Shown: positions 1 to 64,000 of the stretch, one piece after another
Layout of the letters: the number at the start of each line of letters is the position of its first letter
Position numbering within the stretch: the first letter of the stretch is position 1
Assembly: GCA_041686375.1 (NCBI GenBank)
Contig: JAWLEB010000009.1
Span: forward strand, 12,424 to 76,423
Direction: 5' to 3'
Length of the DNA stretch: 64,000 nt
Source: Bacteroidales bacterium
Lineage (GTDB): Bacteria > Bacteroidota > Bacteroidia > Bacteroidales > UBA12077
Translations under genes and position numbers: made by a program
The notes under the pieces: model-generated
The model's input: only the letters and a program-made list of their open reading frames with translations
Told to the model about the DNA's origin: nothing
The model's database searches: none

Positions 1-60
1 CTCATCGAATCTCATTTTAATACCTTCTAGCTTATCCAGAATCATGTTTTTCTCACTCAT
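1..60 (-). CDS. prfA: peptide chain release factor 1, first 20 codons only (gene continues beyond the window edge)
   Basis: Reverse complement of 1-60 reads ATG... = MSEKNMILDKLEGIKMRFDE. This resembles the RF1 N-terminal helix (..L.KLE.I..RFEE). The ORF runs off the window. Confidence 0.4.
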   Translation of the reverse strand, partial: MSEKNMILDKLEGIKMRFDE

Positions 61-109
61 AAGTTTTCCTATTATCTGTAATGTTAATTATTGTATTTAC
101 TGATGATTA

Positions 110-1279
110 TTAATATTCAAACACTCCATAGGAGCTTTTTATTGTAAGTTTCTTTTTTTCAGAAGTATAACATCGTCCTACAATTTTTGCGTCTATATTG
201 AATGATCTGGCTATATTAATCATTTCATCTGCATATTTTGGGTTTGTATATATTTCGAAACGATGTCCCATGTTAAAAACTTTGTACATTTCTTTCCATT
301 CTGTTCCGGATTCTTGTTGGATAATTCTGAATATTTCCGGAGTGTCAAACAGATTATCTTTAACTATATGCAGATTATTAACAAAATGCAAAATTTTTGT
401 TTGAGCGCCACCTGAACAATGCACCATTCCATGGATTTGTGAACGGTGTTTTTGGAGTATTTCTTTAATTACCGGTGCGTATGTCCTTGTTGGTGATAAA
501 ACCAGTTTTCCGGCATCAATTCCAAGGCCCCTGATTTTATCGGTAAGTTTGTATGTTCCGGAGTATACCAGCTCTTTGTCCATATCGTTGTCATAACTTT
601 CAGGGTATTTTTGGGCCAGGTAATTTGCAAAAATGTCATGACGTGCGGAAGTTAGTCCGTTACTTCCTATTCCGCTGTTGTATTCATTTTCGTAAGATGC
701 TGTTCCTGAGGATGACAGCCCTATTATAACATCTTCATCCTGAATTTTACTGTTGTCTATGATATCTTTTTTTTTCAAACGTGTGGTAACGGTAGAATCA
801 ATAATTATGGTTCTGACAAGGTCTCCAACATCGGCTGTTTCGCCTCCTGTTGAATATATGTTAATACCCATCGATCGTAGTTCTTCTAAGATTTCTTCTG
901 TACCATTGATAATTTCAGAGATAATATCCCCTGGTATTTTATTTTTATTTCTTCCAATGGTTGATGAAATAAGGATGTTGTTGTATGCACCCACACAAAG
1001 CAGGTCGTCCAGATTCATGACTATAGCATCCTGGGCAATCCCTTTCCAAACGTTCATGTCACCGGTTTCTTTCCAGTAGACATAAGCGAGAGAGGATTTT
1101 GTTCCTGCACCATCGGCATGCATTATATTGCAATATTTTTTCTTTCCTGTGAGGTAATCAGGGACAATTTTGCAAAATGCATTTGGGAACAATCCCTTAT
1201 CAATGTTTTTGATTGAATTGTGTACTTCTTCCTTTGAGGAGGAGACTCCTCTCTTATTGTATCTGGATTTATTCGGCAT
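110..1279 (-). CDS. purM: phosphoribosylformylglycinamidine cyclo-ligase (AIR synthase), long Bacteroidota-type
   Basis: 389 aa. PurM-like motifs MHADGAGTK and MNLDDLLCVGA. C-terminal AIR synthase-like domain. Confidence 0.7.
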   Translation of the reverse strand: MPNKSRYNKRGVSSSKEEVHNSIKNIDKGLFPNAFCKIVPDYLTGKKKYCNIMHADGAGTKSSLAYVYWKETGDMNVWKGIAQDAIVMNLDDLLCVGAYNNILISSTIGRNKNKIPGDIISEIINGTEEILEELRSMGINIYSTGGETADVGDLVRTIIIDSTVTTRLKKKDIIDNSKIQDEDVIIGLSSSGTASYENEYNSGIGSNGLTSARHDIFANYLAQKYPESYDNDMDKELVYSGTYKLTDKIRGLGIDAGKLVLSPTRTYAPVIKEILQKHRSQIHGMVHCSGGAQTKILHFVNNLHIVKDNLFDTPEIFRIIQQESGTEWKEMYKVFNMGHRFEIYTNPKYADEMINIARSFNIDAKIVGRCYTSEKKKLTIKSSYGVFEY

Positions 1280-1339
1280 AATTTTATTTTTGCTGGTTAC
1301 AAAATTAAGAATTCGTAGTTCATAACCATCTATAATCAG

Positions 1340-1372
1340 AAAAAAAAGGAAGACCGACGGAACGGTCTTCCT
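1340..1372 (-). terminator. rho-independent terminator after the OmpA-family gene
   Basis: AGGAAGACCG (1347-1356) pairs with CGGTCTTCCT (1363-1372) around a 6-nt loop. On the minus strand an 8-T run follows (plus-strand A run 1340-1347). Confidence 0.75.
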
Positions 1373-1376
1373 TTGG

Positions 1377-3347
1377 TTACTCTGGAGAGTAGTCCGTTGA
1401 TATTACTTTAAATTCTGTTCTTCTGTTTATCTGATGTGCAGCTTCTTTTTGCTCTTCAGTTTTGAGGTCTTCTATGAATTCTTCAGTTAAAACATCTCCT
1501 TCCTCAAGAAAATCGTACTCTAGTGCGAGTTTGTTATCTATTTCTTTTGGTCTTGTAGCTGCATAACCTTTTGCACGAAGTCTTTCAGCATCAATTCCAT
1601 TTTCTATAAGATAATTTACAACTGATTCCGCGCGTTTAGTAGATAATTCAACATTAGCCCAATGTTCACCCCGATGGTCGGTATGAGATCTAAGCTCTAT
1701 AATTACCCTTGGATTATCATTTAATGTTTCCACAAGCTTATTGAGCGCTTCTTTTGATTCATCCCTCAGTTCCCATTTAGCAAAATCGTAGAATATGTTA
1801 GGTAATTCGATAGGTTCTTCAATTGATGATAATAAAATTTCAGTTTCAAAGACTTTGCTTTCTTCTAAACCCTTGGTTGATGCATTGTCTTTATTTGTTA
1901 AATATTTTTCTTTTGAAGCAACAAAAACATAGTCAGTTTCCGGCCGTAACATAAATTTAAATTTGCCCTCTTCATCAGTTTCTGCGCTCATTGTCATACC
2001 ATCGCTACCTACCATTTTAATACTGGCATTTTCAATTGCTTCTTCTGATTTTTCGTCTTTTACGGTACCTTCAATACTGAATTTAAGGGGAGGCAATACA
2101 AAAGAAAATATTTTATCATTTCTGTCACGGCTTGAACTGAAAAAGCCTTTCTCTTTTTCTGCCTGAAATATAATTCCAAAATCATCCTGGGTTGAATTTA
2201 TAGGGTGACGCATGTTTTCTATTTCCCATTCTCCGTCTTTTTGCGTGGCTTTGAATATGTCTAATCCGCCCATTCCGGGGTGATAGTCAGATGAAAAATA
2301 AAGGGTTCCATCAGGATGTATGAAAGGAAATATTTCATCTCCCGGGGTATTTATGGTACCACCCATATTTTGAGGTACTCCCCATTCCCCGTTTTCATTT
2401 TTTGTTACTTTCCAGATATCCATTTTTCCATGTCCCCCAGGCATATCAGAGACAAAATATAATGTATTCCCGTCTTCTGTAATTGAAGGGTGAGCAAATA
2501 CCAGGCTGTCATGGCCTAATTCAAGCGAATTTGGTTTTTTCCAGTCTCCTCCATTATCTTTTTCTGAAATATAAATATTACAGCCCATTGATTCTTTTTT
2601 GTCTACCTCACATCTTGTGAAATACATTGAAGAATAGCCCTTTGTCAGAGATGGTGCTCCTTCTTCTACCTCTGTATTTACCTGTCCGGAGATAGGTTCT
2701 GGTCGGCTCCATTCTCCGGACATATCCCGTTGGGAATAAAAAATATCGGAGAAGTATTCTCCTGTTCCACCATGCTTTTCTTCGCCTGTGCATTCTTCTC
2801 TTGTTGATGTAAAATATATTTCATCGTATTCTTCTTTTGAATAAGCAGGGCTGTAATCTCTGTTGGTGGAGTTAAGAAACTTCATTTCTGTAACCTGGTA
2901 GCCGCTTGGATTTTCTATCCATTTTTGAGCCAGTTCACAAGATTTTATGCCATCCTCTCCCCGAGGGTCATCTGGTTCAAGCTTTGCGTACTCTTTATAA
3001 TTTTCAATGGCTTCGTCAAATTTTTCGTTGGCTTTCAAGGCTTCGGCATGATAAAGATAAATTTTCGGATTATCATATTCTTTACGTATAGCATTGTTGT
3101 ACCAAAGTTCAGCTTTATTATATTGGCCGGTAATACGGTAACATTCAGCAATTTTAAACACTATCTCATCTCTTATGTCACTATCACGAACCTTGTCATA
3201 TGCTTCACGGTATAAATCAACAGCTTTATAATACTGATTTGCGTTATAAACCTCTTCAGCATCATAAAAAAACTTTTTCTGTCCATACGAGAGAGAAGTT
3301 GCCAAAACTAAAAGGATACTTATCAATAGAAATTTTTCTTTCTTCAT
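1377..3347 (-). CDS. TPR / PD40 (TolB-like beta-propeller) / OmpA-domain outer membrane protein
   Basis: Signal peptide, N-terminal TPR-like helices, repeated DG..LYF.S....G..DI(W/F)K motifs, and a C-terminal OmpA domain (..ELRSHTDHRG...NRRTEFKV). Confidence 0.8.
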   Translation of the reverse strand: MKKEKFLLISILLVLATSLSYGQKKFFYDAEEVYNANQYYKAVDLYREAYDKVRDSDIRDEIVFKIAECYRITGQYNKAELWYNNAIRKEYDNPKIYLYHAEALKANEKFDEAIENYKEYAKLEPDDPRGEDGIKSCELAQKWIENPSGYQVTEMKFLNSTNRDYSPAYSKEEYDEIYFTSTREECTGEEKHGGTGEYFSDIFYSQRDMSGEWSRPEPISGQVNTEVEEGAPSLTKGYSSMYFTRCEVDKKESMGCNIYISEKDNGGDWKKPNSLELGHDSLVFAHPSITEDGNTLYFVSDMPGGHGKMDIWKVTKNENGEWGVPQNMGGTINTPGDEIFPFIHPDGTLYFSSDYHPGMGGLDIFKATQKDGEWEIENMRHPINSTQDDFGIIFQAEKEKGFFSSSRDRNDKIFSFVLPPLKFSIEGTVKDEKSEEAIENASIKMVGSDGMTMSAETDEEGKFKFMLRPETDYVFVASKEKYLTNKDNASTKGLEESKVFETEILLSSIEEPIELPNIFYDFAKWELRDESKEALNKLVETLNDNPRVIIELRSHTDHRGEHWANVELSTKRAESVVNYLIENGIDAERLRAKGYAATRPKEIDNKLALEYDFLEEGDVLTEEFIEDLKTEEQKEAAHQINRRTEFKVISTDYSPE

Positions 3348-3385
3348 TACCGGCTATATTTTTAATCTAAAAACAATTAAAGAAT

Positions 3386-3431
3386 AATTAGTTTGACTGT
3401 TGTGCATGATGAGGGTAATGTCAAACTAATT
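3386..3431 (-). terminator. long hairpin downstream of glnN (possible terminator)
   Basis: AATTAGTTTGAC (3386-3397) and GTCAAACTAATT (3420-3431) form a perfect 12-bp inverted repeat with a 22-nt loop. The T tract on the minus strand is weak. Confidence 0.3.
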
Positions 3432-3508
3432 AAACATCTGTAAATGTAAATAAATTTAGTTAAAATTAAAAAACAGCTTTATAAAAGAAAGTTTTATGTT
3501 CCTTTAAA

Positions 3509-5731
3509 TCAGCGTGTAAACAGTATTTCTCTATATTTTGGGAACGGCCAAATCTCATCGTCTATTATCATTTCCAGTTTGTCCACATGGTAGCGTATTT
3601 CTTCAAAATATGAGCAAATTTTCTCATTATATGCCTGTGCTTTTATTTTGGTGTCTGAGATTTGGTTTGCTTTTTTTCTCTCATTAATCATGTTGACCAC
3701 ATTTTCGCGGATATTAGCAATATGAGTTGCTATTCTTTCTACGGTGTTCATTTGATGGCTGGTCATTTTTTTGAATTCATTGTCAGGGTATATCTCTTTA
3801 ATTTTCTGGATATTTTCTAAAAGTATGTTTTGATATTTTATGGCTGTTGGAATGATGTGATTCATTGATAGATCGCCTAATACCCTTGCTTCAATTTGGT
3901 TTTTCTTGACATACTGTTCCAGTCTGATATCTTTCCTGGCTTTTAGTTCTTTTGCATTTAATATATTATTTTCAGAAAAAAGTTCAACAGTTTTTGGACT
4001 AATCAGCGTTTCATTCGCTTCAGGTATGGAAGAAATATTGCTCAGTCCTCTTTTTTTTGCCTCTTTTACCCACTCTTCTCCATAGCCATCTCCTTCAAAC
4101 CGGATGTTTTTTGATTCTTCAATATATAATTTCAGAATTCTGAATATGGCTTCGTCTTTTTTTAAGTTTTCTTCACTAATTAGATTTTCTACATCATGTT
4201 TGAAATTATTAAGCTGGTTAGCCACTACTGTGTTTATCGTGGTTATAGGGGATGCGACATTTGCCGATGAGCCTACAGCTCTGAATTCGAATCGATTGCC
4301 CGTAAAAGCAAACGGAGAGGTTCTGTTTCTGTCTGTATTATCCAGTAGTATTTCAGGGATTTTCCCAATATTAAGTTTTAATTCTCCTTTTTCCTCCGGG
4401 GTCATTTTGGTATTGTCTACCCTTTTTTCAAGCTCGTCAAGCATCTGAGTTAATCTGTTTCCTATAAATACTGACATAATAGCAGGAGGAGCTTCATTGG
4501 CTCCAAGCCTGTGCTCATTGCCTGTAACAGCGATGCTTGCTCTCAGAAGGTCTGCGTGTTCCCATACTGCTTTAATAATGTTAACCAGAAAAGTGAGAAA
4601 CTGGAAGTTTTGTTTTGGGTTTTTTCCCGGTGCAAGCAGATTTTTTCCGTTATTTGTAGCCAGCGACCAGTTACAGTGTTTTCCTGAACCGTTAATACTC
4701 CGAAAGGGTTTTTCGTGAAACAGCACCCGGAAATTATGTTTTTTAGCAATTTTCTCCATTAATGTCATTAACATTTGATTGTGGTCAGTTGACAGATTCG
4801 CTTCTTCGTAACGGGGGGCGCATTCAAATTGATTTGGAGCAACTTCATTGTGCCTTGTTTTAATAGGAATCCCCAATCGATAAGCTTCTATTTCAAAATC
4901 ATGCATAAAATTTTTCACTCTGTCCGTTAAAGAACCGAAATAGTGATCGCTGAGCTGTTGGTCTTTCGCTGATGCATGTCCCAGAAGTGTTCTGCCTGTC
5001 AGGTACAGGTCAGACCTTGCGTTAAAAAACGCATCGTCAACTAAGAAGTATTCTTGTTCCCAGCCAAGATTTACACTTACTTTTTCTGTATTTTTATCAA
5101 AAAACTTGCATACTTCTGTGGCTGATTTGTCTATGAAGTTCAGAGATTTAAGCAAGGGAGTTTTGTAGTCCAGCGCTTCGCCATTATAGGATACGAAAAT
5201 TGTTGGAATACATAGAGTTTTGCCATAGACAAATGCAGGGGAAGTAGGGTCCCAGGCCGTATATCCACGTGCTTCAAAAGTATTTCTTAATCCTCCGCTA
5301 GGAAAGCTGGAAGCATCTGATTCTTGTTGTACCAGTAAGCTTCCGTGGAAACTTTCAATTGCTCCACCATTTTCAGCGGGTTCAAAAAAAGCATCGTGTT
5401 TTTCTGCGGTAGCTCCGGAAAGTGGGTGGAACCAATGGGTATAGTGGGTTGCTCCCCGTTCAATAGCCCATGCTTTCATTCCTGATGCAACCTGGTTGGC
5501 ATATTGTCTGTCAATTTTTACCCCTTTTTCTATTGCACTCTGAACATTTTCATATGCCTCCCTGGATAAGTATTCCTGCATTTGCTCAGGGTTAAACACA
5601 TTTTCTCCAAAATACCGGGATGTCTTTACTGAAGGGATTTCTACAGGGACAGCTTTTCTTTTTAAGACTTCTTCAATTGCTTTAAATCTAATTGTTGACA
5701 TAGGGGTAAATAGTTTGTGGTTTGTATGCAA
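3509..5731 (-). CDS. glnN: glutamine synthetase type III
   Basis: About 730 aa, the GSIII length class. GS catalytic-domain motifs are present (..NGSGKHCNWS.., ..NEVAPNQFE..). The true start is probably the internal MSTIRF at about 5701. Confidence 0.85.
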   Translation of the reverse strand: MHTNHKLFTPMSTIRFKAIEEVLKRKAVPVEIPSVKTSRYFGENVFNPEQMQEYLSREAYENVQSAIEKGVKIDRQYANQVASGMKAWAIERGATHYTHWFHPLSGATAEKHDAFFEPAENGGAIESFHGSLLVQQESDASSFPSGGLRNTFEARGYTAWDPTSPAFVYGKTLCIPTIFVSYNGEALDYKTPLLKSLNFIDKSATEVCKFFDKNTEKVSVNLGWEQEYFLVDDAFFNARSDLYLTGRTLLGHASAKDQQLSDHYFGSLTDRVKNFMHDFEIEAYRLGIPIKTRHNEVAPNQFECAPRYEEANLSTDHNQMLMTLMEKIAKKHNFRVLFHEKPFRSINGSGKHCNWSLATNNGKNLLAPGKNPKQNFQFLTFLVNIIKAVWEHADLLRASIAVTGNEHRLGANEAPPAIMSVFIGNRLTQMLDELEKRVDNTKMTPEEKGELKLNIGKIPEILLDNTDRNRTSPFAFTGNRFEFRAVGSSANVASPITTINTVVANQLNNFKHDVENLISEENLKKDEAIFRILKLYIEESKNIRFEGDGYGEEWVKEAKKRGLSNISSIPEANETLISPKTVELFSENNILNAKELKARKDIRLEQYVKKNQIEARVLGDLSMNHIIPTAIKYQNILLENIQKIKEIYPDNEFKKMTSHQMNTVERIATHIANIRENVVNMINERKKANQISDTKIKAQAYNEKICSYFEEIRYHVDKLEMIIDDEIWPFPKYREILFTR

Positions 5732-5830
5732 AAATAATCATTTTATTTTAATACCCCTATAAAATATTAGGGTAGTAAGATAGAAAATTATAAAAAAATA
5801 ATTGCTTGTTATTATAAATTAGGGGTATAA

Positions 5831-5862
5831 ATAAAAAAACCTGCTTTTTTCAGGCAGGTTTT
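5831..5862 (-). terminator. rho-independent terminator after the M20 peptidase gene
   Basis: AAACCTGC (5837-5844) pairs with GCAGGTTT (5854-5861). U-rich tracts flank it on both strands. Confidence 0.6.
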
Positions 5863-5897
5863 AATTTTTTTGATTGCAAAATTTCTTTTGCGGTAAC

Positions 5898-7268
5898 TTA
5901 TTTTTCTATTTCGGCATATTTTTCATAGAAATGAGCAATGGTTTCAATTCCTTTATAAAATTGTTCAAGAGGATAATTCTCATTAGGTGAATGGATTACG
6001 TCTGAATCCAGTCCGAAACCAATTAATATAGATTTAATGCCCAATACATTGTCGAGTTGTGAAATAATAGGTATACTACCACCACTGCGGTAAGGAATGG
6101 GTTTTTTGCCGAATGCTTTTTCCATTGCTTGACTTGCTGCTTCATATGCGGGCAGGTCTATCGGGCATACATACCCTTGTCCGCCATGAAGTGCTTTAAC
6201 ATTTACTTTTACTGATTTCGGGGCAATGGATTTAAAATAATCTTCAAACAGTTTGCTTATTTTTTTCCAGTCTTGGTTAGGTACAAGCCTCATTGATATT
6301 TTCGCACCTGCAGTTGAAGGTAGTACGGTTTTTGCGCCTTCTCCCTGGTAGCCACTCCACATTCCGTTCACGTCAAGTGTAGGGCGAATACCTGTTCTTT
6401 CAAGTGTGGTGTATCCTTTTTCGCCCTGAACTTCTTCAATATCTAAAGCTTTTTTATATTCTTCTAAATCAAAAGGTGCTTTGTTCATTTCTTTCCTTTC
6501 TTCCTTTGAAGCTTCCAGCACGTCATCATAGAAGCCAGGGATGGTTATCTTGTTGTTTTCGTCGGTTAATTGACCAATCATTTTGGCCAGTACATTCGCC
6601 GGATTTGCCACTGCTCCTCCAAATAAGCCAGAGTGCAGATCTTTGTTAGGGCCTGTAACTTCAACCTCCATGTATGCCAATCCTCTGAGTCCTGTTGTAA
6701 TAGATGGCGCATCTTTCCCCAGCATACTTGTGTCAGATACTAAGATTGTATCTGCCTGAAGCATGTCTTTATGCTCTTCGCAGAATTTGGTCAGATTAGG
6801 AGATCCAATTTCTTCTTCACCTTCAATTATGAATTTAACATTACAATTCAATTTGCCTGTACTTGTAAGATATTCAAAGGCTTTGAGATGCATGAATGAT
6901 TGTCCTTTATCATCATCAGCACCACGCGCAAATATTTTACCATCTCTTATTTCTGGTTCAAACGGCTGAGATTTCCATTTTTCAATCGGGTCTACCGGCA
7001 TAACATCATAATGCCCGTAAACCAAGACAGTAGGCTTATCCTTGTCAATAATTTTTTCTCCATAAACAACCGGATTGCCATCTGTTGGCATAACTTCTGC
7101 CTGATCGGCTCCTGCTTCAAGAATTTTTTTCTTTAGCTCTTCAGCAGCTTTTATCATATCCTCTTTATGCTCTTTTTCTGAGCTTATAGAAGGAATTCGA
7201 ATCAATTCAAAAAGCTCGTCTAAAAATCGCTGCTTGTTTTTTTCAATATACGTTTTAATGTTTTCCAT
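5898..7268 (-). CDS. M20 family dipeptidase (ArgE/DapE/CPG2-like)
   Basis: 456 aa. M20 metal-site motifs GHYDVMP, GADDDKG and EGEEEIGS. Confidence 0.8.
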   Translation of the reverse strand: MENIKTYIEKNKQRFLDELFELIRIPSISSEKEHKEDMIKAAEELKKKILEAGADQAEVMPTDGNPVVYGEKIIDKDKPTVLVYGHYDVMPVDPIEKWKSQPFEPEIRDGKIFARGADDDKGQSFMHLKAFEYLTSTGKLNCNVKFIIEGEEEIGSPNLTKFCEEHKDMLQADTILVSDTSMLGKDAPSITTGLRGLAYMEVEVTGPNKDLHSGLFGGAVANPANVLAKMIGQLTDENNKITIPGFYDDVLEASKEERKEMNKAPFDLEEYKKALDIEEVQGEKGYTTLERTGIRPTLDVNGMWSGYQGEGAKTVLPSTAGAKISMRLVPNQDWKKISKLFEDYFKSIAPKSVKVNVKALHGGQGYVCPIDLPAYEAASQAMEKAFGKKPIPYRSGGSIPIISQLDNVLGIKSILIGFGLDSDVIHSPNENYPLEQFYKGIETIAHFYEKYAEIEK

Positions 7269-7463
7269 ATGAATTTTATTTTTATTGTTATTAACATTGC
7301 CCGAAGATAAGAAATCTTTATTATTTTGAATAATTTTAAATTAAATTTGAATAAGCTAATAAATGGATGATTTCATGTCATAATGTCTGCTTGATTATAC
7401 GCAATGCCTTAAAATACCCGAAGAAACGGTTTAGGAAGAATCCCAATGTTCATTTTTGCGAGC

Positions 7464-7498
7464 TTTGAAGTTTTTATGTTATTTTTTTTCTATTTTTG
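7464..7498 (+). promoter_or_regulatory. candidate Bacteroidota-type promoter for the trp leader and trpB
   Basis: TTTG at 7464-7467 and TATTTTTG (TAnnTTTG) at 7491-7498. The 23-nt spacing is slightly long. It lies 21 nt upstream of the leader ATG. Confidence 0.3.
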
Positions 7499-7518
7499 TA
7501 TTATTAAAATAGAAAGTA

Positions 7519-7587
7519 ATGCAATATTTAGGTTTTTATAGAATTTGGTGGTGGCAACAGCTGGATAGGTTAAAGCAAAGCATTTAA
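7519..7587 (+). CDS. 22-codon Trp-rich leader peptide (MQYLGFYRIWWWQQLDRLKQSI)
   Basis: ATG at 7519, three consecutive TGG codons at 7546-7554, TAA at 7585. An intrinsic terminator follows, upstream of trpB. Confidence 0.7.
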   Translation: MQYLGFYRIWWWQQLDRLKQSI

Positions 7588-7616
7588 TCCGGGGATAGTT
7601 GTTTCTAAGATATATG

Positions 7617-7649
7617 AGCCGCGGGTTAATGCTTGCGGCTTTTTTATTG
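7617..7649 (+). terminator. attenuator terminator of the trp leader, with a competing antiterminator
   Basis: AGCCGCGGG (7617-7625) pairs with CTTGCGGCT (7632-7640), then TTTTTTATT. The alternative pairing is GCAAAGCATT (7575-7584, last leader codons) with AATGCTTGC (7628-7636), 9 bp with one bulge. The two structures are mutually exclusive. Confidence 0.7.
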
Positions 7650-7795
7650 AACAAGTCTTACATTATGTATAAGCAGAAAAGACAAAGATGGTGGCGAAAT
7701 ATGATCTTTCTCTGGCGCACTTTGCGCCAATAGAATAATTGAGTATTGTTAGTATTTGCGTTTACAAAATGTTTAATCTATTTAAATTCAGAACA

Positions 7796-9016
7796 ATGGG
7801 AACAAATAATATAAAAATTACAGATAAGCACAATGAAAAACAAATTAGCTACAAACAATCAGATTATAAGCCAGGTTATTTTGGAAATTATGGAGGTATG
7901 TATGTTCCGGAAGTATTGAGTGAAAAGCTTGAGCATCTTGCGGCTGTATTTGAGAAACTGAAAACAAACAGGAATTTTCTTGATGAACTGGTTTATTATC
8001 AAAAAAATTATATAGGCCGACCTTCGTCCCTTTACTATGCTGCAACTTTATCAAAGCACATTGGCTCTGGTATTTATTTAAAGCGTGAAGATTTAAATCA
8101 CACGGGATCCCACAAGATAAATAATACGATTGGTCAGATTCTTATAGCTAAATATATGGGTGCGAATGAGATAATAGCAGAGACAGGCGCAGGGCAGCAT
8201 GGAGTAGCCACAGCAACTGCAGCCGCTTTAATGGGAATCAGGTGCAAAATTTTTATGGGACAAAAAGATGCTGAGAGACAATCGATGAATGTTTATAGAA
8301 TGAAAATTTTAGGTGCAGAAGTTATTACTACAGAAACCGGAACGGCTACATTGAAGGATGCAATCAATGTTGCATTGGAATACTATGTAAAGAATCCTGA
8401 TGCCTTTTATCTTCTGGGTTCGGCAGTCGGTCCGAGGCCATATCCGGAGATTGTCCGATTTTTTCAGAATGTGATAGGCAAAGAAGCAAGAGAGCAAATT
8501 CTTGAACGTGAAAAACGCTTGCCGGATGCAATTTTTGCTTGTATTGGCGGAGGGTCAAATGCCATTGGTTTGTTTTCAGAATTTTTAGAAAATCCTGAAG
8601 TAAATATATATGCTGCTGAAGGTGGAGGAGAAGGTGAATTATTAAATAAAACCGCCTCTACACTTGTGATGGGAAAACCCACTATATTTCAGGGCACATA
8701 TTCTTACTGCCTTGTTGATGAAAAAGAAAACCCAATAGATAGCTATTCAATAGCTGCGGGCCTGGATTATCCAGGTGTTGGGCCAGAGCATGCATATCTA
8801 AAAGATACAGGGAGAGCGGAATATTTTTGTGTGACTGATAAAGAAGCTATTGAAGCTTTCGGACTTTTGTCAAAAATGGAAGGAATTATACCGGCTCTTG
8901 AGTCTTCTCATGCTGTTGCTCTTGCTGCTAAAGTCATGAAAAATGCAACAGATAAAATAAGTATCATTAATCTTTCAGGTAGAGGAGATAAGGATATAGA
9001 TCGTAAATTGTTATAA
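7796..9016 (+). CDS. trpB: tryptophan synthase beta chain, stand-alone (no trpA in this window)
   Basis: Motifs GYFGNYGGMYVPE, PLP-lysine motif HTGSHKINN, GGGSNAIG, LSGRGDKD. The ORF is open from 7739 (TTG). I prefer ATG 7796 (MGTNN..). Confidence 0.85.
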   Translation: MGTNNIKITDKHNEKQISYKQSDYKPGYFGNYGGMYVPEVLSEKLEHLAAVFEKLKTNRNFLDELVYYQKNYIGRPSSLYYAATLSKHIGSGIYLKREDLNHTGSHKINNTIGQILIAKYMGANEIIAETGAGQHGVATATAAALMGIRCKIFMGQKDAERQSMNVYRMKILGAEVITTETGTATLKDAINVALEYYVKNPDAFYLLGSAVGPRPYPEIVRFFQNVIGKEAREQILEREKRLPDAIFACIGGGSNAIGLFSEFLENPEVNIYAAEGGGEGELLNKTASTLVMGKPTIFQGTYSYCLVDEKENPIDSYSIAAGLDYPGVGPEHAYLKDTGRAEYFCVTDKEAIEAFGLLSKMEGIIPALESSHAVALAAKVMKNATDKISIINLSGRGDKDIDRKLL

Positions 9017-9050
9017 ACTTAATAACCCTGTTGTGGTTAATTGTATAAAC

Positions 9051-9082
9051 GGCCGGTTTTATGTTATAGAACCGGCCTTTTT
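9051..9082 (+). terminator. rho-independent terminator after trpB
   Basis: GGCCGGTT (9051-9058) pairs with AACCGGCC (9070-9077), then TTTTT. Confidence 0.75.
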
Positions 9083-9126
9083 ATTCCTGAATTTTTCACT
9101 AATTTTGCTTCGAAAAAATTGATGAT

Positions 9127-9759
9127 TTGAAAAATATAGAAGACAAAGATATAGTAAGAGGTAAAAAACTTCCCCTTGTTGAGCAGTTTTATTCTATACA
9201 GGGAGAAGGGTATCATGTTGGGAAACCTGCCTATTTTATCCGTATTGGAGGTTGTGACATAGGGTGTTACTGGTGTGATTCTAAATTAACATGGAATCCT
9301 GAGTTCCACCTTTTGGTAGATATTGAAGAGATTGTTCTGAAAGTGAACCAAACTCCTGCTAAATCTATTGTAGTAACAGGTGGAGAACCTTCTTTATATA
9401 ATCTTGAACCCTTATGCACTGCTTTGAAAAAAAACAATGTTGAAACTTTTTTGGAAACCGCAGGGACCAACGAACTTACAGGCAAGTGGGACTGGATTTG
9501 TCTGTCCCCGAAAAAACAAAATCCCCCGCTATCCGTTTTCTATAACAAAGCTGATGAATTAAAGGTGATTATATATGAGGAAGAAGATCTTTTATGGGCA
9601 GAAGAAGCAGCTAAAAATGTGAATGGAAAATGCCTGTTGTATTTGCAACCTGAATGGAGCAGGTATAAGAGGATAATTTCCTATATTGTGGATTATGTAA
9701 AAAAATATCCCCAATGGAACGTATCCTTACAAGCGCATAAATTTATGCGTATACCTTAA
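9127..9759 (+). CDS. queE: 7-carboxy-7-deazaguanine synthase (radical SAM)
   Basis: 210 aa. QueE-type N-terminus FYSIQGEGYHVGKPAYFIRIGGCDIGCYWCDSK. TTG start. Confidence 0.8.
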   Translation: MKNIEDKDIVRGKKLPLVEQFYSIQGEGYHVGKPAYFIRIGGCDIGCYWCDSKLTWNPEFHLLVDIEEIVLKVNQTPAKSIVVTGGEPSLYNLEPLCTALKKNNVETFLETAGTNELTGKWDWICLSPKKQNPPLSVFYNKADELKVIIYEEEDLLWAEEAAKNVNGKCLLYLQPEWSRYKRIISYIVDYVKKYPQWNVSLQAHKFMRIP

Positions 9760-9795
9760 TAGTAATGTGCATATAGATTAATTTGAACAAATACT

Positions 9796-11787
9796 ATGAG
9801 AATATATTTCTTGTTTTTTGTAATAATTTTAATAGGAGCTTTCCCTGTATACAGTCAACGTGATTATACAACTTCATCGAAGAAGGCTATTGAAAATTTT
9901 GAGAAAGGTTATAAGCAATATAATTTACGGGAATATGATGCTGCACTAGAGTTTCTGGATAAAGCCATCAAAAAAGATGATGAGTTTGTTGAAGCTTATA
10001 TTATAAAAGGACAGGTCTTTGAGGCTCTTGAGAAACCTGGAAAAGCTCTGGAGAATTATCATATTGCTACTGGGCTGAATCCCGATTTTCATCCCTCGTT
10101 GTTTTATAGTATGGGTCTGCTTTATCAAAACCTTGGAGAATATGAAAAAGCGAAATCAAAACTTGAGGAATTTTTGGAATTTAGGGATACAGGGCCTATT
10201 TATAAAGAAAAAGCAAAGTTAAGGATTGAATCTTGTAATTTTGCTATTGAACAATTGAATAATCCGGTGGATTTTGAACCAGAGAATCTGGGATCTTCAA
10301 TCAACAGTGAACATGATGATTATTGGCCGTCCATATCAGCAGATGGTAAAACACTTGTTTTTACCAGGCTTATTCCTATGGAAAACGATGAAAACAGGGA
10401 AAGAGAGATGTCGCAAATCCCCGAGGAGAGGAGAAAGTTTATAGAGGCTATGAATCCTAAGGCACAAGAAGACTTTTTTGTTAGTTATAAAACAGATACA
10501 GGATGGTCTAGAGCCCGCAATATTGGGTCTCCTTTGAACACGGATAAGAATGAGGGTGCCCAGAGTTTGTCAGCAGATGGCAGGACAATGTATTTTAGCG
10601 CCTGCAACCGGAATGACGGAAAAGGGAGCTGTGATATTTATGTTTCCTATAAGCAAGATGGTGAATGGAGTAAACCTGAGAATTTAGGTTCTCCCGTAAA
10701 TACTAAAGCATGGGAGTCTCAACCATCCATTTCGCCTGATGGCAAGACATTGTATTTTACAAGTAACCGGTCAGGAGGGGAAGGGAAAAAAGATATATGG
10801 AAGAGTAATCTTAAAGATGATAGTACCTGGACTAAACCAGAAACCCTTGGTGATAGTATTAATACTCGCGAGGACGATATGGCTCCCTATATTCACAGTG
10901 ACAACCAAACCCTTTATTTTTCTTCTGCCGGATGGCCAGGGATGGGAAGACTCGATCTTTTTAAGTCACAAAAAATTGATGATACAGGGTGGTCTGAACC
11001 ACAAAATCTTGGTTATCCTATTAATACACACAAAGATGAAGTCGGGTTTATTGTGAACTCCCTTGGAACTACTGCCTATTATTCAAGTAGCAGAGATGAG
11101 AATTATGGAGAAGATATATTGAAGTTTAATCTTCCTGAAGAAGTCAGACCCATAGCCAGCTCTTATATGCAAGGGAAGGTTTACGATGATAACAATGGCG
11201 AACCATTGAAAGCACGTTTTGAGTTGATATCGAAGGATGAAGAACGACTTATCATGGAATCGCATTCCGATAACAAGGATGGGAAGTTCCTGGTTTCAAT
11301 ACCTACGAATAACGACTATGTGTTGAATGTTTCAAAAGACGGTTACCTGTTTTATTCGGATAATTTTGAAATGAAAGGAGAACACGAGATTACGGAACCA
11401 TTTTCAAAAGATATCCCTTTGAAGCCTATTAAAGAAGGAGAGAAGATGGTGTTACGCAATGTGTTTTATGAACTTGATTCTTATCACCTTAAAGATGAAT
11501 CGAGGGTAGAATTGAACAAGCTATTTGATCTTCTTAAAAACAATCCGGAGATGAACATTGAAATTTCAGGACATACAGATAGTTTGGGAACAAATGAATA
11601 TAATATTGAACTATCAGAGAACAGAGCTAATTCTGTGTATGAGTATTTAATTGAAAAGGGAATAGAAGAAGAAAGACTTAATTATAAGGGATATGGAGAA
11701 ACCCAGCCAGTTGCTCCTAATGAAACTTCCGAAGGAAGAGCCTTGAACAGGAGAACAGAAGTAAAGATAATCAATAAGCGAAAGTAA
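9796..11787 (+). CDS. TPR / PD40 / OmpA-domain outer membrane protein (paralogue of 1377..3347)
   Basis: Same architecture as 1377..3347: signal peptide, TPR, repeated DGKTLYF.S.R.GG.G..DIW motifs, and C-terminal OmpA (ISGHTDSLG...NRRTEVKI). Confidence 0.8.
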   Translation: MRIYFLFFVIILIGAFPVYSQRDYTTSSKKAIENFEKGYKQYNLREYDAALEFLDKAIKKDDEFVEAYIIKGQVFEALEKPGKALENYHIATGLNPDFHPSLFYSMGLLYQNLGEYEKAKSKLEEFLEFRDTGPIYKEKAKLRIESCNFAIEQLNNPVDFEPENLGSSINSEHDDYWPSISADGKTLVFTRLIPMENDENREREMSQIPEERRKFIEAMNPKAQEDFFVSYKTDTGWSRARNIGSPLNTDKNEGAQSLSADGRTMYFSACNRNDGKGSCDIYVSYKQDGEWSKPENLGSPVNTKAWESQPSISPDGKTLYFTSNRSGGEGKKDIWKSNLKDDSTWTKPETLGDSINTREDDMAPYIHSDNQTLYFSSAGWPGMGRLDLFKSQKIDDTGWSEPQNLGYPINTHKDEVGFIVNSLGTTAYYSSSRDENYGEDILKFNLPEEVRPIASSYMQGKVYDDNNGEPLKARFELISKDEERLIMESHSDNKDGKFLVSIPTNNDYVLNVSKDGYLFYSDNFEMKGEHEITEPFSKDIPLKPIKEGEKMVLRNVFYELDSYHLKDESRVELNKLFDLLKNNPEMNIEISGHTDSLGTNEYNIELSENRANSVYEYLIEKGIEEERLNYKGYGETQPVAPNETSEGRALNRRTEVKIINKRK

Positions 11788-11843
11788 TGCAATTTCGATT
11801 CTGGTTGACTTAAAATGATCTATTGGTAAGCTTATAAGGAGGC

Positions 11844-13286
11844 TTAGTTACTATTTTCCTTTGCGGAAGAATTTTCATTTTCCTGAATAAGCAACTTAAT
11901 CCTGTCAATCTGCTTCTGTTTGTGTACTTCTCTCAAATTCATGGCAGTTTCGGTAAAATATTGATGATTTGAAATGAAGTGTAATTGAAGTTTGTTCCAT
12001 TTATTCCAGTCGTCAATTTTATTTTGTGCTTTCAATTCTTTATACAGTGTATTAGAAACCGGGATAAAATCGCTTCTGCCTAAATAATCAAGGTCTGCAT
12101 CACACATGATTTTTTCCAGTAAGTTTTGGGGGTCCGGTGGAATTTTGGTTGCCATTATTAAATCTTCTATTTTCTCTATCTCTTTTTGTTTATAGCCAAA
12201 TTTGGGAAGATACTCGTTGGCAAGTTGACAACCATAATATTCATGATTGTTATAACCTATAATATGTCCTGCATCATGGAAGAGAGCAGCCGTTCTAAGT
12301 AGCAAAATAGCCTCATCGTCAACTCCTTCTCCGTATCCTATCAGTTCAGCCTGGTTGATTACATCAATGGTGTGTTTTACATTATGGTAATATAGATATT
12401 CAGGGAGTTCTTTTTCAAGTCTGTCGAGTATAATTTCCTGAAGATCTGTAAATTGTCTCAGGAGATACTTGGTGTGAAATAGGTTGTTTGTTTTTTTTCC
12501 AATTTTTCTATTGTCAGAATAAGCAGGTTTAATGCGTTTCAACCGTAATATTTCCATATCTCCTTTGTATTTTACAGGGATTTTGCCATTATATTCACAA
12601 CTGAAATATTGCTTAATCAGTTCGTAAGTCATTATAGATATATTTACCTCTTCAAATGCACTTGCAGAGGCTATGCGGGTGGCAATATGTACTGTGTCTC
12701 CCTTCAGATCGTATGATAATTTTTTTCTGCCATGAAAATTGGCTGTAACAGGGCCGGTATGGATGCCAATACGGAAATCCCAGAATTCTTTCTGTTTCTT
12801 TTCATACTCTTTTTTTAGGTTGTTCATGTATTTTTGCATTTCTATGGCCGCCAGAACAACATCAACCGGGTTGGTTATGTTTTTTTCCGGAACTCCCCCG
12901 GCGCACATAAAGGCATCTCCAATGGTTTTTATTTTTTCTATTTTATATTTTTTTACAATACTATTAAACTCCAGTATAATATTATCCAGCTCGTCCATTA
13001 TATCAGAAGAAGATTTCTCCCTTGCAATTTTTCTTATGCCTTCAACATCAGCATACAGAACGGTTACCATGTCAAAACGGAGAGCCCTTGTCTGGCTGGG
13101 GTATTTTACTCCTTCAGGCAGGTGTTCATAAGGGATTTTGGCGATTATATTCTCTAAACGTTCTTTTTCTTTTAATAATTTATTCTTTTCAGTATTAACT
13201 TCCTTGAGTTGGTTCGTTAATGATTTATTTTCTTTTATAAGCTCTGATATTCTGTATAATAACTGTTCTTCTTTATGCTTATCCAT
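11844..13286 (-). CDS. coiled-coil / class III nucleotidyl cyclase / HD-domain fusion protein
   Basis: Cyclase motifs VTVLYADVEG, KTIGDAFMCAGG, GIHTGPV and GDTVHIATR. C-terminal HD domain (YHNVKHT...LFHDAGH...CDADLDYLG). Confidence 0.7.
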   Translation of the reverse strand: MDKHKEEQLLYRISELIKENKSLTNQLKEVNTEKNKLLKEKERLENIIAKIPYEHLPEGVKYPSQTRALRFDMVTVLYADVEGIRKIAREKSSSDIMDELDNIILEFNSIVKKYKIEKIKTIGDAFMCAGGVPEKNITNPVDVVLAAIEMQKYMNNLKKEYEKKQKEFWDFRIGIHTGPVTANFHGRKKLSYDLKGDTVHIATRIASASAFEEVNISIMTYELIKQYFSCEYNGKIPVKYKGDMEILRLKRIKPAYSDNRKIGKKTNNLFHTKYLLRQFTDLQEIILDRLEKELPEYLYYHNVKHTIDVINQAELIGYGEGVDDEAILLLRTAALFHDAGHIIGYNNHEYYGCQLANEYLPKFGYKQKEIEKIEDLIMATKIPPDPQNLLEKIMCDADLDYLGRSDFIPVSNTLYKELKAQNKIDDWNKWNKLQLHFISNHQYFTETAMNLREVHKQKQIDRIKLLIQENENSSAKENSN

Positions 13287-13482
13287 TATTTCCCTTATAT
13301 TACTTTACACTCAACCTAACGTAATAATTAAAAATTGGTTTTAAAAAATCTAAAAAAAATTACATCAGTTAGGAGAATCTTGTATATTTGTTAACTGATT
13401 GACGAACATTACCTTTGATTTTGTTAATTGATAAGTATGTTTTATTATTCCATGTTAATATTAAAAATTTAAATTTATTGCT

Positions 13483-15144
13483 ATGTGTAAAAAAATATTT
13501 AAACTTTTCAGTTTATTATTGGTTTTGGTTGCAATGATCTACGGGTGTAAAGAAAGCCCGGAAAAAAAAGATGATATGGCAGCGATTCCAATGAGTGAGA
13601 TTCAAAAGAAAGCCAATGAATTTGTAGAGGTTAAATTAAAATCAGACATCTCTCATCTTAATGAAGATCAAAAAAAGATGTTATCTCATCTTTTTGAAGC
13701 TTCCGAAATTATGGATGACATATTCTGGAAGCAGGCTTTTGGTAAAAAAGATGAACTTTTGAATGCGATTGAAGACGAAGATTTAAAGGCTTTTGTGAAA
13801 ATTAATTACGGGCCATGGGAAAGGCTAAATAACAATGAACCCTTCATTCAGGAATACGAAGAGAAACCGGATGGAGCCAACTTTTATCCGGAGGATATGA
13901 CTAAGGAAGAATTTGAAAATTTTGATGCCGAAGATAAAGAAAGCTTGTACACACTTATTAGGAGAGATGATAATGGAGAATTAATAAGCATACCATACAG
14001 CGAAGCATACAAAGATGAACACGAAAAGGCTGCTGAATTATTGAAGAAGGCTGCTGATTTAGCTGATAATGAACGTTTTGAGAAATATCTGGATTTACGT
14101 GCTGAAGCCCTTCTGACTGATGAGTATTTTGAATCAGATATGGCATGGATGGATGTTAAAAATAATGATGTTGATTTTGTTGTTGGGCCTATAGAAAATT
14201 ACGAAGATGGTTTGTTTGGATACAAAGCAGCTCATGAAGCTTTTATTTTAATTAAGGACCATGAATGGACAAAGAAGTTAGATAAGTATAGCAAACTTCT
14301 TCCTGAATTGCAGGAAAGTCTGCCGGTTGATGAAGAATATAAGAAAGAAACGCCAGGGATTGATTCAGACATGGGAGTTTATGAGGCAGTCTTTTATGCA
14401 GGTGACTGTAATGCAGGAAGCAAAACAATAGCAATTAATCTTCCTAACGATGAACGCGTACAGTCAGAAAAGGGTAGCCGTAAACTACAGCTTAAAAATT
14501 CGATGAAATATAAATTTGAGGAAATTCTTATGCCAATTAGTGATGTGTTGATTGATGAATCGCAAAGAAAATATATCAAATTTGACGCGTTTTTTGAAAA
14601 TACCATGTTTCACGAAGTTGCACATGGCCTTGGTATCAAAGAGACCATTACCGGCAAAGGTACGGTTAGAAATGCGCTCAAAGAATATTACAGTCCTGTG
14701 GAAGAAAGCAAGGCGGACATAATTGGCTTGTACCTCGTTAAGCAACTCTCTGAAATGGGGGAACTGGAAAATAAAGAATTGATGGATAATTATGTTACAT
14801 TCCTGGCAAGTATTTTCCGATCAATACGTTTCGGAGCTGCCAGCTCACATGGCAAAGCAAATATGATGCGTTTTAATTATTTCAGAGGTGCAGGCGCTTT
14901 TTCTCGTGATGATGAAACCGGAACTTATAAGGTTGATTTTGATAAAATGACTGAAGCAATGAATACGCTTGGCGAAGAGATTCTTACAATACAGGGCGAT
15001 GGAAGTTATGAAGAAGCAGAAAAGATGGTTAAAGAGCATGCCGTTATCAAGGAAACATTACAACAAGACCTTGATAGATTGACAGAGGAAGGAATACCAA
15101 GAGATATCAGATTTAAACAAGGGAAAGATATTCTCGGAATTTAA
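13483..15144 (+). CDS. lipoprotein, Zn-metallopeptidase related to the dipeptidyl-peptidase III / Nudix-hydrolase-3 C-terminal family
   Basis: Lipobox (..MIYGC). HEVAHGLG zinc motif followed by EESKADIIGLY, which parallels the HExxH...EExxAD arrangement. Confidence 0.55.
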   Translation: MCKKIFKLFSLLLVLVAMIYGCKESPEKKDDMAAIPMSEIQKKANEFVEVKLKSDISHLNEDQKKMLSHLFEASEIMDDIFWKQAFGKKDELLNAIEDEDLKAFVKINYGPWERLNNNEPFIQEYEEKPDGANFYPEDMTKEEFENFDAEDKESLYTLIRRDDNGELISIPYSEAYKDEHEKAAELLKKAADLADNERFEKYLDLRAEALLTDEYFESDMAWMDVKNNDVDFVVGPIENYEDGLFGYKAAHEAFILIKDHEWTKKLDKYSKLLPELQESLPVDEEYKKETPGIDSDMGVYEAVFYAGDCNAGSKTIAINLPNDERVQSEKGSRKLQLKNSMKYKFEEILMPISDVLIDESQRKYIKFDAFFENTMFHEVAHGLGIKETITGKGTVRNALKEYYSPVEESKADIIGLYLVKQLSEMGELENKELMDNYVTFLASIFRSIRFGAASSHGKANMMRFNYFRGAGAFSRDDETGTYKVDFDKMTEAMNTLGEEILTIQGDGSYEEAEKMVKEHAVIKETLQQDLDRLTEEGIPRDIRFKQGKDILGI

Positions 15145-15166
15145 AATTCATTTTCCAGATAATTAT

Positions 15167-15197
15167 AAAGCCTGCCGTCATGGTAGGCTTTATTTGT
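15167..15197 (+). terminator. rho-independent terminator
   Basis: AAAGCCT (15167-15173) pairs with AGGCTTT (15185-15191), then ATTTGT. Confidence 0.5.
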
Positions 15198-15409
15198 ATA
15201 TAGAAATGCGATATTAGAATTTAGAATATAAAAGAAAAAGTTAAATTTGTAATTGTTATAGCGAAACTTAATATTTAAAAATATGTACAATGTTTAAAAT
15301 AATGTGTTTTGAGGTGACCCCTGAAGCATGAATGTGAAGATTATCCATCTTTTGGGGATAACTGCGTTAGATTGTTCCTGTTAAATCATAAAAGCAAATC
15401 CCTTAAAAT

Positions 15410-17350
15410 ATGCCTTGCCCTTTGCAACAGTTTCGATTACATATAATCCCGAAGGTTTTTGCAATAATGATATTTTTTTTTATTTCAGCATCATATGTAT
15501 ATAGCCAGGATACTACTGTATCAGATTCTATAGAGGAACATGTCGTAGTTTCGGATTCTTTATCCAAATCCGATTCAGTTAAGTTTTTCATTGAACAGGA
15601 GGCTTTGTATGAGTCTGTTGGCTTTTATGATACTTTAAGAAACAGAGCTTCCAGAAATAAGTTTTGGCAGACTATCCATGACTTATTATTCATTCAATCT
15701 CAGCAGGAAACTTTTTTACAGGATAGTACAATCGATGAACTAGTCAATCCTTTTCATTTTTTTGCAGGGAAACAAATAGACAGCATAAAATTTCATCAAT
15801 TGAATGTATTTGGTGTTTCTGTGGGTGATACTTCATTAAGTGATGTATCGTGGTATAAAGAATTCGGCAATTGGGTTCATATTTCAACCCGGAAAAGAAT
15901 TCTCAGAGAGAATCTTTTATTTGAAGAAGGCGACCAGTTAGACCCATTACTTCTTGCGGACAGTGAGAGACTGCTTAGAAGGTTACAGTATCTGAAAGAT
16001 GCAAAAATAATAGTTGAAGCACAAAAGGATGATAATCAAAGTGTGAATGTCATTGTAGTAACTCAGGATGTATGGTCTAAAGGTTTTAATCTATCGCTAT
16101 CTGGTTTGGATGCCGGTGAAATTGCACTCTATGATAACAATATATTAGGCATTGGGCATAAATTTCAAACAGATCTCATATTCGACTATTTTAAATCTGG
16201 TAATCCGGGATTTCGTTCATTATATAAAATTGATAACCTTGCCGGTACCTTTATCAATAGCCGGTTGTACTATATGGATTCCTTTTATGAAAAACATTAT
16301 GGAGCAGAAGCATCCAGAGGCTTCTATTCATATAAGACGAACTGGGTAGGAGGTTTAAAAGCCTACAAACATAAAACCAGACAAAATATAAGGAAAACAG
16401 ATACTATACTTTTCGATACTCCATTAGATTATGTTGAACAAGATTTTTGGGTAGGTTATGGTTTTCCGGTATCTTCGGAAAGCAGGTTATTTCAAAATCG
16501 CAACAGAATTGTTATGTCTTTGCGTTATAAACGGAATAAGTTTTTTGAAGGGCCCGAGGTAAGGGAAAGATATAATTATAGTTTCCATGATCACCATATT
16601 TTTCTTGCGAATATAAGCTTTTCCAGACAGAATTTTTATACCAGTTCATTGATATACGGTTTTGGACGAATAGAGGATATTCCCGTGGGAGACCTATTTG
16701 GATACACCTTTGGCTGGGAAGTTGACGAATTTTTTAAACGATTCTATACAGGATTAAATTTTCGACATGGTGATTTTTTCCCAAATTTTGGTTACGTATC
16801 AAATAGTTTAGAGTTTGGTGGATATATATATGATGAAAATTTTGAGCAAGGCACATTTAATTTCAGATCGAAATATGTTAGTAAACTTTTCCATTTTAAG
16901 AGATTAAAAATCAGGCAATTTATTGATTTTAATTACAAGCGTGGGGTGGAACGATTTGATGATGAATACATTAGTTTTGATCCTTCTCTGGATATCCGTG
17001 GTTTTTCGAAACCTGATTTAACAGGAGAGAAAAAATTGGTGATGAAATTTGAAACAGTTGGTTTCACAGACCTTTTTTATTATGGTTTTCGTTTTGCTTT
17101 CTACGCATTTATGGATGTAGGGTTTATTAGTGCGGCTAACGATTTTATCTTTGACAATCCTGTACAAAACGGTTTTGGCATTGGTATGCGTGTGCGAAAT
17201 GAGAACCTTGTTTTTAATACTTTACAGGTGAGGTTGGGTTATTACCCTAATTTATCTGTCAATAACAATCTTTTATTTAGAATTTCCGGAGAAAAAACAT
17301 TCCGGCCCTATGAGTATACCCCATCTATGCCTGAGATGGTAGAATATTAA
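15410..17350 (+). CDS. Omp85/BamA-like outer membrane beta-barrel protein
   Basis: 646 aa, Phe/Tyr/Gly-rich alternating beta-strand pattern, POTRA-like N-terminal region. The likely start is internal (MIFFFISASYVYSQ, about 15467). Confidence 0.5.
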   Translation: MPCPLQQFRLHIIPKVFAIMIFFFISASYVYSQDTTVSDSIEEHVVVSDSLSKSDSVKFFIEQEALYESVGFYDTLRNRASRNKFWQTIHDLLFIQSQQETFLQDSTIDELVNPFHFFAGKQIDSIKFHQLNVFGVSVGDTSLSDVSWYKEFGNWVHISTRKRILRENLLFEEGDQLDPLLLADSERLLRRLQYLKDAKIIVEAQKDDNQSVNVIVVTQDVWSKGFNLSLSGLDAGEIALYDNNILGIGHKFQTDLIFDYFKSGNPGFRSLYKIDNLAGTFINSRLYYMDSFYEKHYGAEASRGFYSYKTNWVGGLKAYKHKTRQNIRKTDTILFDTPLDYVEQDFWVGYGFPVSSESRLFQNRNRIVMSLRYKRNKFFEGPEVRERYNYSFHDHHIFLANISFSRQNFYTSSLIYGFGRIEDIPVGDLFGYTFGWEVDEFFKRFYTGLNFRHGDFFPNFGYVSNSLEFGGYIYDENFEQGTFNFRSKYVSKLFHFKRLKIRQFIDFNYKRGVERFDDEYISFDPSLDIRGFSKPDLTGEKKLVMKFETVGFTDLFYYGFRFAFYAFMDVGFISAANDFIFDNPVQNGFGIGMRVRNENLVFNTLQVRLGYYPNLSVNNNLLFRISGEKTFRPYEYTPSMPEMVEY

Positions 17351-17445
17351 TAAAGTGCTTTATTTATACAAGCTGTGGTGAACATATTGTGTGGAACCAT
17401 TGTTTTTTTGTATCGCAATTATGTTAAACCAAAAAGTATGTTAGT

Positions 17446-17649
17446 ATGGGAGTTTTAATAGGTAAAAAAGCACCTCATTTTGAGGCAGAAGCAGTATTAA
17501 ATGGTAATCAAATTGTTGAAAATTTTTCGCTTGATCAATATCTTGGGGAAAAATATGTGATATTCTACTTCTATCCCGCTGATTGGCGCAAAGGAGATAA
17601 GGCCATAAAAGAAACTCAGGAAAGCATATCTGATTATCTGGCCAATTAG
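17446..17649 (+). pseudogene. 2-Cys peroxiredoxin remnant with an in-frame internal deletion
   Basis: The 67-aa product joins a Prx N-terminus (MGVLIGKKAPHFEAEAV...KYVIFYFYPAD) directly to a Prx C-terminus (WRKGDKAIKETQESISDYL). The core with FTFVCPTE and the resolving VCP is missing. Confidence 0.7.
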
Positions 17650-17741
17650 TCCTCATGGTCATTTTTTCTGGCTGGCTTGTTGTTAATATGTATGGAATGC
17701 CGGCTATGAAACCTAATATATATATGATTGATTTAATTCAG

Positions 17742-17773
17742 AAAGCATCTCATTAAGTTGGGATGCTTTTTTT
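17742..17773 (+). terminator. rho-independent terminator
   Basis: AAAGCATC (17742-17749) pairs with GATGCTTT (17762-17769), then TTTT. Confidence 0.65.
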
Positions 17774-17785
17774 ATTTTTGTATTT

Positions 17786-19093
17786 ATGCGTGAAACTTTC
17801 AACATAAGTATTGACAATCTAAATACTTTTAAAAGCCAACTTCTCGAATGGGGCAGGAGGCAGGATCTTTTTGTACTGCTTGACAGCCATCATTATCCCC
17901 GCAAGTCATCTGTAAGTAGTCATTATCAATATGATTTTCTGGCTGCCTGGGGTTGCGTGGATAGTGTAACGGCTGATGAAAACAACGGGTTTGAAGAGCT
18001 GGAAAAATTTGCCGAAAAGAAGAATGATTGGCTTTTTGGCTTTTTAACCTATGACCTTAAAAATGGGATAGAAAAATTACACTCAAATAATAGTGATGGT
18101 CTCAAATTTCCGTCCTTGCATTTCTTTCAGCCGGAATGTGTTGTAGTTGGGAAGAAGGATACCGTGAAAATGTATGTATTGCCTAATAAGCTGACTTCTG
18201 AATATTCCCGTAAAATAATTAATGAAATTCAAGACCTCTCTTTCCATGGTTTACCTGAATTATCAACCAGAGTAAAGATAAAAAGCAAATTTTCAAAAAA
18301 TGAATACCTGGATACGGTGAATAAACTGAAAAACCATATAAAACACGGAAACATATACGAAATTAGCTTCTGTCAGGAGTTTTATGACTTTGTAACCATA
18401 GATCCATTTTATACCTACATTCGTTTATCAGAGATTTCACCGGCGCCATTTTCATGTTTTTACAAATATGATGATAAGTTTATTCTTTCTTCAAGTCCCG
18501 AGCGTTTTATAAAGAAAACGGGAAGCAGAGTTATTTCACAGCCCATAAAAGGTACAGCGAAAAGGGGAAATACTGTGGCTGAAGATGCAATGCTTAAGGA
18601 CAAATTATACAATGATGAGAAAGAGAGGGCTGAAAATGTAATGATTGTTGATTTGGTACGAAATGATTTATCACGTGTTGCTCTTCAGGGGTCTGTTAAG
18701 GTAGATGAATTATATGGGATATATTCCTTTGAGCAGGTTCATCAGATGATTTCAACAATTTCATGTGAGATTGATGCAAAGGATTATTTAGAAGTTATTA
18801 AGCAATGTTTTCCTATGGGATCTATGACTGGTGCTCCAAAAGTAAGAGCAATGCAACTAATTGAAGAACATGAAAGGACAAAAAGAGGAGTGTTTTCTGG
18901 TTCTGTGGGATACATTACCCCGGAGAAAGATTTTGATTTTAATGTAATTATTCGTACTATTCTGTATAATTCTTCGGAAAATTATGTTTCTTATTCTGTA
19001 GGGGGCGCAATAACCTATTTATCTAAGACATTGGATGAATACGAGGAATGTATGATAAAATCAATTGCGATGAAACAAGTTCTTAATGGTTAG
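17786..19093 (+). CDS. pabB: aminodeoxychorismate synthase component I (chorismate-binding enzyme family)
   Basis: 435 aa. Chorismate-binding motifs SPERF, PIKGT, LVRNDL, PMGSMTGAPK. Confidence 0.7.
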   Translation: MRETFNISIDNLNTFKSQLLEWGRRQDLFVLLDSHHYPRKSSVSSHYQYDFLAAWGCVDSVTADENNGFEELEKFAEKKNDWLFGFLTYDLKNGIEKLHSNNSDGLKFPSLHFFQPECVVVGKKDTVKMYVLPNKLTSEYSRKIINEIQDLSFHGLPELSTRVKIKSKFSKNEYLDTVNKLKNHIKHGNIYEISFCQEFYDFVTIDPFYTYIRLSEISPAPFSCFYKYDDKFILSSSPERFIKKTGSRVISQPIKGTAKRGNTVAEDAMLKDKLYNDEKERAENVMIVDLVRNDLSRVALQGSVKVDELYGIYSFEQVHQMISTISCEIDAKDYLEVIKQCFPMGSMTGAPKVRAMQLIEEHERTKRGVFSGSVGYITPEKDFDFNVIIRTILYNSSENYVSYSVGGAITYLSKTLDEYEECMIKSIAMKQVLNG

Positions 19094-19098
19094 CGACT

Positions 19099-20430
19099 AT
19101 GACTGATGAATTTTTAAATTATAGTTCAAAACATCAGCTATTTAAACCCGAAGACAATATTCTTGTGGGTGTCAGTGGAGGAGTGGATTCAATGGTGATG
19201 CTGGATTTGTTTTTAAAAACTGGTACACAAATTGGTATTGCTCACGTGAATTTTAAATTACGGGGCAAAGAAGCCGATGAAGAACAGAAATTTGTTGAGA
19301 ATTATGCGAAGCAAAAGGGAATTGTATTTCATACTGTTGATTACAAGACGCATGAGTATGCTTCGGAGTATGGTTTATCGATACAGGTTGCAGCCCGAAA
19401 GCTTCGCTATCAGTGGTTTGATGATTTGATGAAAGAACATAATTATTCTTGTGTTGCCGTTGCTCATAATAAAAACGATGAGGTAGAAACTTTGTTAATT
19501 AATTTGGCCAGGGGGACAGGTATTCGGGGAATAACAGGAATTAAGTCAAAGAAAAACAATATCATTCGTCCATTACTTTTTGCTGAGCGCAAGGAAATTG
19601 AGGAATATGCTTTACAAAATAATATCCCATACCGTGAAGACTCTTCTAATTTATCTGTAAAGTACAGCAGAAACAGGATACGATATAATGTGATTCCTGA
19701 GCTTGAAGCGATTAACCCCCGGTTTATTCAGACTACTGCTGAAAACATTGAAAGATTCCAAAGTGCATGCAATATTTATGATTCGTGGATAGAGGAAATA
19801 AGAAAACGGATTGTCAATGAAGTAGATGAAAAGGTGAGTATAGATATTGATGCGCTGATGCATTATAAGGAGCAAAAAACTATTCTTTATGAAATTTTGA
19901 AAACTTATTCTTTTACCAAAGAATTAGCTGAAGAGATTCTTCAAGCTTTACAGGCAGAACCGGGGAAATGCTTTTACTCAAAATCTCATAAAGCAGTGAA
20001 AGATCGCCAATACCTAATTGTAGTGCCACTTCGATCTTTTGACACAAGAAGGTATTATATTGAGAGAGGAAAGGAGAAAATAGATTTTCCTGTCCAAATT
20101 ATACTCGAAGAAATCGATGGTGTGAGTAACTATAGTGTTCCACGGGACAAAAACATAGCGAGCCTGGATTATGATAAGCTGGTTTTTCCTTTAATAATCA
20201 GAAAGTGGCAGAAAGGAGATTTTTTTAAGCCTTTAGGTTTGAATCATTATAAAAAACTAAGTGATTTTTTTATTGACCGTAAATATTCTCTTCTTGATAA
20301 AGAGCGCGTCTGGCTTCTCACTTCCGGAGAAAAAATTGTATGGGTTATCGGCGATCGTATAGACGAGCATTTCAAGGTTGCCTCAAATACCCGGAAAATA
20401 TTAAAACTTACCTATTATCCTGCCGGTTAA
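19099..20430 (+). CDS. tilS: tRNA(Ile)-lysidine synthetase
   Basis: PP-loop VGVSGGVDS. About 440 aa with a TilS C-terminal domain. Confidence 0.85.
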   Translation: MTDEFLNYSSKHQLFKPEDNILVGVSGGVDSMVMLDLFLKTGTQIGIAHVNFKLRGKEADEEQKFVENYAKQKGIVFHTVDYKTHEYASEYGLSIQVAARKLRYQWFDDLMKEHNYSCVAVAHNKNDEVETLLINLARGTGIRGITGIKSKKNNIIRPLLFAERKEIEEYALQNNIPYREDSSNLSVKYSRNRIRYNVIPELEAINPRFIQTTAENIERFQSACNIYDSWIEEIRKRIVNEVDEKVSIDIDALMHYKEQKTILYEILKTYSFTKELAEEILQALQAEPGKCFYSKSHKAVKDRQYLIVVPLRSFDTRRYYIERGKEKIDFPVQIILEEIDGVSNYSVPRDKNIASLDYDKLVFPLIIRKWQKGDFFKPLGLNHYKKLSDFFIDRKYSLLDKERVWLLTSGEKIVWVIGDRIDEHFKVASNTRKILKLTYYPAG

Positions 20431-21422
20431 GATTCAAATACCCTTGGTGCTTTTTGTTCCAGCAGCATGAAATCCGTCAGGGCTATAGCTGTCACAGCTT
20501 CAATAATTACAGGAATTCTCAGAGCTATGCATAAATCGTGTCTTCCCTTTACTTCAAGATTTTCCAACTCATCTGTTTGCAGATTTATGGTTATTTGTTT
20601 TTTTGGTGTACTGGCTGTAGGTTTTACGGCTACCCTGAAAAAGATATCGTTGCCATTGGTAATACCGCCGTTTATGCCTCCGGCATGATTTGTTTTTGTT
20701 TTGCCGCTTGAATTGATTATAGGGTCATTATGTTCACTGCCTTTCATTTTAGCTGCATTAAAACCAGATCCAAATTCTATCCCTTTGATAGCCGGAATAG
20801 AATATACAAAGTGGCTTATCACTGATTCTACTGAATTAAAAAAAGGTTCCCCAAGGCCAACAGGTATGTTTTTTGCCCTGCATTCAATTATACCACCAAT
20901 AGTATCCTCATTTTGTATTGCTTTGTCTATTGCTTTGTCTATATCTTTCATTCCTCCGGCTTCGGCAAGTTTTGCATTAACAAAAACCGGGAAGATTATT
21001 TTTTTGGCAATAACACCGGCAGCAACTAACCCAAGGGTAACTCTGCCTGAGAAATGTCCTCCTCCCCGGAGGTCAGTAAAGCCTTTAAATTTTCTATGCG
21101 CGGTAAAATCAGCATGTCCCGGCCTGGGAAGCCGCTTAAATTCATTATAGTCATCCGACTGAATATTTTCATTGCGGAATAATATTGTGATTGGAGCACC
21201 TGTAGTATAGTTTTTATAAATACCGCTCACAAATTCCGGACGGTCATGTTCTTTTCTCGGGGTTGTGCCGATTTTACCACTTTGTCTTTTTACAAGATCT
21301 GTGTTAAATTCATTCTCACTAATTTTTATTCCGGCAGGACAGCCATCAATGGTAACACCAACATGTGAATTATGTGATTCACCAAAGATAGACATTTTGA
21401 ATATTTCGCCAATTGTATTCAT
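20427..21422 (-). CDS. aroC: chorismate synthase
   Basis: Motifs FGESHNSHVGVTIDGCPAG, RPGHAD, GRHD. Its stop codon overlaps the tilS stop in the TTAA at 20427-20430. Confidence 0.85.
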   Translation of the reverse strand: MNTIGEIFKMSIFGESHNSHVGVTIDGCPAGIKISENEFNTDLVKRQSGKIGTTPRKEHDRPEFVSGIYKNYTTGAPITILFRNENIQSDDYNEFKRLPRPGHADFTAHRKFKGFTDLRGGGHFSGRVTLGLVAAGVIAKKIIFPVFVNAKLAEAGGMKDIDKAIDKAIQNEDTIGGIIECRAKNIPVGLGEPFFNSVESVISHFVYSIPAIKGIEFGSGFNAAKMKGSEHNDPIINSSGKTKTNHAGGINGGITNGNDIFFRVAVKPTASTPKKQITINLQTDELENLEVKGRHDLCIALRIPVIIEAVTAIALTDFMLLEQKAPRVFES

Positions 21423-21456
21423 TTCATGATTTTTTTAGGGTGATAATGTTCAAAGT

Positions 21457-21492
21457 TAAAAAAAAGCAGCATCACTTTTGAATGCTGCTTTT
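21457..21492 (-). terminator. rho-independent terminator after the radical SAM gene
   Basis: AGCAGCAT (21465-21472) pairs with ATGCTGCT (21482-21489). A plus-strand A run at 21457-21464 gives the U tract on the minus strand. Confidence 0.7.
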
Positions 21493-21524
21493 AAATTAAG
21501 CTTTCTATTGATTATTGTTGTAGT

Positions 21525-22970
21525 CTATTTTGTTTCCATTGCTTCTCTTTTTTTCTTCAGATATTTTTTTTCCCAGATATCCTCTGTGAGGTCTTCTAAT
21601 TTGTTGTCATAGTTTACCAGTGTTTTATAGTAATTGTCATCTTGTAACGCTTCCACTGCTTCTTTGCTTTCTCCTTTTGCATCTTCTGTTAAGATGTTTT
21701 CTCTGAAGTTTGCGTAGTGATCCCTGATAGAGCATGGCATTAACCAGTTTCCCGGGTTGTGAGGATGGTCTCTTCCATAATCATTTATCCATTGTCTGCC
21801 GTTTTTCATGAAATCTGAGAACAATGCATCAATTAACGATTTACCATTTTCATAAATATCATAAACGTTATCTACATAATAAGGCACAAACACACATGGG
21901 GTAATATTTCCATTCCAGTCTATGTAGAAGTAACCGTTTTTACTTCCATATGCAATGCATCCATTAACAAGAACACCGCTGTTCCAGAAATCTGCTACGC
22001 AGTATTTTTTCTCTGTGATTAGATATTCCCACTTTTTGTAAAGTTCAACGCGTTTCTTGGGTGGAACCATTAGTTCGAATGCATGATTACTTCGTCCTAT
22101 CGGCATTAATTGAAACTGCCACATGTAGGTTGCACCCAGTTCGCTGAAATAGTAGTCATAAAATTCGTCATCCAGTAGTAGATCTGCATTTTTACTGGTT
22201 GCAGTAACTGAGATACCGAAAGGTACGCCGGCATTTCTCAGATTGTTAAATGCTTCCAATATTTTCTTATGAGTTCCTCTACCCCTGCGCTCATCAGTTT
22301 CCTGTTCAAAACCCTCTACAGAAATAGCGGGTGTTACATTTCCCATTTTTCCTAATCTGTCAGCTATTTGCTTATTGATTAATGTTCCGTTTGTATACAC
22401 AAGGAAGAATATGTCATCATACTTTTCAAATATATCCAGTAGAGTTTTACCTTCGCTTTTGTACATAAATGGTTCACCACCGCTTATGGTTATGAACCGG
22501 CTATGAAATTTGTTTCTGGTATCATCCACAATCTGGTCTACAATGTGATAGGGCAAGGTTGGAGTGGTTCTCGAACTTGATGAAGCATAACATCCGGTAC
22601 AATTTAAGTTGCATTTTTGTGTTGGTGATAGAACAATGAAGTTTGGCGGATAAATCCCATGCTGCTCTTTAAATTCTTCCAGCTTATCACTGTATTTTTG
22701 CCGGTATAGGAATGAATTTTCAACCAGCACATTGACAAGGTGTTTAAATACATTTTTTGAGAGGTAGCCATTTTCAACATTTCTTACCGCTGATTTTAGC
22801 ATCGAGTCCATGAAATGATATTTTTTTTCCTGGACTTCTTTTAGATTCCGCTCATCGTTTTTTACGATAGAATCGTACATATATTGATTCAGCTTGTGGA
22901 TAAGGTAATTTCTGGAAACCTTATTACTTACAAGCTCTTTTAATACATTAGTAAATATAAAATTTTTCAT
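21525..22970 (-). CDS. radical SAM protein with a Cys-containing C-terminal extension, function unknown
   Basis: CNLNCTGCY (CX3CX2C), GGEPF, and later cysteines (..NGCIAYG..ITPCVF..MPCSIRD). Confidence 0.6.
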   Translation of the reverse strand: MKNFIFTNVLKELVSNKVSRNYLIHKLNQYMYDSIVKNDERNLKEVQEKKYHFMDSMLKSAVRNVENGYLSKNVFKHLVNVLVENSFLYRQKYSDKLEEFKEQHGIYPPNFIVLSPTQKCNLNCTGCYASSSSRTTPTLPYHIVDQIVDDTRNKFHSRFITISGGEPFMYKSEGKTLLDIFEKYDDIFFLVYTNGTLINKQIADRLGKMGNVTPAISVEGFEQETDERRGRGTHKKILEAFNNLRNAGVPFGISVTATSKNADLLLDDEFYDYYFSELGATYMWQFQLMPIGRSNHAFELMVPPKKRVELYKKWEYLITEKKYCVADFWNSGVLVNGCIAYGSKNGYFYIDWNGNITPCVFVPYYVDNVYDIYENGKSLIDALFSDFMKNGRQWINDYGRDHPHNPGNWLMPCSIRDHYANFRENILTEDAKGESKEAVEALQDDNYYKTLVNYDNKLEDLTEDIWEKKYLKKKREAMETK

Positions 22971-23238
22971 AACTTACACCCCCTTATATTTTATTAATCA
23001 AATTTATGTGTTCTTTTTATTATTGTCAAGTATTTATTATGTTAAATACGCTATCAAAAAATGTTGATGCTTTTCTTTATTTTACGGTTTACCTGCAAAA
23101 ATATTATGTTAAACAGAATATTTAGAAAAGTTATAAATAAATTTTAATTGACTTAAGTGATGTTTTTTAGGCTGTTTATATGATTTTTATGAGATGTATA
23201 ACTTTGGTGTTTTGATAAAATTATAATTAAATATTATT

Positions 23239-23514
23239 ATGGTAACAGGGATTGTTTTACTTATAGTTGGGATAACCATTGGTTTTTTTATAACCAATAC
23301 TAAAATGATTCATTTGGTTGGAAAATTGATTGATATCACGATATTTATTTTGCTTTTTTTTCTTGGTATTTCAGTAGGTGTTAATGATAAAATCATATCA
23401 AACTTTGATAGTATAGGTTTGCAGGCATTCCTGGTTACGTTGGCTGCTACAGTTGGTAGTATTGCCGTTTCAGTTTTAGTGTATCATTTATTTTTTAAAA
23501 ATACGGATAAATGA
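23239..23514 (+). CDS. LysO-family (DUF340) membrane protein, small subunit
   Basis: 91-aa polytopic membrane protein overlapping the next DUF340-like ORF by 4 nt, the usual split arrangement. Confidence 0.55.
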   Translation: MVTGIVLLIVGITIGFFITNTKMIHLVGKLIDITIFILLFFLGISVGVNDKIISNFDSIGLQAFLVTLAATVGSIAVSVLVYHLFFKNTDK

Positions 23515-24110
23515 AAGGGACGCTGATTATATTACTGTTTTTTGTTGCAGGATTATTCTCAGGAATTCTGGATATTTTCCCCGAACAGCTTTCCGGAGAT
23601 GAGATGACTACCTATGTTTTATATGCTTTGTTGTTTTTTGTTGGAATAGGAGTGGGTTCCAATAAAAAAGCCTTATATATTCTTAAAACAGCAAACTGGA
23701 GGATACTTCTGATTCCTTTGTCTGTCATTGTAGGTACTTTTCTGGGAACTACGTTGTATACTCTTTTTGATCCTGCTTTAAGTTTCAGGGAGTGTTGGGC
23801 TGTTGGAGCCGGATATGGTTATTATAGTTTATCCAGCATCATAATTAAAGAAATGGCAGGCGAAACACTGGGAGTTATCGCTTTGTTATCAAACATTATC
23901 AGGGAAATTTTAACCTTGATTTTCACTCCTCTGCTGACAAAATATTTTGGTATTCTGGCACCCATCTCAGCTGGTGGGGCAACAAGCATGGATACCACCC
24001 TGCCAGTGATTACCCGTTATATCGGTATTGAATACGTTGCCTTTTCTGTATTCAGTGGATTAGTTCTTACATTATTAGTTCCGTTGATTGTTCCGATTAT
24101 TTTGTCTTAA
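23511..24110 (+). CDS. LysO-family (DUF340) lysine-exporter-like membrane protein, large subunit
   Basis: 199-aa polytopic membrane protein, translationally coupled to 23239..23514. Confidence 0.55.
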   Translation: MKGTLIILLFFVAGLFSGILDIFPEQLSGDEMTTYVLYALLFFVGIGVGSNKKALYILKTANWRILLIPLSVIVGTFLGTTLYTLFDPALSFRECWAVGAGYGYYSLSSIIIKEMAGETLGVIALLSNIIREILTLIFTPLLTKYFGILAPISAGGATSMDTTLPVITRYIGIEYVAFSVFSGLVLTLLVPLIVPIILS

Positions 24111-24222
24111 TACGGATTAACTCTTAACTGGTAATGAAAATTTTGCTAAATATTTAAGAAACTATTATTAACTTTAAGGCTTATTTTTTTATATTTCATA
24201 AAAACCAGTAAATCATAGTGTT

Positions 24223-25488
24223 ATGAATAAAAGATTGTCTGTTGATATACGTTCAGAAATTGGTGAATTGGAAGGAGTTATCCTTCATACACCAGGGAAT
24301 GAAGTTGAAAACATGACTCCAGAAAATGCGGAAAGAGCCCTGTATTCAGACATACTGAATTTATCGGTAGCGCAGCGTGAGTATGCTCAGTTTTCGGGTG
24401 TGATGCAGAAGCTCACGCGGACTTTTCAGGTACATGATTTGTTGGCTGATATACTTTCTACCGACAAGGTTAAGGAAACACTATTACAGAAAATATGCAG
24501 GTTTGAAGGACGAAAAGATATTTATGATCATATGTTGGAGCTTCCTCCGGAAAAAACAGCCAAATCACTGATTCAAGGTGTTATTGAAGTAAAAGATACT
24601 TTAACCAAATACTTGAGTAAGGAGCGTTATGCTTTAAGACCTCTGCATAATTTTTTCTTTACCCGTGACGCTGCTATGTCCGTACTGGATGATGTTTTGA
24701 TAGGAAGAATGGCTAATGATGTCAGAGAAAGAGAATCATTTATTATGGAGGCGATTTTTGATTACCATGATATTTTCAGAACTAAGACAGTTAATCCTCT
24801 GAATCAAAAACATATTGATTCTCAGACAACTATTGAAGGAGGCGATTTATTAGTTGCTCGGGATGATATCTTATGTATTGGTGATGGTTCGAGAACTACT
24901 TCTCATGGTATAGATTTTATTTTAGAGCAGTTGATACGACAAGGAGAGAAAGACCGCCATATTTTAGTTCAGGAATTACCTTATAAACCAGAGTCTTTTA
25001 TTCACCTGGATATGGTTTTCACGTTTCTGGATAAGAATGAATGCATGATATATGAGCCGCTTATTCTGCAAACCAACAGGTACCAGACAATACATATCCA
25101 CATTAAGAATGGTAAAGTTCATAAGATTAAAGAGGAAGAGAACTTGCTCAAGGCATTAACCCAACTGGGGATGGACCTAAAGCCTGTTATGTGTGGTGGA
25201 ACTAAAGATGCCTGGATTCAGGAAAGGGAACAGTGGCACAGCGGTGCAAACTTTTTTGCCATAGCTCCGGGGAAAGTTATTGGTTATGAAAGAAATTCAT
25301 ATACGCTTGAGGAGATGAATAAGAACGGATATGAAATCATAAATGCTCAGGATGTTATAAACAATAAAACGGATGTTTGTCAGTATAAAAAATATGTGAT
25401 TGCAGTAGAAGGTTCTGAATTGCCCAGAGGTGGAGGAGGAGCAAGGTGCATGAGTATGCCTGTTAGGCGAAAACAAGTAAAATTTTGA
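24223..25488 (+). CDS. arginine deiminase family (guanidino-group modifying) enzyme
   Basis: 421 aa. FFTRD, HLDMVF and the C-terminal catalytic Cys motif GGGGARCMSMPV. Confidence 0.65.
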   Translation: MNKRLSVDIRSEIGELEGVILHTPGNEVENMTPENAERALYSDILNLSVAQREYAQFSGVMQKLTRTFQVHDLLADILSTDKVKETLLQKICRFEGRKDIYDHMLELPPEKTAKSLIQGVIEVKDTLTKYLSKERYALRPLHNFFFTRDAAMSVLDDVLIGRMANDVRERESFIMEAIFDYHDIFRTKTVNPLNQKHIDSQTTIEGGDLLVARDDILCIGDGSRTTSHGIDFILEQLIRQGEKDRHILVQELPYKPESFIHLDMVFTFLDKNECMIYEPLILQTNRYQTIHIHIKNGKVHKIKEEENLLKALTQLGMDLKPVMCGGTKDAWIQEREQWHSGANFFAIAPGKVIGYERNSYTLEEMNKNGYEIINAQDVINNKTDVCQYKKYVIAVEGSELPRGGGGARCMSMPVRRKQVKF

Positions 25489-25594
25489 TTAAACATTTAT
25501 GGGTAGCATAGTGTTTAACGGATAAACGCGGATTTATTTATCAAAATTAATAATTGCCTTAAGATTCGTTTTGTAAATCATTTAAAATAAACAT

Positions 25595-25789
25595 ATGAAA
25601 AAGAATGTAGGAAAAACTGATACCATTATCCGGATTTTGTTAGCTGTTATTATTGGAGCTATCGGAGTGTATTATCAATCATGGTGGGGGCTTTTAGGTC
25701 TTATTCCACTGTTAACAGGAATATTTAAAGTTTGTCTTTTGTATTCTGTTTTTGGTATTAATACATGCCCGGTTGAATCCGGGAAGTGA
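25595..25789 (+). CDS. DUF2892 (YgaP-like) small membrane protein
   Basis: 64 aa, two TM helices. The N-terminal NVGKTDTIIRILLAV and ..CLLYSVFGINTC pattern is typical of DUF2892. Confidence 0.6.
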   Translation: MKKNVGKTDTIIRILLAVIIGAIGVYYQSWWGLLGLIPLLTGIFKVCLLYSVFGINTCPVESGK

Positions 25790-25794
25790 TCCTT

Positions 25795-25824
25795 GTGCAG
25801 AAATACCACCCGGTATTTCTGCAC
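25795..25824. terminator. bidirectional terminator hairpin between convergent genes
   Basis: GTGCAGAAATACC (25795-25807) pairs with GGTATTTCTGCAC (25812-25824), a perfect 13-bp stem with a 4-nt loop. Confidence 0.7.
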
Positions 25825-25828
25825 AATT

Positions 25829-26638
25829 TTATTTATACTGTAAGCATTTTTTCCAGTCTTCCTCAAAGTATTTCCTTATTTTGCTAAGTTCTGCATCAGG
25901 GATGAATTTTTTGTTTTTAAGAAGTTTTCCCGGTATCAGTAAAGCGATATTTAATATGATGTATCGAATGAATTTTTTATATAACCGGAGAAAAAAATTA
26001 ACTCCTGATTTACTGGCTGTGTTTGGTTCCCTGAAAATTCCCCTGCTGCTTATCCATCTGCGTATGATGAGCTGTTTTGTCGAATAGGAAACATGGGTGG
26101 GTTTCAGTGTCAAATCTTTAACAGAGACTTCCGTGCCTAAAAAATCCAGCAGGCTGCTTACAAATTCACCAGCGTCGTATTCTAGCTGGTGATGAAATAA
26201 AATGAGTGGTGAATTGTGAAAATTGTTTTCTATTGTCTGTATAAAAGGATATAACAATAGATGCTTAGTTTTCCACTCTCCTTTATCATTATCGACATCC
26301 AGAAAATTATTGATGCCATGTTGATAACCCTTTTTTACAGCCCTTTTATATTGTGAGGCAATCCATTTATCTTGTCTTCGCAGTACTAAGATAACTTTCG
26401 CATCAGGAAAGCGTTTTGAAATATTTTTTATTTCTGCTTCAAGTTTGTTGTTGCTTATTTCATTGGATATTAGATATTTATTCTTGTCGGTTTCAGAAAT
26501 TATCTTCTCATAATTGTCATATTCTCTCCGTTTGATGTGGTATATGTCTGGTAGATAAGGGAAAATTCTTTTCTGAAGAAATGTGGTCGCAGTTCTCTCT
26601 AAGCCAAGATGAAAGAAAATCTCTGTTTTTTTTGGCAT
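25829..26638 (-). CDS. sulfotransferase-like protein
   Basis: N-terminal PAPS-loop-like GLERTATTFLQ. The 269-aa size is typical. The call is weak. Confidence 0.4.
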   Translation of the reverse strand: MPKKTEIFFHLGLERTATTFLQKRIFPYLPDIYHIKRREYDNYEKIISETDKNKYLISNEISNNKLEAEIKNISKRFPDAKVILVLRRQDKWIASQYKRAVKKGYQHGINNFLDVDNDKGEWKTKHLLLYPFIQTIENNFHNSPLILFHHQLEYDAGEFVSSLLDFLGTEVSVKDLTLKPTHVSYSTKQLIIRRWISSRGIFREPNTASKSGVNFFLRLYKKFIRYIILNIALLIPGKLLKNKKFIPDAELSKIRKYFEEDWKKCLQYK

Positions 26639-26755
26639 ATATTTACTGATTGTTACAGTTTAATTTGAACATTCTTGATTGGTTACTACTTTATATGTGC
26701 ACTTGTTTGTTAGTGATCCTCAATTCACTTATAAAGCGTTAGCAATCTAATGTGA

Positions 26756-27943
26756 TCAGACCAGTTGTTTTACAATATCTGCTGCTTCTTTCAGCGTTAT
26801 CGCAGACTTAACTTTAAGTCCGGATTCATCTATTATTTTTTTGCCTTCTTCTGCATTTGTGCCTTGTAAGCGAACAATTACAGGAACATTGATTTCGCCT
26901 ACAGATTGGTAAGCATCTACTACTCCCTGGGCAACTCTGTCGCACCTTACTATCCCTCCGAAAATATTAATAAGGATTGCCTTCACATTGGAATCTTTTA
27001 AAATAATGCGAAATCCTGCTTCTACAGTTTCTGCATTCGCTGAACCTCCTACATCGAGAAAGTTAGCAGGGTGCCCGCCGGAAAGTTTTATTATATCCAT
27101 TGTTGCCATTGCAAGACCAGCGCCGTTTACCATACATCCTACATTACCATCTAATTTGATGAAATTAAGATTGTTTTCGTCCGCTTCCAGCTCTGCAGGA
27201 TCTTCCTCCGTTGTATCCCTTAATTCAGGATAATTTTTGTGTCTAAAAAGAGCATTGTCATCTAGATTAACTTTTGCATCGGCTGCCATTATTTTATTGT
27301 CCGAAGTTTTGAACAGGGGATTGATTTCTACCAGGGAGGCATCTGTAGCCAAATATGCACTGTATAATTTTATTACAAGCTTTACCATATTTTTAAAGGC
27401 ATCACCTGACAGTCCTAAGTTGAAGGCTATTCTTCGTGCCTGGAACGGCTGGATTCCTACTCCTGAATCTATGGTTTCTTTATGAATCAGATGGGGAGTT
27501 TTTTCAGCAACAGACTCTATATCAACACCACCCTCTGTTGAATACATAATAATATTTTTCCCTATATCCCTGTTAAGAAGTATGCTCATGTAAAATTCTT
27601 CGGGTTTTGATTCCCCTTCATAATATATTCCTTGTTCTATGAGTATTTTATAAACTTTTTTGCCTTCCTCACCGGTTTGTGGAGTGACTAAGTTCATTCC
27701 GAGGATATTTTCCGCGTGTGTTTTTACTTGGTCTAATGATTTAGCTATTTTTACTCCGCCTCCTTTTCCACGCCCACCTGCGTGGATCTGTGCTTTTACT
27801 GCCCATGTGTCTGTCCCTGTTTTTTTTTCAATAGTTTCTGCTGCTTGTACAGCATGCTCTGCAGTTTCAATCATTATTCCCTCCGGGGTTGGTACTCCAT
27901 TTTCTTTGAGTAGTTCTTTGGCTTGATATTCATGGATTTTCAT
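26756..27943 (-). CDS. sucC: succinyl-CoA synthetase beta subunit (ADP-forming)
   Basis: MKIHEYQAKELL.., an ATP-grasp domain and a CoA-ligase domain. 395 aa. Confidence 0.9.
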   Translation of the reverse strand: MKIHEYQAKELLKENGVPTPEGIMIETAEHAVQAAETIEKKTGTDTWAVKAQIHAGGRGKGGGVKIAKSLDQVKTHAENILGMNLVTPQTGEEGKKVYKILIEQGIYYEGESKPEEFYMSILLNRDIGKNIIMYSTEGGVDIESVAEKTPHLIHKETIDSGVGIQPFQARRIAFNLGLSGDAFKNMVKLVIKLYSAYLATDASLVEINPLFKTSDNKIMAADAKVNLDDNALFRHKNYPELRDTTEEDPAELEADENNLNFIKLDGNVGCMVNGAGLAMATMDIIKLSGGHPANFLDVGGSANAETVEAGFRIILKDSNVKAILINIFGGIVRCDRVAQGVVDAYQSVGEINVPVIVRLQGTNAEEGKKIIDESGLKVKSAITLKEAADIVKQLV

Positions 27944-28093
27944 AACGATGGGTTTTTAAGATCAATCTTTATTTGTTTCCACAAAATAGCGGAAAACCTT
28001 GTTGGATCGTTTTGCTTTTATTATTCGATACATGTAATTTTCAAAAATATAAAATTTCTTCTGAAAAATTTATTTAGAATAATTTTAAATTAA

Positions 28094-28143
28094 ATGTTAT
28101 TTTTATAACACTGTTAAAATATTAACAATTAATTTTATATTTG
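28094..28143 (+). promoter_or_regulatory. two abutting Rex-like operators plus a -7 box in the sucC / hydrogenase-1 divergent promoter region
   Basis: ATGTTA-TTTTTA-TAACAC (28094-28111) and CTGTTA-AAATAT-TAACAA (28111-28128) compare with the consensus TTGTTA-N6-TAACAA. TATATTTG (TAnnTTTG) is at 28136-28143. Confidence 0.5.
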
Positions 28144-28189
28144 CATAACAAAAAATAAAATCACAAGAAACAGTAAATAATCTAAAACC

Positions 28190-28588
28190 ATGGCAAAAAT
28201 CAAGTCGTTAGAAGACCTCAAAAAAAGGAAACAAGATCTGCAAAAGAAAGTAGATCTTAGAGAGCGTGCCGACCATTCTGAATCCTATGTTCAGATTAAG
28301 GTTGGGATGGCTACGAGTGGAATCGCTTCAGGAGCAAAAGAAATTCTGGATTTTCTTATCGATACTCTTGAAAAACGTAACATTGAAGCTATTGTCACAC
28401 AGGCTGGTGACATGGGATATAGCTTTGCAGAACCTACTATTGAAGTGACAAAACCGGGTGAAGAACCTGTGGTTTTTGGTTATGTTGATCGTGAAAGAGC
28501 TGATGAAATCATTGAAAAGTATATAAAACGAGGTGAGCTGGTCGACGGAATCATCCCACAAAATTACCGAACTATTGATGACGAATAA
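28190..28588 (+). CDS. thioredoxin-like [2Fe-2S] ferredoxin-fold protein with no cysteines
   Basis: 132 aa. It aligns with Trx-like Fd domains (VGMATSGIASGAKE...AGDMGYSFAEPTIEV), but Ser, Asp and Ser occupy the usual Cys positions. There are no Cys residues in the whole ORF. Confidence 0.6.
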   Translation: MAKIKSLEDLKKRKQDLQKKVDLRERADHSESYVQIKVGMATSGIASGAKEILDFLIDTLEKRNIEAIVTQAGDMGYSFAEPTIEVTKPGEEPVVFGYVDRERADEIIEKYIKRGELVDGIIPQNYRTIDDE

Positions 28589-28609
28589 AGACATAGGAGG
28601 AGTAATAAT

Positions 28610-30403
28610 ATGACAAAATATAAAATGCATCTGCTTGTTTGTGCTGGTACAGGTTGTCGTGCCTCAGCAAGCGACTCAATAACAGAAGCTTTAAAACAAA
28701 CACTTGAAGATAAAGGCCTTCAGGATGAAGTTCAGGTGGTAATGACCGGGTGTTTTGGTTTTTGTGAAAAAGGTCCCATCGTAAAAGTATTACCTGACAA
28801 TACGTTTTATACTGAAGTAAAACCTGATGATACAAGGGAGATAATAGATGAGCATATCGTTAAAGGTCGCCCTGTAGAGCGCTTGTTATATAAGGATCCT
28901 GATAAACACGAGACTATTCAGGATTCTAAAAAAATGGATTTCTATAAAAAGCAAATAAGGATTGCTCTGCGAAATTGTGGTTTCATCGATCCTGAAAATA
29001 TTGATGAATATATTGCGAGAGATGGATATTTTGCCCTGGGTACGTGTTTGCATGAAAAGAGCAAAGAAGAAGTTATTAATGAGATTAAAGAGTCTGGATT
29101 AAGAGGTAGAGGAGGTGGAGGATTTCCGGCAGGCTTAAAATGGGAATTTGCTTCCAAAAACAAATCGGAACAGAAATACGTGGTTTGTAATGCTGATGAG
29201 GGTGATCCGGGTGCTTTTATGGACAGGTCTATTCTTGAGGGAGATCCTCATGCTGTATTGGAGGCAATGGCAATTTGCGGTTATGCCACAGGTGCGGATA
29301 AAGGCCTGATATATATACGTGCAGAATATCCGCTTGCTATAAAACGTCTGAAAATAGCTATTAAGCAGGCTCGTGAATATGGTATGCTGGGAAAAAATAT
29401 TTTTGACAGCGATTTCAGTTTCGATATACAACTTCGCTATGGAGCCGGTGCGTTTGTGTGTGGTGAAGAGACTGCCCTGATTCACTCCATGGAAGGAGAA
29501 AGAGGAGAACCCACTTTTAAACCTCCGTTCCCGGCAGAATCCGGTTATCTGGGTAAGCCAACGAATGTTAATAATGTTGAAACATATGCTAATGTACCTG
29601 TTATAATCAATAAAGGTGCCGTATGGTTTACCAAAATTGGAACAGAAAAGTCAAAAGGCACCAAGGTATTTGCCCTTGCAGGTAAAGTGAATAATGTTGG
29701 ATTGATAGAGGTACCTATGGGAACCACACTCCGTGAAGTTATCTTTGAGATTGGCGGAGGCATTAAAGATGGGAAAAAGTTTAAGGCTGTTCAAACCGGT
29801 GGCCCATCGGGAGGCTGCCTGACTGAAGAACACCTGGACACACCTATTGATTTTGATAACTTAGTAGCTGTGGGCTCTATGATGGGCTCCGGCGGTATGA
29901 TTGTTATGGATGAAGATGACTGCATGGTTTCTGTGGCTAAATTCTTTCTTGAATTTACTGTTGAAGAATCCTGCGGAAAATGTTCGCCATGCAGAATAGG
30001 CAATAAACGTTTACATGAGCTATTGGGCCGGATTACTGAGGGAAAAGCCACAATGAAGGACCTGCAAAGGCTGAAAAATATGTCTAATGTTATCAAAGAT
30101 ACTTCTCTCTGCGGATTGGGACAGACATCCCCAAATCCGGTTTTATCTACCCTGGAGAATTTCTGGGATGAATATGTTGCTCACGTGGAGGACCAAACAT
30201 GTCCGGCAGGCTCTTGTAAGGATCTGATGAAATATGAAATTATACCAGAAAATTGTGTCGGTTGTACTGCATGTGCACGGGCTTGTCCTGTGGGCGCAAT
30301 TACAGGCGAAAGAAAGCAAGTTCATGAAATCAACCAGGAAACTTGTATTAAATGTGGTGCCTGCTATGATGCTTGTAAATTTGATGCTGTAACCATAAAA
30401 TAA
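28610..30403 (+). CDS. hydB: [FeFe]-hydrogenase beta subunit, NuoF-like flavoprotein (locus 1)
   Basis: N-terminal Trx-like Fd with 4 Cys (VCAGTGC...TGCFGFC), GRGGGGFPAG, CNADEGDPGAF, ESCGKCSPCR...LCGLGQ, and two C-terminal CX2CX2CX3C motifs. Confidence 0.85.
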   Translation: MTKYKMHLLVCAGTGCRASASDSITEALKQTLEDKGLQDEVQVVMTGCFGFCEKGPIVKVLPDNTFYTEVKPDDTREIIDEHIVKGRPVERLLYKDPDKHETIQDSKKMDFYKKQIRIALRNCGFIDPENIDEYIARDGYFALGTCLHEKSKEEVINEIKESGLRGRGGGGFPAGLKWEFASKNKSEQKYVVCNADEGDPGAFMDRSILEGDPHAVLEAMAICGYATGADKGLIYIRAEYPLAIKRLKIAIKQAREYGMLGKNIFDSDFSFDIQLRYGAGAFVCGEETALIHSMEGERGEPTFKPPFPAESGYLGKPTNVNNVETYANVPVIINKGAVWFTKIGTEKSKGTKVFALAGKVNNVGLIEVPMGTTLREVIFEIGGGIKDGKKFKAVQTGGPSGGCLTEEHLDTPIDFDNLVAVGSMMGSGGMIVMDEDDCMVSVAKFFLEFTVEESCGKCSPCRIGNKRLHELLGRITEGKATMKDLQRLKNMSNVIKDTSLCGLGQTSPNPVLSTLENFWDEYVAHVEDQTCPAGSCKDLMKYEIIPENCVGCTACARACPVGAITGERKQVHEINQETCIKCGACYDACKFDAVTIK

Positions 30404-30412
30404 TTATAGAAG

Positions 30413-32188
30413 ATGGAAAAAGTTAAATTAACAATAGATAATAAAGAAGTTGAAGTTCCTAAGGGAACATCGATATACAAAGCCGCAAAACAGATAGGCA
30501 TTGAGATTCCAGTGCTTTGTTATATGAATCTTGAGGATATTGGTGTTGAGAATAAACCAGGCGGTTGTCGTGTATGTGTGGTGGAAGTGGAAGGAAGACA
30601 CAATCTGGCTCCTTCTTGTGCAACTGAAGTGACTGAAGGAATGGTTGTTAAAACACACACAATGCGTGTGATCAATGCAAGAAGGACAGTTGTTGAATTC
30701 ATCCTCTCCGATCATCCTAAAGATTGTCTTACATGCAAAAAATCTGGTGATTGCGACTTGCAGGATCTTGCTATTAAACTGGGTATTCGTGATATTCCGG
30801 GACATGAGTATGCCGAAATGTCTACTTATAAAACAGATTATTCACCTTCTATTGTAAGAGAACTTGATAAATGTATCATGTGCAGAAGGTGTGAAGTAAT
30901 GTGTAATGAATTCCAGACTGTTGGTGCACTAAACGCATTTAAAAGAGGGTTTGAAGCTGCAGTGGCTCCGGCTTTTGAAATGGATCTACAATATTCTCCT
31001 TGTACATATTGTGGTCAGTGTGTTATGGTTTGCCCAACAGGAGCACTTACGGAGGTTGATCATTCAAGAGATCTTATTGACGCTGTTTCTGATCCTTCAA
31101 AGACAGTTGTTGTTCAGACTGCACCTGCAGTCAGAGCAGCCCTTGGCGAAGAGTTTGAAAATGAGCCGGGGACATTGGTTACTGGTAAGATGGTCTCTGC
31201 ACTGAGAAGATTGGGCTTTGATTATGTTTTTGATACTGATTTTGCGGCAGATCTGACTATCATGGAAGAAGGCGCTGAATTGCTTGACAGACTCACAAAA
31301 CACCTGAATGGCGATGAGAACGTTCAATTGCCCTTGCTTACATCATGTTGTCCTGCATGGGTAAGGTTTATAGAGCATAATTTTCCCGAAATGAAAGATG
31401 TTCCTTCTTCTGCAAGATCCCCTCAGCAAATGTTTGGGGCAATTGCTAAGACATATTTCGCTGATAAAATTGGTAAAAAAAGAGATGAGGTAGTTGTTGT
31501 TTCTGTGATGCCTTGTCTCGCCAAAAAGTTTGAATCGCAAAGAGATGAATTTAAGGCTGACGATAATCCTGACGTGGACTTTTCAATTTCTACAAGGGAA
31601 CTGGCCCATTTGATAAAAGAAGCAAACTTTGATCTTAATGACTTGCCGGATGAGGATTTTGACCGTCCAATGGGTGAGTCCACAGGAGCCGGAGTGATTT
31701 TTGGTACTACCGGCGGCGTTATTGAGGCGGCTACCAGAACAGCTTATGAGCTTTACACAGGAAAAGAGGCTGATAGGATTGATTTTGAAGAACTAAGAGG
31801 ATTTGATGGGATACGGAAAGCTACCGTGAATTTTGAAGGTCAGGATATTAATATTGGTATTGCACATGGACTGGGGAATGCCAGACAATTGCTTGAAGAG
31901 ATACAAGCCGGAAAATCAAAGTTTCATGCTATTGAAATTATGGCATGTCCCGGGGGATGCATCGGTGGTGGTGGTCAGCCATTGCACCATAATGATACCA
32001 GTATACTCAAAGCTCGGCAAAAGGCTATTTACGAAGAAGACAAAAATAAGCCGATGAGAAGATCTCATGAAAATCCTGAGGTTAAAAGACTTTATGAAGA
32101 ATTCCTTGGTGAGCCAATGAGTGAAAAAGCACATAAATTGTTACATACTAAATATTTTGATCTGAGCAGACAGATTGAAATCAGTTAA
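30413..32188 (+). CDS. hydA: [FeFe]-hydrogenase catalytic subunit, M3 architecture (locus 1)
   Basis: N-terminal 2Fe-2S, His-ligated and two 4Fe-4S motifs. Canonical H-cluster motifs TSCCPAW, MPCLAKKFE and EIMACPGGCIGGGGQP. Confidence 0.9.
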   Translation: MEKVKLTIDNKEVEVPKGTSIYKAAKQIGIEIPVLCYMNLEDIGVENKPGGCRVCVVEVEGRHNLAPSCATEVTEGMVVKTHTMRVINARRTVVEFILSDHPKDCLTCKKSGDCDLQDLAIKLGIRDIPGHEYAEMSTYKTDYSPSIVRELDKCIMCRRCEVMCNEFQTVGALNAFKRGFEAAVAPAFEMDLQYSPCTYCGQCVMVCPTGALTEVDHSRDLIDAVSDPSKTVVVQTAPAVRAALGEEFENEPGTLVTGKMVSALRRLGFDYVFDTDFAADLTIMEEGAELLDRLTKHLNGDENVQLPLLTSCCPAWVRFIEHNFPEMKDVPSSARSPQQMFGAIAKTYFADKIGKKRDEVVVVSVMPCLAKKFESQRDEFKADDNPDVDFSISTRELAHLIKEANFDLNDLPDEDFDRPMGESTGAGVIFGTTGGVIEAATRTAYELYTGKEADRIDFEELRGFDGIRKATVNFEGQDINIGIAHGLGNARQLLEEIQAGKSKFHAIEIMACPGGCIGGGGQPLHHNDTSILKARQKAIYEEDKNKPMRRSHENPEVKRLYEEFLGEPMSEKAHKLLHTKYFDLSRQIEIS

Positions 32189-32218
32189 TTTGAATAAAAA
32201 CATAGGAGGATCAAATCC

Positions 32219-32710
32219 ATGTCCAGAATAAAAGTAAAAATAAAAGAACAGGATCTCAAAAAGATACAGGAGATCTGTGCTGAACATAGCTACCAACCTG
32301 GTGAACTCATCAATATTCTTCAGAGAGCGCAGGAACATTTTGGGTATTTACCTGCTGAAATTCAGGAAGTTGTTGCTAATGAGCTGAAAATTTCTGTAGC
32401 GAAAGTATATGGTGTCGTGACTTTTTATTCATTCTTCACAATGATACCCCAGGGAAGGTATCCGATATCAATATGCACTGGCACAGCTTGTTATGTAAGA
32501 GGTGCGGATAATGTTTTACAGGAATTTAAACGAAAGCTCAATATTGAAGTCGGACAAAGTACAGAGGATGGTAAATTTTCAATTAATTGCTTAAGATGTG
32601 TGGGTGCATGTGGATTAGCCCCCGTAGTACAGGTAGGAGATAAAACATACGGACGCGTTGCCCCGGATGATGTAGAGGGCATTATTGAAGAATATAAAGA
32701 TAAAGAATAG
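32219..32710 (+). CDS. hydC: [FeFe]-hydrogenase gamma subunit, NuoE-like [2Fe-2S] protein (locus 1)
   Basis: 163 aa. CTGTACYV...CLRCVGACGLAP gives the NuoE CX4C...CX3C pattern. Confidence 0.85.
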   Translation: MSRIKVKIKEQDLKKIQEICAEHSYQPGELINILQRAQEHFGYLPAEIQEVVANELKISVAKVYGVVTFYSFFTMIPQGRYPISICTGTACYVRGADNVLQEFKRKLNIEVGQSTEDGKFSINCLRCVGACGLAPVVQVGDKTYGRVAPDDVEGIIEEYKDKE

Positions 32711-32762
32711 TTTTAAATAGGTTAGTTTTAGGGTAGATATTGACAATTAACCATTTAAAAAC

Positions 32763-32798
32763 AAAAGGCATCTGTGATGATCGCAGATGCCTTTTTTA
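32763..32798 (+). terminator. rho-independent terminator of hydrogenase locus 1
   Basis: GGCATCTG (32767-32774) pairs with CAGATGCC (32784-32791), then TTTTTT. Confidence 0.8.
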
Positions 32799-32973
32799 TT
32801 TCAGGATACGCTTTTTTCGGTTAAACTTATATCTGCTGAAAGTATAAAAGGAATATTTTGATATAATTTACCATAATGTCGCTTTAACGAAGTTTTTAAC
32901 TTCCGCCGCAGTCAGAAATTATGACATGATGGCTAACGATTTATAAGCAGATAAACATTAGAAAATTGTATAT

Positions 32974-33501
32974 TTGTTTATATTTTTTTCTAATTTAGTT
33001 TTAAAAATGCATCATAATAAGATAATTACAATCAAGATGAATTCCCATAGGATTTTTATATTATTGATGTTGTCATTTATTCTAATCTCTTTTAAATTAG
33101 CAGATTTAAATGCTCAAACTCCTAAAAACGAAATTATGAATAACACAAAAAAGGGCGGAATTGTATTCTTTTCAACCCTTAAGCTGGAGGAGATATCAAA
33201 ATTCTATATTGAAGAAATAGGTTGTGAACTCTGGCTCGATCAGGGGGCGTGTAGAATATTGAAGCATGGGAATATGTTGCTGGGCTTTTGTCAAGGAGAA
33301 GAGCCTGATAAAGATGGTGTTATTACCTTTTTCTACCCGGAAAAAGAAGCGGTGGATACAATGTATTCAGAACTCCAAAATGTTGCAAAACATCCACCTA
33401 AAATGAACCCTAAATTCCGGATTTATCATTTCTATGCTGAAGATCCGGAAGGTCGTGCTATTGAATTTCAGTTTTTCGATCATCAATTAAACGAATATTA
33501 A
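32974..33501 (+). CDS. VOC/glyoxalase-fold protein with an N-terminal signal-like segment
   Basis: Weak similarity by eye to glyoxalase/bleomycin-resistance-fold proteins (..FYAEDPEGRAIEF). The start is uncertain. Confidence 0.35.
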   Translation: MFIFFSNLVLKMHHNKIITIKMNSHRIFILLMLSFILISFKLADLNAQTPKNEIMNNTKKGGIVFFSTLKLEEISKFYIEEIGCELWLDQGACRILKHGNMLLGFCQGEEPDKDGVITFFYPEKEAVDTMYSELQNVAKHPPKMNPKFRIYHFYAEDPEGRAIEFQFFDHQLNEY

Positions 33502-33602
33502 ACGAAAACTTTTTGTTTAGATCTTATTTTATTACTTTTCAATTTTCTAAAACGAGAAAAAATATTTCTTAAAATTATTGTCAAACCTTAAATTATAAAA
33601 AA

Positions 33603-35690
33603 GTGAAAAAAGTTATTTTATTATTTTTAACAATCGGTTTATTTATGGGATCTTGTACACAATCGGAGAAAGAAAATCCCTTTTTCTCCGAGTTTGAAAC
33701 GCCTTTTGAGGTTCCCCCTTTTGAGGACATCAAAACAGAACATTTTAAGCCGGCTTTGGAAAAAGCCATGGAAGAACAGAATGACGCAATTGAGCGTATT
33801 GTAAATGAAGAAGAAGAGCCAACCTTTGAAAATACCATTGTTCCTTTTGTATATAGTGGGAAACTTCTTAATAAGGTTACTTCCGTATTTTATGGATTAA
33901 ACAGTGCGAATACCAATGAAGAGATACAGGAATTGGCAAAAGAATTTTCTCCTGAGTTATCTGCTCACAGGGATGCTATTTCCATGAATCCTGATTTATT
34001 TAAACGAATAAAGTTTATATATGAGAATCAGGATGATTTTGATCTTAACGAGGAAGAATCTTATTTACTTGAGGATCTTTATAAAGATTTTATCAGAAGC
34101 GGAGCAAATTTGCCGGAAGAGGAGAAGGAACAATTGAAAGAAATCAACAGTAAACTTTCCTCTTTAACCCAGGAATATAGCCAGAACGTTTTAAAAGAAA
34201 CAAATGATTTTGAATTGGTTATTGAAGATGAAGAGAATCTTGCGGGTTTACCGGAATCGGTTTTAGAGACTGCAGAAGAGACTGCTGAAGAGAAAGGCTA
34301 TGAAGACAAGTGGGTTTTCACTACTCAGAAGCCAAGCATGATTCCTTTTCTACAAAATGCAGAAAATCGTGAATTGCGAGAAGAGTTATATAAAGCTTAC
34401 CTTACTCGTGGTAATAATGATAATGAATTTGATAACAAGGAAATACTTTCTGATGTTATCAAACTTCGTGTTAAGAAAGTGCAGTTATTAGGATATGATA
34501 CTTATGCAGACTATGCCCTTGAGACTCGAATGGCTAAAGAACCCGCAAATGTTATGGAATTGCTTAATAATTTATGGGATGCATCCCTTCCTGTTGCGAA
34601 AGAAGAGCGGGATGCTATGCAGAAGATGATAGATGAAGAAGGCAAAGATTTTGAACTTAAGAGCTGGGATTGGTGGTATTATGCGGAAAAAGTAAGAAAA
34701 CAAAAATATGACCTTGATGATAGTGAGCTTAGGCCTTATTTTGAACTGGATAATGTAAGGGAAGGTGCTTTTAATACTGCAACAAAATTGTATGGCATTA
34801 CCTTCGAAGAGGTGAAAGATATACCTAAGCCTCACCCTGATGCACGTGCATGGGAAGTGAAAGAAGAAGATGGTTCACATCTGGGGCTCTTATATATGGA
34901 TTTCCATCCAAGGGAAAGTAAACGAGGTGGTGCATGGTGTGGTCGTTACCGCAGCAAATATATGAATCAGGAAGGAGAACAGGTTTCACCTCATGTTACG
35001 GTTGTCGGTAATTTTTCTAAACCCAGTGGTGATAAACCAGCATTGCTGAGCCTGGATGAAGCGGAAACTTTATTCCACGAATTTGGTCATGCCCTGGATG
35101 GGCTTTTTAATACGAATGAATATCCCAGAACCTCAATACCAAGGGATTTTGTTGAGTTGCCATCTCAAATAATGGAACATTGGATGTTACAAACTCCTGT
35201 TCTTGAAGATTACGCACGACATTATGAAACTGATGAGGTTATACCGGATGAGTTGGTTGAAAAGATTGAAAAAAGTCAGTATTTTAATCAAGGTTTTGAG
35301 ACTGTAGAATATCTTGCTGCTTCAATGCTTGATATGGAATATCATACCTTAGATGAACCCAAAGACATTGATGTTATGGAATTTGAAGAAGACTACCTGG
35401 AATCTATTGGTTTGATTCCTGAAATTGAACCAAGATACCATAGTACTTATTTTACACATATTACTGGTGGCTATGCTGCCGGGTATTACAGTTATATATG
35501 GTCGGGTGTATTAGATAATGATGCATTTGAAGCATTTGAGGAAAATGGTATATTTGACCAGGAAACCGCAGCCAAATTCCGTACTTTGCTTGAAAAAGAT
35601 GGTTACAGCGATCCTATGGAGCTTTATAAACAATTTAGAGGCCGTGAACCTAAAGAAGATGCGTTGTTGAGAAACCGCGGATTGAAATAG
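33603..35690 (+). CDS. dcp: M3 family peptidyl-dipeptidase (lipoprotein)
   Basis: 695 aa, lipobox (FMGSC), HEFGHAL zinc motif and M3 C-terminal motifs. Confidence 0.8.
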   Translation: MKKVILLFLTIGLFMGSCTQSEKENPFFSEFETPFEVPPFEDIKTEHFKPALEKAMEEQNDAIERIVNEEEEPTFENTIVPFVYSGKLLNKVTSVFYGLNSANTNEEIQELAKEFSPELSAHRDAISMNPDLFKRIKFIYENQDDFDLNEEESYLLEDLYKDFIRSGANLPEEEKEQLKEINSKLSSLTQEYSQNVLKETNDFELVIEDEENLAGLPESVLETAEETAEEKGYEDKWVFTTQKPSMIPFLQNAENRELREELYKAYLTRGNNDNEFDNKEILSDVIKLRVKKVQLLGYDTYADYALETRMAKEPANVMELLNNLWDASLPVAKEERDAMQKMIDEEGKDFELKSWDWWYYAEKVRKQKYDLDDSELRPYFELDNVREGAFNTATKLYGITFEEVKDIPKPHPDARAWEVKEEDGSHLGLLYMDFHPRESKRGGAWCGRYRSKYMNQEGEQVSPHVTVVGNFSKPSGDKPALLSLDEAETLFHEFGHALDGLFNTNEYPRTSIPRDFVELPSQIMEHWMLQTPVLEDYARHYETDEVIPDELVEKIEKSQYFNQGFETVEYLAASMLDMEYHTLDEPKDIDVMEFEEDYLESIGLIPEIEPRYHSTYFTHITGGYAAGYYSYIWSGVLDNDAFEAFEENGIFDQETAAKFRTLLEKDGYSDPMELYKQFRGREPKEDALLRNRGLK

Positions 35691-35714
35691 AATTATAGAA
35701 CCTACATATATCTG

Positions 35715-35748
35715 AAAAAACGCCTCCATTTGCCGGGGGCGTTTTTTG
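35715..35748 (+). terminator. rho-independent terminator after dcp
   Basis: AACGCCTCC (35719-35727) pairs with GGGGGCGTT (35735-35743), then TTTT. Confidence 0.75.
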
Positions 35749-35906
35749 GTATTTTTTATCCCCAATTTCTGTTTTGTGTATTGAAGTGCTTAACTTATCA
35801 ATCAGCCAGAATGTTAATTCATATAAATCAGTGAATTGCCTTGATACATGGATTTTTATCTATGATAATAAATGAGGGTTTCATTATTATCACCTCATCA
35901 ACGTAA

Positions 35907-37322
35907 TTAATTTATGTTGGGAGAATTTGTTGCAGTTGTATGGAGGGCCTGAAAGTAAATTTTACCTTTCTTTCCTTCAAAGTTATATTCTTTTACTTTT
36001 TCTGTTGCCGTGGGACCGGAGATTTTCATTTTGATTGTATTCTCATCCTTTTCTAAAGATATTCTGGTATATGAGATTGAATATGGCAATGTTTGCCAAT
36101 GCCTGGTGTCGGCCTTTTCTGTGAGTGTATTGGCAATATTTACGAGGGTTCCGAGGGTCTCGTCTTCTTTGTCTGCAAGAGCTTCCATCGCTTTTTTTGT
36201 AGCAATTCTCAAAATTGCATTACCTATCTCACGTAGAATTCTGTCATTAAGGGTTTTAAATGCTATTTTATTGATGTCTTGTGCTAGCTCCAGTTTATGT
36301 CTTTTCTTGTTTGTTTGAATTGTTGCATCCTTATATACTGGTTTTCGCTCTATATATTTTGGCAATCCTACTTTAAAGTACCGCAATTGTTCGAAAGCCT
36401 CCTTTTCGTTTTTACTTTTATCTCCTATGTATATGGGAAAAGATACATCCAGTTCATCATTTTTCATAGTGACATATTCATCCCTTGAGCTGGGATGTTT
36501 TGTAAAACGAAGAATCCACTCATCTTTCACAGGCCCGAAGCCATTCATCCAGAAAAAAATTACTTCCCCATTTGGCTTAGGGACGTAGTTATAATCAATT
36601 CCGAATTTTTTTTCATAATGACGTACCTCATCGGCGAAGCCTGTTAGGTAGGCTGTTCTGAGAACATCATATTTCAGTTGTTCGGGTACTTGCATCCCGA
36701 AATATTCCTTGTAATCTTCTTCGTATGCTTCTAAAGCGTTACGGTATGCGATGAACGCGTTATTATAATCTTTATCAGCTTCATAAATCATACCCATGAG
36801 ATTATGGGCAAACGCATCTCGCTGATATCTGTTTTTATGGTCTTTATATTTATCATTAAGCTGCTGAAGACGTATATTTACTCTTCTGCATTCCACAAGA
36901 GCATTATCATATTCATTAAGTTTAATGTAATTGAGGCTCGTAAAATAATGCAGCATTACTGTTTCAAAATCTTCAGGTTTATAAGGCTTAACTTTGGGGT
37001 TGGTGACCAGCGAAAGAGCTTCCAGTCCGTAGTTTTTTATGTAGTCTTCTATAATATAGTCGGCTTTTTGGAATTTTTCATTACTTTCCCTGTAATTCCC
37101 AAGCATCCATGATACATAGCCGTAATTGAGGTAATGCAAAAGTTTATCCTTTCCGTTGCGTCCCCGCCTATCATTTTCGAGCCATTTGTGTGCTTTTTCG
37201 AAGTTTCCTCGTGTTACAAATTTTTGAAACTCCAGGGTTTGTTTATAATATGTAGCACATCCCGCAAGAATAAATGAAATTAAGATAATAAGAGCAGTAT
37301 TCTTCCTTTTTTTCAGACTCAT
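35907..37322 (-). CDS. TPR-containing lipoprotein of unknown function (partner of the LpoB-like lipoprotein)
   Basis: Lipobox (ILAGC), TPR-like helices, and an operon with 37367..37990. Confidence 0.45.
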   Translation of the reverse strand: MSLKKRKNTALIILISFILAGCATYYKQTLEFQKFVTRGNFEKAHKWLENDRRGRNGKDKLLHYLNYGYVSWMLGNYRESNEKFQKADYIIEDYIKNYGLEALSLVTNPKVKPYKPEDFETVMLHYFTSLNYIKLNEYDNALVECRRVNIRLQQLNDKYKDHKNRYQRDAFAHNLMGMIYEADKDYNNAFIAYRNALEAYEEDYKEYFGMQVPEQLKYDVLRTAYLTGFADEVRHYEKKFGIDYNYVPKPNGEVIFFWMNGFGPVKDEWILRFTKHPSSRDEYVTMKNDELDVSFPIYIGDKSKNEKEAFEQLRYFKVGLPKYIERKPVYKDATIQTNKKRHKLELAQDINKIAFKTLNDRILREIGNAILRIATKKAMEALADKEDETLGTLVNIANTLTEKADTRHWQTLPYSISYTRISLEKDENTIKMKISGPTATEKVKEYNFEGKKGKIYFQALHTTATNSPNIN

Positions 37323-37366
37323 GGATGCGATAAATACAAATTAATGAGTTTGTTTACGCCTTTTGT

Positions 37367-37990
37367 CTAATTTTCAATGTATTTTCTGATTTTTTTATCT
37401 CCGATCCAGACAATTTCATTTGTTTGTAAATGAGATAGCTCCAGGTTTATCTGGTAATACACTACTTTTTCATTTCTATATGTGTCAACTATAGAATTTA
37501 TACTGCCATGCACCATATAATCAGCTCCCAGTTCCAGACCCCAACTTTTTGCAGTTTCAGAGGAGGCAAAATCTTGCTGGTCTCCTCTTTCCCTTCTCAG
37601 ATCATCTCTTTTACTTCCGGCTTGTACGAGCCTGACAGAACCATCATTAATAATGGCTTTTTCAATATCTTTAATAAATGTTTCAGAGTTGATGTGTTCG
37701 TGGCTTTTGTTTCTTACTAAACCCACAATGATTACGGGCCTTTCACCATCATTTTGGTCTTCATATTCTTCAAGCCAGCGGTGATTTAAAATCTGATTCA
37801 CCAGTTCTCTTGATACCATCCGGGAATCACTGTCATTCCAGCGCCCTGAAAGGTCCCTGGTTTCTTCTGTGTCTATTCTTTGTACTTTACGTTTTGGGCT
37901 GCATCCCGACCATATTATTAATCCCAAAGCAAATAAAAGGGTTAGGGTTAAAACTTTTTTCATGGGTCCCGTTTTAAATAAATAAATCAT
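37367..37990 (-). CDS. LpoB-like (COG3417-type) lipoprotein
   Basis: Lipobox (IWSGC). About 190 aa mature, with a pattern resembling the penicillin-binding-protein activator LpoB family. The likely start is MKKVLTL at about 37963. Confidence 0.45.
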   Translation of the reverse strand: MIYLFKTGPMKKVLTLTLLFALGLIIWSGCSPKRKVQRIDTEETRDLSGRWNDSDSRMVSRELVNQILNHRWLEEYEDQNDGERPVIIVGLVRNKSHEHINSETFIKDIEKAIINDGSVRLVQAGSKRDDLRRERGDQQDFASSETAKSWGLELGADYMVHGSINSIVDTYRNEKVVYYQINLELSHLQTNEIVWIGDKKIRKYIEN

Positions 37991-38871
37991 TATATATTAC
38001 CAATAAGTTTTTTTAAATCTTTTTCCAGCTCTTTGCTCACAGGTACTAAAGGTAATCGTAAATTATTACCAATAATTTTCTTTAAACTCAATGCACATTT
38101 TATGCCAGAAGGGTTTCCTTCAGCAAATAGTTTTTCAATAATTGCAAGTAATTTATAATGTATTTCTTTTGCTGATTGTATGTCGTTTTTTAGTGCATAG
38201 TTAACCATAGTAGAGAATTCTTTCGGAAATGCATTAGCAGCTACTGAAATTACTCCACTTACACCTATTGAAAGCAGGGGTAGTGTAATCCCGTCTTCAC
38301 CCGAGACAACCTGAAAATCATCAGGTTTATCCTGAATAATGTGCATAACTTGCGTGAAATCTCCAGAGGCTTCTTTTACTGCTACTATATTTTCAAAATC
38401 ACGAGCAAGCTTGACAATTGTTTCTGCGGAAATATTAACACCTGTGCGTCCGGGAACATTGTAAAGAATTACAGGAACGGGGCTTGCCTTTGATACTGCT
38501 TTGAAATGCTCATACAACCCTTTCTGTGATGGTTTGTTATAGTAAGGCGCCACAGATAATATGGCATCTACCTTGCTCAAATCTGTTTTTTCTGTTTTTT
38601 TAACTACAGCCTGTGTGTCATTGCCCCCAAGGCCTAAAACGATGGGGATCGGACCTTTATTTGTTTCAATAAAAGTGTTCAGAACTTCCTTTTTTTCATC
38701 CTCATTTAGTGTCACTGATTCGCCTGTTGTCCCCATTACAACAAAATAATCGATGCCATTTTGAAGGAGGTAGGAAATGTGTTGCTTAAGTGAAGCAAAG
38801 TCAACCGCTTTGTTTTTTGTGAACGGTGTAGTTACCGCAACACCTGTACCAATGAATTGTTGTGATTTCAT
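37990..38871 (-). CDS. dapA: 4-hydroxy-tetrahydrodipicolinate synthase
   Basis: 293 aa. GTTGES and the Schiff-base lysine context (VAVKEASGD). Confidence 0.9.
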   Translation of the reverse strand: MKSQQFIGTGVAVTTPFTKNKAVDFASLKQHISYLLQNGIDYFVVMGTTGESVTLNEDEKKEVLNTFIETNKGPIPIVLGLGGNDTQAVVKKTEKTDLSKVDAILSVAPYYNKPSQKGLYEHFKAVSKASPVPVILYNVPGRTGVNISAETIVKLARDFENIVAVKEASGDFTQVMHIIQDKPDDFQVVSGEDGITLPLLSIGVSGVISVAANAFPKEFSTMVNYALKNDIQSAKEIHYKLLAIIEKLFAEGNPSGIKCALSLKKIIGNNLRLPLVPVSKELEKDLKKLIGNI

Positions 38872-39428
38872 ATGATTATTGTTTTTTCTAAATTGATTCG
38901 ATTTAAGTAATGTTTTATTTGTTCTATAAAGAAACGTAACCCCTGATGTCTTTTCAGGGATATCATCAGATCATAGTCTTTTCCTTCATTATTTTCTTTA
39001 CCAGCCTTAAACCGCGCCCTGGATAAATTATTGATCACTTTAACAGGAAAATAACTTTGCATACTAATATCAATGAGTAAATCAAATTCTTTTTCTATAA
39101 AACTATGGATAATATGATTCTTAGGTTTATAGAAAAAATTAAAATCTTTTTTAAGGATGAAGTTAATCTTTTGGTACTTTTTTAATTCTTCCGGTATTTG
39201 ATTACTGTGAATATAACCCAGGACAAATATTTTGATATTTTTTTCATTTAAATAACGTAAAAATTCATTGATGATCTCAAAATTGCTGTTCTCAGCGTGT
39301 GTAAATAATACACCTGCTGTGTTTGCTTTCTCCAGGTTACATACAATTTTTTTACGTTTTAATGATTTTAGCTTCCTCTTTAGAAACCAATTGCCGATTT
39401 TTTCTCTTATGTTTTTTATAATATTCAC
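38868..39428 (-). CDS. hypothetical protein
   Basis: 186-aa ORF overlapping dapA by 4 nt. I recognised no motif. Confidence 0.4.
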   Translation of the reverse strand: MNIIKNIREKIGNWFLKRKLKSLKRKKIVCNLEKANTAGVLFTHAENSNFEIINEFLRYLNEKNIKIFVLGYIHSNQIPEELKKYQKINFILKKDFNFFYKPKNHIIHSFIEKEFDLLIDISMQSYFPVKVINNLSRARFKAGKENNEGKDYDLMISLKRHQGLRFFIEQIKHYLNRINLEKTIII

Positions 39429-39487
39429 GATACAAGTTTATAAAATTTAACAATTAAGTGCAATTTTTTTGTCCTTCATAATTCCTT

Positions 39488-41503
<2,016 letters not shown>

Positions 41504-41726
41504 TCAACAAATTTAAGAAGGCTCTTTCAACTTTAAAACAGAATGATGTTATTTTTTATTAATAATTCTTAACCTGCATTAAGCATAAATTTATTTATTT
41601 GGGTAAAGTTAGATTATTAGTTTCATTCTGTAAGATTTATTGCTACAATAAACCAATAGAAGATTACCGCCTGGAAGCCTGTAATCCAGCAAACTTCTTT
41701 TTCTTAATATTTCTTAAATTTTTATC

Positions 41727-41918
41727 CTATTTTTTAAATCTACCCATCAGTTCTGTTTTTTCAATACTGTGTTGTTCTACTTTTTTATCAAATGCTTCCA
41801 TGCTGTTGATTTCTCCCAGTGATTCAACATCAAGGGCATAGAGTCTGAAGTAGTACCTGTGCTCACCGGAAGGCGGGCACGGACCTCCATAATCTTTTTT
41901 ACCAAAATTATTTTTTCC
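41727..41918 (-). pseudogene. C-terminal remnant of a YbhB/YbcL (PEBP) family gene
   Basis: The minus strand reads GKNNFGKKDYGGPCPPSGEHRYYFRLYALDVESLGEINSMEAFDKKVEQHSIEKTELMGRFKK*, which matches the PEBP C-terminal half (compare E. coli YbhB ..FGKTGYDGAAPPKGETHRYIFTVHALD..). It has no start codon and no N-terminal half. It abuts the stop codon of the phosphatase gene in the same frame. Confidence 0.75.
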
Positions 41919-43103
41919 TTAAAGATATTTCAGTGATACCTCTTTTAAAAATTTATTTTCCAGTGTTTGTGCAATTCTTTTGACTACCGTTCTTCGTATT
42001 TCAAGCTCTACAGGTAGGTTGGGATCCTGGTGTGCTTCGTTAATGCGTGTTCCGATAATAAAATGAATTTCATCACTTTCAACAAGTTGCTTGACAATTT
42101 GGTCGGCAGGCCCCTTTTTAAGTGGATAGTTGCTGTTGTATTCATTAAGCATTTCAGCTACTTTGCTAAGTGTTAATATTCCTTCAGTAACTAAATCAAT
42201 ATTATGCATGTAAGATACAGGAGGCAGGTCAGGATCTTCAAATTCAAAGCTATCTTCTATTTCCAGGTTGAGTTCACGGGCAATAATATCTGCAGTTGTT
42301 GCTCCCGAAATAATTTTTCTGCCTTCAAAATTTTTTACTTTTCGTGCTAGCTCTTTATCTTTTTCATTTTCAAAAGGAGGACCGCTGCACAATAAAAGTT
42401 TTCTCGGTTCTCTGAAATATATAACCCCGCAGCTACTATCATCCTTGGCAAAATAACCATCATTTTTGTATGCAACGTTAATTGCTTTATGTGCGAGTTT
42501 AGAAGCGGATAAATCAGGGTTGTTTTTGACCAGCCTTTTTACGAAATCCTGGAAGTTTTCCTGCCCCCAACCGAAAGGATATTTGTCTGTTCCTAATCCT
42601 GACTGGATTATGCCGTCTGAGGAAAAGATAATGCGATCTTCTTTTTGGGGTTTTATATGGCAGGTTTTGAGTTTTTTTCCCTTATGTCTGTCGCTTTGAA
42701 GCGTGATACTTTTCCATTCCGGGCGAAAGATTTTTTCGCCTCTTAAGATAATTGTTTGTGGATTGTCATACTCCAGAATTGTTGTATCGCCATTATAATC
42801 AACGTCTATGATTGTGAAAGTCGCATAGCTTATTCTTCTTTTATTGTCTTCCGGCAGTGTGTTCATAATGATTTCGGCAATCGTCTGAACGTCCTTGTGT
42901 TCTTTGGTAAAGTTTATGGCCATTGTGGCAGTTAAGGTAGCAAGAACGTTTGCCTTTACACCATGGCCTAAACCATCGGAAAGAACCAGTATCAACCTGT
43001 TTTCTTCCTTAATTTTCTCCGAAAGAAAAACATCACCGCAAATGCGTTCTTCTTCATGGCTTTTTTGTTTTATGCCGACTTCTATATGAAAATCCTGATT
43101 CAT
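41919..43103 (-). CDS. PP2C/SpoIIE-family protein phosphatase with an uncharacterised C-terminal domain
   Basis: N-terminal CGDVF...VLSDGLGHGVKA...FSSDGI motifs of SpoIIE/PP2C. It overlaps hydS by 4 nt. Confidence 0.75.
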   Translation of the reverse strand: MNQDFHIEVGIKQKSHEEERICGDVFLSEKIKEENRLILVLSDGLGHGVKANVLATLTATMAINFTKEHKDVQTIAEIIMNTLPEDNKRRISYATFTIIDVDYNGDTTILEYDNPQTIILRGEKIFRPEWKSITLQSDRHKGKKLKTCHIKPQKEDRIIFSSDGIIQSGLGTDKYPFGWGQENFQDFVKRLVKNNPDLSASKLAHKAINVAYKNDGYFAKDDSSCGVIYFREPRKLLLCSGPPFENEKDKELARKVKNFEGRKIISGATTADIIARELNLEIEDSFEFEDPDLPPVSYMHNIDLVTEGILTLSKVAEMLNEYNSNYPLKKGPADQIVKQLVESDEIHFIIGTRINEAHQDPNLPVELEIRRTVVKRIAQTLENKFLKEVSLKYL

Positions 43104-44962
43104 TTTTTCTTTTTCTTATCGGATTGATAAAATTCTATGATTGAATTGAGCATTTGTTCGGTTTCAGAAGCCCCTTCACCCAGCAGATAGCCTATTTTTT
43201 GAACCATCTCAAGATTTTTATCAATGGCTTCAGTCACCCTTTTGATAACCTGCTCTTTTCTGATTTCAGGGGAATACATATCTCTGAATACAGCACCAAC
43301 AATCTTTCCTTTTCGGATTGTAAAAATTGACAGATTTAATAATTTGTCCTCAAAATGTATATCTCTATTGACAATGTTTTGGTGATTTTTTAATACATGT
43401 GAAAAGAGGTTGTAAACGTTATGTGGCAGGAGCGTTTTCAAATCTGCGCCAACCAGCCCGGGGATAACTTCATTGATTGATTCGGCTTCTTCTCCGAGAT
43501 ATTCTATAAAAGTCTCATTGGACTGGATGATTTTCATTTCTTTGTCGATGATAACCACAGCAGAAGGAAGTTTTTGCAGCATTGCATTGATGGTTTCCGA
43601 AGCTTCCTTGGCAGTTTGTTTCTCTTTCCTGGCCTTTTGTTCTGATTCCTTAAGTTTTGTTTGCGTTTGAGAGAGCTTCTCATTTGTTGTTCGCAGTGCT
43701 TTAATGTATTCATGACGATTGCGCAGCGTATAACTCAGGCACATCTCAGTTTTTGCAAGTCCTTTGGAAACGGCAATTGCAAAATCCCGGCACGATGGAT
43801 ATCCGCATGCTCTGCATCCACTATTGACATCTGAGTTTTCTTTGCCTATGGCCTTTAGAACTTCCTGTATTTTTTCTTCTGAAGGAGTCTCAATGCGTTG
43901 ATCGTTTTCATGGAAATCCCGGGTAAAATCCATTTCCATGTATCTTTCTATTTCTTCTTTCCATTGATCATAATTAAAATTTTTCAGTCGCTTATTGACA
44001 TAATCGATTACCCTTGAACGACGCAGGAATTTTTTTCCGCCCGGAGATGTACCCGGACCCATTATGCAGCCCTCGCAGTAGAATAGATTAAAGTGTCGCT
44101 TAATCTGCACTATGTTTTGATCAAATTGCCTGGCTGCATTTAACATGCTTTTTTTCCCTTCGGCTGTAGTAACCGTTCCTTGAAGTAAACTTTCACTAAT
44201 GTCTGCTGCTTGCAGAATTCCATTGCTTATTGGGAACAGAGACCCTTTATAGCCAATGGGAGAGTCAAAGTCAGAATACTCCAGTCTGCTCTCCTGAATA
44301 TTGAATTCCCTGAACAGCTCTCTGAGTTCAACAAAGGTCAGTACGGAGTCAATTTTCCGGTTACCATCATATAAGTTTGCTTCGTCCTTTGAATCCAAAC
44401 ACGGACCAATATATACCACATGGATATTTTCGCCATATAGTTTTCTTACCACCATTGCAGTGGCTACCATGGGAGACACCAGTGGAGCAAGATTATTAAC
44501 CAGATCAGGATGGAATTTTTCTATGAAGGCAACAACAGCAGGACAATTAGAAGTGATATAATATTTGCCCCTGAAAGACTCAAAGAGTTCTTTATACTTT
44601 AAGGCTACCAGATCGGCTCCGAAAGATACTTCATTTACCTTGTCAAATCCCAGTTGCTTGATCATCTGGACGAATTTCCGGTAGTCTGTAATATCATCAA
44701 ACTCACCGGAGATACTTGGAGCTACTATGGCTACTTTTTGCTTGTCCGAGCTCAGGAGTTTTTTTGTTTCTTCTTTAGAATTTTTATAAACAATGGCATT
44801 TTCCGGGCATGCACGTATGCAGCTTCCGCATGCAATGCATCGTTCCGGGATTATTCTTGCATAATCTTTGTTAACCTTAACTTCTATGGCATTAACGGGG
44901 CATTCTCTGACACAGGAATAGCTAAGGTTGCATCTTTCTTTAATGATTTGGACTAGTGACAT
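43100..44962 (-). CDS. hydS: sensory-type [FeFe]-hydrogenase-like protein with a C-terminal PAS domain
   Basis: Two ferredoxin CX2CX2CX3CP motifs. The H-domain motifs are altered (TSNCPAV, IGPCLDSKDE, FYCEGCIMGPG). It also has an extra CRACGYPSC...C motif, a coiled linker and a PAS-like C-terminus. Confidence 0.75.
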   Translation of the reverse strand: MSLVQIIKERCNLSYSCVRECPVNAIEVKVNKDYARIIPERCIACGSCIRACPENAIVYKNSKEETKKLLSSDKQKVAIVAPSISGEFDDITDYRKFVQMIKQLGFDKVNEVSFGADLVALKYKELFESFRGKYYITSNCPAVVAFIEKFHPDLVNNLAPLVSPMVATAMVVRKLYGENIHVVYIGPCLDSKDEANLYDGNRKIDSVLTFVELRELFREFNIQESRLEYSDFDSPIGYKGSLFPISNGILQAADISESLLQGTVTTAEGKKSMLNAARQFDQNIVQIKRHFNLFYCEGCIMGPGTSPGGKKFLRRSRVIDYVNKRLKNFNYDQWKEEIERYMEMDFTRDFHENDQRIETPSEEKIQEVLKAIGKENSDVNSGCRACGYPSCRDFAIAVSKGLAKTEMCLSYTLRNRHEYIKALRTTNEKLSQTQTKLKESEQKARKEKQTAKEASETINAMLQKLPSAVVIIDKEMKIIQSNETFIEYLGEEAESINEVIPGLVGADLKTLLPHNVYNLFSHVLKNHQNIVNRDIHFEDKLLNLSIFTIRKGKIVGAVFRDMYSPEIRKEQVIKRVTEAIDKNLEMVQKIGYLLGEGASETEQMLNSIIEFYQSDKKKKK

Positions 44963-44988
44963 ATATCTTATTGTTAATATCTTCTTTT

Positions 44989-45258
44989 TTAGAGGTATTT
45001 ATGGAAAATTTCGTCCAGGATATTTATAAGCCTGTCGGAATTTACTTCTGTGTATATTTTGTTTTCAAATTTAATAACGGGGCCTTCATTGCATTTATTG
45101 ACGCAGTGCGTACCGCAAAAGTGCACTTTATCTTCCAACTGATGCTCTTTTATGTAATTTTTTATAACCTGGACAGCTTCCTTGTTGCCTCTGGAAAAGC
45201 AAGCGCTCCCTAAACAAATTATAAGTTCCTTTTTATGGATTTTGTTTCTCTCTGACAT
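44989..45258 (-). CDS. thioredoxin-like [2Fe-2S] ferredoxin
   Basis: 89 aa. ICLGSACFSRG...FCGTHCVNKCNEGP gives the CX3C...CX3C pattern of Trx-like Fd. It is the first gene of the hydS operon. Confidence 0.7.
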   Translation of the reverse strand: MSERNKIHKKELIICLGSACFSRGNKEAVQVIKNYIKEHQLEDKVHFCGTHCVNKCNEGPVIKFENKIYTEVNSDRLINILDEIFHKYL

Positions 45259-45287
45259 AGGTTGAAAATCTAAATGAATAAAATTAG

Positions 45288-45402
45288 GAAACTGTTTTGA
45301 TTTTGTCCTGCTTTAACAAATTAGTTTTATTTATAGCCCCCTGTGGTAAAGCCTAATTATCTGTTCGATTTCTAAAAATTTGGTAAAGCAAAATTTCTAA
45401 AA
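45288..45402. repeat. 115-nt bipartite element, copy 1 (conserved 21-nt and 28-nt ends, unrelated 66-nt centre)
   Basis: GAAACTGTTTTGATTTTGTCC (45288-45308) and AAAATTTGGTAAAGCAAAATTTCTAAAA (45375-45402) recur identically at 62186-62206 and 62273-62300 with the same spacing. Confidence 0.7.
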
Positions 45403-45443
45403 TAATAGTTTTTATAAAACTAAACAATAATTTATTATTTTTA

Positions 45444-45496
45444 TTGTTATAAAATTAACAATGTTTGCAAAATAACAATATATTTTTGTAATTTTG
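45444..45496 (+). promoter_or_regulatory. Rex-like operator abutting a Bacteroidota-type promoter of hydrogenase locus 2
   Basis: TTGTTA-TAAAAT-TAACAA (45444-45461) has perfect half-sites. TTTG is at 45464-45467 and TAATTTTG is at 45489-45496, 21 nt apart. The hydC ATG is at 45514. Confidence 0.55.
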
Positions 45497-45513
45497 TACG
45501 ATTAATATTATTT

Positions 45514-45975
45514 ATGAAAACAATTGCGAAAATAATAGAAAATTATCCATTTGCCCGGAGGGAAAACTTAATTCCTATACTTCAGGATATACAGGATGAA
45601 TACGGATACCTGACGGAAGATGCTATTAAAGAACTTGGAAAATTCCTTGATGTTCCGACAAGTAAAATATACAGCCTGGCAACATTTTACAGTAAGTTCA
45701 GATTTCATCCGGCAGGGACATATCATTTGAAATTATGCCGCGGCATCTCATGCCATTTAAAGGGTTCTACAAATATTTTGAACGCTATAGAGCAGAAGTT
45801 GGGCATTCAAGATGGTGAATCAACACCTGATGGGCTCTTTAGTCTTGAAGTTGTTGCATGCATGGGGGCATGTGCATTTGGACCTGTTTTGAAAATTAAT
45901 GAGTACTATTATACTGAAATGGATGAAGATCGCCTCGATGAAATTATTGAATATTATAAAGAATACGAAGAGTAA
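45514..45975 (+). CDS. hydC: NuoE-like [2Fe-2S] hydrogenase subunit (locus 2)
   Basis: 153 aa. LCRGISCH...ACMGACAFGP. Confidence 0.85.
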   Translation: MKTIAKIIENYPFARRENLIPILQDIQDEYGYLTEDAIKELGKFLDVPTSKIYSLATFYSKFRFHPAGTYHLKLCRGISCHLKGSTNILNAIEQKLGIQDGESTPDGLFSLEVVACMGACAFGPVLKINEYYYTEMDEDRLDEIIEYYKEYEE

Positions 45976-45981
45976 AAATTT

Positions 45982-47928
45982 ATGGAAACAGTAGGTCCTT
46001 CAACATATAAAGATGTATTGATTAATGAAATCTTAGGTCAACCACAGGAAAAGATTAATCAATATCAAAATATTCTTGAAAAAATTTTACGGAACAAAAT
46101 TGATAGAACCTGTATTTCATTAACTTATACATCTTCCAGTATCATTGCCGGAGCAAAGGAGTCTTTTAAGACTATTGATACCTATCTTGAAGAAAGGGAC
46201 ATGGATGTGGATCTTTTTAAAGTTGGTTCAACCGGTTTATGTGCATTAGAACCATTTATGGAGGTTCAGTTACCGGGTAAAGCCAAAATTCTCTTTTCCA
46301 GGGTTACCGCTGATAAAGTTAATCATATTCTGGATGCTGTTTTTAATAGCTATTTGCCAGAAGAAAATGTGTTTGGGCAATATGAAAATAAATTGCATGA
46401 ACCTTGGGAAAATGTGCCGTACGTCCATGAGCATCCGTTTTTTGCAGGACAAAAACGATATATTCTTAAAAACTGCGGAATAATAAATCCTGAGTCGATT
46501 AATGAATATATTGCCGGGGGTGGTTATCAAAATTTTATGAAGACTATCCGAAATTATACGCCAGAAGAAATATGTGATTTGATAACCAATGCTGAACTAA
46601 GAGGCAGAGGAGGAGAAGGATATCCAACCGGGAAGAAATGGAAAAATACTTTGAATACATCCGGAGAACAGCGTTATCTTATTTGTAATGCCGGTGAAAG
46701 CGATCCCGGTGCATTCATGGAACGTACAATAATGGAAAGTGATCCGCATAATGTTATAGAATCGGTTGCTATTGCTTCATATGCTGTTGGTGCTCAAAAG
46801 GCAATTGTGTATCTGGAGTCGGAATATGATTTGGCCTATAAGAGATTGAGCAAAGCGATAGAACTTGCTAAATCATGTGGAATACTGGGACATGATATTT
46901 TCAATAGCGGATTTAGTTTAAATATAAGTATTTTCAGGGGAGCTGGCGCTTATGTTTGTGGTGAGGAAACGGCCTTAATTGCCAGTATGGAGGGGAAGCG
47001 GGGGATGCCAAGAACCAAACCGCCTTATCCTTCTCAAAAGGGTTTTACAGGCCAACCGACTGCATTAAATAATCTGGAAACATTATTAAATGTTCTTGTT
47101 GTTCTGAAGAATGGACCGGATAGGTACAAAGAGACAGGTACAGAAAACAGCAGGGGAACTAAAATCTTTTCATTATCAGGAAATATTGAGCGCACGGGTA
47201 TGATTGAAATACCTATGGGAAAGCCGATACGTGACATTATCTATAAAATTGGTGGTGGTTTACCGGATTATAGTGAGTTGAAAGGGGTCCTTGCAGGAGG
47301 TCCGGCAGGAGGAATTATAAAATACGAACATCTTGATACCCAGATTGATTATAAGAGTATAAGAGAGCTTGGATGTTCTCTGGGTTCAGGGGGATTGGTG
47401 GTGCTGGATCAAAACAATTGCATTATTGATACAGTAAAATATTATATGAGCTACCTGGAACAGGAGAGCTGTGGTAAATGTATTCCCTGCCGGGAAGGAA
47501 CAGCACGGATGCATGAGATTCTGGAAAACATTTCAAAAAAGCCACAGGATGAGAATGGTCATACTACCCTTCAGCGTTTTAAAGGCGTCATGCATCTCGA
47601 AAAGCTTGCGGAGGTTATCAGGGATACATCATTATGCGGTCTCGGGCAAAGAGCTGCAAATCCGGTTCTATCCACATTGCGCTGGTTCAGGGATGAATAT
47701 GAAGAGCATATATTTGACAGAAATTGTCAAGCTGGCATTTGTCGGGATTTAAGAACATATTACATCGATGTGGATAAATGTACCGGCTGTGCTATTTGTG
47801 CCAAGAAATGCCCGACAGGGGCAATATTTGGAACATTGAAAAAGGCTCATTTCATTGTACAGGAAAAGTGTATTGGCTGTGGTGAATGTTATGAGGTATG
47901 CAAGTTTAATGCTATTATCACTCAATAA
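45982..47928 (+). CDS. hydB: NuoF-like hydrogenase flavoprotein subunit, divergent (locus 2)
   Basis: GRGGEGYPTG, CNAGESDPGAF (NADE changed to NAGE), ESCGKCIPCR...LCGLGQ, and two C-terminal ferredoxin motifs. The N-terminal Trx-like domain keeps only 2 of 4 Cys. Confidence 0.8.
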   Translation: METVGPSTYKDVLINEILGQPQEKINQYQNILEKILRNKIDRTCISLTYTSSSIIAGAKESFKTIDTYLEERDMDVDLFKVGSTGLCALEPFMEVQLPGKAKILFSRVTADKVNHILDAVFNSYLPEENVFGQYENKLHEPWENVPYVHEHPFFAGQKRYILKNCGIINPESINEYIAGGGYQNFMKTIRNYTPEEICDLITNAELRGRGGEGYPTGKKWKNTLNTSGEQRYLICNAGESDPGAFMERTIMESDPHNVIESVAIASYAVGAQKAIVYLESEYDLAYKRLSKAIELAKSCGILGHDIFNSGFSLNISIFRGAGAYVCGEETALIASMEGKRGMPRTKPPYPSQKGFTGQPTALNNLETLLNVLVVLKNGPDRYKETGTENSRGTKIFSLSGNIERTGMIEIPMGKPIRDIIYKIGGGLPDYSELKGVLAGGPAGGIIKYEHLDTQIDYKSIRELGCSLGSGGLVVLDQNNCIIDTVKYYMSYLEQESCGKCIPCREGTARMHEILENISKKPQDENGHTTLQRFKGVMHLEKLAEVIRDTSLCGLGQRAANPVLSTLRWFRDEYEEHIFDRNCQAGICRDLRTYYIDVDKCTGCAICAKKCPTGAIFGTLKKAHFIVQEKCIGCGECYEVCKFNAIITQ

Positions 47929-47939
47929 AAAAGCTGAGA

Positions 47940-49664
47940 ATGTACATTGATATAGAAGTAAATAATAAAACAATTCATGCAAAAAAGGGAGATACCATCT
48001 TAGAGGCATTACGGGAAAACGGCATCTACGTTCCTACCCTTTGTAACTTAAGCGAATTTTCACCGACTGGGGCATGCCGGTTATGTGTTGTTGAGGTTGA
48101 GGGGAAAGAGCGACTTGTTACAGCCTGCAGTTATCCCATTGAGGAGTGGTTAAGAATTAGAACGCATTCTCCACGGGTGATAGAAGCAAGAAGAATGATT
48201 GTGGAACTATTGCTGTCTAATCATCCTGAGGATTGTCTCTATTGTGAAAGAAACAATAAGTGCGAACTGCAGAAACTTGCACAGGAATTGAATTTGCGCG
48301 AAAGACGAATTACCGGAAAGAAAAATAGGGGCAAACTTGACCTTTCCAGTCCCGGTTTGGTGTATGAGCCTGCCAAGTGTGTCCTTTGTGGCCGATGTGT
48401 CAGAGTATGTGAGGGAAAAGAACGCGTATCAACACTTGAATTTACCGGAAAGGGGAATTTTACTTCCATTTCAACTACCATGAAGAAGGATTTGAATTTT
48501 TCCAATTGCTTACATTGTGGACAATGCATACTTGTTTGTCCCACAGGAGCTTTGCAGGAAAAATCCTATTTTGAACCTATACAGGAGGCACTTTCTAAAG
48601 AAAATGTTACTGTGGTTGCCCAATATAGTCCGTCAGTTGCTGTATCTCTTGCTGATGGATTTAATATGCGCTCGGGAAAAGATATGTCTGGGTTAATAAA
48701 TAGTGCATTACGAAAAATAGGATTTGATAAAATTTTTGACAATAGTTTTGGAACTGATGTTTATCTCATTGAAGAGGCTGCAGAATTAGCTAACAGAATG
48801 GATAAAGAAGAAAACTTACCTATGCTGAGCAGCTCTTGTCCTGCCTGGATAAAATACATGGAACAAGCGCATCCTGATCTTTTATCGTTCATTTCCACGG
48901 TTAAATCACCTGAGCAGTTAACCGGATCACTCATAAAGCAATATTGCCTTGATAGTGAAGATAGAGCGAATAATGATATTTTTACAGTTGCTATAGTCCC
49001 GTGTCCGGCTAAAAAATTTGAGGCGCAGCGGGAGGAAATGACAAATAAAGGAATTTCCGATATTGATGCCGTGATGACTACCCACGAATTAGCCAGATTA
49101 ATACAGCTTTATGGAATTGATATTGAGAATATTGATCCGGAAGAATCGGATAAGCCTTTTAATATCAGTAGTTCTTCTGCTAAGTTACCGGCAGCAATAG
49201 GGGGAACTTCCGAAGCGCTTTTAAGAACCATCAATTATAATCTGACGAACAAAGATCTATCTTCGGCTAAAATTTCAAAGCTACGGGGGAGTAAAGAGAT
49301 GAAACAAACAAAATTAATTATAGAAGATAGAACAATAAATGTGATTTCTGTCAGTCCTATTGCCAATATTGAGAAACTAGTGGACGAGATACGAAAAAAT
49401 GACTCAGAGTATCAATATATTGAAGTTATGGCTTGTCCGGGTGGCTGTGTGAATGGAGGCGGACAGCCTGTTCTAAAAAACATTAAGAATCTACGCGACA
49501 GAATTAAAGCCGTGCAGAATATTGATGAGAAAAGTTCTCAGCGTTTTGCACACAGAAATACAGGTGCCTGGCGTTTTATTGAAGAAAAATTTGAAAAACC
49601 TTATAGCGAAACAGCATTAAAAATATTGCATACCCACTATTCAAAAAGGGATGTGTTATTGTGA
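47940..49664 (+). CDS. hydA: [FeFe]-hydrogenase-like large subunit, M3 architecture, with non-canonical H-cluster environment (locus 2)
   Basis: Full N-terminal FeS motifs. L1 is LSSSCPAW (Ser299 codon TCT at 48834-48836), L2 is IVPCPAKKFE (Val353 codon GTC at 48996-48998), and L3 is canonical (EVMACPGGCVNGGGQP). Confidence 0.8.
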   Translation: MYIDIEVNNKTIHAKKGDTILEALRENGIYVPTLCNLSEFSPTGACRLCVVEVEGKERLVTACSYPIEEWLRIRTHSPRVIEARRMIVELLLSNHPEDCLYCERNNKCELQKLAQELNLRERRITGKKNRGKLDLSSPGLVYEPAKCVLCGRCVRVCEGKERVSTLEFTGKGNFTSISTTMKKDLNFSNCLHCGQCILVCPTGALQEKSYFEPIQEALSKENVTVVAQYSPSVAVSLADGFNMRSGKDMSGLINSALRKIGFDKIFDNSFGTDVYLIEEAAELANRMDKEENLPMLSSSCPAWIKYMEQAHPDLLSFISTVKSPEQLTGSLIKQYCLDSEDRANNDIFTVAIVPCPAKKFEAQREEMTNKGISDIDAVMTTHELARLIQLYGIDIENIDPEESDKPFNISSSSAKLPAAIGGTSEALLRTINYNLTNKDLSSAKISKLRGSKEMKQTKLIIEDRTINVISVSPIANIEKLVDEIRKNDSEYQYIEVMACPGGCVNGGGQPVLKNIKNLRDRIKAVQNIDEKSSQRFAHRNTGAWRFIEEKFEKPYSETALKILHTHYSKRDVLL

Positions 49665-51664
49665 TGCAAAAAGATGTGCCAAATACAGAAAGAGAATTGG
49701 TTCATACGATAAAGAATCGTTGTAGAGTGTGTTATACATGTGTGAGGGAATGTCCGGCCAAAGCTATTAAAATCATTAATGGACAGGCTGAGATTCTTAA
49801 TGAAAGATGTATAGCATGTGGAAACTGTATAAAGGTATGCAGCCAGGGTGCAAAAATGTTTATCGATACAACCTCTCACCTGGAAGGAATTTTGAGTAAC
49901 GGGAATAAAAATATTGCCATTCTTGCCCCAAGTTTTCCGGCTGAATTTTCCGATATTCCGAACTACAGAGATTTAGTGTCTATGATTCGTGCCCTGGGTT
50001 TTGATGTTGTCTCTGAAGTAGCTTTTGGAGCTGATTTGGTTGCAATGGAGTACAATAAATTGATACGCAATAACAACAACAAACGGTATATTTCTTCTGA
50101 TTGTCCGGCGATTGTCCAGTACATCGAAAAATATCATCCAGAAATAGTGCCTAACCTTGCTCCTGTAGCTTCTCCTATGATAGCTATGAACCGGGTTATG
50201 AGGGCAAAATATGGAACAAATACCAATGTGGTTTTTATTGGTCCATGTATTGCGAAAAAAGCTGAATGTGACGAGGTTGACGAAATGGTAACCTTTGCTG
50301 AGTTAAGAGAAATTTTTGAACAAAAAGATATCGTTCCCGGGCAACAGGAACCTTCAGATTTTGATCCGCCTAAAAGTGGAAGAGGCGCTATATTTCCTGT
50401 GAGCAGAGGGTTGTTGCAAACAACGGGAATAAAGGATGATGTCTTTGACGGGAATATTATTGTTGCTGAAGGACGCAATGATTTTCAGGAGGCGATTAAG
50501 GAGTTTGAAACCGGACATATTAAATCAAGACACCTTGAGTTGTTATGCTGCGAAGGATGTATTGTTGGGCCCGGAACCACAAAAGGTGGAAGACCCTATG
50601 GACGAAGAATTCTTGTGCATAATTATGTTCAGGAAAAGATAGATAACTTTGATAAAGATGAATGGAAAAAGTATGTTGCAGAATGTAAAGATTTAGATCT
50701 TAGTGTTGGTTTTACGGAAAATGATAAGCGTATCTCATATCCAACAGAGCAAGAGATTGAGAAAGTTCTGAGATCAATGGGTAAAAAAGAAGCTAAAGAT
50801 CATCTCAATTGTGGCGCTTGTGGTTATGATACCTGTGAGGAGCATGCTATTGCTATTGTAAAAGGTTTGGCGGAAAATGAAATGTGTTTGCCTTATACCA
50901 TTGAAAAATTACATAATTCTGTAAATGAACTTGCTGTTTCTAATGAGAAGTTAATGTCTATGCAGCAGGCATTACGTCAGTCTGAAAAAATGGCAAGTAT
51001 GGGGCAATTATCGGCAGGCATAGCTCATGAATTAAATAATCCACTGGGAGTTGTGATTATGTATGCCAACATCCTGCTTGAAGAAGTACCGGAAGATTCA
51101 GAGTTATATAATGACTTGAAGCTTATAGTTGAACAGACCCATCGATGCAAAAAGATTGTGGGAGGACTGTTGAATTTTGCACGTAAAAATCAGGTTTCAA
51201 GAACTGAAGTAGATACTGTGCAACTCATTGAAAATAGCTGTGATGCGGTTATTGTTCCGGATAATGTAAAAATGGTTGTGAAAACAGATAATTTGAATGG
51301 TCGGAAAGCATATCTCGATCAGGAGCAGATGACGCAAATTTTAACCAATTTGATAAAGAATGCTATTGATGCTATGCCTGACGGTGGTAAGCTTACCATT
51401 GAACTGGCAGATGATGAGCATTACACCATTTTCCGGGTACATGACACGGGCAAAGGAATCAAACCCGCGGATAAGGAGAAAATATTCGAACCTTTTTATA
51501 CCACAAAAGGTATAGGGGAGGGAACAGGTCTGGGGTTAGCTACAGCTTATGGGATTGTGAAAATGCATAAAGGAAAAATTACCGTGGATTCAAATGATAA
51601 TAAGGAGAATGGCCCTACAGGTACTACTTTTACAGTAAAGTTACCCAAGTTTCAGGAGAATTAA
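49664..51664 (+). CDS. sensory-type [FeFe]-hydrogenase-like domain fused to a histidine kinase
   Basis: Two ferredoxin motifs and altered H-domain motifs (SSDCPAI, IGPCIAKKAE, LLCCEGCIVGPG). Then CGACGYDTC...C, the HisKA H-box GIAHELNNPLG, and HATPase_c boxes (NLIKNAIDA, DTGKGI, GTGLGL). The ATG overlaps the hydA stop (TGATG). Confidence 0.8.
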   Translation: MQKDVPNTERELVHTIKNRCRVCYTCVRECPAKAIKIINGQAEILNERCIACGNCIKVCSQGAKMFIDTTSHLEGILSNGNKNIAILAPSFPAEFSDIPNYRDLVSMIRALGFDVVSEVAFGADLVAMEYNKLIRNNNNKRYISSDCPAIVQYIEKYHPEIVPNLAPVASPMIAMNRVMRAKYGTNTNVVFIGPCIAKKAECDEVDEMVTFAELREIFEQKDIVPGQQEPSDFDPPKSGRGAIFPVSRGLLQTTGIKDDVFDGNIIVAEGRNDFQEAIKEFETGHIKSRHLELLCCEGCIVGPGTTKGGRPYGRRILVHNYVQEKIDNFDKDEWKKYVAECKDLDLSVGFTENDKRISYPTEQEIEKVLRSMGKKEAKDHLNCGACGYDTCEEHAIAIVKGLAENEMCLPYTIEKLHNSVNELAVSNEKLMSMQQALRQSEKMASMGQLSAGIAHELNNPLGVVIMYANILLEEVPEDSELYNDLKLIVEQTHRCKKIVGGLLNFARKNQVSRTEVDTVQLIENSCDAVIVPDNVKMVVKTDNLNGRKAYLDQEQMTQILTNLIKNAIDAMPDGGKLTIELADDEHYTIFRVHDTGKGIKPADKEKIFEPFYTTKGIGEGTGLGLATAYGIVKMHKGKITVDSNDNKENGPTGTTFTVKLPKFQEN

Positions 51665-51798
51665 GCATAAAATGTATAATAATAAACTAGATCAAAATCA
51701 AAATAAGAGGTGATAATTTTATTATACAGAGTTTTTCAGGAAAATATTACCTTAATCGATAAGAATCATGGAAAACCGATCCATAAAAAACCAAACAT

Positions 51799-52191
51799 AT
51801 GACGGAAGAAAAGACGATATTAGTTGTTGATGACGATATTGATTACCTTTTTCAGATGGAGTTAATGCTCAAGAATATGGGGTATAATGTTCTTAAAGCA
51901 GAAAGCCAGAAAGAGGGTGAGCAAATTCTGGAATCGAACCGGCCGGATTTGGCTATTTTTGACTTGATGATGGAGACTGAAGACAGTGGTTTTGTTTTGA
52001 GTTATAAGGCAAAAAAGAAATATCCGGATATGCCTGTAATCATAGCTACTGCTGTGGCTTCTGAGAGAGGTATTTCTTTTGGACTCAACAGTGTAGAAGA
52101 AAAAACATGGATCAAGGCCGATGCATATCTTGAAAAGGGAGTACGAAAAGAACAATTACAAAACGTCATTGAAAAGTTATTGGATAAATGA
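51799..52191 (+). CDS. stand-alone response-regulator receiver protein
   Basis: 130 aa. VVDDD, phospho-acceptor context IFDLMM, and a conserved Lys (LEKG). No output domain. Confidence 0.8.
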   Translation: MTEEKTILVVDDDIDYLFQMELMLKNMGYNVLKAESQKEGEQILESNRPDLAIFDLMMETEDSGFVLSYKAKKKYPDMPVIIATAVASERGISFGLNSVEEKTWIKADAYLEKGVRKEQLQNVIEKLLDK

Positions 52192-53321
52192 AGAAATTAA
52201 AAGTTCTTGTGGTAGATGATGAACCTGGTATTTGTGCGGGTGTAAAGCGTATTTTGAATAAATTCACTGTAAGTTATCCATTTATGGATGAGGATCACGG
52301 GTTTGAAGTTTATGAATCATATACGGGGGAGGAGGCTATTGAATACATTATAAAAGACCCACCGGATATTCTGCTTTTGGATAACAAATTGCCCGGTATT
52401 CAGGGAACAGAAGTGCTTGAATATGTGAATAATAATAATCGTAATATTGTTGTAATGATTATAACTTCTTATGCATCTCTTGAACTGGCTGTAAAGGCAA
52501 CGAATGAGGGAGCGTATGATTTTATACCGAAGCCTTTTACGCCCCAGGAATTGAAATCTTCTATGGAAAATGTTACCAAACATCTTTTCCTTCGTTCAAT
52601 GACGCAAAAATTGAATAAAGAAGGCAAGGAAGTGAGGTTTCAGTTTCTCTCGGTTCTCTCTCATGAGTTAAAATCTCCCCTGAATGCCCTGGAGGGTTAT
52701 CTGAATATTATGAAGGAAAGGCAGGCAGGAGAAGAAATTTCTAATTACGATCAGGTTATTGATCGCTCCTTGCAAAGGATGAAAGGAATGCGTAACTTAA
52801 TTATGGATTTACTGGATCTTACCAAAATAGAATTTGAAAAGAAGGAGGATAAGTTTGAATCGGTTAATCTTAACCAGCTTGCTCAAAGCGCTGTAGAGTC
52901 TATGAAACCCTACGCTATACAGAAAGATGTTACAGTGGAAATCCATGGGGGAGATAACATATACCTGGATGCAGACCCCGGAGATATTGAAATTGTAATG
53001 AATAATCTGGTATCCAATGCCGTGAAGTATAATAAGGAACGTGGAAAAGTTGATGTTCACATCAAACAAAAAGATAACGATATAATTGAGATTCGGGTGG
53101 ATGATACAGGTATTGGAATGAATAAGGAAGAAATTCAAAAATTATTCAATGAATTTTACAGGGCAAAAAATGAGAAAACCCGCCAAATTACGGGAAGTGG
53201 ATTAGGATTGCCTATAGTTAAAAAGGTAGTTGATTTATACCATGGAGAAATAAAAGTTAACTCTAAACCGGATATGGGAAGTACATTTATTGTTTATTTG
53301 CCAGCAAAGTCTAATATGTAA
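52188..53321 (+). CDS. hybrid receiver / histidine kinase (REC-HisKA-HATPase_c)
   Basis: N-terminal REC (VVDDEP..LLLDNKLPG..PKPF), H-box LSHELKSPLN, and boxes NLVSNAVKYN, DDTGIGM, GSGLGLPIV. Its ATG overlaps the upstream TGA by 4 nt (ATGA). Confidence 0.8.
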   Translation: MKKLKVLVVDDEPGICAGVKRILNKFTVSYPFMDEDHGFEVYESYTGEEAIEYIIKDPPDILLLDNKLPGIQGTEVLEYVNNNNRNIVVMIITSYASLELAVKATNEGAYDFIPKPFTPQELKSSMENVTKHLFLRSMTQKLNKEGKEVRFQFLSVLSHELKSPLNALEGYLNIMKERQAGEEISNYDQVIDRSLQRMKGMRNLIMDLLDLTKIEFEKKEDKFESVNLNQLAQSAVESMKPYAIQKDVTVEIHGGDNIYLDADPGDIEIVMNNLVSNAVKYNKERGKVDVHIKQKDNDIIEIRVDDTGIGMNKEEIQKLFNEFYRAKNEKTRQITGSGLGLPIVKKVVDLYHGEIKVNSKPDMGSTFIVYLPAKSNM

Positions 53322-53371
53322 ATAATTTAATATATTGCCCTGTCAAATCTGTATATTTAAAATTGAATATT

Positions 53372-54022
53372 ATGAAAACACTTCCGGAAAAGACAATAGA
53401 AAGACTGAGTGTCTACAGAAGAAGCTTATTGAATTGCTATTCCGATGGTAAAGAATATATCTATTCGCATGAGCTTGCAAATTTGCATAATATAACTTCA
53501 GTGCAGGTTAGGAGAGATTTAATGTTGATAGGCTATTCTTCAACACTAAAAAAAGGATATGATGTGAAAGCCTTGATTGATCTTATAGGTCAGATTCTGG
53601 ATTCACCAAATGGGTTGAATGTTGCTGTGGTAGGTGTAGGAAACTTAGGACGTGCGATTACTACTTATTTTAGAGGCAAAAGATCAAAACTGCAAATTGT
53701 AGCTTCGTTTGACACGGATCCGGAGAAAATCAATAGTGTGATTTCAGGTGTAAAATGTTACTCCATGAAAGAGCTGGAAACAATCATCAGGGAAAAAAAT
53801 ATTTCGGTTGCAATTTTAACTGTGCCTCCTGAATATGCCAATAGTGTTGCAGAACTGCTTGCGCAAAGTGGGATAAAAGGTTTATTAAATTATACTTCTG
53901 TCCCTGTTAAGGTTTCGACTGACATTGTTTTGGATGATTATGATATGACAATGTCTCTGGAGAAAGTTGCATATTTTGTAAAACAAAAGGCTGATGAAGA
54001 GAGTTTGAATGAGTTGAAATAA
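53372..54022 (+). CDS. rex: redox-sensing transcriptional repressor Rex
   Basis: N-terminal winged helix (IERLSVYRR.L) and a Rossmann motif VAVVGVGNLGRA. About 215 aa. The ORF is open from TTG 53363. Confidence 0.85.
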   Translation: MKTLPEKTIERLSVYRRSLLNCYSDGKEYIYSHELANLHNITSVQVRRDLMLIGYSSTLKKGYDVKALIDLIGQILDSPNGLNVAVVGVGNLGRAITTYFRGKRSKLQIVASFDTDPEKINSVISGVKCYSMKELETIIREKNISVAILTVPPEYANSVAELLAQSGIKGLLNYTSVPVKVSTDIVLDDYDMTMSLEKVAYFVKQKADEESLNELK

Positions 54023-54160
54023 TATCGCGTTTAGCGAATATTGAAAGCAAAATGATCCCTGATTCATATGGATTGTATAAAAGACGATCAATAAAGCCAT
54101 ACCTGTCGGCAGACCATACAGAGGGTTTCATTTAACCATTAATTGATAAAAGACAAACGA

Positions 54161-55093
54161 ATGCAAATATATCGAACTTTTGATATAAAGGGTAAGATAA
54201 AAAATCCGGTTGTTACAACAGGCTCGTTTGATGGAGTCCATATCGGACACAAGGCTATCCTCCAGCGCCTTAGAAATATTGCAAATGAAATAGACGGGGA
54301 GACCGTCTTAATTACGTTCTATCCTCATCCGAGAAAAGTACTCTATCCTGAAACGCACGGGAAAAATCTGAAGCTTATAAACACACAGAAGGAAAAAATA
54401 TATTTACTGGAACAAACTGGTCTTGATCATCTCATTATCATCAATTTTACCAGAGAATTTGCAAAAACTACATCTTATCAGTTTGTAGAAGACATACTTG
54501 TTGATAAGCTTAACGCAAAGCGTATAATTGTTGGCTTTAACCATCATTTTGGCCATAACAGAGAGGGAGATTATGATTATCTGTATGAACTGGCTAAACA
54601 TCATGATTTTGAAGTAGAAGAGATTCCGGAGCAGGATGTGGAAAATGAAACGGTGAGTTCAACAACTATCCGGAAATCACTGGCGGAAGGTAAAATTCAA
54701 AGGGCCAATGCTTACCTTGATCATTTCTATATCATTATCGGTAAGTTAAAGGACGGACATCCAAAATACAGGGAAATTGGTTTCCCAACTTATGAGGTTG
54801 AAATTGAAGAAGAGGAAAAGCTTATTCCCAGCGAGGGAGTCTATGCTGTCAGTATGAGGCATGATAAAGGACGACATAAAGGGATGCTTTATATAAAGCA
54901 ATATCCGGAAAGAAAAAAACTGACTGCAGAAGTTCATCTTTTCGGATTAGACCACGAATTTGATTTTAGAGGACAGATAGTGAATATAAGGTTTCATAAA
55001 AAAATACGAGATGAGCTAAACTTTAGCAATACGGAAGATCTTCATAAGCAGTTGAATATGGATATGCAGAATATTAAAAAATTAATTTTTTAA
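54161..55093 (+). CDS. ribF: bifunctional riboflavin kinase / FAD synthetase
   Basis: GSFDGVHIGH, and the riboflavin kinase C-terminal motifs. The ORF is open from TTG 54143. Confidence 0.85.
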   Translation: MQIYRTFDIKGKIKNPVVTTGSFDGVHIGHKAILQRLRNIANEIDGETVLITFYPHPRKVLYPETHGKNLKLINTQKEKIYLLEQTGLDHLIIINFTREFAKTTSYQFVEDILVDKLNAKRIIVGFNHHFGHNREGDYDYLYELAKHHDFEVEEIPEQDVENETVSSTTIRKSLAEGKIQRANAYLDHFYIIIGKLKDGHPKYREIGFPTYEVEIEEEEKLIPSEGVYAVSMRHDKGRHKGMLYIKQYPERKKLTAEVHLFGLDHEFDFRGQIVNIRFHKKIRDELNFSNTEDLHKQLNMDMQNIKKLIF

Positions 55094-55317
55094 TTCATAT
55101 TGCAATACATAGCCAAACATAATATATTATTAAGAAGCTGTTGTTTTATTTGTTGTTTTTGGCGTAATTTTTAATTTTCCTATTTTTATCCCATATAAAT
55201 TATTGAATCGAAGAAAACTTATCATGTTAAGTTCTCTGCCTTTGGCAATAAATTGCTTTTGGCGGGAAAACATTTGATAAATAGTGCATTACAATAATCA
55301 AATGAAATAAAACTGCT

Positions 55318-55893
55318 TTGAAAAAATATCCTGACCTTAAAATCATACAAGGCATCCGCCAACAGGACTCCAGAGTACTTCAATATTTGTATGATGAATA
55401 TTTCACCATGATACGGTCGATGGTTATTGAAAATTATGGGAATGAGGATGATGCAGAGGATGTTTTTCAGGAATCAATAATTTTGATATACAGAAAAATT
55501 ACAAATGAATCATTTGAGTTGACTTCTACGTTTAAAACCTATATGTTTGCTGTTTGCTGGAATATGTGGAAGAAGGAGTTGAGGTATAGATCTCGGCATA
55601 AGAATATAAAGGAAGGGTACCAATATCTTGCACAGAACCCGGAAAATCTGAATGTAGAATATGAATTGCACAGAAGATATAAACTTTACCAGGAGCATTT
55701 TAAAAAATTGGGTAAGGATTGCCAGAAAATATTAAAAATGGTATTGAAAGGAGACTCTTATCAAAAAATTGCAAAAAAAATGAGACTTAAAAGTGCTCAA
55801 TACGTAAAAAAGAGAAAATATATCTGTAAGGAGGAATTAATTGAAGCAATAAGAAACGATAAAAGATATAATGATTTTTATGAATCAGACTGA
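55318..55893 (+). CDS. ECF-type sigma-70 family factor
   Basis: 191 aa. Region 2 (DAEDVFQESIILIYRKI) and a region 4 HTH (DSYQKIAKKMRLKSAQYVKKRKY). TTG start. It overlaps the next ORF by 23 nt. Confidence 0.7.
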   Translation: MKKYPDLKIIQGIRQQDSRVLQYLYDEYFTMIRSMVIENYGNEDDAEDVFQESIILIYRKITNESFELTSTFKTYMFAVCWNMWKKELRYRSRHKNIKEGYQYLAQNPENLNVEYELHRRYKLYQEHFKKLGKDCQKILKMVLKGDSYQKIAKKMRLKSAQYVKKRKYICKEELIEAIRNDKRYNDFYESD

Positions 55894-56644
55894 TAATTTA
55901 ATATTCAGATATCTGGATAATGAAATGAATGAAAAGGAGCGCAGACGTTTTGAACAACGCCTTGAAAAAGAACCGGCACTCCGAAAGGAAGTGGAATTTC
56001 AGCTCGGCGTAAGAAATGCCCTTATCGAAGAGGATATAGTAGAGCTAAGGGATAAACTACAAGGGATTACTTCTGGAAGATCTTCACCTTCGCAACATAA
56101 AGATAAGCGTAAAATTTATTTATCTGTTGCTGCAATTATTATAGCCCTCATATCAGTGGGTTCATGGTTTTATTTTATGGTTGTTTCACAGGAACCTGCT
56201 GAATTATATCAAAAGTACTATACCCCGTATGAAAATGTTTATTCTGTCAGGTCGGCAGAGGAGGAACGTGAGGATAATGCTTTACTGGAAAAAGCTTTTA
56301 CTGCATATGATGAAGAGAGCTGGCAGGAAGCGGATCGTTATTTCAAATTATTTTTAGAGAACAATAGTAACCATGCCGCAGCGAATTTCTATGGTGGGAT
56401 TGTGAAACTTGAACGGGGTAACCATATGGAAGCAATGGAACTTTTGCAAAGAGTTGTCGACGAAAATAATAACCTATTTACAGAACAGTCTTATTGGTAT
56501 TTAGCGCTGACGTCCCTGCGTATTGGAGATACAGAAGAAGCTAAGTCTCATTTAACAAGGATTGTTGATAATGAAATGTTCCACAGTACAGATGCCCGTG
56601 AAATTCTAAAATCGTTGCGTTATCGTAGCATTTTGGATAAGTAA
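55871..56644 (+). CDS. anti-sigma-like single-pass membrane protein with an extracytoplasmic TPR domain
   Basis: About 85 aa cytoplasmic N-terminus, one TM helix (IYLSVAAIIIALISVGSWFYFMVV), and a TPR-like C-terminus (NNNLFTEQSYWYLAL...). Confidence 0.6.
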   Translation: MIFMNQTDNLIFRYLDNEMNEKERRRFEQRLEKEPALRKEVEFQLGVRNALIEEDIVELRDKLQGITSGRSSPSQHKDKRKIYLSVAAIIIALISVGSWFYFMVVSQEPAELYQKYYTPYENVYSVRSAEEEREDNALLEKAFTAYDEESWQEADRYFKLFLENNSNHAAANFYGGIVKLERGNHMEAMELLQRVVDENNNLFTEQSYWYLALTSLRIGDTEEAKSHLTRIVDNEMFHSTDAREILKSLRYRSILDK

Positions 56645-56677
56645 TTCGCTTCATAATTTTTTCTGATTTTTACGGAC

Positions 56678-56822
56678 TGAAACCCTCATCCACTACCGTG
56701 GACAAAAGTCTGTGTATGAAGCATAAGGGTTCCATGGGATGCAGAGTGAACTTACGTTGACTTTTGTAGCAATAAGTCTCATAGTATGAAACTAATAACC
56801 TGACTTTATTTAAATGAAAAAT
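56678..56822 (+). repeat. 145-nt repeat, copy 1 (candidate structured RNA)
   Basis: Gap-free match to 61660-61804, about 84 percent identity by hand count. It overlaps the last 5 codons and the stop codon (17 nt) of the CHAT gene on the opposite strand. Confidence 0.75.
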
Positions 56823-59619
56823 ACCTCTTTTTTCGGTTCATGTAATACCTTCTTCCTATCAAACCGGCCACAACTATTATCAATATACCCCCTATAAGGT
56901 AGTCCCGGTTTTTATTATAGATAGCTTCTTTATCACCGATAAGAATGTAACCAGACCAAAAATAGGGGTGTGCATGAAGCATGTCTGCATTATTTAAAAA
57001 TTTTATTTTTGCTTCTCTTAACGCTTCTTCCTTACTTTTTCCCTTGATAATTTCTTCATAGAAATATTCCATTAATTGAATACTTGCATTATCTTCCACA
57101 GGCCAGAGAGTCATGACAATAGAGGGGCATCCGGCATATTTGAATCCACGTGCCAGACTCATTACTCCTTCACCGCGACTTAACTTGCCTATACCCGTAT
57201 TGCATGAGCTTAAAATAGTCATACGACTGCTTAAATTCAGATTATAGATTTCGTAAGTATTCAGAAATCCATCCTCTTCCTGCTCATTAGTTTGGGTAAA
57301 TGCCATTTTAGAAAACATAGGATCATCATCACTGACAATTGTATGCATTGCCAGATGAAGCATATCATATTTGGATGAATGCTTTTTGAAATTCTTTTCG
57401 GTGGCATCCTCATCGATGAATTTATCTCCATTAATGATTTGGGTGATTTTTGAAACTTCTTTTTTAATCCCTTTTAGCGGGTACAGGCGCTCCCTGTATT
57501 TTTGGCGTGTGGCTATTTTTACTTCATCCGGATTTTCAAGATTTTCATAGGAAGGAGCAAAACCTGCAAACCTTTTTTTAGACTTTTTTTTAACAACAGG
57601 TTCTGTGAACAGGACTTTTGCAGAGTAGTCATAACTGATATTATAATCATGGATTAAGTATCGCAGTGAACTGTAATCAGGCAGGTCTGATAATACAGGT
57701 TTGGTTACAAGAATTTCAAAGGGTATATAGGCAAGCTGGTCATCCGGAATGATTATCAGTTTTTTATTTTGTGGCAGGTTGAGTGGTTTGATGAGTTTTG
57801 AATAAATGTAATGGGCGGTTTGTGCAAAATCCTTCATATCTTCTTTTCCATGATTTGCAAAATTTCTTTTTGAGATTGAATTCTTTAAATTGTTGATTTC
57901 CTGAGGTAAGGAATCATTAATAGGTGTTAAATGCATACGAAGATCATTTTTTTCCAGCATAAAAGTATATAGTTTTTCCTCAAATATGGCATACTCTACA
58001 ATGATATCCTCATTGCTCATTTTCTCTTGTATAACTTCCGGTTTTATGGCTTTTAGATTGTATTTTAACTCATAAAAATCAGGATAATCCTTTTCAAATG
58101 TTTGCATTAATGTTTCGTATGATCTATTTAGTTGAAATAGTTGATCTTCCAATTGTTGTATTTTATCTGAATTGGGGGTTTCATCCTGGTTTGCTTCAAA
58201 AATGAGCTCTTCAACATTGTGAATGCGTTTTTTTATTAGGTTTTCTTTTTGTTTTAAACTATCGGGTATGTTTCCAATTGTTAAAGCTTGGTTAGATTGT
58301 ATAGATTCATACAATACAGTAGCTTTACTTCCTTCTGCATATGCAAATGCTTTGTCCAGATATTTTTTGTTCTGCGTATTTTGATATAACTGAATAGCTA
58401 TCTCCATGGCCTCCATATAAGTATCCCTTTCTTCGGCAGTGAGAAGAAGTTTACTATCGTCATTTATATAACCTTTCCTTATTTCCCGTGTAGTTCTTAT
58501 AGCAAGATCATAAGTTTTTAGAGCTTCTTCATAGTACCTTGGATTTTTTTCTCCCCATTCTTCTAATTTTCTCGCTTTTCTTTTAGAAAGCTCCAACAAT
58601 TCATTCTTTGAAAATACATTCTCTGCTCTTGGATTAGCAAACAGGGAGGTATCATTGAACTCTTCCGATATTGCTATTAAACCCTTTTGATAACTCTCTA
58701 AAGCTTTTCTTAATTCTCCCTGTTGATAATACAGGTCTCCCAGGTTGGAAAAAACTTTCGAAGTCTCCGGATGATTATCCCCTAAAGATGAGTGGTATAT
58801 TTTTAAAGAATTGTTAAATAACTCCTTTGCTTCAGTAAAAGATTTTTGTTTCAATTTTAATACTCCATAATTCATGTAAATTTTGGCCAGATTGTAATTA
58901 TTTTCCCCGTAGCTTTTTTTTGCCTCAGGTATTATTTCTTTATAGTATTGTTCAGCAATCTTATTGCTATCTGATTTATGGTATGCATTAGCGATGTTGA
59001 CCATAGTATTTAAAATTCCCTCTGAGTCAGACTTATCTTTTATTTTAAGACTGATTTTATAATTATCAACGGCTTTCTGATACGAGCCCAGATTATTGTA
59101 TAATGCTCCGAGATTGTTATAGATCCATGATAACTGCTCAAGATTTTCTAAGGAGTCTTTTTTTAATAAACTAATAGCTTTATGATAATATAATTCTGCT
59201 TTTTCTTTATCTTTTTGTAAAGAAAAAATATTAGCCATGTTCAAATAATTCGACCCTAATTTCCTGTTGCTTATAGTATCCTGCTTCTCATATATTCTTT
59301 CTGCTTTCAGATAATATTCCATGGATTTATCATAATAGCCTTGTTTTTTGTAAATTACCCCAATATTAACATAGGTGTCCGCTATTGTCTTGTGATTATC
59401 ATCCTGGAGTTTTTCTTTTTTGTATTTTAAGATATCCATGAATATATCCCGGGACTGTTGAAATTTTTCACGTGCTGCCATCTCTAAAGCCCTTTTTTTC
59501 AATGAGTCCAGTGAATTAAACTGGTTATCAGTTGAAGTTGTGGTTAAGTTACAATAGGATTTTATTGAAAATAGCAATATAGTGGTAATTAAGGTTATTT
59601 TTCGGAGTTTTTGAGACAT
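56806..59619 (-). CDS. TPR-repeat CHAT-domain (caspase-fold) protease, predicted extracytoplasmic with a C-terminal membrane anchor
   Basis: 937 aa. N-terminal signal-like segment, many TPRs, a CHAT dyad context (LHLAMHT and ILSSCNTG), and a C-terminal TM helix (LIGGILIIVVAGLIG). Confidence 0.8.
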   Translation of the reverse strand: MSQKLRKITLITTILLFSIKSYCNLTTTSTDNQFNSLDSLKKRALEMAAREKFQQSRDIFMDILKYKKEKLQDDNHKTIADTYVNIGVIYKKQGYYDKSMEYYLKAERIYEKQDTISNRKLGSNYLNMANIFSLQKDKEKAELYYHKAISLLKKDSLENLEQLSWIYNNLGALYNNLGSYQKAVDNYKISLKIKDKSDSEGILNTMVNIANAYHKSDSNKIAEQYYKEIIPEAKKSYGENNYNLAKIYMNYGVLKLKQKSFTEAKELFNNSLKIYHSSLGDNHPETSKVFSNLGDLYYQQGELRKALESYQKGLIAISEEFNDTSLFANPRAENVFSKNELLELSKRKARKLEEWGEKNPRYYEEALKTYDLAIRTTREIRKGYINDDSKLLLTAEERDTYMEAMEIAIQLYQNTQNKKYLDKAFAYAEGSKATVLYESIQSNQALTIGNIPDSLKQKENLIKKRIHNVEELIFEANQDETPNSDKIQQLEDQLFQLNRSYETLMQTFEKDYPDFYELKYNLKAIKPEVIQEKMSNEDIIVEYAIFEEKLYTFMLEKNDLRMHLTPINDSLPQEINNLKNSISKRNFANHGKEDMKDFAQTAHYIYSKLIKPLNLPQNKKLIIIPDDQLAYIPFEILVTKPVLSDLPDYSSLRYLIHDYNISYDYSAKVLFTEPVVKKKSKKRFAGFAPSYENLENPDEVKIATRQKYRERLYPLKGIKKEVSKITQIINGDKFIDEDATEKNFKKHSSKYDMLHLAMHTIVSDDDPMFSKMAFTQTNEQEEDGFLNTYEIYNLNLSSRMTILSSCNTGIGKLSRGEGVMSLARGFKYAGCPSIVMTLWPVEDNASIQLMEYFYEEIIKGKSKEEALREAKIKFLNNADMLHAHPYFWSGYILIGDKEAIYNKNRDYLIGGILIIVVAGLIGRRYYMNRKKRYFSFK

Positions 59620-59811
59620 CCTGTATTGTTTATAATAATATTATGAACAAAAATAAAAAAAAGTTGGTAAAAATTTAAATTTTTTTATTCTGTATATCAG
59701 TTGATTATAAGATTTCTTTGAAAAAATTTTAAAAATCTGGGTTACCTTTTGATGGTTGAGGGAATAAAGGGGTGAAGGCCTTCATAATTGTTAAACTAAA
59801 ATTTGAATACC

Positions 59812-60027
59812 ATGAAAACTAAAAATTTTATTACCCCGGAACAAAACCCTGAGACTTTTTTTACAAGCAATTTAGAAAGCAGTGTACTTTGTCAGAATCA
59901 AATGTTTGCCATAAGAGGTGGCAATGAAGACGCATCGGACGAGGACGAGGACGAGGAAGAGGAAGAGGATACAAGCGATCAAGACAATGGGCGAACTTCT
60001 GATATTCAGGAGGATGCTTTTGTTTAG
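59812..60027 (+). CDS. small precursor-like peptide: double-glycine leader plus a highly acidic tail
   Basis: MKTKNF...LCQNQMFAIRGG / NEDASDEDEDEEEEEDTSDQDNGRTSDIQEDAFV. 18 of the last 34 residues are D or E. The ORF is open from TTG 59803. Confidence 0.5.
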   Translation: MKTKNFITPEQNPETFFTSNLESSVLCQNQMFAIRGGNEDASDEDEDEEEEEDTSDQDNGRTSDIQEDAFV

Positions 60028-60087
60028 CACTTCCAGCTGCAGTCAGAAGAACTAAAGTTAAATTTTCTAAACGCTAATATTAATAGT

Positions 60088-60855
60088 ATGATTAATATCT
60101 ATGAAGACATAGAACGTTATATTGAGGGTGATTTACAAGGACATGCCCTGGCTGATATGGAAACGGCTATTGAAGAAAATGTCAACTTAAAACAGGAGTA
60201 TTTTTTCAGAAAAGAAGTTGATTCAGCCATTCAAGAAGAAAATGTTATGAATTTAAGGAGTCAGCTTCAGCAAATTTCCACGTCACAGAGTCCTAAGTCC
60301 ACAGCAACAGGAAGAGAAAAAAGAATTCAGAGAAGAAAATCTTACGTTGCTGCTGCCTCATTGACTTTATTATTAGGAATTGGTGGTATTGGCTATTTTC
60401 ACATGAATTCACCAAAAAATCCTGAAGAAGTTTTTGAAGAACATTATGAACCCTATCAAGCTACCATATCTTTCCGGTCTGGAAATGAGGAGATAAATTC
60501 ATTGTTAGTTAGGGCTTATCAGTATTACCAGGAAGAAAAATATACAACAGCCCTGACGTTATTTGATCAAATTCTGGAGCAGGAGCAAGATATGGGTGTA
60601 TTGTTATACTCCGGAATCTCTTTGATGGAGATAGACAGATACTATGAAGCTGAGCAATCATTTGCAATGGTTGTTAAAAATGATAACAATCTTTTTATAG
60701 AACAAGCCAAATGGTATTTGGCGATGTGTTATATTAAGACGAATGAAAAAACAGAAGCCGAAAAACTGCTTGCGGACCTGGCACAGAATAGTCAGTTTTA
60801 TGATGAACAGGCAGAAAAAGTTATGCGTGATCTGGCTAAACTAGAGGAGGATTGA
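60088..60855 (+). CDS. anti-sigma-like single-pass TPR membrane protein (paralogue of 55871..56644)
   Basis: Same architecture and a shared motif block (NDNNLFIEQAKWYLAM compared with ENNNLFTEQSYWYLAL). TM helix YVAAASLTLLLGIGGIGYF. Confidence 0.6.
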   Translation: MINIYEDIERYIEGDLQGHALADMETAIEENVNLKQEYFFRKEVDSAIQEENVMNLRSQLQQISTSQSPKSTATGREKRIQRRKSYVAAASLTLLLGIGGIGYFHMNSPKNPEEVFEEHYEPYQATISFRSGNEEINSLLVRAYQYYQEEKYTTALTLFDQILEQEQDMGVLLYSGISLMEIDRYYEAEQSFAMVVKNDNNLFIEQAKWYLAMCYIKTNEKTEAEKLLADLAQNSQFYDEQAEKVMRDLAKLEED

Positions 60856-60862
60856 TTAACTC

Positions 60863-60906
60863 AATAACCCGGATATTGTACCTCATGAAATAATATCCGG
60901 GTTATT
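60863..60906 (+). terminator. perfect 15-bp hairpin after the second anti-sigma-like gene
   Basis: AATAACCCGGATATT (60863-60877) pairs with AATATCCGGGTTATT (60892-60906) around a 14-nt loop. There is no clear U tract, so this may be a processing or attenuation site rather than a terminator. Confidence 0.4.
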
Positions 60907-60920
60907 AAAAACTTACTATC

Positions 60921-61646
60921 ATGTTAAAAACAGAAAAAAGGTTTTTGATAACACAACCGAATACAGTCTCAGAAAAAAAATTCTTGTCTTATGTTTCCCA
61001 TAGAATAAGAACTCCATTGAATTCAGTAATTGGATTTTCAAAGTTGCTTCTCAATAAAGATTGCTCTGATGAAAAAGTTGAAGATTTCGCAGATAAAATT
61101 TTAAGTAGTGGGTATGAAATATTGCATTACTTTCAAAATATTATGGATCTTTCCGAAATGGAGACAGATATTGTCAATGTAAATCCTGTGAAACTTGATG
61201 CTAAAGATCTTATCCTGAGACTTGTTAGGGAGTATCGGGATCGATTTCAACCAGAACATAATATTGAAATTAAATGTACAGATATCAGAAATTTCAGGAG
61301 TATACCGATTCAATCTGATGATTATATTTTCAGTCGTATACTTGGAAATATAATTGAACTAACCAGAATGATGATTCATGAAGGAGAGATAATCCTTAGC
61401 TGTATTATTAGCCATGATGGATATATACATTTTAGGGTTACTGGAAAATTTAATTCAGTACTTCATGCGGCGGATGAATCACTTATACTGCAAAAAGGAG
61501 AGGATAATGACAGTATAGAGTATTTGACCTATAAGGTAATACGTAATTTTTCAGAATTGCTGGGAGGCACTTTTTCTGCGGCGATAATCGCAGATAATGA
61601 GATTCTTTTCAATTTCATACTTCCTTACCATAGCGCCATAGAGTGA
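60921..61646 (+). CDS. soluble HisKA-domain protein with a degenerate ATPase domain (pseudo-kinase or phosphotransfer protein)
   Basis: The H-box SHRIRTPLNSVIGFSKLL is present. It has no TM or sensor domain. The C-terminal half lacks recognisable DxGxG and GxGLG boxes. Confidence 0.55.
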   Translation: MLKTEKRFLITQPNTVSEKKFLSYVSHRIRTPLNSVIGFSKLLLNKDCSDEKVEDFADKILSSGYEILHYFQNIMDLSEMETDIVNVNPVKLDAKDLILRLVREYRDRFQPEHNIEIKCTDIRNFRSIPIQSDDYIFSRILGNIIELTRMMIHEGEIILSCIISHDGYIHFRVTGKFNSVLHAADESLILQKGEDNDSIEYLTYKVIRNFSELLGGTFSAAIIADNEILFNFILPYHSAIE

Positions 61647-61659
61647 AATGTTATTCAAA

Positions 61660-61804
61660 TGAAACCCTCATCCACTAACTTAGACAAATGCCTGTGCATA
61701 AACCATGAGGGTTCCATGGGATGCAGAATCAACTTACGTTGACTTTAGTAGCACTGGGTCTCAGAGTAAGAAACTAATAACCTAACTTGGTTCAAATGAA
61801 AAAT
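61660..61804 (+). repeat. 145-nt repeat, copy 2 (candidate structured RNA)
   Basis: See 56678-56822. It ends 8 nt upstream of the LytTR gene ATG. Confidence 0.75.
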
Positions 61805-61812
61805 TAAATAAT

Positions 61813-62172
61813 ATGGATAGTAAAACCAATAACAAAACGCAAGATACCATCATAATTTCTTCTCAATATGGACGTAAAGAGATTGGTAAGCAAAAAATTA
61901 TTTATTGCAGAAGTTTTTCAGTAGGGACTTTAGTGTACCTTAAGGATGGCTCTCATCTATTGCTTAAGGAGAGTATTCATGTGCTCAAATCTTATTTACA
62001 AGAGTCTGAGTTTTTTCTTGTTGATGAATATCATTTAATTAATATCAGATATATCGATGCTATCTTTTCGAATAGGATCTTGCTTGTGAATGGGGGTAAA
62101 TGCAATATTGAAGCGAAAAGAAGAAAGGAATTGTTTACCCGGATTGAACATTTTTATGCGATGCAATATTAA
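61813..62172 (+). CDS. stand-alone LytTR-like DNA-binding domain protein (no receiver domain)
   Basis: 119 aa. IIYCRSFSVGTLVYLKDGSHLLLKESIHVLKSYL..FFLVDEYHLINIRYIDAI follows the LytTR pattern (I.yi.....y..i......l....sl..le..L....F.r.hrs.iVN...I..i). Confidence 0.5.
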   Translation: MDSKTNNKTQDTIIISSQYGRKEIGKQKIIYCRSFSVGTLVYLKDGSHLLLKESIHVLKSYLQESEFFLVDEYHLINIRYIDAIFSNRILLVNGGKCNIEAKRRKELFTRIEHFYAMQY

Positions 62173-62184
62173 TATGGAATACTT

Positions 62185-62318
62185 AGAAACTGTTTTGATT
62201 TTGTCCATAAACCAGGAGGCGCATTTGAATCCCCGCCCTAAAAAGGACGGGACTCTGCAAAATATCATCTTCAAAATTTGGTAAAGCAAAATTTCTAAAA
62301 GAAATCAAAACAGTTTCT
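62185..62318. repeat. 115-nt bipartite element, copy 2, closed by a 17-bp perfect inverted repeat
   Basis: The end blocks at 62186-62206 and 62273-62300 are identical to copy 1. AGAAACTGTTTTGATTT (62185-62201) pairs with AAATCAAAACAGTTTCT (62302-62318). There is an internal hairpin CCCGCCC/GGACGGG. Confidence 0.7.
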
Positions 62319-62332
62319 TATAAATTTGCAAA

Positions 62333-63685
62333 TCAGTATAAAAAGTTCATTCCAATGTACAGTCCGCTTGAGCCATCACGTCTGTCAAGCGCTCTTCCAT
62401 AATCTACAGCCACAACAAAATTGTAGTTGAGTGCAAAATGTAAGCCGATTCCAGCGCTTGAATGTAATTTATCCTTATCATCGCTGAAAAAATGTTCCTG
62501 GTTTATATGATCTGGTATGTTTGATTTGTCTATTTCAATGGGGTCAATAACTGTTCCCGCATCCCCAAAAGTGCTTAAAGCAATATAGATGTGCTGGTTA
62601 AATATTTCTTTTCTTAAAAACTTCCAACGCAATTCCAGATTCCCATAAACAATATCATCGCCAATAATTCTGTTCCGGTTTATACCTCTTAAAGATTTGC
62701 TTCCTCCCAGCCCTTCTACATTAACTGATTGTGTGAATGACGACAACAAATAGGATTGCATATAAAAGGGAGATTTACCGGCTATTGTTCCCTGGTAACC
62801 CAGCCTTACTGCAAGATTCAACTCTTTTGGTAAAAGCGTGAAATACTGCCTGTGAATTGCCGACATTTTAAGGTAGGTGTTTTTTTTATTGCTAAGAATT
62901 GATGGTGCTCCGGCAAGCAAGACTTCACTCCACACCCCTTGCATGGGATTGGCTTCCTGGTCCCTGGAATCATAAATTATTCCGCTTTTCAGATAGTTTA
63001 CACGGCCACCGTCTTTATCCTTTTCGGGAATTAAACCCCATTGATCATATAGCTCGTAAAGCGTTGTCGTATCTTCAAGCTGATCTTCCGAATCTGTTCC
63101 TTCATTATACTGTTCAAAATCAAAAGGATTCAGCTTGTGATCAAAGTGTTCTACCCCTAACAGCCATTTAAAATCAGAATCACTAATATAATCCTGCATA
63201 TGGAGAGAGAAATGAAATAATTCCCGCTCATACCTGTAGAACATTCTTGAAATATAATCATCATTCTTTTCTTCTGTGAATGCTCTTTTATACCTTGAGT
63301 TATACCCATTAAAACCATAGAAATCAAGAGATCTTTCAGTGAAGTAACTCAGATCAACGGTAAAGCGGACAGGATGATTGGGAAGAATATGTTGCGAATC
63401 AAACAAAAGTTGATTAATCCCGCTTCTTTTGGTGGTTCTGGAGATCTCCATGTAGATAGAATGCTTGTAATCCGGGAATGTGCTTCCATCTCCATAGTTG
63501 TAAAAGTTCACAAGTCCTCCGTATTTAAATCCACGGTCAGTATCATAAGCAACTACAGGAAGCGCTCCGAATGTCCATCCTTCTTTTGTGTCCTGGCGGG
63601 TGGTATCAGGGGGAGTGCTGAATAACTGCAAACTTATGAAAACCAGTAGAACAGTTATTCCTGCTTTTTGAAAGAAATTTTCCAT
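62333..63685 (-). CDS. outer membrane beta-barrel protein (Omp85/surface-antigen-like)
   Basis: Signal peptide after MENFF, alternating aromatic beta-strand pattern, and a C-terminal ..GLYIGMNFLY beta-signal. The ORF is open to TTG 63736. Confidence 0.5.
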   Translation of the reverse strand: MENFFQKAGITVLLVFISLQLFSTPPDTTRQDTKEGWTFGALPVVAYDTDRGFKYGGLVNFYNYGDGSTFPDYKHSIYMEISRTTKRSGINQLLFDSQHILPNHPVRFTVDLSYFTERSLDFYGFNGYNSRYKRAFTEEKNDDYISRMFYRYERELFHFSLHMQDYISDSDFKWLLGVEHFDHKLNPFDFEQYNEGTDSEDQLEDTTTLYELYDQWGLIPEKDKDGGRVNYLKSGIIYDSRDQEANPMQGVWSEVLLAGAPSILSNKKNTYLKMSAIHRQYFTLLPKELNLAVRLGYQGTIAGKSPFYMQSYLLSSFTQSVNVEGLGGSKSLRGINRNRIIGDDIVYGNLELRWKFLRKEIFNQHIYIALSTFGDAGTVIDPIEIDKSNIPDHINQEHFFSDDKDKLHSSAGIGLHFALNYNFVVAVDYGRALDRRDGSSGLYIGMNFLY

Positions 63686-64000
63686 GTATTTTTTATTAGC
63701 GGTTTTATGTTTTGGATTTATCCATTGGCTGAACAACTTGTTAGCTACTGTATGTTTAATATTTTTATTCGCAAACCTGGTTTATAAGTTATAGCTATTA
63801 GGTATTCAAACTGCTTAGTCGTTTGTTACTTCTGTTTAAAAGCAATTCTTAACTTTTATGTGTTAAATGTATGAATTTTGTATTTTCGCAACAAGTCCGT
63901 AGAGATTTTTAAATATTTTGTTTTGTGTAATATAAAATAATAGAGATGAATTTTACCCTGATACAATAATCATTAATATCACAACCGGGGATGGTTACTT

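Follow-up and report, generated by a model that had tools for sequence, protein, structure and literature searches.

A conserved Bacteroidales locus combining a divergent trimeric [FeFe] hydrogenase, two putative H2 sensors and Rex

Why should a Bacteroidales genome with a canonical trimeric [FeFe] hydrogenase operon encode a second and divergent one, surrounded by sensor-like proteins, kinases, a phosphatase and the redox repressor Rex? A preliminary description of the 64-kb window (the whole stretch of DNA analysed here) had taken this island for a regulatory locus joining two kinds of putative H2 sensor to a “regulated or regulatory” enzyme, an overall interpretation that is partly supported by the present analysis. 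We judge it likely that the island is a conserved control module of Bacteroidales for fermentative hydrogen metabolism, built in three layers.

Gene content and conservation of the island

The gene order, strands and domains given earlier were borne out by ORF and Pfam analysis, and all ten island genes are present (Table 1). The minus strand carries a thioredoxin-like [2Fe-2S] ferredoxin, a HydS-like protein and a SpoIIE-type PP2C, and the plus strand carries hydC, hydB, hydA, an H-domain-HisKA-HATPase fusion, REC, REC-HisKA-HATPase and rex. The relay comprises two kinases and two receiver domains rather than three kinases. We infer co-transcription from short gaps and overlapping genes: PP2C begins within the last 4 bp of the HydS gene, the kinase-fusion start (ATG 49664, as in the public gene call; the frame extends to a GTG at 49661 in the ORF listing) overlaps the hydA stop by 1 nt, and the REC-HisKA-HATPase gene, kept in related loci, shares 4 bp with the REC gene. 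Searches for intrinsic terminators and sigma-70 promoters gave nothing beyond chance level that would delimit the transcription units. The ferredoxin, which has the cysteine pattern Cx4C...Cx3C, holds its place as first gene of the minus-strand operon in related loci, and ribF follows rex in most of them.

Table 1. Position and annotation of the island, the canonical hydrogenase operon and the Rex operator-like boxes in the window.
Feature	Positions	Strand	Length (aa)	Basis or remark
Tandem exact Rex boxes, TGTTATTTTTATAACA + TGTTAAAATATTAACA	28095..28127			17 bp register
Canonical trimeric [FeFe] hydrogenase operon	28190..32710	+		Pfam domains
Cysteine-less thioredoxin-like protein	28190-28588	+	132	First gene, canonical operon
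Canonical hydB	28610-30403	+		
Canonical hydA	30413-32188	+		NF040763, 892 bits vs. cut-off 765
Canonical hydC	32219-32710	+		
PP2C phosphatase	41919..43103	-	394	Pfam SpoIIE, E 3e-12
HydS-like putative sensory [FeFe] hydrogenase	43100..44962	-	620	Pfam domains and motifs
Thioredoxin-like [2Fe-2S] ferredoxin	44989..45258	-	89	PF01257, E 8e-9
Tandem Rex operator-like boxes, shared promoter	45444..45477			Motif search
Box 1, palindrome TTGTTATAAAATTAACAA	45444-45461			
Box 2, TGTTTGCAAAATAACA	45462-45477			One mismatch; 17 bp out of register with box 1
hydC, NuoE-like [2Fe-2S] subunit	45514..45975	+	153	PF01257, E 1e-50
hydB, NuoF-like flavoprotein subunit	45982..47928	+	648	Complex1_51K, NADH_4Fe-4S, two Fer4
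Divergent hydA	47940..49664	+	574	Group A3-type architecture intact
H-domain histidine kinase fusion	49664..51664	+	666	Pfam domains and motifs
Single-domain response regulator (REC)	51799..52191	+	130	PF00072, E 2e-15
REC-HisKA-HATPase	52188..53321	+	377	Pfam domains
rex, redox-sensing (NADH/NAD+) transcriptional repressor	53363..54022	+	219	NCBIfam NF003995
ribF (FAD synthetase/riboflavin kinase)	54143..55093	+		Pfam domains

The second trimeric locus, reported 9 kb upstream of the island, is likewise confirmed by its Pfam domains and by a HydA that scores over the NCBIfam cut-off and carries the motifs TSCCPAW, MPCLAKKFE and EIMACPGGC. The first gene of this operon is homologous to the N-terminal domain of the kinase-linked HydB (blastp E 8e-13).

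Related loci come almost entirely from Bacteroidales/Bacteroidota MAGs, and the core (hydC-hydB-hydA, H-domain histidine kinase, REC and REC-kinase) was found in all of them that are long enough, with the two-sensor form in 37 of 58 assessable loci. Synteny is strongly conserved, and the island is one instance of a widespread Bacteroidales module. It could be supposed that the HydS-PP2C operon and the kinase operon lie side by side by historical accident, as independent modules with a common intergenic region and no functional coupling to each other or to Rex. We regard this as improbable: the divergent arrangement is kept among loci whose kinase fusions share 52-77% identity, PP2C is among the most conserved island proteins (median identity across loci 62%), and HydS occurs almost only with a downstream rex (both in 35 loci, against 2 with rex downstream and no HydS), even if 21 of the 58 assessable loci have the core but not the HydS-PP2C operon, and the Rex boxes end close to hydC (37 bp upstream of its start codon) and far from the minus-strand start codon (about 185 bp).

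Two candidate sensors with different outputs

The preliminary description had assigned the two sensor types to the kinase-linked and phosphatase-linked subgroups of group C. Published group C features are present in both proteins and conserved over 83 kinase-fusion and 39 HydS orthologues; by these features and the subtype definitions, the assignment of the kinase fusion to C1 and of HydS to C3 is supported, with H2 sensing itself putative. The two are paralogues (43% identity over 470 aa) and share only 26% identity with group A. Each has two [4Fe-4S] motifs (Fer4 in HydS), an H-domain, a Cx2Cx4Cx16C motif (PF04060 in HydS) and a coiled coil, followed by HisKA and HATPase in the fusion, which has no PAS domain, and by a C-terminal PAS region in HydS. 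The weak spot of the PAS call is the window copy, where PAS_8 matches at E 7e-4, under the Pfam cut-off; it was found in 9/9 HydS orthologues (best E 2.7e-7). In the kinase fusion the motifs SSDCPAI, GPCIAKKAE, LCCEGC, CGACGYDTCx16C and the H-box AGIAHELNNPL are highly conserved (n = 83), and HydS carries TSNCPAV, GPCLDSKDE, FYCEGC and CRACGYPSCx16C. In both, the H-cluster ligands and the C-terminal [4Fe-4S] motif are preserved, but there is no proton pathway.

In the second layer of the proposed module, the two proteins would signal H2, or a redox state linked to it, by different outputs. The kinase fusion may autophosphorylate and act as phosphodonor to the single REC, the REC-kinase receiver, or both. 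The single REC has no output domain and adjoins the fusion in nearly all related loci reaching that far (L078 has it ahead of the fusion, and L061 lacks it), and in REC-HisKA-HATPase the kinase is governed by the receiver within the same protein. Since no DNA-binding output is encoded in cis, the targets should lie elsewhere in the genome or be proteins. HydS, in turn, would control the adjacent PP2C, whose N-terminal domain is of the RsbU/RsbX/SpoIIE type. Its AlphaFold model (pLDDT 85) matched 3pu9 (E 2e-12), SpoIIE 5mqh and the RsbU domain of Rv1364c in a Foldseek search of the PDB, and the modelled fold is of the partner-switching type; for the C-terminal alpha/beta domain (approximately residues 235-394) neither a Pfam match nor a convincing Foldseek PDB match was found.

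That these two hydrogenase-like proteins are H2 sensors is probable. Counting against the proposal, HydDB labels C1 and C3 as putative, and in vivo H2 sensing has been demonstrated experimentally for no group C protein. The H-domain proteins might instead be sensors of Fe-S redox state, O2 or CO, possibly lacking the [2Fe] subcluster, that feed ferredoxin or cellular redox state into the kinase relay and the phosphatase. Such a role, which we hold to be unlikely, would suit the three accessory [4Fe-4S] sites of each protein, including the C-terminal cluster beside the output module, as well as the missing Lys at the K358 position of HydS and the loss of C499 in 3/39 HydS orthologues. It would suit, too, the lack of maturase genes noted earlier: hydE/F/G were found neither in the 64-kb window by tblastn (with maturase-like genes of a related locus as queries) nor among the Pfam-scanned window ORFs of at least 150 aa, a scan that took in part of these ORFs. 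However, of 82 related loci, 44 carry a hydG-like gene within 10 kb and 32 a hydE-like radical SAM gene, and this genome must have maturases in any case, since its canonical HydA depends on them. Furthermore, both window sensors have all four H-cluster cysteines; in the kinase fusions L2 with K358 is highly conserved, as is the Asp at position 299, which about 70 of 83 sequences carry; and TmHydS and TamHydS are both able, in vitro, to bind the H-cluster and to react with H2.

Rex boxes and the active site of the island enzyme

The first layer would be Rex, bound to tandem TTGTTA-N6-TAACAA operators against the promoters of both hydrogenase operons, i.e., the canonical hydBAC and the regulated hydCBA-kinase-REC-REC-kinase-rex. 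The protein scores 203.6 bits in NF003995 (cut-off 126), with the Pfam domains Put_DNA-bind_N and CoA_binding and a GVGNLG Rossmann motif. The operator-like palindrome noted earlier in the shared promoter is real, but not specific to it, as a tandem pair also precedes the canonical operon and ends 62 bp upstream of its first gene. TGTTA-N6-TAACA occurs in three exact copies in the 64 kb, compared to 0.15 expected (0 of 100 shuffles reached three), and all lie at hydrogenase promoters: the shared promoter has one, and the other two stand in tandem ahead of the canonical operon. Across related loci, a box stands within 300 bp of hydC in 34 of 42 that encode rex downstream, an exact box near hydC being absent in 8, and in 0 of 16 without rex in cis; box density is 1.99 per kb near hydC and 0.011 per kb elsewhere. 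A rise in NADH would make Rex release both operons, as its known behaviour and the operator evidence suggest, and because rex lies inside the regulated operon, Rex would also control its own gene.

The third layer concerns the enzyme. The island HydABC has an intact electron-transfer chain: HydC scores 153.9 bits in NCBIfam nuoE_fam (cut-off 142.4), and HydB retains all core and C-terminal cysteines. The N-terminal thioredoxin-like domain of HydB, which matches PF01257 weakly (E 0.012), has lost its cluster cysteines: one Cys is left in the island, compared with three where the HydA of the locus is canonical and four in canonical HydB. HydA has as closest solved structure T. kivui HydA1 (8a6t, E 6e-147), and alignment to it reveals C299S (the proton-relay Cys replaced by Ser in SSSCPAW) and M353V (VPCPAKKFE). 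The protein shares 36% identity with the canonical HydA and falls under the cut-offs of both NF040763 (644.7 vs. 765) and TIGR02512 (395.7 vs. 405.95). In the HydA of 51 loci with a downstream rex, E279 is kept in 7, E282 in 20, C299 in 17 and K358 in 24, whereas the cluster ligands C300, C355, C499 and C503 are kept in all 51. Judged from sequence, this erosion of the proton pathway around four preserved cysteines across the rex-linked clade is a sensory signature. The Ser for the proton-relay Cys, the Val for M353 and the clade-wide erosion make slow H2 turnover, in a regulated or regulatory enzyme, most likely. The canonical operon 9 kb away would carry the main flux. The active site of the island HydABC is itself sensor-like in appearance, and the role of this enzyme is therefore probably to tune hydrogen metabolism and not to produce the bulk of the hydrogen. 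The earlier notion of a “regulated or regulatory” second enzyme gains strength accordingly from this active site.

A different account, possible although we lean against it, would make the island HydABC a second catalytic (con)bifurcating isoenzyme under different regulation, for example with an H2-uptake bias or for another H2 pressure, in which the active-site changes tune catalytic bias with no demotion to sensor, and sensors and Rex only time expression. Its closest solved relative is a true bifurcating HydA1, the cofactor chain is complete, and so is the set of H-cluster ligands. The remaining proton pathway is kept in the window copy as well; this HydA has E279, E282, R286, S319, K358 and M497, and could on that account still be a competent hydrogenase, albeit a slower one. 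Yet in published mutagenesis of prototypical enzymes, replacement of C299 by anything but Asp (C299S, C299A, C299N) abolished or severely impaired activity; Asp does occur at this position in some orthologues, TmHydS is active with Ala there, and M353 changes are found in the active CpII and CpIII. The additional loss of K358, E279 and E282 in a large clade is hard to square with the tuning of a fast catalyst. The scores under curated cut-offs also count against the isoenzyme. Moreover, sequence divergence is faster in the enzyme subunits than in the regulators (median identity 46-52% vs. 56-62%), and much faster in island HydA than in canonical HydA (median 48% vs. 70-79%). On the isoenzyme's side, HydA is fully canonical in 12 of the 35 loci that combine HydS with rex downstream, so this architecture does not require a sensor-like HydA.

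Relation to known systems

The novelty first claimed for the island was overstated, as Elusimicrobia and Firmicutes offer precedents for parts of the arrangement. Groundwater Elusimicrobia have been described with a trimeric group A enzyme beside a group C hydrogenase that is fused to the ATPase domain of a kinase, and with Rex in the vicinity; the authors of that description relate these loci to Ignavibacterium (I. album) and Caldithrix (C. abyssi). In lineage V the trimeric enzyme is directly downstream of the group C gene, whereas the island kinase-fusion gene follows hydA; the consulted part of that description mentions no second PAS/PP2C-linked sensor, REC plus REC-kinase relay, operator evidence or HydA active-site erosion.

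Firmicutes already provide known examples of HydS accompanied by a kinase or a phosphatase, and of Rex; the nearest are the Ruminococcus albus hydS model and the Thermoanaerobacterium hfsABCD operon. In the latter, hfsA encodes a small Fe-S protein and hfsD a PP2C phosphatase, and the R. albus hydABC gene cluster also encodes Rex. The island locus differs in that it encodes no HfsC-like Ser/Thr kinase, its PP2C has a C-terminal domain of 160 residues outside known families, a second sensor and a two-component relay are added, the regulator genes of the hydrogenase operon end with rex, and both hydrogenase operons are preceded by predicted Rex operators.

With Thermotoga maritima TmHydS and group C (HydS; M2f class), the island sensors share two N-terminal [4Fe-4S] motifs, an H-domain with four ligating cysteines, the C-terminal Cx2Cx4Cx16C motif, the PAS domain (in HydS), the missing proton-relay Cys and remaining proton pathway, Gly in place of M353, a fused kinase or adjacent PP2C and a trimeric group A enzyme alongside. 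On the contrary, both subtypes stand back to back as paralogues, the kinase fusion lacks PAS and mostly has Asp at the C299 position, HydS lacks the Lys, and the hosts are uncultured Bacteroidales, the putative class being set by published sequence features.

Rex is known to control hydrogenase-related genes in Caldicellulosiruptor bescii. The island boxes resemble those of Gram-positive Rex regulons (TTGTGAAW4TTCACAA) in their 18-bp palindrome, 7-4-7 geometry, TTGT...ACAA ends and position at hydrogenase promoters, with a Rex over the curated cut-off; they differ in a predicted half-site TTGTTAW instead of TTGTGAA, in their tandem pairing at a 17-bp register and in a Bacteroidota host, the experimental Rex operators in the papers retrieved being from Firmicutes and Actinobacteria.

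Finally, the same three subunits and cofactor motifs unite the island enzyme with group A3 HydABC of T. maritima, T. kivui and A. woodii, from which it departs in its HydA substitutions and sub-threshold family scores, in the lost N-terminal [2Fe-2S] site of HydB and in a proton pathway eroded across its clade. The parts of the island are of kinds already known; what is new here is C299S and M353V in HydA together with the clade-wide erosion of its proton pathway.

Gene content and conservation of the hydrogenase island

All ten genes that the preliminary description had assigned to the regulatory island (41919-54022) were found, with the domains and on the strands that it had stated, and the second trimeric hydrogenase operon that it had placed at 28190-32710 proved to be real. 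The kinases and receivers of the proposed relay are also present, though they amount to two kinases and two receiver domains and not to the three kinases that had been counted. The reported absence of hydE, hydF and hydG from the window was borne out, since tblastn returned no homologue and none was seen among the ORFs scanned with Pfam. Taken together, the observation itself is confirmed, and the interpretation put upon it, with two H2-sensor candidates, a kinase relay and Rex surrounding a divergent trimeric hydrogenase, is partly supported and can also be extended.

Features of the island, of the canonical hydrogenase operon and of neighbouring genes
Feature	Position	Strand	Remark
Cyclase-domain protein	11844-13286		480 aa, adenylate/guanylate cyclase catalytic domain; no apparent relation to the island
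Tandem Rex boxes	28095-28127		two exact boxes
Canonical hydrogenase operon	28190-32710		
First gene of the canonical operon	28190-28588		132 aa, no cysteines, no Pfam match
Canonical hydA	30413-32188	+	
SpoIIE-type PP2C	41919-43103	-	
HydS (H-domain, putative PAS)	43100-44962	-	620 aa
Thioredoxin-like [2Fe-2S] ferredoxin	44989-45258	-	
Core Rex box of the island	45445-45460		
hydC		+	
hydB		+	
HydB N-terminal thioredoxin-like domain	45982-46560	+	residues 1-190
hydA of the island	47940-49664	+	
H-domain-HisKA-HATPase fusion	49664-51664	+	
Kinase fusion-REC gap	51665-51798		134 bp, no Rex box
Single REC		+	
REC-HisKA-HATPase		+	
rex		+	
ribF	54143-55093		FAD synthetase/riboflavin kinase
TPR-CHAT protein	56806-59619		937 aa, downstream of the island
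HisKA ORF	60921-61646		241 aa, HisKA its sole domain, downstream of the island

The H-domain-HisKA-HATPase fusion (hereafter the kinase fusion) starts at ATG 49664 in the gene call of a matching MAG assembly (GCA_046498195.1, contig JAWOBG010000071.1), and this start overlaps the hydA stop by 1 base. An Rfam scan of the whole window gave no match, and the 255-bp intergenic region is thus not accounted for by a riboswitch or any other known RNA. The counts of sigma-70 promoters and intrinsic terminators did not exceed those of shuffled sequence, and that scan was therefore of no help in delimiting operons. No DNA-binding output for the relay is encoded in cis, and the extra upstream REC protein of some relatives has no output domain.

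Many full-length relatives of the kinase fusion were found, the best 120 being 61-100% identical to it, and those with an organism name all bear the label Bacteroidales or Bacteroidota. At least 553 relatives were confirmed in a scan of species-representative genomes; the best 80 of these loci all come from MAGs, most of them labelled Bacteroidales or Bacteroidota. No cultured host appears among these 80 or among the sources listed in three protein searches, all of which are MAGs, and no named isolate stands behind the one locus labelled 'Bacteroides sp.'. A tie to the low-activity A3 enzyme of B. thetaiotaomicron could not be established. According to a tblastn synteny table, the core of hydC, hydB, hydA, kinase fusion, REC and REC-kinase is present in every sufficiently long locus, including a few labelled Planctomycetes, Myxococcales or Phycisphaerae, and the arrangement of the island is not a matter of chance.

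Around this core, the flanks vary with lineage. The Bacteroidales group nearest to the window carries rex and then ribF downstream, non-Bacteroidota loci have rex upstream of hydC, and another Bacteroidales clade has a locus devoid of rex, in which the operon is led by an extra gene for a 165-aa REC-only protein. The divergent ferredoxin-HydS-PP2C operon is found in 37 of the 58 loci whose flank permits judgement, making the two-sensor form the majority state among close relatives, and in four loci the canonical hydA-hydC genes directly adjoin the PP2C gene. Maturase-like genes, absent from the window, lie within 10 kb in a good number of the 82 related loci (hydG-like in 44, hydE-like radical SAM in 32). 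The gene ribF immediately follows the 3' end of rex in most related loci, an adjacency that may link the supply of flavin cofactor to the flavoprotein hydrogenase.

Active sites of the sensor candidates and of the island hydrogenase

The putative sensory classes of [FeFe] hydrogenases are described in the literature as having two N-terminal [4Fe-4S] motifs, an H-domain with the cluster ligands and a C-terminal Cx2Cx4Cx16C motif, as being devoid of the proton-relay cysteine (C299 in the CpI numbering used here) and the rest of the proton pathway, and as carrying Gly, Ser or Thr in place of M353 (published frequencies 51%, 32% and 17%, respectively), with a PAS domain in addition in group C. Judged by sequence, the group C features are found in both HydS and the kinase fusion except for PAS, which the kinase fusion does not have and which in the HydS of the window falls below threshold. 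Fer4-family matches span residues 5-58 in HydS and 18-64 in the kinase fusion. Both proteins also have the four H-cluster cysteines (one in L1, one in L2 and two in L3), which are conserved among 83 sequences of the kinase fusion and in most of 39 of HydS, C499 being missing in three of the latter. HydS has Asn and the kinase fusion Asp at position 299; in the kinase fusion, reading the BLAST alignment to canonical HydA by eye also gives Tyr for E279, Leu for E282 and Ala for S319. The M353 position is occupied by Gly (GPC) in the two proteins and all through their families. The motifs of HydS (TSNCPAV, GPCLDSKDE, FYCEGC and C-terminal CRACGYPSC-x16-C) and those of the kinase fusion (SSDCPAI, GPCIAKKAE, LCCEGC and C-terminal CGACGYDTC-x16-C), with a Pfam match to PF04060 in each, show good conservation over the 39 and strong conservation over the 83 sequences, respectively. 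The kinase H-box is retained in 83/83, with HisKA and HATPase_c on the same polypeptide as the H-domain.

As for the putative PAS domain of HydS, the usable evidence is a family-wide Pfam scan, in which PAS_8 matched 9/9 orthologues tested (best E 2.7e-7), the copy in the window scoring E 7e-4, under the gathering score; a PDB profile search with this region returned the Aer2 PAS only (E 0.077), and a single-sequence AlphaFold model was unusable (pLDDT 46). In the kinase fusion, HisKA comes after a coiled coil. Over 470 residues, as far as the coiled coil ahead of the output module, HydS and the kinase fusion share 43% identity, and each is only ~26% identical to group A HydA; the two are paralogues whose outputs are swapped. 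In HydDB, C1 is defined as histidine kinase-linked and C3 as serine/threonine phosphatase-linked, both labelled putative. The kinase fusion has the former association and HydS the latter, as the PP2C gene overlaps the end of HydS by 4 bp and the pair recurs in 37 loci, and thus the architecture and neighbourhood of the two sensor candidates fit the putative C1 and C3 definitions. The closest PDB entries to both by sequence were [FeFe] hydrogenases, of group A or unspecified, besides generic kinases; the PDB copy searched contained no group C or D structure on which a phylogeny could be anchored.

An alignment-based AlphaFold model of the phosphatase (pLDDT 85) places a PP2C domain of the partner-switching RsbU/RsbX/SpoIIE type at the N-terminus, followed at residues 235-394 by a highly conserved 160-residue alpha/beta domain. 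This C-terminal domain gave no Pfam match and no convincing PDB fold match in Foldseek, and the label 'TusB/DsrH' that JGI attaches to some homologues is unsupported; it may serve the HydS-linked phosphatase for regulation or for partner binding. The island encodes neither an HfsC-like Ser/Thr kinase nor a STAS-domain partner, and no HATPase_c_2-type kinase is found in the minus-strand operon, which consists of three genes only (ferredoxin, HydS and PP2C).

Both hydrogenase loci have the three-subunit HydABC composition, with a HydA made of a NuoG-like N-terminus and an H-domain, a NuoF-like FMN-binding HydB and a NuoE-like HydC. Canonical HydA scores above the NCBIfam cut-offs and has a canonical pocket (TSCCPxW, MPCxxKxxE, ExMxCxxGC). 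The island HydA is nearest to the bifurcating HydA1 of T. kivui (E 6e-147) and retains all accessory-cluster motifs, and it scores below both cut-offs (644.7 against 765 for NF040763 and 395.7 against 405.95 for TIGR02512). In the alignment, the expected TSCCPSW is SSSCPAW and the expected MPCIGKKFE is VPCPAKKFE, which corresponds to C299S and M353V. Published mutagenesis of prototypical enzymes shows that, Asp apart, every replacement of C299 leaves activity abolished or severely impaired.

A survey of HydA residues in 78 orthologues, 51 of them from loci with rex downstream, indicates that the island HydA is a mild case, retaining E279, E282, R286, S319, K358 and M497. Across the rex-downstream loci, the proton-pathway residues are frequently lost and the cluster cysteines never (table below), and on a neighbour-joining tree of the kinase fusion C299 was lost at six or more separate points. 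In the clade whose operon begins with the extra REC gene, all residues of the table are canonical.

HydA residues kept in the 51 rex-downstream loci
Residue	Kept	Otherwise
E279	7/51	
E282	20/51	
C299	17/51	A, S, N, D, V or T
M353	17/51	mostly Thr
K358	24/51	often Met
C300, C355, C499, C503	each 51/51	

Sensory [FeFe] hydrogenases are recognised by keeping the ligands and losing the proton pathway, and an A3-type HydA whose residues carry such a sensory-like signature in the rex-downstream clade is the main new finding of this analysis. The erosion extends to HydB, whose N-terminal thioredoxin-like domain has one cluster cysteine left, compared with three in loci with a canonical HydA and four in canonical HydB, and this loss falls in the same lineages as that of the HydA proton pathway. 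Divergence is also faster in the enzyme subunits than in the regulators (46-52% vs 56-62% median identity to the window), canonical HydA being 70-79% identical in the same genomes.

Two further features of these enzymes were observed. The HydA L1 motif is TSCSPGW in five loci labelled non-Bacteroidota (L073, L075, L077, L078 and L082), so that C300, the position of a [4Fe-4S]H ligand, is Ser and C299 is kept; four of the five have rex upstream of hydC. In addition, the canonical operon starts with a gene for a 132-aa protein that shares homology with the N-terminal thioredoxin-like domain of kinase-linked HydB (blastp E 8e-13 to related locus L062).

Rex and its putative operator boxes

The island Rex scores 203.6 bits with NF003995 (curated cut-off 126) and combines a winged-helix N-terminus (PF06971) with an NAD(H)-binding Rossmann domain (PF02629), including the GVGNLG motif. 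The established Rex operator is TTGTGAAW4TTCACAA; the box in the window has the same 7-4-7 geometry, and its half-site deviates from TTGTGAA at position 5. Exactly three copies of the core TGTTA-N6-TAACA occur in the 64-kb window, against 0.15 expected, and 0/100 shuffles reached three. The island box lies 53 bp ahead of the hydC start codon, with a one-mismatch copy exactly 17 bp further on, and the tandem boxes of the canonical operon stand in the same 17-bp register and end 62 bp before its first gene. Exact TTGTTA-N6-TAACAA sites are found in the window only at these two promoters. Rex probably controls both hydrogenase loci, beyond the regulatory island alone. One-mismatch sites elsewhere in the window (9009, 10479, 23232 and others) were dismissed, lying beside unrelated genes and near chance expectation. 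By eye, TAnnTTTG motifs, which we take to be the Bacteroidetes -7 promoter consensus, follow the boxes by 4-12 bp at both promoters; repression by occlusion would fit, provided that these motifs are indeed -7 elements.

The boxes recur in related loci, with a density of 1.99 per kb upstream of hydC vs 0.011 per kb elsewhere. An exact box lies within 300 bp of hydC in 34 of the 42 loci with rex downstream vs 0/16 without rex in cis (Fisher p = 9e-9, for loci that share descent and are thus not independent samples). Boxes elsewhere in the loci are few and not random, eight of them falling in the gap between kinase fusion and REC (L013, L014, L015, L022, L030, L032, L054 and L068, at ~+6150 to +6870 from the hydC start), which suggests that in some lineages the REC/REC-kinase/rex sub-operon could be under separate Rex control. 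The idea that rex-less loci lack a Rex box had to be revised, since six of them (L045, L051, L053, L056, L060 and L063) carry one upstream of the leading extra REC gene, exact in four and with one mismatch in two, the half-site being TGTGAAA in some. Rex-type control hence seems to be ancestral to the whole family.

Proposed mechanism and relation to known systems

Sequence shows directly which parts make up this system, how well they are conserved, where the operator sites lie and what state the active sites are in, and a probable mechanism may be drawn from this. Rex would repress both hydrogenase operons, rex itself and the relay genes until NADH rises. The bulk H2 flux would pass through canonical HydABC; the kinase fusion and HydS would report H2 or an H2-linked redox state, through the phosphorelay and through PP2C, and the island HydABC would serve as a slow, regulated or regulatory enzyme. 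A more radical reading, which we consider rather unlikely, is that the island HydABC has itself turned into a sensor, namely an NADH- and ferredoxin-coupled complex of slow turnover with a convergently sensory pocket, its gene being translationally coupled to the kinase gene, and that it would help to gauge the thermodynamic back-pressure on electron confurcation. If this were true, HydABC and the H-domain kinase could together read H2 vs NADH/NAD+ vs ferredoxin and not H2 alone, and all three H-cluster proteins of the island would be devoted to regulation.

How fermenters sense H2 and adjust their electron disposal is a long-standing open question, and sensory [FeFe] hydrogenases have been characterized by spectroscopy, their outputs and physiological roles being unproven. 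In the island, conserved over dozens of species-level Bacteroidales genomes, sensors of the kinase type and of the phosphatase type share one comparable genetic context with a Rex whose operators can be identified and with a series of naturally occurring HydA variants. These variants differ in the residue at the proton relay (Cys, Asp, Ser, Ala or Asn) and in whether K358 is present. It yields testable predictions, such as Rex footprints at two defined sites and phosphotransfer between partners encoded side by side, and the gradient from catalytic to sensor-like HydABC could reveal the residues that set catalysis apart from sensing. When group A3 genes are counted automatically in Bacteroidales metagenomes, sensor-like enzymes that do not carry bulk flux may be included too. 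We expect the interest for researchers of hydrogenases and anaerobe physiology to be moderate to high.

In the searchable literature, we found no description of both sensor types back to back, of a REC and REC-kinase relay with such a hydrogenase locus, of the Bacteroidota Rex operator variant at both operons, or of natural erosion of the proton pathway in A3-type HydA. The subunits of hfsABCD include an HfsC-like Ser/Thr kinase beside HydS and PP2C. This operon type of Firmicutes comprises four subunits, A-D, whereas the minus-strand operon of the island has three genes. The idea of such sensor classes is already established, as are those of their link to trimeric hydrogenases and of a coupling to Rex, and in Elusimicrobia a kinase-fused group C gene beside a trimeric enzyme, with Rex nearby, has already been noted.

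Follow-up and report, generated by a model that had tools for sequence, protein, structure and literature searches.

A putative hydrogen-sensing histidine kinase with a sensory-type [FeFe]-hydrogenase module, encoded beside a HydABC-type hydrogenase in Bacteroidales

We analysed a 64-kb stretch of DNA (the window) that encodes, directly downstream of a HydABC-type hydrogenase operon, a protein combining a hydrogenase-like H-domain with a histidine kinase. On balance, we consider this protein, HydS-HK, to be a soluble cytoplasmic sensor histidine kinase with a group C (sensory-type) [FeFe]-hydrogenase input module. Its kind is already catalogued in HydDB, where [FeFe] group C1 comprises putative sensors linked to a histidine kinase (Sondergaard, Pedersen & Greening 2016, PMC5037454), and HydS-HK is a well-supported member of this known class with a putative function. 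[quoted passage not shown] A redox change at the C-terminal cluster, the favoured idea, has been challenged for TamHydS (PMC13104023), and the biochemistry that we found in the literature (TmHydS, TamHydS) concerns proteins without an enzymatic output. Our literature search found neither a biochemical study nor a purified member of the kinase-fused class.

Results

The sensor-kinase gene follows hydCBA2 (45514-49664), a HydABC-type hydrogenase, in the same operon, and precedes two further signalling genes and rex:

45514-45975, plus strand: hydC2, NuoE-like (Pfam, NCBIfam)
45982-47928, plus strand: hydB2, NuoF-like (Pfam, NCBIfam)
47940-49664, plus strand: hydA2, with motifs SSSCPAW and VPCPAKKFE (Pfam, NCBIfam)
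49664-51664, plus strand: sensor-kinase HydS-HK, 666 aa (Pfam, CpI alignment, motif conservation, AF2 and Foldseek)
51799-52191, plus strand: stand-alone receiver (REC), 130 aa, phospho-acceptor Asp55 (Pfam Response_reg, 1.6e-15)
52188-53321, plus strand: hybrid REC-HisKA-HATPase_c (REC-kinase), 377 aa, with an N-terminal receiver (Asp65) and a second intact kinase (His159) (Pfam)
53363-54022, plus strand: Rex, NADH/NAD+-sensing repressor, TTG start (NF003995; Pfam Put_DNA-bind_N and CoA_binding)

An earlier note on the HydS-HK locus had described an H-domain fused in one open reading frame to a complete histidine kinase, and its observation proved correct in every detail that we checked. The order is two [4Fe-4S] Fer4 motifs, the H-domain, a Cx2Cx4Cx16C cluster domain, a leucine-zipper linker, a DHp domain with His455 and a CA domain. 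Alignment to the Fe_hyd_lg_C HMM, which had been set beforehand as a test, gave 156 bits against a cutoff of 22.1 (aa 83-303, E 1.8e-45); Pfam also detected PF04060 FeS (aa 381-410, 2.8e-9), HisKA (1.4e-13) and HATPase_c (1.4e-26). The N-terminal Fer4 region carries CxxCxxCxxxC twice (C20-C30 and C49-C59). The extra four-Cys motif noted after the H-domain is exactly Cx2Cx4Cx16C (C383-C408), overlaps the PF04060 match and is kept in 339 of 340 relatives. The transmitter is intact, with H455 and the N, G1, F and G2 boxes present, and its residues H455, N566, D594/G596/G598, F611 and G620-G624 vary little or not at all in two alignments (A1, A2). In relatives down to 34% identity, conservation of all 16 cluster cysteines, of His455 and of the N and G boxes is complete or no lower than 90%. 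Foldseek matched the AF2 model to HydABC HydA subunits, CpI and CbA5H (probability 1.00, about 420-450 columns) and to the cytoplasmic domains of the histidine kinases ZraS and CckA; confidence in the model is low in the Fer4 region and in the linker (residues 404-454, pLDDT <50).

Between the last cluster cysteine (C408) and the phospho-accepting His455 lies a leucine zipper (L409...L437) with a leucine at every seventh residue. The linker is 47 aa long in 202 sequences, and 16 of the 19 unique linkers of other lengths measure 33, 40, 54 or 68 aa and so differ from 47 by whole heptads. The helix thus enters the DHp domain in heptad register and may transmit the signal, with the length argument speaking to mechanical coupling only. 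The best PDB matches of the transmitter are ZraS, KinB and CckA, and those of the ZraS/AtoS type give a weak hint of an NtrC-like receiver.

More than 7,900 homologues of HydS-HK were found, the closest 120 of which have the same architecture; the type is very frequent in Bacteroidota as well as in other phyla. A search of genome contigs with the single HydS-HK protein returned one true relative, L001, the other matches being unrelated kinases; further loci came from contigs encoding homologues and from a metagenome scan with an alignment as query. The module hydCBA, sensor-kinase, REC and REC-kinase recurs across 72 metagenome loci. The proposed coupling of the kinase to a hydrogenase operon is supported both by its place directly behind hydCBA2 and by these loci, since HydA lies at most two genes upstream of the sensor-kinase in 50 of 66; the stand-alone REC adjoins it in 50 of 70 and the REC-kinase follows within three genes in 54 of 66. 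The hydA2 stop (TGA, 49662-49664) shares a base with the HydS-HK ATG at 49664 (TGATG), as the earlier note had seen, and an in-frame GTG at 49661 offers an alternative start. Its suggestion of co-translation depends on this overlap, which is specific to the lineage; orthologous loci have gaps of 10-63 nt, and only adjacency and co-orientation are conserved across them.

Downstream, the open reading frames and Pfam bear out a REC-only protein and a REC-HisKA-HATPase hybrid whose stop and start overlap in ATGA. D11, D12, D55 and K113 of the stand-alone REC are conserved in 56 of 56 orthologues, and D10, D11, D65, K115, H159, N277 and the G-box glycines of the REC-kinase in 52 of 52. No other receiver domain was detectable by phmmer in the 64-kb window, so no response regulator with an output domain was found there, as had been claimed. 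The earlier note assigned the phosphorelay no end point, and this still stands; no DNA-binding response regulator adjoins the module in the 72 loci. The lack of a DNA-binding output beside the module is a conserved property of the clade and not a quirk of this genome.

More distant relatives of HydS-HK, at 36-37% identity, are directly followed by a gene for an NtrC-type REC-AAA+-HTH regulator, which suggests that the sensor-kinase family works as a two-component sensor. The two receivers are similarly close to these relatives' NtrC-type receivers (27-29% identity for the hybrid's REC, 29-32% for the stand-alone one). Two other candidates for the end of the relay were considered. A NarL-type REC-GerE regulator encoded upstream of hydC in one subclade (L031, L033, L045, L048) was rejected as a general end point because the neighbouring kinase in L045 is a Cache-PAS-HisKA_3 protein and such regulators are absent from the window's clade. 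For HisKA-only and LytTR-only genes further along the window (60921-62172) we found no supporting evidence as relay parts; the LytTR protein lacks a receiver, and in L006 and L007, the two orthologous loci that were compared, the genes past ribF come in another order.

The relay could instead end inside the operon, with the phosphorylated stand-alone REC binding Rex or HydABC and so modulating repression or enzyme activity. The absence of an adjoining DNA-binding response regulator (0 of 72 loci) speaks for this, as does an atypical, family-specific alpha4 region in the stand-alone REC (W104 in 51 and D108 in 53 of 56 orthologues). The alpha4 face of receivers is their usual output surface. 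Rex moreover belongs to the operon in this clade and, in L014, forms a single protein with the HydC subunit. However, it is present in only 27 of the 72 loci and missing from most that keep the REC and REC-kinase; the second kinase, being intact in all 52 orthologues, must have a substrate of its own; and we know of no case in which a receiver domain controls Rex. We therefore regard an end point within the operon as unlikely, if worth keeping in mind.

The H-domain carries the motifs SSDCPAI (P1), IGPCIAKKAE (P2) and ELLCCEGCIVGPG (P3), all three deviating, exactly as stated earlier, from TSCCPAW, MPCLAKKFE and MACPGGCIGGGGQP in the HydA of the window's first hydrogenase locus (30413-32188). 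That comparison left aside the HydA2 to which the sensor is actually coupled, which carries Ser where the relay Cys would stand (SSSCPAW). The four ligating cysteines were rightly described as kept: C147, C195, C296 and C299 align with the CpI H-cluster ligands C300, C355, C499 and C503, and they persist in 43-44 of 44 distant kinase-fused relatives. The Asp reported at the proton-relay position is Asp146, aligned with CpI Cys299; it is found in 117 of 117 close relatives (the Bacteroidota clade), whereas the characterised sensors have Ala. Together with Met353 to G193 and Met497 to L294, this replacement places HydS-HK with the sensory type. It scores 96.8 bits against the group A model TIGR02512 (cutoff 405.95), with SSDCP at P1 and a proton pathway that is not intact, and 171 bits against the group B1 NCBIfam cutoff of 450. 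In the alignment with CpI, E279 is replaced by Y, E282 by K and S319 by A; group A proton-path residues are likewise lost in characterised sensors (PMC8163306, PMC10407848).

CpI holds its [2Fe] subcluster with residues that are kept in the alignment (A-P-S232, K358, E361, F417), which gives indirect support to the prediction that HydS-HK binds such a subcluster. Both TmHydS and TamHydS bind the H-cluster and react with H2 (PMC8163306, PMC10055695). None of the scanned open reading frames of the window was identified as hydE, hydF or hydG; genes of the size of hydG, hydF and hydE, or of their Pfam families, come after the module in many loci, and hydG/F genes stand directly beside the sensor-kinase in some (e.g. 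L012, L010, L014).

These data also bear on whether HydS-HK might sense redox state rather than H2, either because its H-domain holds [4Fe-4S] clusters only, as in Nar1/NARF-like proteins, or because its clusters are poised by ferredoxin or HydABC. All three H-cluster motifs do differ from those of catalytic enzymes, the two invariant N-terminal ferredoxin-type clusters could take up a partner's electrons, and linkage to hydA is tight, down to the stop/start overlap in this lineage. C1 proteins of Hydrogenedentota barely show canonical P1-P3, and their H2 sensing was left open in a study that treated group C3 proteins encoded with A3 genes as the T subunit of BfuABC (PMC11406978). Against this stand the conservation of the four H-cluster cysteines and of the S232, K358, E361 and F417 equivalents, the hydG/F genes that directly flank the gene in some loci, and H-cluster binding by characterised sensory relatives (PMC8163306). 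An Asp at the position that contacts the adt amine, without exception in close relatives, would be hard to explain without a [2Fe] subcluster. A pure redox sensor thus seems to us improbable.

Asp is also the one substitution at position 299 with which CpI retains activity (30-80%; PMC6226526), so HydS-HK could turn over faster than a "pure" sensor. That it is mainly a fourth, low-activity catalytic subunit of HydABC with a secondary kinase domain, as this activity and the translational overlap with hydA2 might suggest, is nevertheless very hard to credit, given that HydS-HK lacks the other parts of the group A proton pathway and misses the group A and B1 cut-offs, that its kinase residues and heptad-quantised linker are strongly constrained and that the overlap is not conserved.

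Rex (NF003995, 203.6 bits vs cutoff 126) is, as the earlier note had it, the only DNA-binding protein in the operon by Pfam and NCBIfam. It is syntenic in L006, L007 and 22 of 49 metagenome loci. A search of the window with an 18-bp Rex consensus, allowing at most one mismatch, found two boxes where 0.20 were expected, a number reached in 0 of 100 shuffles:

45444-45477, no strand assigned: candidate Rex operator, TTGTTATAAAATTAACAA (45444-45461) plus an abutting half-overlapping box, TGTTTGCAAAATAACA
28111-28128, no strand assigned: Rex-box-like site, CTGTTAAAATATTAACAA

The first is conserved in the L001, L006 and L007 promoters; about 53 nt separate it from the start of hydC2, and a TAnnTTTG-like -7 element comes just after it. 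The second stands 62 nt ahead of position 28190, where the first gene of the locus-1 hydrogenase operon begins. As consensus matches, they are candidate operators for both hyd operons. A sigma-70 promoter and terminator scan of 45000-55400, with a tool that does not cover Bacteroidota promoters, gave results at chance level.

Upstream of hydC2, and divergent from it, lies a second sensor operon:

44989-45258, minus strand: small thioredoxin-like [2Fe-2S] ferredoxin, 89 aa (PF01257, 7.7e-9), the first gene of the operon
43100-44962, minus strand: paralogous sensory H-domain protein, 620 aa, with Fer4, H-domain, Cx2Cx4Cx16C and a weak PAS (Pfam)
41919-43103, minus strand: PP2C/SpoIIE-type phosphatase, 394 aa (Pfam SpoIIE, 3.2e-12; synteny)

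The H-domain motifs of the paralogue are ITSNCPAV, IGPCLDSKDE and FYCEGCIMGPG, and it is 43% identical to the N-terminal part of HydS-HK over 470 aa, the post-cluster helix included. The phosphatase gene overlaps the end of this PAS-type sensor gene by 4 nt. The ferredoxin is syntenic in L006 and L007, and the paralogue in these and in 20 of 40 loci. The earlier note had overlooked this divergent paralogue, the phosphatase and the Rex-box-like operators.

Discussion

We propose that HydS-HK reads H2 through an input module made of two N-terminal [4Fe-4S] clusters, an H-cluster site and the C-terminal Cx2Cx4Cx16C [4Fe-4S] domain. H2 binding and slow turnover at the H-cluster would cause a redox or conformational change in this module. 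A redox switch at the C-terminal cluster is doubtful, because in TamHydS H2 fails to reduce the corresponding cluster, and disrupting that cluster has hardly any effect on activity (PMC13104023). The change would travel along the continuous leucine-zipper helix from C408 into the DHp domain and, at His455, set the balance of autokinase and phosphatase activity, with H2 turning the kinase either on or off. The phosphoryl group may then pass to the stand-alone REC, to the N-terminal REC of the second, catalytically intact kinase, or to both, and the second kinase may address a partner encoded elsewhere or signal back to the stand-alone REC, which would act by protein-protein contact.

Rex probably gates both hydrogenase operons separately, in response to NADH/NAD+, by binding the operator-like sites, and the PAS-type paralogue with its PP2C phosphatase may supply another H2 input in parallel. 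Physiologically, such an arrangement would serve to adjust the NADH- and ferredoxin-dependent hydrogenase, in its expression or its activity, to both H2 partial pressure and NADH load. A bolder version, which we put forward as a long shot, has no dedicated transcription factor for the H2 signal in this Bacteroidota clade: sensor-kinase, REC and second kinase would form a self-contained post-translational circuit acting on HydABC, Rex or both, accompanied by a PP2C-based H2 sensor at the same promoter region, with Asp299 keeping the sensor catalytically "live" for reset. If true, an electron-bifurcating hydrogenase would here be controlled by two sensors and in part by means other than transcription.

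The kinase fusion would provide a direct, quantitative read-out of H2 sensing through autophosphorylation and phosphotransfer. The heptad-quantised linker offers a clear mutational handle on the coupling mechanism, and the Asp299 clade amounts to a natural experiment, carrying the one substitution with which the active site is known to go on functioning. The hosts are fermentative Bacteroidales of anoxic habitats, where the circuit probably helps set H2 release, a quantity that matters for syntrophy, methane production and gut gas balance.

Comparison with known systems

HydS-HK shares with group C1 a sensory-type H-domain with histidine-kinase signalling, often beside a group A3 HydABC/Hnd hydrogenase. 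It has HisKA and HATPase_c in the same polypeptide, two [4Fe-4S] clusters and Cx2Cx4Cx16C flanking the H-domain as in groups C and D (M2f/M2e; motif per PMC8163306), and a location with a group A bifurcating-type hydrogenase; we assign it to C1 from this architecture and context and from the published accounts of PMC7768429 and PMC11406978. Published examples come from Petrimonas mucosa (PMC7768429) and Hydrogenedentota, whose C1 proteins also carry HATPase_c (PMC11406978). The published C1 descriptions that we consulted make no mention of the conserved REC and REC-kinase module, Asp299 or the heptad-quantised linker.

TmHydS of Thermotoga maritima (group C, M2f) and RaHydS/HfsB likewise have two N-terminal [4Fe-4S] clusters, a C-terminal Cx2Cx4Cx16C, bifurcating hydrogenase genes nearby and an H-domain without Cys299, Met353 and Met497. 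They are PAS-type proteins with PP2C phosphatase or Ser/Thr kinase partners, the type to which the divergent paralogue belongs, whereas HydS-HK has a directly fused HisKA/HATPase_c output with no PAS between. Position 299 is Asp in HydS-HK and Ala in the TmHydS type, position 497 is Leu as against Ser in TmHydS, and position 353 is Gly in both. TamHydS of Thermoanaerobacter mathranii (group D, M2e) resembles HydS-HK in its three-part cluster layout, putative sensory role and Leu at Met497. It differs in having no fused output domain, Ser at 353, the group D-specific E252/E289 proton path (PMC10407848) and a C-terminal cluster that does not respond to H2 (PMC13104023).

Leptospira LvrB (PDB 8vc9), a REC-HisKA-HATPase hybrid, has the REC-DHp-CA order of the 377-aa REC-kinase and no DNA-binding domain. 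It is among the sequence and structure matches of the HydS-HK transmitter; the REC-kinase itself best matches HK853-type kinases in the PDB, with no close sequence relationship to LvrB shown. The HoxBC-HoxJ-HoxA system of Ralstonia eutropha, a [NiFe] group 2b regulatory hydrogenase with a histidine kinase, follows the same logic, in which a crippled hydrogenase passes an H2 signal to a histidine kinase and on to hydrogenase expression (PMC5707799). Unlike HydS-HK, it has an unrelated metal site and fold, keeps sensor and kinase as separate proteins and ends in an NtrC-type output, HoxA.

Operon layout of the sensor-kinase

The 666-aa protein encoded directly after hydA2 is very probably a sensory-type [FeFe]-hydrogenase/histidine-kinase fusion. 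Its gene lies within an operon-like single run on the forward strand, extending from hydC2 through ribF.

Genes of the forward run (window positions; Pfam and NCBIfam)
45514-45975, +, hydC2, NuoE-like
45982-47928, +, hydB2, NuoF-like
47940-49664, +, hydA2, H-domain and small-subunit domain
49664-51664, +, sensor-kinase, 666 aa
51799-52191, +, REC, stand-alone receiver, 130 aa
52188-53321, +, REC-kinase, REC-HisKA-HATPase_c hybrid, 377 aa
53363-54022, +, rex, 203.6 bits against an NCBIfam cutoff of 126
54143-55093, +, ribF, FAD synthetase/riboflavin kinase

The earlier note described a TGATG overlap between the hydA2 stop and the sensor-kinase start and an ATGA overlap between the REC stop and the hybrid start; both are present in the sequence, and the sensor-kinase motifs it quoted are exact on re-checking. 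It had also claimed that a response regulator with an output domain is missing, and a phmmer search for additional receiver domains across all ORFs of the 64-kb window indeed returned none. The gap between the sensor-kinase and REC (51665-51798) measures 134 nt versus 12-16 nt in orthologues; a search of this gap for a terminator or other recognisable element found none.

The H-domain and its relatives

The domain previously read as H-cluster-like matches the Pfam model Fe_hyd_lg_C (1.8e-45), and the protein also matches N-terminal Fer4 models, the FeS model PF04060 (2.8e-9), HisKA (1.4e-13) and HATPase_c (1.4e-26). When aligned with the reference hydrogenase CpI, C147, C195, C296 and C299 fall on the four H-cluster ligands, and the CpI residues holding the [2Fe] subcluster (APS232, K358, E361 and F417) correspond to A88-P89-S90, K198, E201 and F244. 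The proton-relay Cys299 is replaced by D146, Met353 by G193 and Met497 by L294, and the remaining group A proton path is lost (E279 to Y, E282 to K, S319 to A). The protein scores below the NCBIfam cutoffs for group A (96.8 vs 405.95 bits) and monomeric B1 (171 vs 450).

In the PDB search, the top-scoring CpI entry was the engineered C299D variant 6glz; among relay substitutions, C299D alone leaves substantial activity (30-80%) in CpI and HydA1 (PMC6226526). Asp occupies position 299 in all 117 close homologues with a readable motif (62-100% identity), whereas more distant kinase-fused relatives carry Pro, Thr, Ala, Ser or His. This distribution points to Asp299 as a selected trait of the Bacteroidota clade and not of the whole class.

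The AlphaFold2 model (mean pLDDT 71) is confident for the H-domain and CA domain, with low confidence for the Fer4 region and linker. Foldseek matched it to HydA subunits of HydABC, CpI and CbA5H, and separately to ZraS, CckA and HK853; neither these nor the PDB-search matches included a solved structure of a sensory-type enzyme.

Among 5.8 billion proteins searched, at least 7,976 matched the sensor-kinase at E<=1e-10. The best 120 of these (62-100% identity) all share its architecture, and their named sources are Bacteroidales or Bacteroidota MAGs. Searching exhaustively with only the sensor part gave 1,007 clusters (50% identity) below 1e-30. Among the best 150 of these clusters, 47 are kinase fusions, a few of them bearing additional PAS domains or C-terminal receivers, and 58 share their C-terminal part with the PAS-type paralogue described below; the rest are fragments or have other outputs.

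Probable coupling of the sensor module to the kinase

The C-terminal cluster motif (C383 to C408) reads exactly Cx2Cx4Cx16C, as described for M2e and M2f enzymes (PMC8163306), and was found in 339 of 340 relatives. A Leu heptad repeat begins right after C408 (L409, L416, L423, L430, L437, then A444 and A451), with the phospho-accepting His455 on the other core stripe (I413, V420, N427, ... H455). We compared the spacing between the last Cys and this His in the 227 relatives that have no PAS insertion.

Linker lengths among relatives without an inserted PAS domain
47 aa, 153 unique linkers (202 sequences in all)
33 aa, 47 - 14, 2 unique linkers
40 aa, 47 - 7, 9 unique linkers
54 aa, 47 + 7, 4 unique linkers
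68 aa, 47 + 21, 1 unique linker
38, 48 and 49 aa, off-register, 1 unique linker each

Of the 19 unique linkers with other lengths, 16 differ from 47 aa by whole heptads, and four of the seven length classes are in register against one in seven by chance (binomial estimate ~0.01). Such heptad-stepped lengths are the pattern that would be expected of a rigid coiled-coil signalling helix, and are the strongest sequence-level evidence for how the sensor module signals to the kinase. A simple redox switch at the C-terminal cluster seems doubtful, because the equivalent cluster of the characterised sensory-type enzyme TamHydS is not reduced by H2 (PMC13104023).

The predicted phosphorelay and its conservation

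The orthologous loci L006 and L007 (66-67% identity) have a gene layout identical to that of the window, with a divergent arm encoding PP2C, a PAS-type sensor and a [2Fe-2S] ferredoxin (PP2C <- PAS-type sensor <- ferredoxin) and a forward arm of hydC, hydB, hydA, sensor-kinase, REC, REC-kinase, rex and ribF. To this we added a census of 72 metagenome loci (43-63% identity), in which we called the ORFs ourselves and searched them by phmmer with domains from the window.

Neighbours of the sensor-kinase in the census
HydA at most 2 genes upstream, 50/66
Stand-alone REC adjoining, 50/70
REC-kinase at most 3 genes downstream, 54/66
Rex downstream, 22/49
Rex anywhere nearby, 27/72
PAS-type sensor upstream, 20/40

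An NtrC-type regulator adjoined the module in none of the 72 loci, and the lack of a DNA-binding output in the operon is a conserved trait of the clade. In contrast, two relatives at 36-37% identity (L013 and L015) encode an NtrC-type REC-AAA+-HTH_8 regulator directly 3' of the sensor-kinase, with which it would form a classical two-component pair. The relay parts are predicted to be functional from the invariance of their phospho-acceptor and catalytic residues: D11, D12, D55 and K113 in 56 stand-alone REC orthologues, and D10, D11, D65, K115, H159, N277 and the G boxes in 52 REC-kinase orthologues. Some loci have REC without REC-kinase (L011, L021, L051, L052, L093) and others REC-kinase without REC (L049, L063, L068, L073, L088, L090, L094), an arrangement that would fit branched transfer to both receivers.

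Several variants were observed. In the more distant L010, a hydrogenase operon lies on either side of this module. At 43% identity, L014 (114-1283) encodes a 389-aa fusion of Rex (DNA-binding N-terminus and CoA_binding domain) to the NuoE-like HydC [2Fe-2S] subunit, heading a hydBA/REC/sensor-kinase/REC-kinase operon. In a subclade (L031, L033, L045, L048), hydC is immediately preceded by genes for a NarL-type regulator (REC-GerE) and for one or two additional receiver-only proteins; the neighbouring kinase, examined in L045 only, is of the Cache-PAS-HisKA_3 type.

Elsewhere in the window, a 241-aa protein (60921-61646, +) has a good HisKA with the H-box His and a degenerate CA without G1/G2 boxes, which may make it a pseudokinase or a phosphotransferase. 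Next comes a 119-aa LytTR DNA-binding protein without a receiver (61813-62172, +). The neighbourhood also includes a CHAT-TPR protein (56806-59619, -), a TPR protein and an ECF sigma/anti-sigma pair. We found no tie between these HisKA/LytTR genes and the hydrogenase relay.

Candidate Rex operators

With no more than one mismatch allowed, a scan of the whole 64 kb for the 18-bp Rex consensus TTGTKAANNNNTTMACAA (Ravcheev et al. 2012, cited in PMC5317091) gave two sites only, versus 0.20 expected; none of 100 shuffles gave two.

45444-45461, candidate Rex operator, 53 nt upstream of hydC2
28111-28128, Rex-box-like site ahead of the locus-1 hydrogenase operon (28190-32710), 62 nt from its first gene

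A second box abuts the hydC2 site to form a tandem pair (45444-45477), and the orthologous promoters of L001, L006 and L007 retain the two boxes. We infer Rex binding at both candidate sites from the consensus, and the near-consensus boxes upstream of both operons make Rex the likely transcriptional gate of each. The locus-1 operon begins with a 132-aa ORF without a Pfam match (28190-28588, +), followed by hydB1, hydA1 and hydC1.

A second putative sensor and HydA2

The operon divergent from hydC2 encodes a [2Fe-2S] protein, a sensor paralogue and a phosphatase.

44989-45258, -, small thioredoxin-like [2Fe-2S] protein
43100-44962, -, sensor-module paralogue, 620 aa, weak PAS C-terminus
41919-43103, -, PP2C/SpoIIE phosphatase

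The paralogue (Fer4, H-domain, Cx2Cx4Cx16C, weak PAS) shares 43% identity with the sensor-kinase over 470 aa, post-cluster helix included. In it Cys299 is replaced by Asn and Lys358 by Ser, and the second Cys of the first Fer4 motif is also Ser. It belongs with the phosphatase-linked sensors (HydDB C3, like HydS of R. albus and T. maritima). Two putative H2 sensors of different kinds thus flank a single hydrogenase operon, an arrangement that recurs in related loci (L006, L007 and the census).

HydA2 itself reads SSSCPAW, with Ser at the relay Cys299, and VPCPAKKFE, with Val at Met353. The C299S substitution leaves CpI with <1% activity. HydA2 falls below the NCBIfam cutoffs for A6 (645 vs 765 bits) and group A (395.7 vs 405.95); the locus-1 HydA exceeds that for A6 (892 bits). 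Ser299 is shared with the 89% relative L001; other HydA2 orthologues have Cys (L006, L010, L014) or Asp (L011, TSDCPSW).

Discussion

In the full model, an H2-responsive, helix-coupled kinase would feed two receivers, and Rex would act as a separate gate; we hold this model with moderate confidence. The lost proton-path signature of the sensor-kinase has also been reported for TmHydS and TamHydS, both putative sensory enzymes (PMC8163306; PMC10055695). Position 299, however, is Ala in these two enzymes, according to PMC10407848, which also describes organisms with several sensory isoenzymes as rare.

By architecture and context the fusion corresponds to [FeFe] group C1 of HydDB, which is catalogued there as 'histidine kinase-linked (putative)' (PMC5037454). 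Later reports include a C1 gene near hnd genes in Petrimonas mucosa (PMC7768429) and Hydrogenedentota C1 proteins that carry HATPase_c, 21 of 53 adjoining A3 genes (PMC11406978). Kinase fusions are not mentioned in a 2022 review (Morra 2022) or in the available portions of the 2023-2026 biochemical literature (PMC10055695, PMC13104023, PMC10407848), and we found no experimental work on the kinase-fused type in the literature. The kinase-fused sensor is therefore an already known, uncharacterised kind, whose architecture itself will not surprise a hydrogenase specialist. New here are the clade-invariant Asp299, the heptad-quantised linker and the conserved REC/REC-kinase module, together with the predicted Rex operators, the dual-sensor layout and the contrast with NtrC-paired relatives, and the kinase-fused sensor offers a very good way into a question still debated for sensory hydrogenases.

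Follow-up and report, generated by a model that had tools for sequence, protein, structure and literature searches.

TPR-CHAT proteins have been tied to ECF sigma factors in two described systems. DdvA of Myxococcus (PMC11506125) is a natural fusion of an N-terminal anti-sigma domain, a single transmembrane (TM) helix and a periplasmic TPR-CHAT of the separase/craspase type with a His/Cys dyad; its CHAT domain is proposed to cut DdvA itself as the site-1 step ahead of intramembrane proteolysis, and DdvA controls a defence island. DdvA-like fusions were reported only in Myxococcota and one Comamonas species. In the type III-E CRISPR Craspase, Cas7-11 works with the TPR-CHAT protein Csx29, which cleaves Csx30, an inhibitor of an ECF sigma factor (PMC10028731). 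In the DegS-RseA-RseP-sigmaE envelope-stress pathway of E. coli (summarised in PMC10028731), the membrane-anchored periplasmic protease is a serine protease with a PDZ domain, activated by the C-termini of misfolded outer-membrane proteins. The Gram-positive double-glycine peptide pheromone systems (ComCDE, BlpCHR, plantaricin) instead combine a GG-leader peptide, a C39-peptidase ABC exporter, a polytopic membrane kinase and a regulator with receiver and LytTR domains, with positive feedback on the peptide gene and frequent linkage to bacteriocin clusters, whereas the LytTR regulatory systems HdrRM and BrsRM of Streptococcus mutans (PMC6193735) pair a receiver-less LytTR regulator with a membrane protein and are linked to bacteriocin control.

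Seven adjacent genes of an uncultured Bacteroidales genome, analysed within a 64-kb stretch of DNA (hereafter, the window), form one conserved module that may be a peptide cell-to-cell signalling system in Bacteroidota; no published description of it was found. As in DdvA, an ECF sigma factor, a single-pass anti-sigma-like protein and a TPR-CHAT are brought together, but here the TPR-CHAT (937 aa) and the anti-sigma-like proteins (255-257 aa, with only a small TPR ectodomain) are encoded by separate genes on opposite strands and the TPR-CHAT has its own C-terminal membrane anchor, so any cleavage would act between proteins. The module may work like DdvA, but it is not a member of the DdvA type: its anti-sigma-like domain lacks zinc ligands, and it is associated with a GG-leader peptide, an exporter, a kinase or pseudokinase and a LytTR protein, which are not reported for DdvA. 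Craspase is cytoplasmic and RNA-activated and needs Cas7-11, while this locus has no CRISPR genes and its protease is predicted to be periplasmic and membrane-anchored. The DegS pathway shares a membrane-anchored periplasmic protease with a (here putative) peptide-binding regulatory domain, a single-pass anti-sigma factor as the proposed substrate and an ECF sigma factor as output, but it lacks a dedicated signal gene with its own exporter and feedback promoter.

Gene content of the locus

The features of the locus are the following:
55318-55893 (+): divergent ECF-type sigma factor, 191 aa
55871-56644 (+): tprA, single-pass anti-sigma-like TPR protein, the sigma-coupled, fast-evolving paralogue
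56806-59619 (-): TPR-CHAT caspase-fold protease, 937 aa, predicted to face the periplasm
59740-59768 (+): bipartite ECF-type promoter motif, GGTTACCTTTT-N10-GGAATAAA, 43 nt upstream of the peptide ATG
59812-60027 (+): double-glycine-leader peptide precursor, 71 aa
60088-60855 (+): tprB, single-pass anti-sigma-like TPR protein
60921-61646 (+): soluble HisKA pseudokinase
61813-62172 (+): stand-alone LytTR DNA-binding protein, 119 aa

The first-pass annotation had described these seven genes as parts of two signalling paradigms joined together, and this observation is confirmed: all seven ORFs are present, and every domain call passes its curated cut-off, save the match to an anti-sigma domain. 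The sigma factor matches TIGR02937 (ECF sigma) over residues 21-174 with 49.3 bits (cut-off 42.9) and Pfam Sigma70_r2 with 25.4 bits (cut-off 24), but has no NCBIfam equivalog; orthologues of 27-72% identity accompany the cassette in every locus examined. The downstream tprA overlaps the sigma gene by 23 nt, consistent with a co-transcribed cognate anti-sigma factor, and codes for an anti-sigma-domain-like N-terminus, one TM helix and about 150 aa of periplasmic TPR (TPR_6, 31.9 bits). Its full-length paralogue tprB (29% identity, E 1e-33) matches TPR_19 with 33 bits. A single hydrophobic segment at about residues 80-100 is present in both paralogues and in 94 relatives, and the structural model shows a helix at 75-97 preceded by three N-terminal helices. 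The anti-sigma assignment itself is sub-threshold: zf-HC2 matches tprA with E 0.002-0.007, the copies of the window stay below cut-off (18.8 bits against 22.2) and lack Zn ligands, and a profile search of the PDB found no anti-sigma structure, although 6 of 12 N-terminal domains of the family hit zf-HC2 (best E 1.1e-5) and 1 hits RseA_N.

The TPR-CHAT protein matches CHAT (PF12770) with 200 bits (E 7e-59) and TPR_12 with 124 bits, and consists of an N-terminal signal or anchor, a TPR array, a helical scaffold, the CHAT domain and a C-terminal TM helix with a basic tail. H755, H759 and C806 are invariant in 39 homologues of 25-68% identity. The hydrophobic N-terminal segment and the C-terminal TM helix with its basic tail recur in nearly all of the 45 closest homologues and, together with the AlphaFold2 model (mean pLDDT 87.5, pTM 0.84), predict that the CHAT domain faces the periplasm, a topology that rests on hydropathy heuristics and the model rather than on SignalP or DeepTMHMM. 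Foldseek matches the model to DdvA (E 7e-15), the closest solved structure, then to Csx29 (E 3e-14, target-normalised TM-score 0.56) and to separases, with E-values between 1e-15 and 1e-12, in compliance with a separase/craspase-type fold.

The HisKA protein (HisKA, 53.5 bits) has no TM segment, only about 18 residues before the H-box and no HATPase_c hit. The H-box reads SHRIRTPL, in which the phospho-acceptor His of the dimerisation (DHp) domain is kept but the acidic residue after it is replaced by Arg, and the ATP-binding N, G1 and G2 boxes are absent. The LytTR protein scores 25.1 bits against a cut-off of 22.6 and has no receiver domain.

Conservation and architectures of the module

The arrangement is not due to chance, since the same order and orientation recur in dozens of loci with different flanking genes, including cassettes at 69%, 55%, 48% and 42% CHAT identity, one of which has entirely different flanking genes. 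A survey seeded on the TPR membrane protein, without reference to CHAT, gave 13 loci with at least 4 kb on both sides, of which 12 carry CHAT, 12 the sigma factor, 12 a GG-leader peptide and 11 the HisKA protein; the one locus lacking CHAT also lacks a peptide. Conservation of the neighbourhood, a CHAT domain outside the cytoplasm and HisKA and LytTR matches above threshold had been set beforehand as conditions for the hypothesis, and all three hold, the second as a prediction.

The conserved core is made of four genes, coding for the ECF sigma factor, a single anti-sigma-like TPR protein, the TPR-CHAT protease and the divergently transcribed peptide, and one locus contains only these four. 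The accessory genes come in two forms, either a soluble kinase, predicted to be active, or a pseudokinase plus a receiver-less LytTR regulator, the latter being the form of the window: the ATP-binding boxes are absent from about 30 LytTR-linked orthologues, while about 30 LytTR-less modules carry a canonical kinase, for which no receiver-domain partner was found. Relatives carry one to three LytTR copies, and in one locus LytTR is fused to the pseudokinase in a single ORF.

Clustering of the TPR proteins places sigma-adjacent and kinase-adjacent single copies in the same group, that is, they are the same orthologue. tprB, which the first-pass annotation had regarded as a second copy, is the ancestral anti-sigma-like protein, the orthologue of the sole anti-sigma-like protein in single-copy modules, whereas the sigma-adjacent tprA is the fast-evolving duplicate, as such copies cluster as divergent singletons in the window-type architecture. 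An invariant P-Y-x5-8-R-S-[GA] segment lies about 26 residues after the TM helix of tprB, in a low-confidence coil between the TM region and the first TPR helix of the model, and an R-S-[GA] motif is found 23-28 residues from the membrane in 76 of 94 proteins, in a predicted flexible coil, which makes it a candidate cleavage site.

The peptide, its export and the shared promoter

The real start of the peptide gene is the ATG at 59812, giving a 37-aa leader that ends in IRGG (GG at residues 36-37) and a 34-aa strongly acidic tail. In the window, positions -4, -7 and -12 are I, M and L; across 43 unique homologues, which lie divergent from the CHAT gene, -4 is I/V in 41, -7 is L/M in 43 and -12 is L/V in 42, although -4 and -7 were partly imposed by the search pattern and only -12 is independent. 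Every tail has a net negative charge, while the mature peptides vary greatly in sequence. As a control for false positives, a peptide with all features occurs in 38 of 46 windows at the 5' side of CHAT genes against 2 of 325 random windows.

No C39 peptidase or HlyD homologue occurs anywhere in the 64-kb window, and its closest relatives have no exporter nearby. In other relatives, however, a C39-peptidase ABC exporter with an HlyD-like partner sits in or next to the operon (6 of the 13 well-flanked loci), and 11 of 11 module-linked exporters keep the catalytic Cys, His and Asp. Therefore, the argument of the first-pass annotation that CHAT, as the only protease candidate, may process the peptide holds only for this window, and the exporter is the likely leader peptidase. 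The basic residue before GG, on which that proposal also drew, is common but not universal (37 of 43) and also occurs in an unrelated lanthipeptide precursor. Various RiPP (ribosomally made, modified peptide) gene clusters often follow the module as well: LanBC, radical-SAM/SPASM and YcaO genes, plus a weak, sub-threshold ATP-grasp hit, lie after the LytTR genes in different loci.

A bipartite promoter motif (GGGTYACCTTTT, 10-12 nt, GGAATAAA) precedes the first peptide gene in nearly all loci and, in 13 loci, also the sigma gene, which points to sigma-driven positive feedback. The strict motif gives 20 hits in 1.7 Mb, where about 1 is expected, and 18 of them lie upstream of peptide or sigma genes; the occurrence in front of the peptide operon of the window is its only site within 2 mismatches, against 0.07 expected from shuffles. 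The window has no GGGTYACC...GGAATAAA motif upstream of 55318, so autoregulation of the sigma gene is supported only in other architectures. This sigma-type promoter wires together the two halves of the locus. It has the -35/-10 look of an ECF promoter and is not a LytTR direct repeat; the 9-bp direct repeats spaced by about 12 bp that precede the -35 element in LytTR regulatory systems were looked for by eye only, which revealed A/T tracts upstream of the -35-like element, also in LytTR-less modules, and no LytTR-class-specific repeat.

The likening of the second half to ComC/D/E, Blp and Agr systems is thus corrected. The C39-peptidase ABC exporter (in relatives), the GG-leader, the LytTR-family output, the inferred feedback on the peptide gene and the linkage to bacteriocin or RiPP clusters are shared with the double-glycine pheromone systems, but the locus is not a member of the ComCDE/Blp/Agr family, as it has no polytopic membrane kinase and no receiver domain on the LytTR protein, and both the soluble pseudokinase and the regulator are accessory genes. 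With respect to HdrRM and BrsRM, a receiver-less LytTR protein and a membrane protein (tprB) likewise lie in the same predicted operon, but tprB is unrelated to HdrM or BrsM, the gene order differs and a pseudokinase lies between them.

A proposed mechanism

The interpretation offered by the first-pass annotation is partly supported: the seven genes form one module, and its proposal of CHAT as the site-1 protease of the anti-sigma factor is plausible and gains in DdvA a precedent that had not been cited, yet the peptide-processing argument, the pheromone-triad analogy and the reading of tprB required correction. The favoured explanation, to which a probability of roughly 0.45 is assigned, is a self-contained Bacteroidota signalling module built on an ECF sigma/anti-sigma pair, with a self-produced secreted peptide as its probable input. 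In this view, a C39-peptidase ABC exporter, which must lie elsewhere in this genome, would cleave the leader and export the peptide, and the anionic mature form of about 20-34 aa would accumulate outside the cytoplasm, where it would be sensed by the TPR domains of either the TPR-CHAT protease or the anti-sigma-like proteins. The activated CHAT protease would then cut the anti-sigma factor in its juxtamembrane P-Y...R-S-[GA] segment, allowing intramembrane proteolysis and release of the sigma factor, which would transcribe the peptide operon from the GGGTYACC...GGAATAAA promoter and close a positive-feedback loop of the kind seen in quorum sensing. In the version of the window, the duplicated anti-sigma paralogue, the pseudokinase and the LytTR protein would form a second transcriptional output, a branch that in relatives lies next to RiPP or bacteriocin gene clusters.

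The analysis establishes the gene content, the conservation of the neighbourhood and of the catalytic residues, the topology signals, the promoter shared by the sigma and peptide genes, and the association with exporters and RiPP clusters; in contrast, the signalling role of the peptide, the binding partners, the proteolytic activity of CHAT and the anti-sigma factor as its substrate are inferred, the last without an experiment or a complex prediction linking the two proteins. In fact, the tightest genomic pairing is between CHAT and the peptide, as one related locus has a second, TPR-less CHAT with its own GG peptide and no anti-sigma gene of its own, which fits a protease-substrate relation just as well.

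If the whole chain were true, which is possible but less likely than not, it would be the first peptide-autoinducer (quorum-sensing-type) system described in Bacteroidota and a new way of activating an ECF sigma factor, in which a self-made, exported anionic peptide activates a separate, membrane-anchored periplasmic caspase-fold protease that makes the site-1 cut in a TPR anti-sigma factor, with a logic resembling DegS but with a dedicated signal gene and positive feedback, and in many lineages with control of RiPP or bacteriocin production.

Alternative explanations

The rival that survives best, although unlikely, is that CHAT acts on the peptide and not on the anti-sigma factor, either maturing the exported pro-peptide in the periplasm, as extracellular proteases mature Phr peptides in Bacillus, or degrading it as a quorum-quenching or reset step, while the TPR ectodomain of the anti-sigma factor senses the peptide directly. 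The always divergent CHAT-peptide gene pair, the second CHAT-peptide pair described above and the joint absence of CHAT and peptide from one well-flanked locus are consistent with this reading, and the long (up to 34 aa), variable, low-complexity tails make trimming plausible. However, the DdvA fusion links TPR-CHAT directly to an anti-sigma factor, and trimming or degradation of the already exported peptide does not explain the invariant, exposed basic motif that the anti-sigma proteins carry at a fixed distance from the membrane.

Less likely still, the module could mainly regulate and produce an antimicrobial or RiPP product, the acidic peptide being a bacteriocin-like product or a carrier or immunity factor and the TPR membrane proteins providing immunity or sensing of envelope damage. 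RiPP genes and peptidase-containing exporters are adjacent in many loci, and LytTR regulators classically control bacteriocin genes (PMC6193735). Conversely, the CHAT-linked peptides are anionic (median net charge -4, none positive), mostly lack Cys and have no dedicated modifying enzyme in the core, unlike known bacteriocins; the RiPP clusters carry their own, different precursor and are absent from the clade of the window and from the minimal core, and the promoter logic points to autoinduction.

An envelope-stress or anti-phage sensor of the DdvA-DdvS type, in which CHAT senses a foreign or misfolded periplasmic protein and the small ORF is a minor regulated target, is improbable. The structural similarity to DdvA and the resemblance to the DegS-RseA logic speak for it, but none of the seven proteins hits a PADLOC defence model beyond generic TPR or helix-turn-helix similarity, no defence genes lie nearby, and the peptide gene is a near-universal core component with export machinery, which suggests a self-made rather than a foreign input. 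Lastly, the chance juxtaposition of an ECF pair and a decayed peptide/kinase/LytTR remnant, suggested by the catalytically dead kinase and the receiver-less LytTR protein, is contradicted by order and orientation conserved from 69% down to 31% CHAT identity across different flanking genes, by pseudokinase features conserved in about 30 orthologues, by the pseudokinase-LytTR fusion and by the shared promoter motif.

Implications and distribution

Bacterial CHAT proteases are abundant, yet a function is known for only two, Craspase and DdvA, the role of DdvA being still a proposal, and this module offers a widespread and genetically compact setting in which to find a substrate and an activating ligand for a periplasmic one. 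Peptide-based cell-to-cell signalling is not known to have been characterised in Bacteroidota, and here the candidate signal gene, exporter, sensors, transcription factor and target promoter are all named, so that the question is directly testable. The link to varied RiPP clusters suggests a regulatory handle for switching on silent biosynthetic clusters. The TPR anti-sigma-like family is large, with 2,520 cluster representatives (clusters at 50% identity) at E <= 1e-10, and public records label its members 'hypothetical', 'TPR repeat protein' or 'tol-pal YbgF family protein', so that many genomes would need re-annotation.

Gene content of the locus

The seven ORFs described by the first-pass annotation are all present in the window and their domain assignments hold, so that the observation itself stands, whereas the interpretation that accompanied it is only partly supported, as detailed below. 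The coding sequences are the following:

55318-55893, sigma factor that passes both Sigma70_r2 and the ECF superfamily model TIGR02937
55871-56644, TPR membrane protein, anti-sigma-like
56806-59619 (minus strand), 937-aa protein with a very strong CHAT match (200 bits) behind an array of TPR repeats
59812 (ATG), start of the small ORF coding for the double-glycine (GG) leader peptide, as previously annotated
60088-60855, second TPR membrane protein, anti-sigma-like
60921-61646, 241-aa protein with HisKA but no HATPase_c hit
61813-62172, 119-aa protein that passes LytTR, with no receiver domain

The two TPR membrane proteins are full-length paralogues (29% identity, E 1e-33). No C39 peptidase, ABC exporter or HlyD homologue occurs anywhere in the 64-kb window, and none of the module proteins gave a defence-system match with PADLOC. 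The closest public relative is a metagenome-assembled Bacteroidales genome.

Conservation of the neighbourhood

A scan of reference genomes with the CHAT protein returned a single 5.4-kb contig, hence the neighbourhood analysis relied on metagenome contigs (loci designated L, followed by a number). CHAT homologues at 69%, 55%, 48% and 42% identity all sit in the same cassette, in the same order and orientation, namely sigma, TPR protein, CHAT on the opposite strand, small ORF, TPR protein, HisKA, and LytTR. Three of these loci share flanking genes with the window, while the fourth (L006, on a 3.5-Mb contig) has entirely different flanks, indicating that the cassette is conserved as a unit.

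To avoid circularity, the search was then seeded on the TPR protein by means of a 7-sequence alignment; 80 metagenomic loci were retrieved and annotated with profiles built from the cassette proteins. Among the 13 loci with at least 4 kb on both sides of the TPR gene, 12 carry CHAT, 12 the sigma factor, 12 a GG peptide, 11 the HisKA protein, 6 a C39-ABC exporter, 5 an HlyD-like protein, and 3 LytTR, and all 55 loci of at least 3 kb have at least one module gene beside the TPR gene. L083 (9403-10717) is the one well-flanked locus in which the sigma factor and the TPR anti-sigma-like protein occur as a pair without CHAT or a GG peptide within 10 kb, and it could serve as a natural comparison case.

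Three architectures recur. Class 1, to which the window belongs, has two TPR paralogues, a short HisKA protein and one to three LytTR genes; class 2 has sigma, CHAT, peptide, TPR, a long kinase, exporter, and HlyD; class 3 has sigma, TPR, CHAT, one to four tandem peptides, and a long kinase. One locus at 31% CHAT identity (L094) has only sigma, a long TPR anti-sigma-like protein, CHAT, and the peptide, which defines a four-gene core. A distant variant is present in the cultivable Adhaeribacter radiodurans (CP055153). Conversely, a more distant CHAT homologue from Aquimarina (29% identity) has no sigma, TPR or peptide neighbours, and the association is therefore specific to the membrane-anchored subfamily.

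Some loci carry a second CHAT gene (L009 99-2861, L016 15713-18730, L053 6162-9182, and L066 5281-8166); in L009 it codes for 831 aa with no detectable TPR repeats and has its own divergent GG-leader peptide, without an anti-sigma gene of its own. Moreover, many loci of the window's architecture (L006 14444-15429, L016, L023, L024, L030, and L091 4350-5337) have a second, canonical ECF sigma factor (Sigma70_r2 plus r4_2, 189 aa) with a gene of about 139 aa, just upstream of the module's own sigma gene and preceded by a classic TGTAACC-N16-CGTC type motif. This second sigma factor is absent from the window.

The peptide precursor and its likely exporter

Small ORFs divergent from the CHAT gene were found wherever that region is on the contig. 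The 43 unique sequences have I or V at position -4 in 41 cases, L or M at -7 in all 43, L or V at -12 in 42 (a position that was not part of the search pattern), and K or R at -3 in 37. The tail after GG is 12-34 residues long and always has a net negative charge, with 23% Asp, 13% Pro and 11% Glu, Cys in only four sequences, and a D[LFY]WPP motif in many. A control shows that the detector is specific, since a peptide with all features occurs in 38 of 46 windows on the 5' side of CHAT genes against 2 of 325 random windows. In the window, the tail of the peptide (59923-60024, plus strand) contains a run of GAC/GAG/GAA codons (DEDEDEEEEED) that is longer than in its closest relatives, suggesting expansion or contraction of a low-complexity acidic tract.

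All 11 module-linked exporters retain the C39 catalytic Cys, His and Asp, and the peptide is therefore best read as a genuine double-glycine-leader substrate of a peptidase-containing exporter, which, in the window's clade, must be encoded elsewhere. This undercuts the argument of the first-pass annotation that CHAT, as the only protease candidate in the locus, may be the processing enzyme. Specifically, cleavage by CHAT after the Arg that precedes GG was considered and set aside, because the -3 residue is T or I in 6 of 43 peptides, a K at -3 also occurs in an unrelated lanthipeptide precursor, and intact C39 exporters are present in relatives.

A putative promoter shared by the peptide and sigma genes

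A bipartite motif, GGGT[TC]AC[CT]TTTT followed after 10-12 nt by GGAATAAA (often extended to GGAATAAAGGGGT), which can be written in short as GGGTYACCTTTT-N10-12-GGAATAAA, lies upstream of the first peptide gene in nearly all loci of all three classes. In the window it is located at 59740-59768, 43 nt before the ATG, and it is the only such site in 64 kb, against 0.07 expected from shuffles. The same motif lies 10-20 nt before the start codon of the sigma gene in 12 loci of class 3 and related form, and also in L094. A strict version gives 20 hits in 1.7 Mb where about one is expected, and 18 of them lie upstream of a peptide or sigma gene.

This element is most likely the cognate promoter of the sigma factor, in that it has the spacing of a -35/-10 pair, it is unlike the Bacteroidota housekeeping promoter, and it is shared by the sigma gene and the peptide operon. 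If so, the sigma factor would drive the synthesis of the peptide, the anti-sigma factor, the kinase and, where present, the exporter, resulting in a positive-feedback circuit. In the window's own architecture, however, the sigma gene lacks the motif, so that here only the peptide operon would be under this control. A scan for sigma-70 promoters and terminators gave no more hits than in shuffled sequence, as expected for Bacteroidota.

A second conserved element, CTGTAWATCAG-N4-TTATAAG, lies about 35 nt upstream of the -35-like box in the CHAT-peptide intergenic region (59690-59712, plus strand, in the window, and the equivalent position in L001-L004, L009, L012, L023, L029, and L053). It could be the CHAT promoter on the other strand or a regulator binding site, and it is not restricted to LytTR-containing loci. 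Direct repeats compatible with LytTR binding were looked for by eye upstream of the -35 element, where only A/T tracts were seen, and these are also present in LytTR-less modules.

The TPR-CHAT protein

H755, H759, and C806 are invariant in 39 homologues down to 25% identity. Nearly all of the 45 closest homologues have a hydrophobic N-terminal segment and a C-terminal TM helix followed by Arg/Lys, which, by the positive-inside rule, puts the TPR and CHAT domains outside the cytoplasm. The AlphaFold2 model is confident (mean pLDDT 87.5, pTM 0.84) and shows a TPR array (37-316), a helical scaffold (338-533), a small beta unit, the CHAT domain (592-895), and a terminal helix.

A sequence search of the PDB with the CHAT protein returned only TPR proteins. 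In contrast, Foldseek ranks the Myxococcus anti-sigma factor DdvA first (E 7e-15), followed by the Craspase subunit Csx29 and then the separases. DdvA is a single protein made of an anti-sigma domain, a TM helix, and a periplasmic TPR-CHAT, proposed to cut its own linker as a site-1 step; it is in effect a natural fusion of two of the proteins encoded separately here, which argues that they work together. The Craspase precedent, in which a TPR-CHAT cleaves an inhibitor of an ECF sigma factor, points the same way.

The anti-sigma-like proteins

Both paralogues begin with IxxYLxGELxxxExxxFExxL, the helix pattern of anti-sigma domains, without the zinc ligands. Six of 12 N-terminal domains hit the zf-HC2 anti-sigma family (best E 1e-5), although the window's copies are sub-threshold, and a profile search of the PDB with the N-terminal domain returned nothing significant, so that the support for this assignment is moderate. 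In modules with a single TPR protein, the copies next to sigma and the copies next to the kinase fall in one cluster and are therefore the same orthologue; the 60088 gene of the window belongs with them, whereas the sigma-adjacent 55871 gene belongs to a set of fast-evolving duplicates.

A segment P-[YQ]-x5-8-R-S-[GA] occurs in 76 of 94 proteins, with the Arg 23-28 residues beyond the TM helix. In the model (mean pLDDT 70.8) this segment is a low-confidence coil between the TM region and the first TPR helix, and it is, by inference alone, a reasonable candidate for a cleavage or recognition site.

The family is large, with 2,520 cluster representatives (clusters at 50% identity) at E <= 1e-10, and public records call its members hypothetical, TPR repeat or YbgF-family proteins. 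A subfamily of about 500 aa, found among these hits and in L074 (9404-10939), L081 (4041-5600), and L094 (11049-12545), carries three or four tandem cytoplasmic copies of the anti-sigma-domain-like motif (IxxYLxxEL...LRxxL) before the TM helix, which may allow one protein to hold several sigma molecules.

The kinase and LytTR proteins

The alignment of all module kinases against a canonical kinase shows a clean split. In about 30 loci with an adjacent LytTR gene, including the window, the H-box reads SH[RG]IRTPL, the N, G1, and G2 boxes are absent, and the length is 237-270 aa, with about 18 residues before the H-box in the window's protein. Conversely, in about 30 loci without LytTR, the H-box reads SHE[IL]RTPM, the N, G1, and G2 boxes are intact, and the length is 280-309 aa, with an N-terminal coiled coil of about 50 aa. 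Neither group has a TM segment. The protein that the first-pass annotation called a crippled HisKA is therefore a conserved pseudokinase and not a product of decay. No receiver-domain partner was found for the active kinases.

In one contig (L027 863-2017, plus strand) the pseudokinase (residues 21-262) and a LytTR domain (residues 270-382) are encoded in frame as one 385-aa ORF, a possible natural fusion that supports a physical partnership between them, although this is a single instance and could be an assembly error. Receiver-less LytTR regulators held in check by membrane proteins are known in streptococci, and the duplicated TPR protein could, by analogy alone, play that role here.

Biosynthetic clusters downstream of the module

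Immediately downstream of the LytTR genes, different loci carry different RiPP machinery. L091 (12954-20747) has a lanthipeptide precursor, Cys/Thr-rich and with a GG leader, together with LanB, LanC, and a C39-ABC exporter; L053 (11472-13961) has LanB and LanC; L029 (5381-11945) has a radical-SAM/SPASM enzyme, a CPBP protease, and a C39-ABC exporter; L032 (5822-11807) has YcaO; and L036 (4712-9169) has an ATP-grasp-like protein (a weak, sub-threshold hit) and a SPASM-domain protein. VKOR-family and MG2 (alpha-2-macroglobulin-like) genes are also present. A constant cassette next to variable biosynthetic clusters suggests that the cassette regulates them, whereas the window's clade has Omp85, an amidohydrolase, and FTCD downstream instead.

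Comparison with known systems and interpretation

The module resembles DdvA-DdvS, with the parts split between proteins, the DegS-RseA pathway, for the proposed peptide-activated site-1 protease, and the Gram-positive GG-pheromone systems. It fails, however, defining criteria for membership in each, in that it is not a single polypeptide like DdvA, it has no Cas7-11 gene, unlike Craspase, and it has no membrane kinase and no receiver-LytTR regulator, unlike ComCDE-type systems. A review links the ECF54 group to CHAT genes, but this is an actinobacterial group without an anti-sigma factor and thus is not this system. Full-text literature searches found no description of the module, although most subscription journals lay outside the searched collection and a prior description cannot be ruled out. 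The module is regarded as a proposed case of ECF signalling by regulated proteolysis, a known principle, in which the input would be new and so would the protease, which would act as a separate protein.

The analysis shows the genes and their domains, the conservation of the module and of its architectures, the GG-leader features and the anionic tails, the intact exporters in relatives, the promoter motif common to the sigma and peptide genes, the invariant catalytic dyad and the predicted fold, the topology signals, the split between pseudokinase and active kinase, and the adjacency of the RiPP clusters. In contrast, it is by inference that the motif is read by this sigma factor, that the peptide is a signal, and that CHAT cleaves the anti-sigma factor, the main alternative being that CHAT matures or degrades the peptide; the roles of the second TPR paralogue, the pseudokinase, and the LytTR protein are likewise inferred.

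A putative redox-sensing locus in the same window

At 49661-51664 (plus strand), with neighbours at 45514-49664, 51799-53321, and 53363-54022, a 667-aa protein fuses an [FeFe]-hydrogenase H-cluster domain (Fe_hyd_lg_C, 156 bits) to HisKA and HATPase_c. It lies directly after a three-subunit HydABC-type hydrogenase, which is probably electron-bifurcating, and is followed by a stand-alone receiver, a receiver-kinase hybrid, and a Rex redox repressor. The whole looks like a hydrogen- or redox-sensing phosphorelay, and the arrangement is conserved in L002-L004.
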